Positions 1-32,000 of a DNA stretch of 32,000 bases are shown in pieces; within the stretch, counting starts at the first letter, position 1; every line of letters starts with the position of its first letter. This DNA comes from Candidatus Thalassarchaeaceae archaeon (GTDB lineage Archaea > Thermoplasmatota > Poseidoniia > Poseidoniales > Thalassarchaeaceae). Under the pieces are notes generated by a model. The model did no database searches, had not been told where the DNA came from, and was given only the letters and a program-made list of their open reading frames with translations. The DNA is taken from the NCBI GenBank assembly GCA_045568075.1, contig JBJLBP010000001.1:180001-212000 (forward strand). Direction: 5' to 3'. The position numbers and the translations under genes were made by a program.

Positions 1-96
1 CACTTCACAGCCAAATCTGTCCGCGGCTGCCATAGCGATTGTCGTCTTCCCTGAGCCTGAAAGTCCCGTAAACCAAACTACCTTGTTGCCCATCAT
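1..96 (-). CDS. cysC: adenylylsulfate (APS) kinase, N-terminal 32 codons only (gene continues past the window start)
   Basis: The reverse complement of 1-96 reads MMGNKVVWFTGLSGSGKTTIAMAAADRFGCEV. VWFTGLSGSGKTTIA is the characteristic N-terminal P-loop of APS kinases. The fragment is too short for the ORF track, so I translated it by hand. Confidence 0.65.
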   Translation of the reverse strand, partial: MMGNKVVWFTGLSGSGKTTIAMAAADRFGCEV

Positions 97-203
97 TACA
101 CCTTCCGGACTCGGCCGAATTAGGGCCTGTATTTCATAGCAACGGATGGTTGAGGCCCCCGTGAGAGTGTGAATTCCTATATCTGAAGGTGGAGGGGGGT
201 TCG

Positions 204-1094
204 ATGGAGGGTGTGCTGTCAGTGGTTCCAGAAGTCGGTGCCTTCCTACTCGGGGCCCCTAAATGTGGAACCACTTGGCTTGCTGATGCATTGAGCCAAC
301 ATCCAGGTGTTTGTGTTTCTGACCCCAAGGAGCCGAATATCGTCGCGAGTCACAAAGGCACTTTTCCTCGTGACGATTCCGAACCTGATTGGGAAGCTTA
401 CTCGGGTTGCTTCTCAAGTGGTGGTGTACGTATCGATTGTTCTGTTCATGCACTGGCTTGTCCGGTTGCACCCAGTCGTGTTGCTAGGTTTTGGCCAGAG
501 GCGCGTTTGGTCGTATGTCTGCGTGAACCTGTGAGCCGTACCATCTCTCATTGGAACATGATTCTAGACACTGGCGAGGATGCTGAGTTTGGTGAAGATT
601 GGTCTAACTTCGAAGTAGCCTGGGCCGATTCTCGGTTGAATTGTGATACATTGTATGGCGCCAGTGTGACGCGCTGGTTGGAGTATTTCGGTAGAGATTC
701 TATTCTCTTGATAGAGGCTAATCGTATGCGGCACGAGCCTGTTGCTGTGTTAGCTGAAGTCTGTGCCCATTTGGGTGTTGATGAGTATGCCTTTGATCTC
801 GATGCCGTGCATAATGCAAATACGGCGGCCGACCGTCGTCCAATTACCTTCTTCGGCCGCATTTTTCGCTTTACTGCCAGCCTACTACCTGGATTTCTCA
901 AAGGCCCAATCGTAAGACGCTTGCAGGCTCGCGGCACCAATGTGTACAAGATGCCGGTGCTATCGAGCGAGGCGCCGGAGAAGCGGGTGATTTCTGATGC
1001 CCAACGAGCGCTTCTGGCAGAGCAAGTGAATGCAGATCTAACCCTACTTGAGGGTGCTACTGGATTTGATGCATCGGGCTGGCGCATCGCCTGA
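204..1094 (+). CDS. PAPS-dependent sulfotransferase family protein
   Basis: ORF 189-1094. It has a 5'-PSB type P-loop (LLGAPKCGTTWL) near the N-terminus and a 3'-PB-like CLREPVSRTISHW about 100 aa later. I prefer ATG 204 over GTG 189 because a GGAGGGGGG run (191-199) lies just upstream. Confidence 0.8.
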   Translation: MEGVLSVVPEVGAFLLGAPKCGTTWLADALSQHPGVCVSDPKEPNIVASHKGTFPRDDSEPDWEAYSGCFSSGGVRIDCSVHALACPVAPSRVARFWPEARLVVCLREPVSRTISHWNMILDTGEDAEFGEDWSNFEVAWADSRLNCDTLYGASVTRWLEYFGRDSILLIEANRMRHEPVAVLAEVCAHLGVDEYAFDLDAVHNANTAADRRPITFFGRIFRFTASLLPGFLKGPIVRRLQARGTNVYKMPVLSSEAPEKRVISDAQRALLAEQVNADLTLLEGATGFDASGWRIA

Positions 1095-1111
1095 TTAGCG
1101 GCGTCTGAAAA

Positions 1112-1846
1112 TTACTGATGAGCAACCCATTCTTTGGTCCATCGCCCGTCTGCTGCGACTAGGAAAAATGGGTTGAGAACGTCCTCGACAAGGTCGTAAT
1201 CTAGAGTTGTTCCTGTTGGTCCAACCACTATACCTCCTGCCCCAGAAACCACTGCATGGGCGGCGGCGATATCCCAGCAAGAGGTTGGGCCGAATCGTGG
1301 ATAGAGGTCTGCTCCCCCTTCAGCAACAATACAGGCCTTGAGAGATGAGCCCATTCGAATTAGTTCATGCTCGCCGACAGCGGCCGCAAATGACTCATCC
1401 TTCTCGCCTCGATGCGAGCCGCTGGCGACTAATTTTACCAATCCATCACTAGCTTGGGCCATCATCGGGCCGGAACCATCTCGCCCTCTTCGTTCGGAGG
1501 TGTGTAAAGCTCCACCAAACCAAGTCGTATCTGTGGCCGGAGCGTGAACCACCCCGAAGAGAGGGGCCCATCGTGCACCATCTCGACGCATCAGCGCGAT
1601 GTTAACAGTAAACATCCCATTTCTCTTGATGAATTCCTTTGTTCCATCTAGTGGATCAACTAACCAGCAGGTGTTGCTCGATAGGGGGTCGCCAACTCGG
1701 CCTTCCTCAGATACTATAGGTGTGGAATCGATTGCCTGCAAGCCTGCTACAATGATATCGTGAGCCGCCAAATCAGCCTTAGTCAGGGGAGAGTCGTCGC
1801 CCTTTCGCGTGACTTCGATCCCCTCTGCAGCATCATAAATTTCCAT
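1112..1846 (-). CDS. cysQ: 3'(2'),5'-bisphosphate nucleotidase (PAP phosphatase), inositol-monophosphatase superfamily
   Basis: WLVDPLDGTKEFIKRNGMFTVNIALM matches the CysQ-type W-x-DP-x-DGT-KEF metal-binding motif. The 244-aa length is typical. The gene is convergent with the sulfotransferase at 204-1094, with a 17-nt gap. Confidence 0.8.
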   Translation of the reverse strand: MEIYDAAEGIEVTRKGDDSPLTKADLAAHDIIVAGLQAIDSTPIVSEEGRVGDPLSSNTCWLVDPLDGTKEFIKRNGMFTVNIALMRRDGARWAPLFGVVHAPATDTTWFGGALHTSERRGRDGSGPMMAQASDGLVKLVASGSHRGEKDESFAAAVGEHELIRMGSSLKACIVAEGGADLYPRFGPTSCWDIAAAHAVVSGAGGIVVGPTGTTLDYDLVEDVLNPFFLVAADGRWTKEWVAHQ

Positions 1847-1911
1847 GATTGCCTCGCCCGCGAGAATAGCGATATCGACGATTGCTTCAGGGTCCAGGCG
1901 GCTCCCTCCAA

Positions 1912-2505
1912 TCAGAAGTCTTGCAACTCGTCGGCCCCTGCCTCAAGTTTGGCGCGGGCCTCAGACGAAAGGTGTTGCAAGAATGGGTCTTCATCACCAA
2001 CGATGCCCTTCAATGAGGACATCGATCGCATCCAGATTTCCTGCTCTGAATTCCATTCAAGCCATCGGTCGACAAAATCGCAATGTCGCTGAACATCATC
2101 ATCATCCTCTGCGACCTTGCGGAGAATTGTGTTCGTCTGTGACAGAATCATCCCAAGTGGAGCATTCAGCTTGTAGGTAGTGAATGGGTTGCGCTCTTGA
2201 ACAACCGTAAGATGTTCTCGCCAAAGCCCGAAAGAGACGTCGTAAAACCAGCCGATTGCTAGTACGATCAATAGGACTGTGCCGCCGATACTAATGAGTC
2301 CGAGATAAGTCGGCGGTATGCCGAAAATGGCCTCCATTTCTTCGAATCGCCAACTGACTAAGGGCCACACTAGGAGGGTTAGGGTGGTGCACCAGAAGCC
2401 CATCGAGATGAGAGTCTGACTCTGTTGGATACGCCAGTATTGGCGCATGACTGCCTTCTTCAACACAAATTCTGCTCCTCGCCTTCCTCTTTCACGGTTG
2501 CGCAC
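1912..2505 (-). CDS. hypothetical membrane protein (two hydrophobic spans) embedded in the sulfation gene string
   Basis: There are two hydrophobic segments (LISMGFWCTTLTLLVWPLV and YLGLISIGGTVLLIVLAIGWFY) followed by an acidic soluble tail. It is on the same strand as, and lies between, the second sulfotransferase and cysQ. The start is uncertain (ATG 2505 or ATG 2448). I recognise no family. Confidence 0.45.
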   Translation of the reverse strand: MRNRERGRRGAEFVLKKAVMRQYWRIQQSQTLISMGFWCTTLTLLVWPLVSWRFEEMEAIFGIPPTYLGLISIGGTVLLIVLAIGWFYDVSFGLWREHLTVVQERNPFTTYKLNAPLGMILSQTNTILRKVAEDDDDVQRHCDFVDRWLEWNSEQEIWMRSMSSLKGIVGDEDPFLQHLSSEARAKLEAGADELQDF

Positions 2506-2594
2506 ACTCGTCGCGCTCGGTGGGGGTTCCTACGCAAATGTTCCATCACCATATCTCAAGGCAAAAGAAAGGGGGGTGTTTGGTACTCTGTGTT

Positions 2595-3521
2595 TCAATG
2601 TGAGATGATTAACTCAGAGTCAATGTGGGATTCGAGGTTCGCTAGGAAATCGATTTCTTCTGCGAATGCGGCTTCTAAATCAATCCGGACTTCTTCGCTC
2701 AAAGTTGGTCTAGATGCTGCCTTGGCTTTGAATCCAGGGCGGCGCAGTGGGTCGAATATCGCCTTACGTAAACGATGGGATGGGAGTAAGATTTTGGCAA
2801 GGGTGATGAGGAATTTCGGCGGTCGGCGAAGGAATTTGGCCCAGCCGGACGGATTCATGTCGCCGCCCTCATTGTGACGAGGTAGTTTCGTATTCTCAGG
2901 TAATGGTTCCAATTCAAGCCAGGTGAGTATGTCGTTGAGAGTGGCTAGTGGATCGTTCTTGATTGAGGATAGTGGAATGATTCTGACTCGGTCGCCGAGC
3001 GATTCTGCCCACTTGATTGTGGGGTGCTTTAGTCGTGGGAATGCGAGGAAGCTCCATGTTTCTGGATCGTCGGCACTCTGCTGGAAATTTCTGGCGGCTG
3101 CCAGCTCGAGCATGTCGGCTTGGCTGACATTGTAATCGACCAGTCTTTTCGAGTGTTCTTGGTGCATACTGAGCATCAAGTCGATTGGGTTTCGGAGTGT
3201 TATGATGATGCGTGCATCTGGCATTTGGTCCCTAACTGCAGCGAAGGCGCGTTCGGAGTATACATGGAATGCTGACTTGTCTAGAATCCAAGGTTCCTCT
3301 GCATACTTGTGGAAAGTAGGTTCGGGCGCGATAATGGCTGTGCCTCTTGGATGGACTGGGGCTGTTGGAAATTCTGCCGCGCCCGCCATCAAAAAATGGC
3401 TCTCATTAGGCCATGGATGGAAGATGGAATCATGGTCACGCAGCCAATGCATCAAGGAAGTGGTGCCGGTCTTCGGGCCGCCTATTAGGAGTAAGTTTGG
3501 GGTCTGATTGTACCTGTGCAT
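2595..3521 (-). CDS. PAPS-dependent sulfotransferase family protein (second, divergent copy)
   Basis: It has a 5'-PSB loop (LLIGGPKTGTTSLMHWL) at the N-terminus and a 3'-PB-like ITLRNPIDLMLSMHQ. At 308 aa it is only distantly similar to the ORF at 204-1094. Confidence 0.8.
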   Translation of the reverse strand: MHRYNQTPNLLLIGGPKTGTTSLMHWLRDHDSIFHPWPNESHFLMAGAAEFPTAPVHPRGTAIIAPEPTFHKYAEEPWILDKSAFHVYSERAFAAVRDQMPDARIIITLRNPIDLMLSMHQEHSKRLVDYNVSQADMLELAAARNFQQSADDPETWSFLAFPRLKHPTIKWAESLGDRVRIIPLSSIKNDPLATLNDILTWLELEPLPENTKLPRHNEGGDMNPSGWAKFLRRPPKFLITLAKILLPSHRLRKAIFDPLRRPGFKAKAASRPTLSEEVRIDLEAAFAEEIDFLANLESHIDSELIISH

Positions 3522-3588
3522 ACCTACCCCTCCAAGATGTCGTGTCGGGTTGGTAGCCTTGAACGCCGCGCTGTTGCGTGGGGTTCAA

Positions 3589-3816
3589 TCACTGATCGCG
3601 GAAATGGGCGATGACGCGGGGTTCGCTCGATTCTGAGGGTGAAATCTCCGTTAGAGACTCGATTTTTACGAATCGGCGAGGGGTGCCATGGCGGCTGCCG
3701 AAGTTGGAGAGAATGCGGTGTGTTGCTTCATCTTCATCGGCAGCGACGATGTCCATCGAGAATTTCTGGTCGGTTCGGCCGTTGCGGAACGTACCGCTAG
3801 CTCGGTAGGCCTTCAT
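3589..3816 (-). CDS. rplX: 50S ribosomal protein LX (eL20 / L18Ae family)
   Basis: From the internal Met, the product reads MKAYRASGTFRNGRTDQKFSMDIVAADEDEATHRILSNFGSRHGTPRRFVKIESLTEI. This follows the archaeal LX pattern (MK-x-[FY]-R-V-x-G-x-F ... GS[KR]H ... IKIE). The 37 upstream codons of ORF 3589-3927 have no counterpart in LX proteins, so I trimmed the start to ATG 3816. Confidence 0.7.
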   Translation of the reverse strand: MKAYRASGTFRNGRTDQKFSMDIVAADEDEATHRILSNFGSRHGTPRRFVKIESLTEISPSESSEPRVIAHFRDQ

Positions 3817-3959
3817 GGCGCGGCCGACCCGAGGTCGCGATATAAACACCACGAGAGGTGGTCGCCGGGAAAACCAGCGCCTGCACGATACCGGCGCTCT
3901 GCCAGTGAAGTTTCCCTCAAGGTTCAAGAATGGACTGTTAGCGATACTTTGTGATTAGG

Positions 3960-4445
3960 ATGACTAGTGGAGAGGCGGGAGTCACCGAGCCTGTCGAAGA
4001 GGCTTCGAAGGCGCGCGAAGAACTCTCTGCGCACCTCGCTTCTTTTCCAAAGGACCGTCTCGTTGAGGAAGTTCTCTCGATGTGGCACGAACTGGGTGAG
4101 GTTGAGCGGGAGTTGGCAATGGCCAGGCAACGCGCTAGGGCCTTAGATGGGGAATTGAATCAAACACGATCAAAATCTGGTGGTCGGGCTGATTTGGCTG
4201 AATTAGAAGAGCGTTTTCATGTCGCTGAGGCCCGGCGCGGCCAATTGGAAACCATGCTTGTAAACGAGCGTGAACGCCGCCGTGATCTTGAGGAAGTTGT
4301 CGGAGAGGGGAGGATTGATGAGTTGCGGCGAGAGAATGCTGCTTTGATCCGCCGAGAAGAGGAACATTTGCTTCTAATCTTAGATATGGAATCAAAAATT
4401 GATCAATTACTCGCGCTTGTCGCCGAGATGCAAAAGAGTGAGTAA
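3960..4445 (+). CDS. hypothetical coiled-coil protein
   Basis: The sequence is charged and heptad-like over its whole length (ELAMARQRARALDGELNQ..., RRENAALIRREEEHLLLILDMESKIDQLLALVAEMQ) and has no TM segment. The start is ambiguous (GTG 3951 or ATG 3960). Its stop abuts the stop of the convergent GGGPS gene. Confidence 0.4.
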   Translation: MTSGEAGVTEPVEEASKAREELSAHLASFPKDRLVEEVLSMWHELGEVERELAMARQRARALDGELNQTRSKSGGRADLAELEERFHVAEARRGQLETMLVNERERRRDLEEVVGEGRIDELRRENAALIRREEEHLLLILDMESKIDQLLALVAEMQKSE

Positions 4446-5258
4446 TTAGGAATTCATTTCTCGAATGAATTCTGTCAAAACGCCTTGTAGCTCGTCCGCA
4501 TCATCGAATGATTCTGTGAGATTGCCTGTGATTATCCAGTCAGCACCAGCCTCTACAGCGCGCCTCGCCGTTTCTCCATCGCGGATTCCACCGCCAACAA
4601 TCAATGTCAGATTGCACGACGCGCGCGCGGTGCGAATTAATTCAGGGTCAACTGGAGTGTGAGCTCCGCTTCCAGCCTCGAGGTAGAGGAGTTCGAATCC
4701 GTAGGATTGGGCTGTCATAGCGTATGCTGCCGCCCTGTCGCTTTGGCTGGCCTCGACTAAGTTCGCTTCCCCGACTTCTCCTACTCGCCCGCCTGGTGAA
4801 CATACCACGTAACCCATTGGTAGCGTCTCTACGCCTGCCTCTCGGATGAATGGGGCACCAGACAACTGTTCTTCGATAAGGAATCGGGTTTTTGTGCTGT
4901 TCATCAGCATCATGAAAGTAATTCCATCGGCTGCTGGAGATAGTGCTGCAGCTCCTGCTGGGAAGAGAACTATTGGAACTCTCCACGACTCTTCGTCGAG
5001 ATCGGAATCTTGACTTGAAGCCCAGGTGATGAGTTCTAGTGCTTCTTTGATAGCGACCACTGTGTTGTGCACATTCATCATATCAGTGCCAGTTGAGCCG
5101 CCAACGAGTACCATTCTCGAGCCGGCTGAAACTGCGGCGACGCAGCGCTTAGCCGCCATCTCAGGAGTTTGGTCTGCTGGGTCGATGAGAATGGCGTGGC
5201 GAGCGCCGTTTGAGGTGTCTGCGACGTGCCTCAAAGTCGGGCCTGCCTCTCGGACCAT
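4446..5258 (-). CDS. geranylgeranylglyceryl phosphate synthase (GGGPS, PcrB family)
   Basis: Family motifs are present: VLVGGSTGTD, FELLYLEAGSGA and LIVGGGIRDGETARRAVEAGADWIITGN (TIM-barrel phosphate-binding end). The 270-aa length fits. Confidence 0.85.
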   Translation of the reverse strand: MVREAGPTLRHVADTSNGARHAILIDPADQTPEMAAKRCVAAVSAGSRMVLVGGSTGTDMMNVHNTVVAIKEALELITWASSQDSDLDEESWRVPIVLFPAGAAALSPAADGITFMMLMNSTKTRFLIEEQLSGAPFIREAGVETLPMGYVVCSPGGRVGEVGEANLVEASQSDRAAAYAMTAQSYGFELLYLEAGSGAHTPVDPELIRTARASCNLTLIVGGGIRDGETARRAVEAGADWIITGNLTESFDDADELQGVLTEFIREMNS

Positions 5259-5349
5259 GACTCTGCGTGGTGATTGGGTGTCTAAGTGTTTCAGAGATAT
5301 TGGGTCTCATAGAATGGTTGCTGCAAGCGCTCGCCCGCGCGAGATTGCA

Positions 5350-5946
5350 TCAACGAGGGCGGTTCGTGGATCTGCGCCCTTCCATTCCATGAGTTTGCAA
5401 CCACTTCCTCCCTTCATACTGATTATTTTCTTCTTCCGACCACCAGACTTCTACCAAACCATCTGATCTGCTTCCTTCGTAGGATGATGCTTTCAGATTG
5501 CCATTATGCACACCACCAAACCAAGTATTGGATTCTGTTTCTGGTGTGGTGGAAAGAAGATGGTCTACAACAAGTTCTCTTTCAGAGGTAAGACCTGCTC
5601 CTGTTAGAAACAAGCTGGTTTTTCCCCCCTCCGAATCGATAGTTGGGTGAGTCCTCAAATGTATTACTGCGCCCCTCTCTGATAGTTTACTTGCTATTGA
5701 TTTTTCAAGCCAAGAACGACGTAAAGCGCTGCTTTCAGGATTCGGTTGTTGGGACCCTAGGTGGTGATGCCACTCTCTTGAGAATAATTCTTCGAAGTGT
5801 CCATTTAACAAGCCTGGGCCTTCTCCCATTAGTCCTGTTTCTGGGCGTTCTTCGATGAGATGTAGTTCCATTTCTGGATGTTGATCAAGAAGTGTATGAG
5901 CACAGATAAGATTGGAAAGTTCTGTACCAATAATTGCTACACGCAT
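5350..5946 (-). CDS. short degenerate geranylgeranyl-reductase-like protein (N-terminal half of an FAD oxidoreductase fold, dinucleotide motif lost)
   Basis: MRVAIIGTELSNLICAHTLL...LIEERPETGLMGEGPGL aligns by eye with the GGR N-terminus (V-V-G-G-G-P-G-G ... IEKRPEIG..CGEGL). GxGxxG is replaced by GTELSN and the Cys by Met. ATG 5946 lies 2 nt after the ferredoxin stop (TGAGAATG). Confidence 0.4.
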   Translation of the reverse strand: MRVAIIGTELSNLICAHTLLDQHPEMELHLIEERPETGLMGEGPGLLNGHFEELFSREWHHHLGSQQPNPESSALRRSWLEKSIASKLSERGAVIHLRTHPTIDSEGGKTSLFLTGAGLTSERELVVDHLLSTTPETESNTWFGGVHNGNLKASSYEGSRSDGLVEVWWSEEENNQYEGRKWLQTHGMEGRRSTNRPR

Positions 5947-5948
5947 TC

Positions 5949-6206
5949 TCAAGCAACTCCGATAGGGGTGGTTGCTCCTTTTGCTGATTCAAAGAGGAGG
6001 GCGTGGACCGGGCATGCGGGAATACAAAGTTCACAATGTGTGCAGGTTGGCTCGTCGATAATCACTAGAAGTCCAGACAAATCTAACGCATCGACTGGGC
6101 AGATCGCTACGCAAGCTGCACAACCAAAACACCTCCCTTCATTGAGGGCGAGGATTTCTCCTGGACGTTTCGCCATTGGTTGTTCGGAGAGGATAGGGGT
6201 TCTCAA
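5949..6206 (-). CDS. 2x[4Fe-4S] ferredoxin
   Basis: Two CxxCxxCxxxCP clusters are present: CFGCAACVAICPVDAL and CTHCELCIPACPVHAL. The protein is 85 aa. Confidence 0.8.
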   Translation of the reverse strand: MRTPILSEQPMAKRPGEILALNEGRCFGCAACVAICPVDALDLSGLLVIIDEPTCTHCELCIPACPVHALLFESAKGATTPIGVA

Positions 6207-6444
6207 AACTCACCCCAACCCCTTCGTTTCCTTTGGAACTGTGGAGGATGACAAAGATGCGATAGAAATCGTTGTTTCTAACTCAATTAGCGATAACCAA
6301 TCGAACTATGCCACTGGTAGCCAATAGCCATTTGGACACTTCTGGTGGAACCAATTTCTTCATTCAACCCTTCGAAAGGAAATGAGGGGGTCCCCCTACT
6401 CATTCTGCAGCGAGGTTGATGTGGAATGTGTGATTGGGTGAACT

Positions 6445-7752
6445 ATGGTCCTCTACTCACCCGGCAGGACATCGAGCTACCCAACCGATCCTGTTGACTC
6501 TGGAATCCGCATTCATTTTCTTGGTGGAGGAGATGAAGTTGGAAATGTCGGATGTGTCTTGGAAGACAAAACAGGAACTAGAATCCTAATTGATTACGGC
6601 CTTGCTCCAACCAGACCCCCACGCTATCCTTCAGAATGTCCACCAATAGATCACGCAGTGATTACTCATTCCCATATCGACCATATCGGAATGGCCCCTT
6701 GGTTGGTTGGTCATCATGGAACGAGACTTCACGGGACAACATTGACTGCCGCAGTATCTGAAATGATGTGGCGGGATACCTACAAAGTTTCCAGCATTGA
6801 AGGATATCCTCTTCCTTGGGATATGCGAGATCTAGATGCCGCCCTTGGAGCATGGGAAACTCATGACATGGGTGAATGGTTCGAAATCGGTGCCTGGCGG
6901 CTTCGATTTCATCTAGCTGGACACATTCCCGGCGCGGCGATGATAGAAATTGAAACGCCAGAGCTTCGCTTACTTTGGGGGGGCGATATGGATACTCGCC
7001 AAAATCCAAACGTCGCCGGAGCGAAACCTGTCAAATGCGACATACTGTGCATCGAATCCACTTACGGAGGGAGGGAACACCCGAATCGTCTGGAAGAAGA
7101 GGCCCGCCTCGTTGCTCGTGTCAAAGAAGTGGTAAGCCGAGGTGGTTTGGCACTAATCCCGGCCTTCGCCTCTGGGCGTTGTCAAGATATTCTGAGAATA
7201 CTTCACACCGCAGCTCCGCACCTCGAAGTACACTTCGATGGAATGGGAACTAGAGTGACGAAGCATTGGATGAACAACCCAGAGCATATCCATCAACCAG
7301 AGGGCCTGGAAAAAGTATGGCGCTGGGCACGAAAAGTCAGGAGCAAATCCGACCGTAAGAAAGCACTCGAGGCAGACGTGATCGTCACGACAAGCGGGAT
7401 GCTTGATGGGGGACCTGCGATTTGGTATCTGAATCGTCTCCGCCATGATTCAGCCAACGCGATTTTACTAACTGGATACCAAGCTGAAGGATCAGGCGGG
7501 CGTAGTTTACTCGATAAAGGCAGACTCCCTATTTTTGGAAATATAACACCAGTCGATCTCGAAGTATCTCAATTCCAACTTTCTAACCATGCAGGACATT
7601 CAGAACTCCAATCCTTCGTACGCGCGTGCGAACCTCGCCATGTGGTGTTCTTTCACGGGGATACGGAAGCAAGAGAGGCAATTAGCGCCGAATTCACTCA
7701 ACAACCAACACCTTCACTTCCATTGAACGGAACCTCTCTAAATCTCAAATAA
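6445..7752 (+). CDS. metallo-beta-lactamase / beta-CASP family ribonuclease (aCPSF2 or RNase J-like)
   Basis: It carries the HxHxDH motif (ITHSHIDHIGMAP) and later GD and H motifs (WGGDMDT, SNHAGHSEL, FFHGD). At 435 aa with no KH domains, it is not aCPSF1. Confidence 0.8.
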   Translation: MVLYSPGRTSSYPTDPVDSGIRIHFLGGGDEVGNVGCVLEDKTGTRILIDYGLAPTRPPRYPSECPPIDHAVITHSHIDHIGMAPWLVGHHGTRLHGTTLTAAVSEMMWRDTYKVSSIEGYPLPWDMRDLDAALGAWETHDMGEWFEIGAWRLRFHLAGHIPGAAMIEIETPELRLLWGGDMDTRQNPNVAGAKPVKCDILCIESTYGGREHPNRLEEEARLVARVKEVVSRGGLALIPAFASGRCQDILRILHTAAPHLEVHFDGMGTRVTKHWMNNPEHIHQPEGLEKVWRWARKVRSKSDRKKALEADVIVTTSGMLDGGPAIWYLNRLRHDSANAILLTGYQAEGSGGRSLLDKGRLPIFGNITPVDLEVSQFQLSNHAGHSELQSFVRACEPRHVVFFHGDTEAREAISAEFTQQPTPSLPLNGTSLNLK

Positions 7753-7844
7753 ACCCGGTTTTGATGGTATTCATCATAAGCCGACCGGCCTGTTCCTAAG
7801 GCACGTAGCCTACGCGCTGCGTTACAGGAAAGACAGGTGAAAAA

Positions 7845-9557
7845 ATGGAAGCACTAGACAAACAATTTGGAATAACTGATGCTGGTAGCACGGTTGAAGC
7901 TGAAATACGCGCAGGAATTACAACATTCCTTACGATGGCGTATATATTGTTGGTAAACCCTTCAATGTTGGCTGGAACAGGTATTGGATTTGACAATGCC
8001 TTGTTCGCAACTGCTATTGCGGCATTTGTTGGGTGCACAGTGATGGGACTGTGGGCGAATTTACCATTCGCGTTAGCACCCGGCATGGGACTGAACGCCT
8101 ACTTCACATTCGCTGTGGTAGGAGCTATGGGGGTCGCTTGGGAAGTGGCTCTTGCAGCAGTATTCGTTGAAGGAATTATCTTCATGATAATCTCGCTTCC
8201 TCAAATAGGCTGGAGAACTGAGATGATTAACTCAATTCCTACTGATTTGAAGATCGCAACGGGCGCGGGAATTGGTATGTTCTTGGCATTAATCGGCCTC
8301 GAAGAGACAGGTATTGTCGTCAACAACGGCGTTACTCTAGTCGATCTCGGTGCACACGCAAGTTGGACGCACCAATCGGGCGAACTTCTCGCTCTCGTGG
8401 GTCTAATCGCAATGGCGGGAATGATGGCCAGAGGAATGAATGGAGCAATAATTTACGGAATTGCTGGAATGTCAATTGTAGCATGGGCCATGGGCTCCAT
8501 GGACATGCCAGTATCTGATCCTTACAACGCGCTCGGTAATGCCGATATGGTAGTTGTCTATAGCAACGATGTCATCACATCAACTCCTCACTGGGGTTGT
8601 GAATGGTGGAATGGTCCAGATGCAACTTCTGGAGTATTGACTACATGGGCTGACGGAACGGAAGTATGTCTCTATGCAGCCACAGATGTATCTGTGATAG
8701 TGAATGCTGCCGCAGGTTGGGGCTCAGACACCGTCGCAGCACCTGCTCTTGGTGACATTCTTACAACGGACGCATTGACCGCAACAGGCGCAGTGGGCGC
8801 CGCAATTTCGGACGGATTTGGCGCGATTGGTTCTGGCGAAGGTCAGACTTCAATTGGAGACTTCATTCTCATAATGATTGCATTCATGTTCGTCGATATA
8901 TTTGACACCGCAGGCACACTCTACTCTGTTGGACGAGCTGCAGGATACGTCGATGAAAACGACGAATTGCAAAACTCCGATGAAGCATTCATGTCCGATG
9001 CAGCAGCAACAATCGTTGGTGCTTTAGTGGGCACAAGCACAACAACCACTTACATCGAATCCGCAGCAGGAGTCGAAGAAGGCGGTAAGACTGGATTAAC
9101 AGCAGTCACTGTTGGTGTTCTAATGCTATCAGGATTATTCTTGTCTGGATTATTCCAGGCAATTCCACAGTTCGCAATGGCAACAGCTCTGGTTGTTGTT
9201 GGCGCTTTGATGATGAAGCAGGTTGCTGACATCGATTGGGGTAACTCAGAAATCGCTGTTCCGGCATTCCTGACCATGGTCTTGATGCCGTTCACCTTCT
9301 CGATTGCAGATGGTATCGCGTGGGGTGTCATATCCTATGTCGCGATCCAGATGATTGTCGGTAAGGCAAAGGACGTCAACGTCGTAATGTGGGCACTCTG
9401 TTCGCATCTGATGTCGATGTTCTACCTCGGCCCTGGTGAACGAGACCACCTTCGAGTGCATTCGTCGACGCGATTGGCCTCTGATCAACTAGAGCTGAAT
9501 TATACGCAACAAACACTCCTTGGAGAATGTCACAATCATTTGAGTAGGCGCCGTTGA
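7845..9557 (+). CDS. adenine/guanine/hypoxanthine permease (NCS2, AzgA/PurP-like) with an extra loop insertion
   Basis: The N-terminus FGITDAGSTVEAEIRAGITTFLTMAYILLVNPSML...LAPGMGLNAYFTF, followed later by FVDIFDTAGTL, is the AzgA-family signature. AGGTGA lies 5 nt upstream of the ATG. At 570 aa it is clearly longer than the roughly 430-460 aa I expect. Confidence 0.8.
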   Translation: MEALDKQFGITDAGSTVEAEIRAGITTFLTMAYILLVNPSMLAGTGIGFDNALFATAIAAFVGCTVMGLWANLPFALAPGMGLNAYFTFAVVGAMGVAWEVALAAVFVEGIIFMIISLPQIGWRTEMINSIPTDLKIATGAGIGMFLALIGLEETGIVVNNGVTLVDLGAHASWTHQSGELLALVGLIAMAGMMARGMNGAIIYGIAGMSIVAWAMGSMDMPVSDPYNALGNADMVVVYSNDVITSTPHWGCEWWNGPDATSGVLTTWADGTEVCLYAATDVSVIVNAAAGWGSDTVAAPALGDILTTDALTATGAVGAAISDGFGAIGSGEGQTSIGDFILIMIAFMFVDIFDTAGTLYSVGRAAGYVDENDELQNSDEAFMSDAAATIVGALVGTSTTTTYIESAAGVEEGGKTGLTAVTVGVLMLSGLFLSGLFQAIPQFAMATALVVVGALMMKQVADIDWGNSEIAVPAFLTMVLMPFTFSIADGIAWGVISYVAIQMIVGKAKDVNVVMWALCSHLMSMFYLGPGERDHLRVHSSTRLASDQLELNYTQQTLLGECHNHLSRRR

Positions 9558-9569
9558 GGAGCGAATAGC

Positions 9570-10112
9570 ATGCCTGAAGATATTACGCAAAAGTTGAGAG
9601 ATACCGTTCGGACAGTACCGGACTTCCCTATTGAAGGGATTATGTTCCGGGACATCACACCTGTCTTGTCCGACGGTTCTCTCCTCTCTGCTACCACCGA
9701 TCTATTCATCGAGAGAATGAACGAAGCCGGATGGAAGCCGGACGCAATTATTGGGCCAGAAGCTCGCGGTTTTATCTTCGGAGCGTTATTGGCGGCGGAA
9801 CTCGGAATCTCATTTGTCCCCATTCGTAAACCTGGAAAATTACCAGCCTCGAAAATGAGAGTGGAATATTCACTTGAGTATGGAACAAACTCTCTTGAAA
9901 TGCATGAAGACGCCTTGAAGCCCGGGGAAAAAGCGGTCATCGTGGATGACTTACTAGCAACAGGAGGAACGGTCAACGCTTGCGCGGAACTTTGCCGGCA
10001 AGCAGATGCAGAGATCGTAGGAGCTCTTTTCTTGATCGAGTTAGATGGTTTAGATGGGAGGGGGGCAATATCACCAATCCCAAGCATTTCACTATTGGAA
10101 TTCCCCGCTTAA
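9570..10112 (+). CDS. apt: adenine phosphoribosyltransferase
   Basis: IIGPEARGFIFGALLAAELGISFVPIRKPGKLP...YSLEYG...VIVDDLLATGGT carries the PRPP-binding motif. The protein is 180 aa. GAGGAG lies upstream of the ATG, and the gene sits directly downstream of the purine permease. Confidence 0.9.
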   Translation: MPEDITQKLRDTVRTVPDFPIEGIMFRDITPVLSDGSLLSATTDLFIERMNEAGWKPDAIIGPEARGFIFGALLAAELGISFVPIRKPGKLPASKMRVEYSLEYGTNSLEMHEDALKPGEKAVIVDDLLATGGTVNACAELCRQADAEIVGALFLIELDGLDGRGAISPIPSISLLEFPA

Positions 10113-10172
10113 CCAAGCATCAACGCCCCGATTCTTTCATAGCATCACCGGCTTTGCCATAGGACGATTGCG

Positions 10173-10712
10173 ATGGCCGAGAACCCGCCTCCACCCCCTC
10201 CTCCTCCAAAGAAAGGCGGCGCACCACCCCCGCCACCAGCCAAGCGCAAGGCACCACCACCTCCACAGAAGAGACGGGCACCACCTCCACCAGGAAAGAG
10301 GCGGGCAGCACCTCCCGCAGGTAAGCGCCCAGCTCAACCAGGTAAGAAGCGGCCCTCAGGCCCACCGAAGAAAGGCGCGCCAAAGGGCCCACCAAAGGGC
10401 CCACCTAAGGGCAAGCCGAAGGGTGCACCTGGTGGTAAGAAGAAGCGCAAGCGCCGACTCCGAATCAAACTTGGACTACGAGAGGCAGAGATATCTGATG
10501 CCGACGATCGATACAAAGACGAGTTGGGTTGGACCGTTCATGGAACTATTCTCGAAGAGATGGAAGAGAGTGGCCCGAAAGAACCTGAAATTGTCACTCA
10601 CCAATGTTCGATGTGCGGCTCAATGATGCAAATCCCTCGCCCTAAGCGAGACCGCTACAAGGTCGAGTGTGCATACCCTGAATGTGGGCACTCTGACATG
10701 ATTGGTCTTTGA
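10173..10712 (+). CDS. polyproline/lysine-rich low-complexity protein with a C-terminal C4 zinc ribbon
   Basis: The N-terminal ~95 aa contain almost only P, K, R, A and G (PPPPPPPPKKGGAPPPPPAKRKAPPPPQKRRAPPPPGKRR...KKKRKRR). An acidic linker follows, then CSMCGSMMQIPRPKRDRYKVECAYPECGH. I chose this frame because it alone continues into a non-repetitive zinc-ribbon domain and matches the strand of the neighbouring genes. Confidence 0.5.
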   Translation: MAENPPPPPPPPKKGGAPPPPPAKRKAPPPPQKRRAPPPPGKRRAAPPAGKRPAQPGKKRPSGPPKKGAPKGPPKGPPKGKPKGAPGGKKKRKRRLRIKLGLREAEISDADDRYKDELGWTVHGTILEEMEESGPKEPEIVTHQCSMCGSMMQIPRPKRDRYKVECAYPECGHSDMIGL

Positions 10713-10724
10713 GTTTCGACTCTA

Positions 10725-11516
10725 TCAGATACCGGATACTTCGATCAATCGCCGTCCGGCTGCGAGAAGCAGCACGACAACCAAAACCAACCGAACGGTT
10801 CGCTGATCAGCGATTTCCGCACCGAATCGAGAACCGACGAAGCCACCAATCAGGACTGCGCCAGCAAAGGGCGCAAGGGTAGTCGACTCAACCATCCATT
10901 GACCAGATAGTGAAGATCCGAGTAGGCCCGCCGCCGAATTCACCCAGATGAATAGGGCGGCGGTCGCAGCGGCAGTCTTCGGCGCCGCCCAACGCTTGAG
11001 CATAATCAGTGGAGAGAGGAATATTCCCCCACCGACACCCACCACACCACTTACCAAACCGATACCAGCTCCAAACGGCATAGCTTGAGCGAGTGAAGGG
11101 TCTGTAGAAAGCGAACCATCGATGTCCTGTCCGATGCCTAGTAAGCGAACAGAAGCCCATACTAATGTTAGCGAGAGAAGGGTGTCGTAAACGGCCCCGT
11201 CGACATGAAGGTAGCCACCTAGAAGCGCCAACGGGACGCTTGCGACAACGAATATTGCAGTTAGCCGAGGAACGTGGTGCCCTGCTCGTTGATAGTGGTA
11301 AAATGCGATAGCAGCAACGATGAGATTCAAGCACCAAGCGTGTTGCTTCAACCAAGCACCCTCCATCGTTGCGAAGGAAGTGAGTGATAGCACGGCAAGA
11401 TACCCAGACGCCCCACCATGCCCAACAGAAGAGTAGAGTGTGGCGACAACCAGCAGAGCGAGTGAAATCGCGACCTCCTCAGTTCCGAGCACGGACGGAG
11501 GAGATGGGGAGAACAC
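10725..11516 (-). CDS. TauE/SafE (TSUP, DUF81) family anion/sulfite exporter-like membrane protein
   Basis: It is a polytopic membrane protein with the two family glycine motifs SVGHGGASGYLAVL and GVVGVGGGIFLSPLIML. It is 263 aa. Confidence 0.7.
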   Translation of the reverse strand: MFSPSPPSVLGTEEVAISLALLVVATLYSSVGHGGASGYLAVLSLTSFATMEGAWLKQHAWCLNLIVAAIAFYHYQRAGHHVPRLTAIFVVASVPLALLGGYLHVDGAVYDTLLSLTLVWASVRLLGIGQDIDGSLSTDPSLAQAMPFGAGIGLVSGVVGVGGGIFLSPLIMLKRWAAPKTAAATAALFIWVNSAAGLLGSSLSGQWMVESTTLAPFAGAVLIGGFVGSRFGAEIADQRTVRLVLVVVLLLAAGRRLIEVSGI

Positions 11517-12748
11517 TTCAACGAGGCGGTGTCTGCCGGTTCGTGGAGCGGGGGGTTTCGTTGGAGCGGGCCATTGAATTGGCCTGTGAAGTGCCGATGA
11601 TTCGTCGCACAGAAATAGTAAGTTTAGACGAGGCTAGAGGGCGAGTTCTTGCCGCGGGCCTCGCCTCGAAAGTCGACGATCCTCGCTTCGACAATTCAGC
11701 AATGGATGGATTCGCGGTGCGGGCTGAGGACTGCACGAGCTCAGGCACGAAACTCGAGATCGTTGGAACTTCTCAAGCTGGCTCAATGGACCTTCCAGTG
11801 GTTCGAAAGGGGCAGGGCTGCCGAATCATGACAGGCGCGCCCATTCCCGAGGGTGCCGATGCAATAGTAATGGTAGAAGATACAGAAATTGAAGGCGAAC
11901 ACGTCATCATTAACGGGCCGGTAAGGCCAGGATACATTCGCCGTCGTGCAGAGAATCTTTCAATCGGCCAAGAGGCCTTACCAGAAGGAACTCAATTATC
12001 GTCAGCGAGCCTAGCACTCGCAGGAACAATGGGCCACGGAGTATTGGAAGTAATCGAAAAACCGAGAATTGCAATTCTTTCAACCGGGGATGAATTAATT
12101 TCACCAGGGGGCGAGCTCAAATCCGGCCAAATATACGAATCCAACTCACATGCTCTTGCCTCTCTTGTTGAAGCAATGGGCTGCCAAGCGATTCGTCTAG
12201 AATCAGCGAATGATTCCATGGATGAGTTGAGGCAAACTCTGGATTCACTAACCGATTACGATGCCATCCTAACTAGTGGAGGAGTAAGTATGGGTGAATG
12301 GGACCTTGTTCGCAAGATCATGGAGGAGGAAGGAGAAATTTCCTTCTGGAGAATGAAGTTGAGGCCAGGGGGCCCACCTCTCTTTGGAACTTGGAAGAAT
12401 ACCCCCTTATTCGGCCTACCAGGAAACCCAGTCAGCAGTCTAGTAGTATTCCATGTCCTAGTTGCACCATGGATAGCCAAGTTACTCGGGTATCACGAGG
12501 AAATGGGTCCCAGAATAAGTCAACAAGTATCTGTTAGGTTGGCAGATGATGTATCGGGCGCACCGGGCAAACTTTGCCTAAGGAGAATTAGGATAACATC
12601 AGAGAACGGCGAACTAATCGCGACTACCCACACGCATCAGGGCAGTGGTAATATCCACAGCATGGTCGCTCATAACGGTCTGACATTACTTCCACCTGAT
12701 ACCAATGGAAAAGCCGGAGACATAATCCACGCACTTTGGTGCCGGTAA
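11504..12748 (+). CDS. moeA: molybdopterin molybdenumtransferase MoeA
   Basis: SLDEARGRVLA...DDPRFDNSAMDGFAVRAED...RIMTGAPIPEGADAIVMVE...LSTGDEL...ILTSGGVSMGEWD...GLPGNPVS are all MoeA hallmarks. The start is uncertain (ATG 11504 or GTG 11543). The 11384 ORF start would overlap the divergent TauE gene by 133 nt. Confidence 0.8.
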   Translation: MGRTLQRGGVCRFVERGVSLERAIELACEVPMIRRTEIVSLDEARGRVLAAGLASKVDDPRFDNSAMDGFAVRAEDCTSSGTKLEIVGTSQAGSMDLPVVRKGQGCRIMTGAPIPEGADAIVMVEDTEIEGEHVIINGPVRPGYIRRRAENLSIGQEALPEGTQLSSASLALAGTMGHGVLEVIEKPRIAILSTGDELISPGGELKSGQIYESNSHALASLVEAMGCQAIRLESANDSMDELRQTLDSLTDYDAILTSGGVSMGEWDLVRKIMEEEGEISFWRMKLRPGGPPLFGTWKNTPLFGLPGNPVSSLVVFHVLVAPWIAKLLGYHEEMGPRISQQVSVRLADDVSGAPGKLCLRRIRITSENGELIATTHTHQGSGNIHSMVAHNGLTLLPPDTNGKAGDIIHALWCR

Positions 12749-12781
12749 AAACTCCATTACCCCCTCCACCATTCGCATCGT

Positions 12782-13399
12782 ATGAGTTCGGATGTCCAAT
12801 GCCCCGCTGGTTGCGGCCCCATGGAATACAAGACAACTAGAAATCTGAAAATTAGGGCCTTCAATCCACTCGGCACCGTCTTTTATTTGGCAGGATTGAT
12901 CCTAATTGCCAACTCAATTGAAATCGGAAGCGACGAAACTAATCCTGGAGTCATTATTGGTGCGCTACTATTCATTCCGGGCGTGTATCTCTCATCATTG
13001 GTAACCACTGATCTGCGGTGCAACACCTGTGCTGGAGTTATTCTAGAGTCCAAGTCCATAGATCAAAAACTCAAGGGAGATGCTTTCGGTTTAGCGTTGA
13101 ACAAGGCCAAATATGTCAGAGAAGCACTATCTGCTTCAACACAGGAAGGCGAGCACGATTGTCCAGATTGTGGAAAGAAAATGAGCCATATCAGTGTCCC
13201 ATTAGAAGGAGAAGCCAGACATCAGTCAAGCCATCTTGTTCCAGATACCGTTGAAAACATCCAGAAACTGACAACCGGGTCCTACAGAACTATTGATCTA
13301 GACGGTTGTAAGGAGTGTGATCTGTTATGGTTCAACAAAGCCAAGAAAGAAGAGGTGCTCTCTAGGGACGACACAATAATTTCAAAGTACTCAGATTAA
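12782..13399 (+). CDS. membrane protein with a split CxxC...CxxC ribbon and a C-terminal TFIIB-type (PF13453-like) zinc ribbon
   Basis: CPAGC is followed by two hydrophobic helices (GTVFYLAGLILIANSI, VIIGALLFIPGVYLSSLV) and then CNTCAG. Later, CPDCGKKMSHISV...IDLDGCKECDLLWFNKAKKEEV resembles the CPxC...ID.C..C.G.WFD zinc-ribbon pattern. Confidence 0.5.
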   Translation: MSSDVQCPAGCGPMEYKTTRNLKIRAFNPLGTVFYLAGLILIANSIEIGSDETNPGVIIGALLFIPGVYLSSLVTTDLRCNTCAGVILESKSIDQKLKGDAFGLALNKAKYVREALSASTQEGEHDCPDCGKKMSHISVPLEGEARHQSSHLVPDTVENIQKLTTGSYRTIDLDGCKECDLLWFNKAKKEEVLSRDDTIISKYSD

Positions 13400-13482
13400 T
13401 ATAGAGAATATCTCGCTTTCCAGCATTTTTCATATTCAAATTACAAACAGCACATCATATACTAACCATCCAAGCGACGGAT

Positions 13483-13653
13483 ATGAACAACTTCGAAATC
13501 CTAGTAGGAATACTTGCCTCGAGCTCACTTCTATTGTCTGCTGTTTTACTAAACAAGCAATTGTCTCGCTCCAAGAAATCTAAGTCACGAGATCCATGGG
13601 GTAATGGGAGCAAAAGCGCCCAAATCTCAGACTATTTTTACATAGATCAGTGA
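13483..13653 (+). CDS. possible 56-codon single-TM micro-protein (very tentative)
   Basis: Hand translation gives MNNFEILVGILASSSLLLSAVLLNKQLSRSKKSKSRDPWGNGSKSAQISDYFYIDQ, a hydrophobic helix followed by a basic tail. It lies in the AT-rich 340-nt gap upstream of uvrA. It is below the ORF-track cutoff and has no further support. Confidence 0.15.
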   Translation: MNNFEILVGILASSSLLLSAVLLNKQLSRSKKSKSRDPWGNGSKSAQISDYFYIDQ

Positions 13654-13726
13654 GTAATATTCCTCATACAAACAACAATCCCAATACATGACTTCAAGGA
13701 CAATCTCTCTCACCGTAATGTACCGT

Positions 13727-13733
13727 AGGAGGG
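13727..13733 (+). promoter_or_regulatory. Shine-Dalgarno-like AGGAGGG upstream of the TTG start of uvrA
   Basis: An in-frame stop at 13726-13728 leaves TTG 13741 as the only plausible uvrA start. AGGAGGG ends 7 nt upstream of it. Confidence 0.35.
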
Positions 13734-13740
13734 TGAAGCC

Positions 13741-16722
13741 TTGGCTGGAATAAGTAAGAACGGCGTAGCCGAAGACGGCTGGATAGTTGTCAAGGGCGCG
13801 CGAACCCACAATCTTCGTGATATTGACGTGAAGATTCCACGTGGTAAATTCGTAGTCATATCCGGGGTCTCCGGTAGTGGCAAATCTAGCCTCGCATTCG
13901 ACACTCTGTACGCTGAGGGACAGCGTCGTTACGTCGAATCCCTCTCATCCTACGCGCGGCAATTCCTCGGCCAGATGAAAAAGCCGGACTGCGATAGCAT
14001 CGAAGGCCTCTCACCAGCCATCAGTATTGACCAGAAACAAGGTAGCCACAATCCTCGTTCAACAGTTGCGACAGTCACTGAAATCATGGATTACCTCCGT
14101 CTACTGTGGGCGCGAGTAGGGCTTCCACACTGCCCAGAATGCGGTAAGGAAGTTGCACGAAGAACAGTCCAGGAAATTGTCGACGACGTGCTCTGGCGCT
14201 TCGAGGGACACGCAATCGCCATCTGGTCACCTACAATCCGTGCTCGCAAGGGCACCCACGCAGACCTGTTCAGGGCACTAGTCGAACAGGGCTATCTTCA
14301 CGGCAGAGTCAATGGCCGAGAAGCGGAATTCGATGAACCACCAATTCTCGAAAAGAATTTGAGGCACGACATCGATGTCAGAATCGATCGCTTACGTCTA
14401 TCTCGCACAGCAAAACAACGCCTTACTGAAGCAGTCGCCGAAGGCATGCGACTTGGTGGCGGAGCAGTAGCAATTGAGAGCCTTGAAGCCCCAGTGGCCG
14501 AGAAAGGAGAGGACGCAAAAGCCCAGAGATTCCAGACTCAAATCGGCCAAACCATTGCTTACACCGAAGAGTTCGCTTGCCCAGAGCACGGTTCCTTCCT
14601 CCCTGAAGTAAGCCCTCGTGTGTTTTCATTCAACAACCCACTCGGAGCTTGTCCCGCGTGCCAAGGGTTGGGGATTCAACGAGAATTCTCCAACGACCTT
14701 GTCATCGATCGTCTCGCTACAGTTGAGGAGGGCTGTATACGACCATTCCGCAGTTCGATGATGTCAGGCTGGTATCGAAAGCAGATGACACAGGTATGCC
14801 AGCACTATGGAATACCATCTAACATTCCATTTGGAAATCTCGACGAGGATTCGAAAGACGTTCTTCTCTATGGCACAGGAAGCACTGCAATTAATTTCGA
14901 ATTTACTTCAGAGAAAGGCTCAGCCTACCAAATGACACGTCCTTGGGAAGGCGTCTTCGCGCGCATCCGTCGCACATACACTGACACCACCTCTGACCGC
15001 ACACGATCCCGCCTTGCATCCTACATGACTGATGAGCACTGCCCCGATTGCAATGGTCGCAAACTCAACCGTGCTGTAAGTGGGGTGACGGTTGGAGGAG
15101 TGACTCTACCCGCTTTCTCAGCATGCAGCGTTATCGAGGCGCTGGCGGTAGTGCAGAATTGGCGCCTCGGCACAACAGACGACACTTGGTCACGTCTCGA
15201 GCGCGATATCCCCACAACACAAATCGTCGAAATAACCGAACACCTCGACGAGCGAAGCCTATTCATTGGTAGCGAGGTAATCAAAGAAATCGAGGCTAGA
15301 CTGCGTTTCCTCGCACTCGTGGGTCTCGATTATCTAACACTCGATCGCCGTGCAAACACACTTTCGGGCGGGGAATCGCAACGCATCCGCCTAGCGACTC
15401 AGATTGGAACGCGCTTGACGGGAGTCATGTACGTCCTCGACGAACCCTCGATTGGCTTACACCCAAGAGACAACAACCGCCTCCTCGAGACTCTCCGAGA
15501 ACTCACAGAGCTTGGCAACACTCTACTCGTCGTCGAGCACGATGAGGCTACTCTGCGCCAGGCGGATTGGCTCGTCGACATGGGAATTGGTGCCGGCAGA
15601 GATGGAGGCGAGGTAGTAGCAAATGGGGATATCGACACTCTACTCACATCCAAAGACAGTATCACAGCAGCTTACCTTTCAGGCCGCAGCGAAATCCCAC
15701 TACCAGAAGACCCAGTAACTCCTGACGAGGATCGCTGGCTTACAATTCGCGGTGCCCGACAAAACAATCTGCGCGATCTCGACGTTGACATACCACTAGG
15801 TTGTATGATAGCAGTCACAGGAGTTTCAGGTTCAGGAAAATCATCACTCATCACAGAAACCTTGGCTCCGGCCTTACTCCGCGAATTACACGGTGCCGAC
15901 ACGACTCCAGGAAGCCACGACCGCATTGAAGGAATCGAACAAATTGACAAGACGATCGTCATTGACCAATCTCCCATTGGCCGTACCCCTCGTTCTAACG
16001 CTGCGACATATACGGGAGCATTCACGCCAATTCGAACTCTGCTGTCAGAGACCAAGCTCGCCCGTGAACGCGGTTACCAGCCAGGGCACTTCTCCTTCAA
16101 CGTCAAGGGAGGGCGATGCGAAGCCTGCAAGGGAGCCGGCTCGATGAAGCTGGAAATGAATTTCTTACCCGACGTCTGGGTCACTTGCGACATCTGCAAA
16201 GGCAAACGCTACACTCGAGAAACACTCGAGGTCAAATGGCGCGGAAAAACAGTCCATGACATCCTTGAAATGCCAGTTGAAGAGGCGAATGATTTCTTCA
16301 AAAATCAGCGCAGCATCCATCGAATACTTTCGACGTTGAAGGACGTTGGACTGGGATATATTCGCCTCGGTCAGCCAGCAACGACCCTCTCGGGCGGGGA
16401 GGCCCAGCGGGTGAAATTGGCAACGGAATTACACCGTCCCGCCCGCAAACACACAGTGTATATTCTCGATGAACCGACTACAGGATTGGCGATGTCCGAT
16501 GTCCACCAACTCATCGAAGTTCTTCTGAGATTGCGACGTAATGGCCACACGGTGATCATCATTGAACACCACCTCGACGTAGTCAAGTGCGCCGATTGGG
16601 TGCTTGATCTCGGCCCTGAAGGTGGAGAGCATGGTGGCGACATTGTCGCAGAGGGCACTCCCAAGGAAGTCGCAAGCAACAAGCACAGTTACACCGGCAA
16701 GCATCTGGAACCACTACTCTAG
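13741..16722 (+). CDS. uvrA: excinuclease ABC subunit A
   Basis: IVVKGARTHNLRDIDVKIPRGKFVVISGVSGSGKSSLAFDTLYAEGQRRYVESLS is present. There are two ABC modules (LSGGESQRIRLA, LSGGEAQRVKLA) and zinc-finger cysteines (CPECG, CPDCNG, CEACKG...CDICKG). The protein is 993 aa. Confidence 0.95.
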   Translation: MAGISKNGVAEDGWIVVKGARTHNLRDIDVKIPRGKFVVISGVSGSGKSSLAFDTLYAEGQRRYVESLSSYARQFLGQMKKPDCDSIEGLSPAISIDQKQGSHNPRSTVATVTEIMDYLRLLWARVGLPHCPECGKEVARRTVQEIVDDVLWRFEGHAIAIWSPTIRARKGTHADLFRALVEQGYLHGRVNGREAEFDEPPILEKNLRHDIDVRIDRLRLSRTAKQRLTEAVAEGMRLGGGAVAIESLEAPVAEKGEDAKAQRFQTQIGQTIAYTEEFACPEHGSFLPEVSPRVFSFNNPLGACPACQGLGIQREFSNDLVIDRLATVEEGCIRPFRSSMMSGWYRKQMTQVCQHYGIPSNIPFGNLDEDSKDVLLYGTGSTAINFEFTSEKGSAYQMTRPWEGVFARIRRTYTDTTSDRTRSRLASYMTDEHCPDCNGRKLNRAVSGVTVGGVTLPAFSACSVIEALAVVQNWRLGTTDDTWSRLERDIPTTQIVEITEHLDERSLFIGSEVIKEIEARLRFLALVGLDYLTLDRRANTLSGGESQRIRLATQIGTRLTGVMYVLDEPSIGLHPRDNNRLLETLRELTELGNTLLVVEHDEATLRQADWLVDMGIGAGRDGGEVVANGDIDTLLTSKDSITAAYLSGRSEIPLPEDPVTPDEDRWLTIRGARQNNLRDLDVDIPLGCMIAVTGVSGSGKSSLITETLAPALLRELHGADTTPGSHDRIEGIEQIDKTIVIDQSPIGRTPRSNAATYTGAFTPIRTLLSETKLARERGYQPGHFSFNVKGGRCEACKGAGSMKLEMNFLPDVWVTCDICKGKRYTRETLEVKWRGKTVHDILEMPVEEANDFFKNQRSIHRILSTLKDVGLGYIRLGQPATTLSGGEAQRVKLATELHRPARKHTVYILDEPTTGLAMSDVHQLIEVLLRLRRNGHTVIIIEHHLDVVKCADWVLDLGPEGGEHGGDIVAEGTPKEVASNKHSYTGKHLEPLL

Positions 16723-16783
16723 CCGACTAGTCAAAGAAAACCCCCCAATCAGACTAAACCAAAGTATTCCCCGTGGACACAGT

Positions 16784-19700
16784 ATGACAACCAGTAAACA
16801 GGGTATTAATCGAAAAATTTCGATATTGATTTCTGTATTATTGCTTCAAAGTGTTGCGATGACCATCAACGCAAGTAACGATGGCTTTTCCGGCGAATCA
16901 CATTTCTCCCATCCACCAGATGAGGTAGACCTGACGCCTTGGACGATAGATTGCTATGACGATTTCGAGGCAATATGGATATGGCAAAGCGATGATTTAC
17001 CCGCTGGAATAGACCCCCCGGCGGACTCAAACTTTGGTTTCTCAGATCGCTTCGGTGTAGGCATTACTGACTTGGAAGATGGAACATTTGAACTCGAGAG
17101 CTCAACCGGCGACACCGAAATATGGGATGGATGGACCAACGGGACCACTATCCAGATTCCAGACATTTCAAACCTCAGTCGAACCTATGCTTGTTATGCC
17201 GAGGAATTCCAATGGGACGATGACACTTGGAAATTCAATCACAATAGCACATGCGAAAACGAATACTTCCTTGATGTGGACAATACCTTTGCCGTGTTCG
17301 ATTACGTATTCTGGCATGACTATCTTTCCCAGTACTACCATTGGTCATCTAACTGGGAAGAGCTTGATGATGGCACAATCAACAATTATGTGGCAAACTC
17401 CTATTTCGCGGTCGATGATTCCCCCTACATCGGGAATATGACCGACAACGCAGGAATGACTCAAATCGTCGACATTCGCCTTCGAGATATACAAACCGAA
17501 TTCGACTACGACAATCACTATGCTGAGGACTTGCATAATAAGACTCAGAAGGCGATCGGTGGAATGGCCGCCGGAAGCGATGTAATTTCATATGAGACTC
17601 ATCTGATGGACCTATCACAGGTCAACTGGGTCTCTCTGTCTGGGAAAGGCACATTATCCGACCTTGCAAGCCCACCGGACATCAGTATCGATGAAGATAT
17701 TGAATGGCGAATCTCGCTCTGCGAGGTTTACAACTACGTATTTTATCTAGAGACCTCGAGAGATATATTCGGCTTTAGGTGGGTCGCCTTCGATCCCGAT
17801 TTCGTTCAGGAAGAAAACGAAGAAGAATCTCTTACGGCCGAGTCCCGCGAATTCTCCAATTGGGCCCTAGATTGTGAAAATGAATTTCCTTTCGATTTCG
17901 TTTGGATGGCGGCTTCCTATGGTGGTGAATTCACCCCTCCTGGTCTAGAGCCGATTAATCAGTCTCATCAAAGTACGTTCTACTACAACAACAATGGGAT
18001 CGGGATCACACTTCTTCCAAATGGAACATATCAGGTCGATGTGATAGGATGGAATGGCGATTTCAACACCCAATACTGGACAGCAAACTCGAGCATGCCA
18101 GCGTTCGAAATACCCACCCTTGAAACATTCAACCTACAGCTCCCCTGTTACTACCACCAATTCGGGAATTCACTGGGTTCGTTCAGTCCTCGCCATGGGA
18201 GCTGTAATGAGAATGTCCTGATCGACCTAAGCAATCCTGCTGGAGTGATTGACCATTACTATGACAACTCGCAAACATATTGGTGGCCGTTTAGCAGTTG
18301 GATCAACCATTACCTCTGGAGCAATGGCTCTGCTTGGAACGGGGACATGCTCGTGGAGAACAAGATTAGCATAATCTCAACCAACTCAAGCGTTCAGAGA
18401 AACAGCGATGGACAGCAAGATTGGTCTACTTACCAAACCGTTCTAACTATCGAGGAATTGAATGTCGGTAGCGCCAACCTCCAATACATCACCAATTCAC
18501 ACGATGGTTCGATCAGGTATATCCAAGGCATAGATACGATCGGTGACCTCGACCAAGTGCCCGACATTACACTGCCCGAGAATTACAATTGGAGGATCAC
18601 ACTATGCAGGCTAGCCGCATCAGTGGGGATTTACGACGCGCCATTTTCCATTGACGCATTTAGGTGGGTGGCCCTCCCCGAGCCCCCGGTAATCGAGATG
18701 ATCCCGGGATGCACCGACCACTTCGCCAACAACTTCGATGTCATTGCAAACGAAGACGACGGCTCGTGCGACTACGACCTCGATGACGACGGTGTCCTAG
18801 ATGCCGACGAGGTTGCAGGGTGCACCGATCCCACAGCCAACAACCACCGTACCACTGCGACGGAGGAGGATGGCTCGTGCGACTACGACCTCGATGACGA
18901 CGGCGTCCTGGATGCCGACGAGGTTGCAGGGTGCACCGATCCCACCGCCAATAACCACCACTGGTGGAGTCCTGCGACGGACGAGGACGGCTCGTGCGAC
19001 TACGACCTCGATGACGACGGGGTGCTGGATGCATTCGATCTGTGTCCATTGGCCGATGCTGGAAAAGTAGTTGATGAAAACGGCTGTTCTGCATCTCAGA
19101 GAGACGCAGATGGAGATGGCGTGTCGGATGAGTCCGACCAATGCTCCGGAACAGAATACGATGAGCAGGCGGACGGAAATGGCTGCGGCTCCAGTCAGCG
19201 CGATTCTGATTTTGATGGATACACTGACTCTGAAGACCAATGCCCAGAAACTCCACAGGACGAGGGTGTGGATCGGGATGGCTGCGGCCCCAGCCAGAGA
19301 GATACAGATTCAGACGGTCTGATGGATTCAGAAGACCCATGCCCAGAAACGTTTGGCTCAGTAGGCGGATGTCCAGCAATCACTATTGAACTCGAATTAC
19401 TGAATGAGATGACTGCGCCGGGAATGGCTAGTATTGCCATGACTCTGACTTGTGAGAGCGGCTGTAAGACCTCGATAAACGTCGACGGCAAGGAATATGG
19501 CCGTCTTGCTGAAGGTACTCATCTACTGATGGTAGCGGTCGACGACGGCCAGACCGTCATCGTCAACGGATCTTTCGGCATCTCATTCCTAATCGAGGAA
19601 TTGACGATCACATTCTCAACATCGGACGAGGAGGTGGTATTGTTAGATGAGTTGGAGCCCAACGAAGAACCAGCAGAATTAGCAGAAAATACACTCTCCA

Positions 19701-20407
19701 CCTTCATTGTAGGAAATGCACAACCAATAACTATGCTGGCATTTACGTCAATCATGGGTGCTGCCTTCGTTCAAGCAGAGTCCCTCAGATACCCCTTCTC
19801 GAAGAGATTCTGGTGGGGAATGGCATTCATGATTGGAGCTACTCGAAAAGACCATCGTGGAGAATTCCAAAGGGGCAGAATCATCGGAGTCCTGACAACC
19901 AATCAGGGAATCCACCTTTCTGCTTTGATTCGAATCCTCGGACTGGGGAACCATCAAGCAGCCCACCATCTAAGCGTTCTAGAAGAGCAGGGGAAAATTT
20001 GGCACCATAGGGTCGGAAGGGAAATCAGATTCTTCACATCAGATGTCCCGAAAGGAATGAAGACCGCTGATTTGCCAAATATTGACATCTCCATAAATGA
20101 GAACTCAGTACCATATCGAATTTTGGTGATACTCTATGAAAACCAGGATGCCCGGGGCTATGATTTTACCCAGAAGGAGTTAGCCTCCACGCTAAACTCT
20201 AGCAAGCAATTGGTCTCATACCACGTCAGGATATTGGAAGAGAGAGGATTCATCGAGAGGCAGAGGAGCGGGTTGGGATATCGGGTAGCAATTACTATCC
20301 AAGGGGTCCGCCATATTCTTGACGACAAGCACTCAGAGGGTAGTCAGATAGGTATTGACCAATCTATATTATTCGATTCGATCATGAATCTAAATGTCGA
20401 GAATTAG
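16784..20407 (+). CDS. 1207-aa secreted/membrane-anchored multidomain protein: signal peptide, two duplicated unknown modules, Ca-binding-type repeats, one TM helix, two C-terminal winged-helix domains
   Basis: I set the start at ATG 16784 because the ORF-track start at 16604 overlaps the uvrA 3' end. The N-terminus MTTSKQGINRKISILISVLLLQSVAMTINA looks like a Sec signal. There are many N-x-S/T sequons. The hydrophobic span TFIVGNAQPITMLAFTSIMGAAFV lies at ~19700-19775 and is followed by an R/K-rich segment. wHTH-like units lie at ~19871-20035 and ~20108-20305. Confidence 0.8.
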   Translation: MTTSKQGINRKISILISVLLLQSVAMTINASNDGFSGESHFSHPPDEVDLTPWTIDCYDDFEAIWIWQSDDLPAGIDPPADSNFGFSDRFGVGITDLEDGTFELESSTGDTEIWDGWTNGTTIQIPDISNLSRTYACYAEEFQWDDDTWKFNHNSTCENEYFLDVDNTFAVFDYVFWHDYLSQYYHWSSNWEELDDGTINNYVANSYFAVDDSPYIGNMTDNAGMTQIVDIRLRDIQTEFDYDNHYAEDLHNKTQKAIGGMAAGSDVISYETHLMDLSQVNWVSLSGKGTLSDLASPPDISIDEDIEWRISLCEVYNYVFYLETSRDIFGFRWVAFDPDFVQEENEEESLTAESREFSNWALDCENEFPFDFVWMAASYGGEFTPPGLEPINQSHQSTFYYNNNGIGITLLPNGTYQVDVIGWNGDFNTQYWTANSSMPAFEIPTLETFNLQLPCYYHQFGNSLGSFSPRHGSCNENVLIDLSNPAGVIDHYYDNSQTYWWPFSSWINHYLWSNGSAWNGDMLVENKISIISTNSSVQRNSDGQQDWSTYQTVLTIEELNVGSANLQYITNSHDGSIRYIQGIDTIGDLDQVPDITLPENYNWRITLCRLAASVGIYDAPFSIDAFRWVALPEPPVIEMIPGCTDHFANNFDVIANEDDGSCDYDLDDDGVLDADEVAGCTDPTANNHRTTATEEDGSCDYDLDDDGVLDADEVAGCTDPTANNHHWWSPATDEDGSCDYDLDDDGVLDAFDLCPLADAGKVVDENGCSASQRDADGDGVSDESDQCSGTEYDEQADGNGCGSSQRDSDFDGYTDSEDQCPETPQDEGVDRDGCGPSQRDTDSDGLMDSEDPCPETFGSVGGCPAITIELELLNEMTAPGMASIAMTLTCESGCKTSINVDGKEYGRLAEGTHLLMVAVDDGQTVIVNGSFGISFLIEELTITFSTSDEEVVLLDELEPNEEPAELAENTLSTFIVGNAQPITMLAFTSIMGAAFVQAESLRYPFSKRFWWGMAFMIGATRKDHRGEFQRGRIIGVLTTNQGIHLSALIRILGLGNHQAAHHLSVLEEQGKIWHHRVGREIRFFTSDVPKGMKTADLPNIDISINENSVPYRILVILYENQDARGYDFTQKELASTLNSSKQLVSYHVRILEERGFIERQRSGLGYRVAITIQGVRHILDDKHSEGSQIGIDQSILFDSIMNLNVEN
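18707..19042 (+). repeat. in-frame tandem repeat, three units of 111/111/~114 nt, inside the large CDS
   Basis: The GG(A/G)TGCACCGA unit starts recur at 18707, 18818 and 18929 (period 111). The GGCTCGTGCGACTACGACCTCGATGACGACGG core recurs at 18761, 18872 and 18989. Units 2 and 3 differ at only about 5 of 90 shared positions. Each unit encodes GCTDPxANN...DGSCDYDLDDDGVLDADEVA. Confidence 0.85.
19073..19350 (+). repeat. three thrombospondin-type-3-like calcium-binding repeats (protein-level repeats)
   Basis: SQRDADGDGVSDESDQC, SQRDSDFDGYTDSEDQCP and SQRDTDSDGLMDSEDPCP each follow the D-x-D-x-D-G-x-x-D-x-x-D-x-C(P) pattern. Confidence 0.6.
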
Positions 20408-20426
20408 ATTACAATCGGGTATCAGG

Positions 20427-20435
20427 TTTTGTTTT
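20427..20435 (+). terminator. possible archaeal oligo-T terminator after the large CDS
   Basis: TTTTGTTTT lies 20 nt downstream of the stop at 20407. Only the T-tract supports this call. Confidence 0.25.
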
Positions 20436-20548
20436 CATCTACCCCACCCTCACGCCCTCAACCGCAAACATCTGAAACCACTACTCTAGTCGAAATTTTC
20501 GATTTTCCGCGATGAACCTTTTGAGGGTCCTAGTTTGAGGCACCTCTA

Positions 20549-21319
20549 ATGATGCGCTCCGGCAATCCAGCATTGAACGACGAGACATTCTCCCCTTCTT
20601 CATATCAAGAGAAGCCATGGTGGGATGGCTTTGACATTGCAGATGAATCCACCACTATGTCAATAGAAGGGACGGCCGAGAAAACAGGAATTCTACTTGG
20701 TATTACAGTTCTCACAGCATTAGTTACGGCATTTTCTATGCCTGAATCAATGCCTTTGATGATGATTGGATGGATAGGTGGTTTCATCACAGCAATGATT
20801 GTGATATTCACCCGTTCTACCAACCCGATTCTAATTTGCATTTATGCAGCATTTGAGGGAATGGCTCTCGGAGGCATAACTTGGTTTTACGAATCAATCG
20901 ATGGTATGGCAGGAATTGGAATAGTTGCAGCGCTTCTCACATTCTGCATTTTAGGGGCAATGATCACTCTTTACAGATTTGGCTTGATACACTGGGATCG
21001 AAATACTGCAATCGCTGTAAGGTCCGCACTGTTGGGAATTCTGTTGGTTTACTTAATTACAGCCATAGGCTTTCTTTTTGGTTTTGAAATTCCTTACATT
21101 CATGGAGCAGGCCCTATTGGAATTGCATTCTCAGTATTCGTAATCGGCATCGCCGCTTTTTGTTTAGCAGCAGATTTTGATTTCATCGAGCGAGGCGTAC
21201 TTTCAGGTTCTCCTAAAGAGCTCGAATGGAGAGCTGCATTCGGATTGATGGTGACTCTCATCTGGCTATACTTGGAGATTCTCCATCTATTAGCCAAGAT
21301 TGCTATAGCCACCCGTTAG
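20549..21319 (+). CDS. Bax-inhibitor-1-like (BaxI_1 / YccA-related) integral membrane protein
   Basis: The N-terminus MMRSGNPALNDETF resembles the MRSSNPVF start typical of the BaxI_1 family. Six or seven hydrophobic helices follow, and a YAAFEGMALGGIT motif is present. The protein is 256 aa. Confidence 0.55.
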   Translation: MMRSGNPALNDETFSPSSYQEKPWWDGFDIADESTTMSIEGTAEKTGILLGITVLTALVTAFSMPESMPLMMIGWIGGFITAMIVIFTRSTNPILICIYAAFEGMALGGITWFYESIDGMAGIGIVAALLTFCILGAMITLYRFGLIHWDRNTAIAVRSALLGILLVYLITAIGFLFGFEIPYIHGAGPIGIAFSVFVIGIAAFCLAADFDFIERGVLSGSPKELEWRAAFGLMVTLIWLYLEILHLLAKIAIATR

Positions 21320-21332
21320 TTCGATTGCTCCC

Positions 21333-21968
21333 GTGCAACTCGATTTAATCCTCGGACTCGCTGTTGCAGGAGCAACACTCGGAGTAGTCGAGGGAATCAA
21401 GCCCGGACCGTTGCTGACGATGGTAATTCGCGAGACTCTTTCCGGGGGTCTTCGCGCAGGCCTGTGGACTGCGGCGGCTCCGATATTTACCGATGGCCCC
21501 CTTGTTATCGTCAGTCTATTCGCCGCCGCTTGGTTTGCGACTAATCCGCTCGCGTTATTGCTCATTTCTACCCTCGGTGCCGCGTTTCTGTTCAAGATGG
21601 GCCTCGAATGCTTCGGCATCGATCCACCTACTTACGACGAAGATGCCCCCCTTCCGACGGGCTCTTTTAGACGCGGCGTAATCACCAATCTTCTGAACCC
21701 GCATGTGTATGTGTTCTGGTTCCTCATCGGTGGCCCTCTCATGGCTTCCGCTGCCGCCACCGAACCTCTAGCACCGATTGCCTACGCGCTAACCTTCCTC
21801 TTCACCATCATGCTGGTCAAGGCGATTATTGCCTACGCATTCGACCGCGCACGCGGACAATTCTCTGAGCGCGGTTACAGAGCAGCACTCAGTGTATGCG
21901 GCGTGCTGATGTTAGGATTCGCCGTAGGCTATGCCTACCAAGCTTGGAGTCTATTCACTCAACTTTGA
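21333..21968 (+). CDS. LysE/RhtB family amino-acid efflux translocator
   Basis: It has a GTG start and is 211 aa with about 6 hydrophobic helices. The N-terminal GIKPGPLLTMVIRETLSGGLRAGL and the central NLLNPHVYVFW match LysE-family motifs. Confidence 0.7.
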   Translation: MQLDLILGLAVAGATLGVVEGIKPGPLLTMVIRETLSGGLRAGLWTAAAPIFTDGPLVIVSLFAAAWFATNPLALLLISTLGAAFLFKMGLECFGIDPPTYDEDAPLPTGSFRRGVITNLLNPHVYVFWFLIGGPLMASAAATEPLAPIAYALTFLFTIMLVKAIIAYAFDRARGQFSERGYRAALSVCGVLMLGFAVGYAYQAWSLFTQL

Positions 21969-23494
21969 GCAGTCGAATTGCCACCGCTTGGGTCACTGAT
22001 CAATGTCGATGGACCCCCTAGTGGCATTTCAGGGAGAGGAGCAAGTGGGCCGCGAAGACTCGGGCCAATAGCAATGGTTCCGAAGATTCCCTCATCGACG
22101 ATATTGTGCGATAGTCCAAACCACGGCCTTCCGTGTTGGTCGACTAGAATGTCGATGAAATCACCAAATCCACCACACCTATTGTAACCACAGTCAGCGG
22201 TTGTGTCCAATGGGTCTCCAAATTCATTCAACTGAACTGTTGTGATTAACGGATTATCCGAGAACGCATCAGTGATAATTGAGATGTAACCATTCCAAGT
22301 ATTGTTGCCGGAATCTCCCAAGTAGGCGAGAGCAACTCTCCCCTCTCCTCCTGCAGAGATAGCAGGGAAACCAGTTCCTACGAGGTTAGTAGGTGGAGCA
22401 ACCATCAACGGGTCTGACCAAGAGTCTCCTTCATCTCTGGAGAATGAGTAGTAAGGCATGTTATCGATTCCCATCCACATTGCATGCAAATTATTTTCCT
22501 CATCGGGGTGAACTTGAGCTTCCTCAAAGTTCCAAGTATCTGCAGTGCCAGTTGTTTCTGTGGGCAGTGGATGTTCCGTCCAAGTCAAGCCCCCATCCCG
22601 AGTTCGATAAATTGAGTATCCTTCACCATCACACCCTGGATTCCCACGATACAAATTCCCATCATTTGCACCAATCATGTGACCAGTTAACCCCCCACTG
22701 TTGCAGTTTAGAGGTGTTCCCGGGACCTGCTGCGTCCAAGTCAGGCCGCCGTCAAAACTGGAAGAGCAGAGAGGCGATTGCCAATTCCCGTTGATACAGA
22801 ATACCCATGTTGTTGGGTGTAGCGGAGCCGGATAGGGAGCGGAAGCAATTGTCTGGTGATCTTGTATAGAAGTCCCAGTAGCTACTGTCGGCGGACTCCA
22901 ACTCTGCCCTTCATTATCTGACCATTCGACAGTCATTCCCAGCAAAGCGTGCATATCGAACTTCATTATTCGGTCAGTCCATGGATCGACGTAGACATAG
23001 GGGTCATTCGAATTCGCCACAGGAACGGTAGGCGGATTGTAGACATCCATACAATCATACTCAACATTACCAATCATCCCAATTAGTCCGGAACAGCGAA
23101 CAATCGCAGTCGATCCACTTTCTCCATTACCCCAACTAGTGACAAACAGATTGTCGGCAGAAGTGATTCCAATAGTTGGCTCAAAGGTAGACATCCCAAT
23201 GCCATAGTAGGTACCTAGAGCACAAACGGGCGCATTGTCGCCGACTAATACATCAGTTCCATTGAAAATGCTCGAAGTGGTAGTTGCATCGGTCGCATTC
23301 GCGTAATGATACCAAACATTGCTCGCAATACCTTCTGGACAGAGTGTGTCGAATACATTCTCAGGCTCCTCCAGAGGCTCCTCTCCTCCACCGAAGCAGC
23401 CCGAGAGCATTGGAGCCAACATCAGCAGCACGACTGCTGCGGTGGCACTGCGCATATTCCGCCGTCTTCGACTTGATACATCAGATGCTCGCAT
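21959..23494 (-). CDS. secreted lipobox BNR/Asp-box repeat beta-propeller protein (sialidase-like fold), paralog 1
   Basis: The signal ends in the lipobox LAPMLSGCFGG. The Asp-boxes are SDNEGQSWS, SFDGGLTWT, TRDGGLTWT and SRDEGDSWS. ATG 23455 (MRSATAAVVLL...) is an alternative start that aligns better with paralog 2. The 3' end overlaps the convergent LysE gene by 10 nt. Confidence 0.75.
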   Translation of the reverse strand: MRASDVSSRRRRNMRSATAAVVLLMLAPMLSGCFGGGEEPLEEPENVFDTLCPEGIASNVWYHYANATDATTTSSIFNGTDVLVGDNAPVCALGTYYGIGMSTFEPTIGITSADNLFVTSWGNGESGSTAIVRCSGLIGMIGNVEYDCMDVYNPPTVPVANSNDPYVYVDPWTDRIMKFDMHALLGMTVEWSDNEGQSWSPPTVATGTSIQDHQTIASAPYPAPLHPTTWVFCINGNWQSPLCSSSFDGGLTWTQQVPGTPLNCNSGGLTGHMIGANDGNLYRGNPGCDGEGYSIYRTRDGGLTWTEHPLPTETTGTADTWNFEEAQVHPDEENNLHAMWMGIDNMPYYSFSRDEGDSWSDPLMVAPPTNLVGTGFPAISAGGEGRVALAYLGDSGNNTWNGYISIITDAFSDNPLITTVQLNEFGDPLDTTADCGYNRCGGFGDFIDILVDQHGRPWFGLSHNIVDEGIFGTIAIGPSLRGPLAPLPEMPLGGPSTLISDPSGGNSTAQS

Positions 23495-23496
23495 TC

Positions 23497-25035
23497 TTAC
23501 ATCTTCAATGTCGAGGAGCCACCAGCAGGTAAATCGGGCAACTGAACGAGTTCTCCGTAAAGTGCCGGCCCAGTCATCAAAGTTCCAATTACAGCCTCTT
23601 CAGTCCCGGCCGCATTATGCGCCAGCGCAATCCAAGGCCGCCCTTCATCGTCCAGTTCGACATCGATGAAATCACCAAATCCACCACACCTTACATTACC
23701 ACAATCCGAGGTAATATCCAAGGCGTCCTCGGGCATATTGACGACAACGCTCGTGATTAGAGGATTCTCCGCGAAGGCATCAGTCATCACAGCCATGTAT
23801 CCACCCCATCCGCAAGTTGAGGAATTATCCTCAGTGGTGTTATTCCCTCCTCCTTCACAATCGTTGACTTCGCCGATGTAGCCGATTACTACACGCCCTT
23901 CATCTCCTGCAAAAATCGTCGGGAAGCCAGTCTCAGTGACACCAGGCGCGGCCACCATCATAGGTTGCGACCAAGTCATACCTTGATCCCGAGAGTAAGC
24001 ATACCAAGGCATCTGGTCGACCGAAATCCAGGTCGCGTGAACCGCCCCACCCTCATCGACAGCAACCGCTACCTCGTGAGCATGCCACCCCTGCTGCATC
24101 CCCACTTCGGTTGTTATCGTGTGCTCGCTCCACGTGTAGCCCCCATCATGAGAGGCGTACACCGCAGGCCCTTCGCAGGAGGGATTCCCTCGGTATATCG
24201 ACCCATCAGACCCTCCGGCGACGTGCCCATGAAGCCCAGAGCACTGATTCCCAAAGCTCTCTGTTGGGTAACCAAACTGCTGAGCGTCCCACGTATGTCC
24301 TCCATCCAATGATCTGGAACACTGTGCACCTGCTGCTGGTGAACCGGTGTTGATACAGTAGACGTAGACAACTTCACCCACGATGGCATTAGGGTGCGGC
24401 ATCGAGGCTATGCTTTGGTGATCTTGTGGCACTGCATATCCATGTGTTGGAAAAGGAGTGCTCCATGTTTCTCCATCATTGTTTGAATATTCGACATTAA
24501 TTACTGCTAGAGCGTGCATATCAAATTTGACTAAACGGTCAGTGAATTTGTCGACATAAATGTAAGGATCATTCGAATTCTGGGTTTGACCAGATCCCCC
24601 ATCTCCTCCTCCTAAGAACGGCCCGACATCCTCCCACGTCTGCCCTTGATCGCGCGAGCGGATTATGTGAGTGCCATCTCCCAGCCCATTCCAATTAGTG
24701 AAGAAAATCGCGCCCGAACCAGTCACTCCAATGGTCGGTTCGAAAGTGTCGAACCCCGTTCCGTAATACGTTCCTTGGGTGAAGAACGGGGTGCTTCCAT
24801 CAGTAAGGTTCTGTGTGATATTTGCCGCAGCGACTGCTGCGGAGTCTGTTGCATCGATGGCGCCGGGTGATCCGACGGTGCCTGGATAGTGATACCAAGT
24901 GGTAGTTGGGATTGCGCCTTGGTCGAAGACAAACGGCCCTTCGGGTTCAGGTTCAGGAGCATCATCTCCGCCGAAGCAGCCGCTTATTGCGGGTGCGATG
25001 AGTAAGAGGGTGAGTAGCAGCGCGACGCTCCGCAT
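23497..25035 (-). CDS. secreted lipobox BNR/Asp-box repeat beta-propeller protein (sialidase-like fold), paralog 2
   Basis: The N-terminus is MRSVALLLTLLLIAPAISGCFGG. Five Asp-boxes are present: SRDQGQTWE, SNNDGETWS, SLDGGHTWD, SHDGGYTWS and SRDQGMTWS. It is collinear with paralog 1 (DPYIYVDKFTDRLVKFDMHAL, RCGGFGDFID). Its stop lies 2 nt from the paralog 1 start. Confidence 0.75.
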   Translation of the reverse strand: MRSVALLLTLLLIAPAISGCFGGDDAPEPEPEGPFVFDQGAIPTTTWYHYPGTVGSPGAIDATDSAAVAAANITQNLTDGSTPFFTQGTYYGTGFDTFEPTIGVTGSGAIFFTNWNGLGDGTHIIRSRDQGQTWEDVGPFLGGGDGGSGQTQNSNDPYIYVDKFTDRLVKFDMHALAVINVEYSNNDGETWSTPFPTHGYAVPQDHQSIASMPHPNAIVGEVVYVYCINTGSPAAGAQCSRSLDGGHTWDAQQFGYPTESFGNQCSGLHGHVAGGSDGSIYRGNPSCEGPAVYASHDGGYTWSEHTITTEVGMQQGWHAHEVAVAVDEGGAVHATWISVDQMPWYAYSRDQGMTWSQPMMVAAPGVTETGFPTIFAGDEGRVVIGYIGEVNDCEGGGNNTTEDNSSTCGWGGYMAVMTDAFAENPLITSVVVNMPEDALDITSDCGNVRCGGFGDFIDVELDDEGRPWIALAHNAAGTEEAVIGTLMTGPALYGELVQLPDLPAGGSSTLKM

Positions 25036-25105
25036 CAGTTTCGGGTCAGGCGCGCCGGTCTAAACTTGATGCGTGCGTTGCGCGGGTCGTGCAGGCACTT
25101 CCCCC

Positions 25106-26128
25106 TCAATCCCAATTGTTCTCAAAGATAGCAGGGGTTGTGTCGAGAATCGATTTGAGAGGGTCTCTCCATTCCATGTCGAGGTCCTTCTCAGCCGGGC
25201 TCGCATCCCAGTAGAGTTTGTTCTTCAAATGCCTACGAGCCCATGAAACATCGATTTTCGGGTGAAAAACTGCTGCAACTAAGGAGAGCCAATACGGTGC
25301 AGTCCAAGTCACCCATTTTCGATCTGGGTGAGCCTTTTTCAGAGCAGTTGCCATTTCATTCATCATCATCTCACCAGCGACTGTGAGATAACGACCTTCA
25401 TTTTCACCGCCGGTGAGTGCGCGAACGTGTGCCTCAGCCACATCACGCACATCGACAATCGAAACCTGCATTGGCAGATTTAGAGGCACATCGCGCCTAA
25501 CCATTGCCATCAGAAGGGCCAGTGACCCGCGCAGATGACGTGGAGACATTGGAGGCCCGAAGACCATGCATGGGTGGATTGTGACTAGGTGCGGGCGATC
25601 GTCTTCCGGTTTTTCAGCGTGCCAATCACGTACTATACGCTCGGCGCTTACCTTTGCAAGACCATACGGATTAGCTTCGAGAGTAGCATCGTCCGCCCAA
25701 GTCTCAGTGGTGAGGGTCGTACCATCTTCCCATTCCATTGGGCGAATTGCAGCGGTCGAGGAGGTGTGGACGAAGCGCTCAACGCTTCCCGCCTTTTCGA
25801 CCGCGGCAACGACATTCTGAGTTCCAATGACACTCGGGTCGACAATCTTAGTCTGAGGTTCACGGGAGCGAACGATGACGCTGGCAGCGGTATGAATCAG
25901 ATCTGTGCACCCGGCGATTGCAGCATCGACCGAGTCGGAGTCAAAGAGATCCATCTCAACTATTTCCAACGAGCCACCTTCAGCCACCGCCAAGGCTCGC
26001 AAATGATCGACCCGTTCAGGATCCGAAGCGTCTCGAACCGTAGCCCTAACAGTAGTACCACGGGCCAATAGATTCGCAACCACATGGCTGCCGATATAGC
26101 CAGACGCTCCGGTGACTACCGTTACCAT
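25106..26128 (-). CDS. NAD(P)-dependent extended SDR (epimerase/dehydratase or dihydroflavonol/aldehyde-reductase-like)
   Basis: It has the VTGASGYIGSHVV Rossmann motif at the N-terminus and a catalytic YxxxK in NPYGLAKVSAE. The protein is 340 aa. Confidence 0.8.
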   Translation of the reverse strand: MVTVVTGASGYIGSHVVANLLARGTTVRATVRDASDPERVDHLRALAVAEGGSLEIVEMDLFDSDSVDAAIAGCTDLIHTAASVIVRSREPQTKIVDPSVIGTQNVVAAVEKAGSVERFVHTSSTAAIRPMEWEDGTTLTTETWADDATLEANPYGLAKVSAERIVRDWHAEKPEDDRPHLVTIHPCMVFGPPMSPRHLRGSLALLMAMVRRDVPLNLPMQVSIVDVRDVAEAHVRALTGGENEGRYLTVAGEMMMNEMATALKKAHPDRKWVTWTAPYWLSLVAAVFHPKIDVSWARRHLKNKLYWDASPAEKDLDMEWRDPLKSILDTTPAIFENNWD

Positions 26129-26163
26129 CGCATCGCGATAGACACCGACGCTTCAACCCTGAC

Positions 26164-27591
26164 TCAAGCCAATCCATCGGTCAATTGCTCGAGTAACCCA
26201 TCCAATTCTTTCTCATCCGGCATCAGAGCCGCCGCCTCCTGCGCCGCAAATAGGGCCGAAGTTGTCCGCCCCATTTCCAGATGGGCGCGGGCAAGATTTG
26301 CCCAAGCCGCGCCTCTCTCACAATAATTCACAGAATTGATTGCCCCGCGGAACCATTCGATTGCTCTCTCTGCCTCTCCTCGTTGAAGCAAAGCCTCACC
26401 GACTTCGTTCCACGAACCACCGTAATCAGGATTTGTTTCTATGGCTCGCCTCTGCCAAGCCAAACCATCCTCTTCATCCTCTGAGAAAGTCATCCCGAGA
26501 TAACAAGCGGCCTCAGGCGATGGACTCAGTTGGAAGGATGTGCCATGGTGCTCGGCCGCAACTCGCAGGATCCCTAATCTCTGCAGAACATTACCCATCC
26601 GGAAAAGATCCTGCGCCAAGACCTCGCGAAGTCCTACCTCAAAACCGGAGCCATGTGTCGTAGCCTCGACCTCACTCCAGACCTCTTCTATCATATCGAG
26701 CAAGGCAGCCGGCCCGAGCCGGTCCCTTGTCGGGTCATCATTAGCGTGCATCCAAGCCGCCTTATTGGTGAGTGGATTTTCTACCGATAACTCTGGAATT
26801 TCAATTAGCGGCGCTAAATCACAAAGCGTTTGCGCCGCTTCATCTTGAATCATATCTACATTCCAAATAGCCAGCCATTGAGCTTGAAATTCACCTTCAT
26901 TCTGTCGTGTAATCGTCTGTAGTATAGTCCCAGTCTCTTCACCGATAGCAGCTACTGCAGTGCCTTCGAAGGAAAGCCGCATCAGCAAGCCAACCGGCAC
27001 TCGAGGCAAACCACCTGTGACTAGGATTCGGTCCCAACCATCCTCTGGAGTTCCCTTGTATGCGTCAGCAAGCCCACACCATTCGATTTCACAACCAACA
27101 GCATCTGCGACGAGATTCATGCGCATTTCTTCCCAGCGCCTCCGTAATTCTTCGCGCCTGCCATCATCCACTTCGATTATTCGAAGCCGACCAGCGCCGA
27201 GCTGCATCAGCACCTCAGTCCACCAATTGCCGCGCGGCGCGACGATCATCACAGAATCACCTCGCTCCAACTCAAGCATCTGAATCACTTGAGCAGTCTC
27301 GTAAATTCCAGGCAACAATGAGTTGGGAGCACTTACGTCAGACCACCAAGGCATACGCAGAGCACTACTCTCGATATTCACACCTTCATCACCGATCGGT
27401 AAAGGCAAGGCGTGAATGCCACGCGGGGTGCGCATCAGCACATCACGTAACTCATCATCCTCTATCGCCCCCATGAGAACCAACCGTTCGACCGCCTCAA
27501 CATGAGGCGCCAACCCCGGCCATGTTCTTACTTGTGGGAGCGCATTCAAATCGCAGTCGGAACCGTCCTGAACACTCCAATCCTTCTCCAC
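26164..27591 (-). CDS. protein-L-isoaspartate-methyltransferase-like domain (SAM motif degenerate) fused to C-terminal TPR-like repeats
   Basis: The N-terminal half follows the PIMT order (ELRDVLMRTPRGIHALPLPIGDEG...IYETAQVIQMLELERGDSVMIVAPRGNWWTEVL...WDRILVTGGLPRVPVGLL). VMIVAPRGNW replaces the VLEIGTGSGY SAM loop. The C-terminus (AIETNPDYGGSWNEVGEALLQRGEAERAIEWFRGAI...AWANLARAHLEMGR) looks TPR-like. Confidence 0.5.
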   Translation of the reverse strand: MEKDWSVQDGSDCDLNALPQVRTWPGLAPHVEAVERLVLMGAIEDDELRDVLMRTPRGIHALPLPIGDEGVNIESSALRMPWWSDVSAPNSLLPGIYETAQVIQMLELERGDSVMIVAPRGNWWTEVLMQLGAGRLRIIEVDDGRREELRRRWEEMRMNLVADAVGCEIEWCGLADAYKGTPEDGWDRILVTGGLPRVPVGLLMRLSFEGTAVAAIGEETGTILQTITRQNEGEFQAQWLAIWNVDMIQDEAAQTLCDLAPLIEIPELSVENPLTNKAAWMHANDDPTRDRLGPAALLDMIEEVWSEVEATTHGSGFEVGLREVLAQDLFRMGNVLQRLGILRVAAEHHGTSFQLSPSPEAACYLGMTFSEDEEDGLAWQRRAIETNPDYGGSWNEVGEALLQRGEAERAIEWFRGAINSVNYCERGAAWANLARAHLEMGRTTSALFAAQEAAALMPDEKELDGLLEQLTDGLA

Positions 27592-27764
27592 GTAGTGTAG
27601 TTCTCACGCATCCATTATTGAACCCCACCCCTCTCGGATGGGCGCACACATCATTTCCCAACCCTCTCGCGCAGTGGGCCATTCCCCCTTTCCTCAATCG
27701 GCTACCTTTTTCCCATTGAATTAGACTAGGAAACGCTCAATATCCACCTATTGTACGGGACCTC

Positions 27765-28094
27765 ATGGGAGTTTACGAACTAATGATGAAGGCAATGGAA
27801 GAAAGGGATGCGGCGCATTACACAAATGCATTACACGATGATTACGAATTCGTCCGCCACCAATCTGGGACCACTATGAATAAGACTCAGATGAGCGAGA
27901 TGATGGTCAGTATGATGGCAAACACAAACCTTGTGATTAGCGAATCAAGATGCATCTATGAGAACGACGAAATCCTCGTCGAGCACTCAATGATGGATTT
28001 TCCTGACGGCACTAGAGAGGCTGTGATGGCGGTCCACACCAAAAAGGATGGAAAGCTCATTCGAAGTGAAACAGGCGCGACTCTAATTCAATGA
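27765..28094 (+). CDS. small SnoaL/NTF2-like fold protein (tentative)
   Basis: It is 109 aa. The opening ELMMKAMEERDAAHYTNALHDDYEFVRHQSG resembles SnoaL-like/DUF4440 N-termini. This is a weak call made from pattern only. Confidence 0.35.
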   Translation: MGVYELMMKAMEERDAAHYTNALHDDYEFVRHQSGTTMNKTQMSEMMVSMMANTNLVISESRCIYENDEILVEHSMMDFPDGTREAVMAVHTKKDGKLIRSETGATLIQ

Positions 28095-28100
28095 GGAGCC

Positions 28101-28138
28101 TGTCGAATTCGACAACCCAACGTGTCGAGTTCGACAAC
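28101..28138. repeat. two direct copies of a 16-nt element, each an internal palindrome, in a convergent intergenic gap
   Basis: TGTCGAATTCGACAAC (28101-28116) and TGTCGAGTTCGACAAC (28123-28138) differ at one position. TGTCGAATTCGACA is a perfect 14-bp palindrome. The pair lies between the stops at 28094 (+) and 28156 (-). Confidence 0.7.
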
Positions 28139-28155
28139 TTCGGGTACATCGCCGA

Positions 28156-29673
28156 TTATTCGAGCCACAATCCGATGGAAGCATCCCACGCTTGGTAGGA
28201 CACACAGTTTGCATCAGCAGAGTAGACCATGAAGTAAGTAGAGTCCTCATGCGTGGAGGAACTGAATGAAAGATCGATATCAAACCAGCCGTTTGAATTC
28301 GAATAGTAACACCAGTAGTTCCACTGCCCTGCGCTAATGTCGTATTGTCCGACCCCAACCCTTCCCGATGGCCCGTAAGTCCAACCTTGTAGGGCGTAAG
28401 CCGTATCCAATTGCGCTACAGAACAAGGGATATCTGAATCCAACAAGATTCCAAACGAGAGGAATAGATCTTCTTCACACATCGAAGTAGTATGGTTAAC
28501 TCCCTGCCCACTTTGAGTATTATTCGATACCACCGAAGCGCCCCAAAAAGCGACTCCATTGGTCAAAGAAGATAACTCATTGAATCTAACTGGCATCGAC
28601 TGCCCGTAGATGTCTTTTACTTCGAAGTGAAGATGAGGGCCTGTACTCCAACCAGTGTTTCCAGAGAGGGCAATAGGCTCGCCTTGATGGACAATATCGC
28701 CAACATCGAGCAAGACTCCATTGTAAGTGAGATGTGCGTACATCCCGAAAGTAGAATCTCCATGGTCGATGATCACGTAGTTTGATTGATTTACACAATC
28801 CGATGAAGGACAACCTCCTGTGTGATGTTCTACAACCTCAATTACAACGCCAGGTAATGCCGCAGTGATTGTTGTATTTTCATTAACAGGAAAATCCACA
28901 GCGTAGAGCATTATTCCATTATGGCTGTAATACCCATGAAAACTCTGAGTAATATTGGCGACAAATCCGACCTCAAATGGAATACTTACCCAAACAATCC
29001 CACCCGATCGGCAGACTCCGTTATCCTCGTATGTACTGTCATCACATTCAAGCTGAGAGTTTTGTAATTCGGAAATTTCCTCCTCCAAATCCTCAACACT
29101 TTCTTCCAATTCTCCTACACGCTCGTAATAATAATCTCTAGTCGCTTCAAGATTTGAAATAATCACGTCGTAAGTGATAATTTGGTTCTGTAACTCAAGA
29201 ATTGTTGAATTGAGTGATTCTGCGAGACTTCTCAACTCCTGTATATTCTCTCTCGCTTCGGCCGAATCTTCTTCCAACCTCTCCAATTCCTCTTCTAATC
29301 CTGATAAATTGACTTGCGCGATAACTAATTCTTCTGTCAGAGTCTGAACCTCTCCTAGAGCTTGAGAATACTGTTCTCCCAACACTTGCAATTCATCCCT
29401 GAGGGTAGAAATATTACCATTCAATACTGTAATTTCTTCATTCAAATTGGAGATAGTTGTCTGAAGAGCAGGAACTTGGTCGGCCAACTCTTGCAATTCT
29501 GATACTATTTCTTCCAGACTCTCTATAGTATCTTCAGACTCATTTAATCTCAGATTCAAGTCGGAAATTTCCTCATCTTTGTAGTCCGTATTTGGAACCG
29601 AATTTTCTTCTCCAGAGCAGCCCGCAAACGATGCGGCCACTAGGAGCAGGACGATGAAGGACGCTCTGCGCAC
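28156..29673 (-). CDS. lipobox-anchored peptidase M23 (LytM/lysostaphin family) with a long N-terminal coiled coil and an unknown C-terminal domain
   Basis: The signal and lipobox read MRRASFIVLLLVAASFAGCSGEE. About 175 aa of heptad-rich sequence follow (nt ~29043-29571). The M23 catalytic motifs are VIIDHGDSTFGMYAHL and SGNTGWSTGPHLHFEV. The last ~130 aa are W/Y/C-rich and match no family I recognise. Confidence 0.8.
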   Translation of the reverse strand: MRRASFIVLLLVAASFAGCSGEENSVPNTDYKDEEISDLNLRLNESEDTIESLEEIVSELQELADQVPALQTTISNLNEEITVLNGNISTLRDELQVLGEQYSQALGEVQTLTEELVIAQVNLSGLEEELERLEEDSAEARENIQELRSLAESLNSTILELQNQIITYDVIISNLEATRDYYYERVGELEESVEDLEEEISELQNSQLECDDSTYEDNGVCRSGGIVWVSIPFEVGFVANITQSFHGYYSHNGIMLYAVDFPVNENTTITAALPGVVIEVVEHHTGGCPSSDCVNQSNYVIIDHGDSTFGMYAHLTYNGVLLDVGDIVHQGEPIALSGNTGWSTGPHLHFEVKDIYGQSMPVRFNELSSLTNGVAFWGASVVSNNTQSGQGVNHTTSMCEEDLFLSFGILLDSDIPCSVAQLDTAYALQGWTYGPSGRVGVGQYDISAGQWNYWCYYSNSNGWFDIDLSFSSSTHEDSTYFMVYSADANCVSYQAWDASIGLWLE

Positions 29674-29709
29674 AATTGCCCACGAGAAGAACTTCGGATG
29701 AAGGTTATC

Positions 29710-30501
29710 TTAGCAACTTCGGCAACAAAGTTCGGCTACAGAACCTACAACCAAACTAGGATTCTGTGTTGCCGCCACAAGATCTTCCCGCGTTGCTTCA
29801 CCTGACAATACGAGCACTCCATGAACACCCGCGCGATCCGCCATTTCGATGTCTGTGTAGAGCCTATCACCAACCATCGCGCATTGCCCCGGCTCGAGTC
29901 CAAGCTCCTCCACCTTATGCAGAATCATTCCAGCATTCGGTTTGCCCGTTACATGCGCGGCACTGACTCCTGTAGTCGCCTCAAATAGCGCCATGTAGGC
30001 ACCAGTGTCAGGTAAGCCGCCATCAGGAGAAGGGCAGACCATATCTGGATGGCTTACCACGAGCGGAACCCCACGATGCATCAACACGCTCGCCCGAGAC
30101 AATTTCTCGTAAGTAATCTCAGTATCATAGCCCAAAACGACGTATTGCGGATCAGCGGAATCAGTCGAAACGCCCGCTTCCTCGAGCATCTCCTTCATCC
30201 CATCAGTCCCGACAAGATAGGTTTCAGTAACTCCTTCACTATCCAACCAAGCCAACAAATCATGAGTCGAGAGCAGCACGTCTTCGGCAGCAGCTGGAAT
30301 TCCCATACCGTGCAACTTCGCAACGTATTGCTTGACCGAACGACTCGAATTATTTGAGAGGAAATAACGCTTTATTCCTGCCTCCTCGAGTCGCCCCAAG
30401 AAATCCAGTGAACCTTCGATTAGAGTGTCTCCAAGGTAGATAGTCCCATCTAAGTCAAGGAAAATTGCCTTGATTCCAGCCAGAGTCTTGTCGAGCGCCA
30501 T
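29710..30501 (-). CDS. HAD-superfamily hydrolase, subfamily IIA (NagD-like sugar/nucleotide phosphatase)
   Basis: It has motif I (IFLDLDGTIYLG), SNNSS, GKP, and motif IV (MVGDRLYTDIEMA). I trimmed the start to ATG 30501 (MALDKTLAGIKAIF...) because the longer ORF to 30657 overlaps the upstream GGR gene. The GGR stop at 30510 lies 8 nt upstream. Confidence 0.8.
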   Translation of the reverse strand: MALDKTLAGIKAIFLDLDGTIYLGDTLIEGSLDFLGRLEEAGIKRYFLSNNSSRSVKQYVAKLHGMGIPAAAEDVLLSTHDLLAWLDSEGVTETYLVGTDGMKEMLEEAGVSTDSADPQYVVLGYDTEITYEKLSRASVLMHRGVPLVVSHPDMVCPSPDGGLPDTGAYMALFEATTGVSAAHVTGKPNAGMILHKVEELGLEPGQCAMVGDRLYTDIEMADRAGVHGVLVLSGEATREDLVAATQNPSLVVGSVAELCCRSC

Positions 30502-30509
30502 CAAATCAC

Positions 30510-31922
30510 CTACGGAAGCACGATTGTCTTGAACAGGAACCATGGATTCCACAAGACTTGCTGAGTTTCTTTGCTCGCGATCATCTCCGACATCAACTCG
30601 CCGATGGCCGGTTTCCTCGATGCCTTTCCAATGACCAAATTGCACAGACGTTTCCATTTCATCATCCGCTGCAGTTTAGTCGAATTAGTCAGCTCTTTCC
30701 CTAGAGAGTCCCAGAGTTCGATCATGTAGTCGACCGCAGCACTTTCTGGAAACCCTTCTGCGTGCGCGACGCGGTCGAAGTGCTTGCTCGTCATCTTCGC
30801 TGAGAGTAGCGCGTTCCCAATCCCTTCACCGCTGAAGGGGTCAACAAGGCTAGCCGCATCGCCAACAGTCATTGCACCAGCCATTGCATTGCGCCGTGGC
30901 TGGTAGGAAGGAGCCTTCTTTCTCGGCGAGCCGAATGGAAGTTGCCATCCTTTGGCTGAACCCTCCAACATCTTCGCATTAGCAAACCGCTTGCTGAACC
31001 GAGGGTGCTCTTTGATTACCCATTCCTGGATTTTCTTGAGTGATTTCTTCATGCCTGTCTGCTTGCGTTGTTCGGAAATCAGCATTCCGATCCCGACGTT
31101 GACGAGTCCGTCACGGACTGGGAAGAGCCAGAAGTAGCCAGGCAAAACTTCGTCGATGAAGTGAATTTCAATCGGCCCCTCTCCGCCCTCTAGGCCCTCG
31201 ACATCCTCCCAATACTCACGATAGCCTCCACAAAAATGCTCGTCGTCGCGTAAGGGTTCGTTGTTTATCCCCTTAGTAATGGCGCTGGCGACTGGGCAAT
31301 TGTAGCCGCCTGCACCAATAGTCACTCGCGATGTGAAGCTGAGTTCTGGGCCATCGCCTCTCTTGCCACCCGCTTTGCAACGTACTCCAGTAATGCGGGC
31401 AGAATCCCCCTCACCTTCGTGAGTGACTTCCAGCACGCTGAAACCTTGGATGACAGTTCCTCCATGTTCGCGAACAATCTCCTGAGAGCGATAGAACATC
31501 AACCAGTCGAATTGCTCGCGCGGTAGGGCATAACCAGATTGCAAACCTTTGGCAGCGTAGGCTTCCTTTGGCAGCATTACTTTTACTTCAGAGCCGTTTG
31601 TGCTGCCGAAGATGATTGAATCTACAACATAATGGGGGGAAGCATCGACGAGTTCGAGAACACCAAGCTCCTTGGCGTGAGAGAGTGATTTACCACCAAC
31701 TGCATCGCCACAGACCTTGTCTCGTGGCCAAACATCTTTCTCGATCAGCAACACATTGCATCCGTTCATTGCATTGTATGCTGCAGCCGCAGAACCACCC
31801 GGGCCGCCACCCACAACAATGACGTCGAAGTCGGCCCCATTTTCGGGCACTTCGCCGGTGTCGATTGGTTGTGTGTAGTCAATCACAGGAGCACCGCAGA
31901 ACCGTCGAGTGTCGTCGGGCAT
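30510..31922 (-). CDS. geranylgeranyl reductase family FAD-dependent oxidoreductase (digeranylgeranylglycerophospholipid reductase-like)
   Basis: FDVIVVGGGPGGSAAAAYNAMNGCNVLLIEKDVWPRDKVCGDAVG carries the FAD GxGxxG motif and the conserved Cys. VGDAASLVDPFSGEGIGNAL is present later. At 470 aa it is somewhat longer than the ~400 aa of typical archaeal GGRs. Confidence 0.9.
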   Translation of the reverse strand: MPDDTRRFCGAPVIDYTQPIDTGEVPENGADFDVIVVGGGPGGSAAAAYNAMNGCNVLLIEKDVWPRDKVCGDAVGGKSLSHAKELGVLELVDASPHYVVDSIIFGSTNGSEVKVMLPKEAYAAKGLQSGYALPREQFDWLMFYRSQEIVREHGGTVIQGFSVLEVTHEGEGDSARITGVRCKAGGKRGDGPELSFTSRVTIGAGGYNCPVASAITKGINNEPLRDDEHFCGGYREYWEDVEGLEGGEGPIEIHFIDEVLPGYFWLFPVRDGLVNVGIGMLISEQRKQTGMKKSLKKIQEWVIKEHPRFSKRFANAKMLEGSAKGWQLPFGSPRKKAPSYQPRRNAMAGAMTVGDAASLVDPFSGEGIGNALLSAKMTSKHFDRVAHAEGFPESAAVDYMIELWDSLGKELTNSTKLQRMMKWKRLCNLVIGKASRKPAIGELMSEMIASKETQQVLWNPWFLFKTIVLP

Positions 31923-32000
31923 TCAAACTTCACCATCGCATTGATTGCCTCGCATGCGAGCCGATAGACATGGCCGATGAGGTGATTGTGATTCAGACGA

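Follow-up and report, generated by a model that had tools for sequence, protein, structure and literature searches.

Does the gene that follows uvrA in this Candidatus Thalassarchaeaceae archaeon encode a single protein that reaches from the cell exterior to the DNA? An earlier note, made from the letters of the sequence, had proposed a giant extracellular protein fused through one transmembrane (TM) helix to two cytoplasmic winged-helix (wHTH) domains. We addressed this proposal in the 32-kb window, meaning the whole stretch of 32,000 nucleotides that was analysed, and in relatives of the protein. The features on which the argument draws are as follows.

16692..16726 (+): imperfect direct repeat of 35 nt, left copy, overlapping the final uvrA codons and stop
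16731..16783 (+): 5' flank preceding the gene, conserved and near-identical at locus L006
16784..16873 (+): predicted Sec-type signal peptide, residues 1-30 (K/R-rich n-region, hydrophobic core; kept in homologues)
16874..17818 (+): ectodomain module A, residues 31-345, unclassified, beta-rich, with four invariant Cys
17819..18703 (+): ectodomain module B, residues 346-640, which repeats the module A type
18704..19423 (+): calcium-binding-type repeat stalk, residues 641-880, with tandem repeats and six DxDxDG motifs
19424..19699 (+): membrane-proximal segment, residues 881-945 (last Cys 894), and acidic linker, 946-972 (translation)
19700..19771 (+): predicted TM helix TFIVGNAQPITMLAFTSIMGAAFV, residues 973-996 (translation; alignment to the pronounced TM helices of relatives)
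19778..19858 (+): conserved basic juxtamembrane segment, residues 999-1025 (alignments A1 and A2)
19859..20038 (+): winged helix 1 (wHTH-1), residues 1026-1085, HVO_0163-N/ArsR-like (PF24266, NF033788, AF2)
20039..20107 (+): acidic linker between the two winged helices, residues 1086-1108, in which L-P is conserved (alignment A2)
20108..20293 (+): winged helix 2 (wHTH-2), residues 1109-1170, MarR_2/HTH_20/ArsR-like (MarR_2, HTH_20, PDB profile)
20294..20407 (+): acidic C-terminal tail, residues 1171-1207, then stop (alignment A2)
20459..20493 (+): right copy of the 35-nt direct repeat, 86% identical to 16692..16726 (repeat search)

Results

The fusion is one continuous and conserved gene

According to the ORF listing, an uninterrupted reading frame extends over 16604..20407 (+) and yields 1207 aa when read from the ATG at 16784, which lies 62 nt behind the uvrA stop. 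Homologues have the same N-terminus, so that the claim of one continuous gene starting at this ATG holds. The fusion, whose conservation the earlier note had suggested surveying in related genomes, is retained in 12 relatives with 61-98% identity and was found in independent assemblies from several samples. At locus L006, the gene upstream encodes TFB and not UvrA, yet the 5' flank is nearly the same, and 16731..16783 probably represents the gene's own promoter and leader. In close lineages the gene has moved between locations, the copy studied here being bracketed by the 35-nt direct repeat. No conserved neighbourhood was found at the compared orthologous loci, and the surroundings of the gene therefore do not suggest a target operon.

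The predicted ectodomain is acidic, cysteine-bearing and repetitive

The proposed Sec-type signal is supported by K/R residues that precede a hydrophobic core at residues 12-30 with a Kyte-Doolittle (KD) value of 1.95, and a similar N-terminal hydrophobic segment pattern is seen in 112 family representatives. The ectodomain that follows (~940 aa) is strongly acidic with a net charge of -159. All 24 Cys of the protein fall within residues 57-894, and the C-terminal 313 residues contain none and are net basic. Modules A and B are paralogous, since residues ~90-337 match residues ~405-631 with E 2e-13; this internal duplication was absent from the earlier note. The invariant Cys of the module are C27, C107, C127 and C283 in the numbering of alignment A6. 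Pfam and NCBIfam searches with module A gave zero matches, and its AF2 model reached a pLDDT of only 35.

The stalk consists of three 37-aa repeats and three thrombospondin-type-3-like repeats, each bracketed by Cys. At the DNA level, a tandem repeat at 18758-19032 has a period of 111 nt, corresponding to the 37-aa units, and repeat families D1/D2 are also present. The number of stalk repeats varies, with close homologues measuring 1000-1208 aa. The Pfam profile TSP_3 matched the stalk below its cut-off of 25 (15.1 bits, E 0.019), and NF047638 (throspo3_MtsC) matched with E 4e-9 at a score far under its equivalog cut-off. Six motifs of the type D-x-D-x-D-G-x-x-D-x-x-[DE] and the position of every Cys on the predicted outer side agree with the description of the ectodomain as paired-cysteine and calcium-binding-type; the alleged abundance of N-x-S/T sequons does not hold, because 11 were counted against 9.0 +/- 2.7 in shuffled sequences (p about 0.29). 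A family profile search gave no match to residues 881-972, and the ~20 residues just before the TM helix carry a net charge of -6.

A single span predicts a cytoplasmic C-terminus

The TM segment is weakly hydrophobic (19-residue KD about 1.2, family mean 2.18) and aligns with the clear TM helices of relatives, in agreement with the one span that had been proposed at nt ~19700. AF2 models the region as a helix (q3-36, where q denotes query numbering). The juxtamembrane segment behind it has a net charge of +4 (family mean +2.5) and comprises, in this order, an E-x-x-R-Y-P loop, the hydrophobic patch FWWGMAFMIGA and TRKDHR. Alignments A1 and A2 reveal an almost invariant E38 together with conserved R, P, W, G and K, and the patch is a piece of this family-wide motif and not a chance feature. 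AF2 predicts a single helix, q43 to q78, which leads from the juxtamembrane segment into wHTH-1.

The distance between the TM helix and an RGR motif is near-constant, at ~32 residues, in the 112 representatives. K+R counts are higher after than before the TM helix in 76 of the 112 (ties, 25), Cys occur at a density of 1.37 per 100 aa outside and 0.55 inside, and 66/76 ectodomains have an even number of Cys. Because of these family-wide charge and Cys statistics, the wHTH pair is placed in the cytoplasm, in line with the positive-inside argument of the earlier note. From the sequence we thus predict a signal peptide and an external ectodomain, followed by a single TM helix and, in the cytoplasm, the wHTH pair.

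Both C-terminal units are predicted winged helices of the ArsR/MarR clan

PF24266 matched residues 1029-1088 with 33.8 bits in the whole protein and 39.1 bits in the fragment (cut-off 31; E 8e-10), and MarR_2 matched residues 1111-1163 with 36.9 bits against a gathering cut-off of 27 (E 7.5e-11). HTH_20 (E 5.7e-10), MarR and HTH_24 likewise scored above their Pfam gathering cut-offs. MarR_2 and MarR cover the HTH core only (profile positions 8-56 of 61), and wHTH-2 is flanked by wHTH-1 and the acidic tail where MarR has dimerisation helices. NF033788 matched the HTH core of wHTH-1 alone, with E 3.7e-12 and 45.9 bits, which is below its 55-bit cut-off, so that the protein does not match the ArsR/SmtB metalloregulator model over its full length.

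In the AF2 model, both units form a helix-turn-helix and a beta-wing with a core pLDDT of 86-94; the elements of wHTH-1 are H84-91, H95-107 and wing E111-124 (pLDDT 86-94). Inter-domain confidence is low, and with a pTM of only 0.40 a pseudo-dimer arrangement is not established. The inter-domain linker has a net charge of -2 and low pLDDT. The tail, with a net charge of -4, contains a short conserved amphipathic motif, ILFDSIMN (A2 columns ~280-295), and is modelled as a helix at q211-227 with low confidence after it. The two units themselves are net basic, +3 for wHTH-1 and +2 for wHTH-2 (family means +3.9 and +3.0), and their ArsR-style recognition helices (NxQAAHHL and SxQLVSYH) rank with the most strongly conserved parts of the module. 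The cytoplasmic part contains no Cys.

The closest solved structures are the DNA-binding domain of Thermoplasma acidophilum RbkR (3cta, 5trd), MepR and AF1382. A PDB profile search with wHTH-2 found the RbkR domain with E 5.5e-5, and Foldseek aligned 5trd over 83 columns at 28% identity and an rmsd of 2.4 Å. Foldseek neighbours include DNA-bound MarR, ArsR and RbkR regulators, and the top matches also include ScpB, ESCRT-II, TFIIIC and RPC62. Profiles and models agree in assigning both units, and hence the last ~200 aa, to the winged-helix fold of the ArsR/MarR clan. The earlier note had let its proposal depend on this fold, on the topology and on an unbroken frame, and all three came out in its favour. 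Between the TM helix and the wHTH pair, Pfam and NCBIfam profiles detected no signalling domain, whether of kinase, receiver or another type.

Relation to known membrane-bound regulators

Transmembrane transcription regulators (TTRs) have been catalogued, archaea included (Demey et al. 2023, PMC10269533). The bacterial proteins ToxR, TcpP and CadC belong to this class, as do ArnR/ArnR1 of Sulfolobus; single-pass forms are commonest, and archaea average about 4 per genome. The DNA-binding domains listed for TTRs include HTH_20, HTH_24, MarR_2 and HTH_5, and the portions of the supplementary files that we consulted make no mention of Poseidoniales (PMC10269533). Our protein, like TTRs, would combine in one chain a DNA-binding-type domain (supported by five Pfam profiles and the AF2 fold), a TM anchor (at least one predicted span, 973-996, homologous to the strong TM of the 112 relatives) and an extracytoplasmic part. 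ToxR and CadC have an N-terminal DNA-binding domain and no cleaved signal peptide. The same applies to ArnR (PMC13286277). In our type I protein the order is reversed, with the DNA-binding-type module at the extreme C-terminus and a far larger, adhesin-like ectodomain, and tandem ArsR/MarR-type wHTHs replace the one OmpR-type domain of ToxR and CadC. The likeness to ToxR/CadC-type logic in inverted orientation was therefore fairly drawn. A ToxR/CadC-like receptor proper was rejected: Trans_reg_C, searched to E<=10, gave no match, the domains come in the opposite order and the protein has a predicted signal peptide.

According to the TTR survey, Vibrio cholerae ChiS and TfoS and the Bacteroides hybrid two-component regulators have an N-terminal extracytoplasmic sensor and a C-terminal cytoplasmic DNA-binding domain that works from the membrane (PMC10269533). 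They appear to share with our protein a C-terminal cytoplasmic DNA-binding-type domain at the membrane, but hold kinase, receiver or other signalling domains in between, where here ~32 residues separate the TM helix from the wHTH pair. Soluble ArsR/SmtB and MarR proteins have the same winged-helix fold and recognition-helix signature; they are, however, homodimers that have helices for dimerisation as well as sites for a ligand or metal, whereas here two wHTHs lie in one membrane-tethered chain. PF24266 (HTH_HVO_0163_N) is named after HVO_0163 of Haloferax volcanii. HVO_0163 is described as an ArsR-type transcription factor that increases under hypochlorite stress (PMC10294847). The match of wHTH-1 to PF24266, together with the second wHTH, gives our protein an HVO_0163-type tandem module; an ectodomain fusion is not reported for HVO_0163.

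A large family with variable ectodomains

When the C-terminal 246 aa were used for an exhaustive search (E<=1e-3), 822 cluster representatives were returned, nearly all with a signal peptide, an ectodomain, one TM ~32 residues before the module and a C-terminal tandem wHTH. Those with a name belong to Poseidoniales and other Thermoplasmata, and automatic annotation lists them as ArsR/MarR regulators. An architecture with this many members, already bearing regulator labels, is not rare. PF24266 matched 58/58 of the long family members tested. The cytoplasmic module is highly conserved and the ectodomains, of 100-1200 aa, are extremely diverse, carrying adhesin- and surface-type domains (CARDB, Big_9, BsuPI, NosD/beta-helix, FlgD_ig, TSP_3); no classical ligand-sensor domain occurs among those checked. 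Calling the protein a sensor, as the earlier note did, consequently goes beyond these surface-type beta domains. Two paralogues, each on 1.68-Mb contigs of the same sampling project and probably of one genome, differ at variable recognition-helix positions, as would be expected of regulators with different targets. Our literature search found no experimental study or DNA-binding test of any family member; this large archaeal family is to date without a functional study, although the TTR class itself is already catalogued.

Discussion

We put the odds at about even (roughly 0.5) that the protein is a one-component, type I single-pass transmembrane transcription regulator, a reading that draws on profiles and models. 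It competes with the doubtful idea of a structural surface protein or adhesin whose tandem wHTH serves as an anchor and not as a gene-specific regulator, tying the envelope non-specifically to the nucleoid or, in the manner of ScpB and ESCRT-II, to a cytoplasmic partner. Adhesin-like family domains, stalk repeat-number polymorphism and a relocated gene with a flanking direct repeat, typical of flexible surface-protein genes, would all suit an anchor, as would the protein-binding tandem winged helices among the top Foldseek matches and a cytoplasmic module that stays conserved while ectodomains diverge; but the ArsR-type recognition-helix signature and net basic charge of both domains, their DNA-binding nearest solved relatives by sequence and the differing recognition helices of the paralogues speak for regulation. 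Against the regulator reading we counted the weak TM helix, the adhesin-type ectodomains, the protein-binding structural matches, the low inter-domain confidence of the AF2 model and the changing gene neighbourhood.

Rather improbable in our estimate is regulated intramembrane proteolysis with Notch/ATF6/RsiW-like logic, in which the intact protein would be an inactive membrane-held precursor and ligand binding or shedding of the ectodomain would lead to a cut in or near the TM helix and release a soluble ~200-aa tandem-wHTH regulator. In eukaryotes, type I receptors or precursors of the Notch, ATF6 and SREBP class are set free in this way, and the class offers an analogy, not homology, in its large calcium-binding, disulfide-bonded repeat ectodomain, one TM and cytoplasmic transcription-related domain. 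The type I layout with a short fixed spacer before the DNA-binding-type module, the weak TM of this lineage, whose outer half contains the helix-destabilising residues N, Q, P and G, a recurrent Pro at the TM start across the family and the conserved E-x-x-R-[YWF]-P loop directly after it would fit such cleavage. A presenilin/SPP-type gene (PF06550) even lies ~3.5 kb from paralogue P0016 (loci L010 and L011), but unrelated housekeeping genes intervene and other loci have none; no site-2, rhomboid or presenilin-type protease, which the earlier note had suggested looking for, is encoded in the 32-kb window or at orthologous loci, and family TMs are mostly ordinary and strongly hydrophobic. Far less credible than either is a two-span topology, with FWWGMAFMIGA as second TM helix and the wHTHs outside, or an artefact of assembly or frameshift. 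The patch does begin 12 residues past a weak TM, but it has 11 hydrophobic residues between KR and RK-x-x-R and starts the long AF2 helix into wHTH-1, in line with the earlier note, which did not count it as a span; the distribution of Cys and charge and the recurrence of the fusion in independent assemblies argue likewise.

For the preferred regulator reading, we propose that the signal peptide is cleaved and the acidic ectodomain exposed outside the cell, where it would be disulfide-bonded and calcium-binding, with two novel beta-rich modules atop a repeat stalk, and would meet a particle, polymer or cell surface. The TM and basic juxtamembrane helix would hold the tandem wHTH at the inner membrane face, its two units acting as the paired subunits do in ArsR or MarR dimers and binding DNA at the membrane. 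As no signalling domain lies between TM and wHTH, the signal would have to pass by clustering or by a shift of the TM-juxtamembrane helix that runs into helix 1 of wHTH-1. Our results support the continuity and conservation of the fusion, the topology and the winged-helix fold; DNA binding, the nature of a signal, the coupling mechanism and target genes are inferred. Through this family, what happens outside the cell is probably coupled directly to the control of genes.

More speculatively, and with odds well against it, Poseidoniales and related Thermoplasmata may possess a family of type I receptor-transcription factors whose swappable adhesin-like ectodomains signal straight to the chromosome that a particle, a polymer or another cell has been touched, the tandem wHTH either being freed by an intramembrane protease, as an archaeal counterpart of Notch/ATF6 logic, or engaging the chromosome directly at the membrane. 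If true, this would be a main signalling mode of the most abundant planktonic Euryarchaeota, in which two-component systems are few.

A single frame encodes a long acidic ectodomain

The ORF listing of the window contains a single unbroken frame at 16604..20407 on the + strand. Translation from ATG 16784, 62 nt beyond the stop codon of uvrA (13741..16722), which lies upstream, yields 1207 aa and agrees with the N-termini of all full-length homologues, so that this codon is the biologically sensible predicted start. Hydropathy analysis revealed a signal-type core at residues 12-30 (Kyte-Doolittle, KD, 1.95), preceded by a K/R-rich n-region. The ectodomain of ~940 aa has a net charge of -159, the C-terminal 207 aa are slightly basic, and all 24 cysteines fall within residues 57-894. 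The ectodomain had been described as full of N-x-S/T sequons, but its 11 sites do not exceed what shuffled sequences contain (9.0 +/- 2.7). The Ca-binding-type repeats, on the other hand, were recovered as six D-x-D-x-D-G-x-x-D-x-x-[DE] motifs, three of them within 37-aa units coded by a 111-nt tandem repeat; the Pfam TSP_3 score on these repeats was under threshold. Over its first ~600 residues the ectodomain is internally duplicated (~90-337 versus ~405-631, 26% identity, E 2e-13), each copy having four invariant cysteines. The duplicated module matched no model in Pfam or NCBIfam, and an AlphaFold2 model of its first copy, built from a 10-row alignment of both copies, was unusable (mean pLDDT 34.9).

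The full fusion is kept in twelve proteins at 61-98% identity and 1000-1208 aa, a length spread that largely reflects the copy number of the 37-aa repeat. Together with the same plan across the wider family, these relatives bear out the conservation that the earlier note had proposed to check. The stalk formed by the repeats is itself length-polymorphic, with 111-nt copy number varying among close homologues (1000, 1037, 1112, 1150 and 1207 aa). Arrays of the 111-nt (37-aa) Ca-type repeat lie at:

Window 18707-19032
L006 (locus with a relative of the gene) 5149-5517
L007 (locus with a relative of the gene) 5898-6082

Tandem winged helices follow a single predicted membrane span

The hydrophobic segment at residues 973-996 (nt 19700-19771) is weakly hydrophobic (KD about 1.2) and aligns with an unambiguous TM helix of relatives. 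Among 112 family representatives, a TM helix (mean KD 2.18) lies at a near-constant ~32 residues (range 16-41) ahead of a conserved RGR motif. K+R content was higher after than before the TM helix in 76 of these 112 representatives, with 25 ties. Cysteine density per 100 aa was 1.37 in the family ectodomains versus 0.55 in the C-terminal part, and 66 of 76 family ectodomains had an even number of cysteines.

Net charge of segments around and behind the membrane span
Pre-TM segment: -3
Juxtamembrane segment: +4
wHTH-1 (first winged-helix domain): +3
Linker: -2
wHTH-2 (second winged-helix domain): +2
Tail: -4

From composition and homology we infer that the ectodomain lies outside and the wHTH pair inside. 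Charge, cysteine statistics and homology thus favour the architecture originally proposed, a large extracellular part joined by one TM helix to cytoplasmic winged helices. The FWWGMAFMIGA patch behind the TM helix had been judged too short for a second span, and this view holds: it comprises 11 residues with basic residues on either side and belongs to a conserved motif (E-x-x-R-[YWF]-P-x3-[RK][RK]-[FW]-W, a hydrophobic stretch, then G-x-T-[RK]-K). It is best read as the interfacial or re-entrant start of a juxtamembrane helix.

Pfam placed PF24266 (HTH_HVO_0163_N) on residues 1029-1088 and MarR_2, HTH_20, MarR and HTH_24 on residues 1111-1163, each above its gathering score, and the NCBIfam ArsR/SmtB model matched at E 3.7e-12, yet under its curated cut-off. 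An AlphaFold2 model of residues 962-1207 (21-row alignment) reached a mean pLDDT of 75.8, with 86-94 in both domain cores. It builds residues 3-36 of the query as a TM helix, followed by a short loop (E38-S-L-R-Y-P) and a long single helix (43-78), which runs from the FWWGMAFMIGA patch on into wHTH-1 as its first helix. The two winged-helix domains (65-124 and 148-209) take the canonical form of helix-turn-helix plus wing, and an additional helix spans 211-227. The pTM was 0.40, and the orientation of wHTH-1 relative to wHTH-2 is therefore unreliable. Foldseek against the PDB returned MarR, ArsR and RbkR-type DNA-binding regulators, including RbkR with its cognate DNA (5trd; 28% identity, rmsd 2.4 A over 83 columns), as well as the tandem winged helices of TFIIIC, ScpB, ESCRT-II and RPC62. 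A profile search of PDB sequences likewise found the RbkR DNA-binding domain and ArsR-family proteins, while wHTH-1 alone gave nothing significant in PDB sequences (top regulator match Phr/ArsR 2p4w, E 0.046). Pfam, AlphaFold2 and Foldseek thus agree with the proposed winged-helix fold of the C-terminal ~200 aa. A link to defence systems was dropped, as the PADLOC matches were only to the generic wHTH of Csa3 and CasR and came without a defence-system signature.

The acidic tail (20294-20404, residues 1171-1207) ends in a short amphipathic motif, ILFDSIMN. This motif is conserved within the Poseidoniales subfamily, its counterparts in relatives being LFNSLMN, LYDSLLG and VFDQLIS, and a partner protein could dock on it.

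The module defines a large family with variable ectodomains

An exhaustive HMMER search with the last 246 aa against 1.84 billion cluster representatives yielded 822 proteins at E<=1e-3 and 79 at E<=1e-10, whereas word-indexed searches with the C-terminal fragment returned few matches (3 and 28). The module sits nearly always at the extreme C-terminus of proteins of 200-1412 aa, and by hydropathy nearly all share a common plan of N-terminal signal segment, variable middle and one TM helix right ahead of the module. PF24266 was present in all 58 long members, and the domains of their ectodomains are surface-type beta domains; PAS, Cache or CHASE-type sensors were found in none of the 58.

Ectodomain domains in the 58 long family members
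BsuPI: 15
FlgD_ig: 5
CARDB: 4
Beta_helix / NosD: 3
Big_9: 3
TSP_3: 3
NPCBM_assoc: 3
CarboxypepD_reg: 2

According to genome and database labels, members come from Poseidoniales (Thalassarchaeaceae, Poseidonia) and other Thermoplasmata; a locus search with a narrower alignment recovered five Poseidoniales loci only. Automatic annotations read 'ArsR family', 'MarR family' or 'winged helix-turn-helix transcriptional regulator'. Since the family is large and already auto-annotated, though uncharacterised, the rarity first ascribed to the architecture was overstated. In the literature on HVO_0163, archaeal membrane-bound wHTH regulators and Poseidoniales regulators we found no characterised member.

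For the paralogues P0016 (616 aa) and P0096 (1020 aa) alike, the longest contig measures 1,680,751 bp, and P0096 itself was located on a scaffold of 1,680,534 bp from the same sampling project; one genome thus very probably carries several family members. The two differ at variable recognition-helix positions. P0096 is surrounded (locus L012, 406-5959 and 11405-15063) by several large genes (572-784 aa) without Pfam match, one of them with weak TSP_3 repeats, which suggests a surface-protein-rich region.

The gene appears to have moved with its upstream sequence

The window has the gene content of an ordinary archaeal chromosome (PcrB/GGGP synthase, MoeA, uvrA, BaxI_1, LysE, BNR proteins, an epimerase and others). 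The order uvrA - X - BaxI_1 is common to the 98%-identical copy. We rejected a conserved neighbourhood, because orthologues at 69-85% identity lie between a TFB gene and ribonucleotide reductase, whereas the window copy lies between uvrA and BaxI_1. Sequences bearing on this difference are:

Window 16731-16783 and L006 3183-3238: ~55 nt upstream of the ATG, shared by orthologues at the other location (L006, L007 and L008 versus L009, all loci with relatives)
Window 16692-16726 and 20459-20493: 35-nt imperfect direct repeat (86% identity) flanking the whole gene, its left copy being the uvrA 3' end including the stop codon

As the same ~55 nt occur at both locations, the gene seems to have carried its putative promoter region along when it moved. 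The 35-nt repeat is absent at the TFB/ribonucleotide reductase location and suggests that the gene inserted behind uvrA and the target sequence was duplicated in the process. The context looks like relocation of a self-contained gene, which is typical of flexible surface-protein genes.

Further genes were noted in the window and at the loci of P0016 (L010, L011):

Window 189-1094 (+) and 2595-3521 (-): two nearby sulfotransferase-family genes on either side of an inositol-monophosphatase-family gene, which may form a small sulfation-related cluster
Window 21959-23494 and 23497-25035 (-): adjoining genes for two paralogous proteins of ~511 aa, both with repeats of the BNR/Asp-box type (sialidase-like beta-propeller), the first with a hydrophobic N-terminal segment; probably secreted or surface glycan-binding proteins or hydrolases
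Window 28156-29673 (-): 505-aa protein with a long coiled coil and a Peptidase_M23 domain, a family whose usual activity is cleavage of bacterial peptidoglycan and which is unexpected in an archaeon
L010 1339-2484 and L011 1357-2484: PF06550 (presenilin/signal-peptide-peptidase) gene ~3.5 kb upstream of P0016, with seryl-tRNA synthetase and other genes between; it was not seen near family genes at other loci, so the proximity may be coincidental

A candidate transmembrane transcription regulator

In ToxR and CadC the DNA-binding domain is N-terminal, and the 1207-aa protein departs from them in both domain type and order; ChiS-type proteins carry theirs at the C-terminus, but with signalling domains between. 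A 2023 census (PMC10269533) found transmembrane transcription regulators (TTRs) in 367 of 404 archaeal species, with an average of about 4 in each genome; the DNA-binding domains it records include HTH_20, HTH_24, MarR_2 and HTH_5, and the examined part of its supplementary text contains no mention of Poseidoniales. In ArnR and ArnR1, the archaeal examples that have been characterised, the HTH is located in the N-terminal region (PMC13286277). HVO_0163, the eponym of PF24266, is described only as a hypochlorite-induced ArsR-type factor (PMC10294847). The 1207-aa protein fits the operational definition of a TTR as well as that of the PF24266 module. Four features set the family apart from these systems: a signal-peptide-dependent type I topology, ectodomains of adhesin scale, a tandem ArsR/MarR-type module at the extreme C-terminus and the lack of any intermediate domain.

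The best-supported reading, to which we assign a probability of about one half, is that the protein acts as a one-component transmembrane transcription regulator. It is favoured because both domains have ArsR-type recognition helices and are basic in an otherwise very acidic protein, because the solved structures closest in sequence are those of DNA-binding regulators, and because the family is paralogous with varying recognition helices. The two wHTHs of one chain would together correspond to a dimer of ArsR or MarR, one wHTH per subunit. As the membrane-to-module spacer is only ~32 residues and contains no signalling domain, coupling would proceed by clustering, by movement of the continuous TM-juxtamembrane-helix-1 element or by proteolytic release.

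Release of the regulator by proteolysis is compatible with the polar, Pro-containing TM helix and the conserved post-TM loop, but we consider it unlikely: protease linkage was not found, and the window contains no site-2, rhomboid or presenilin-type protease. Somewhat easier to entertain, if still doubtful, is that the protein is in the main a structural adhesin, with the tandem winged helix as its anchor to the nucleoid or a partner protein. The adhesin-like nature of the ectodomains, the polymorphic repeat number and the structural matches of ScpB/ESCRT-II type support this reading. That the winged helices face outside, or that the fusion is an assembly artefact, is very unlikely. As a functional interpretation, the regulator reading is plausible.

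To a specialist familiar with the TTR census, the finding would be no great surprise. The regulator reading, if correct, would widen the TTR concept to type I proteins that depend on a signal peptide and have a pseudo-dimeric DNA-binding module built into the chain. The family spans at least 822 sequence clusters, in which an invariant cytoplasmic tandem-wHTH module is joined to highly variable surface domains; if the module regulates transcription, the cell surface would be connected to gene control by a simple route that is open to direct testing. The small size of the soluble C-terminal fragment permits EMSA or DAP-seq on environmental DNA, so that targets could be found without culture. 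If the module is instead a non-transcriptional anchor, it would show that in archaea the envelope is physically connected to the nucleoid or to a partner in the cytoplasm. Marine Group II archaea are abundant and uncultured, and the family offers a concrete, testable entry into the signalling of uncultured marine archaea.
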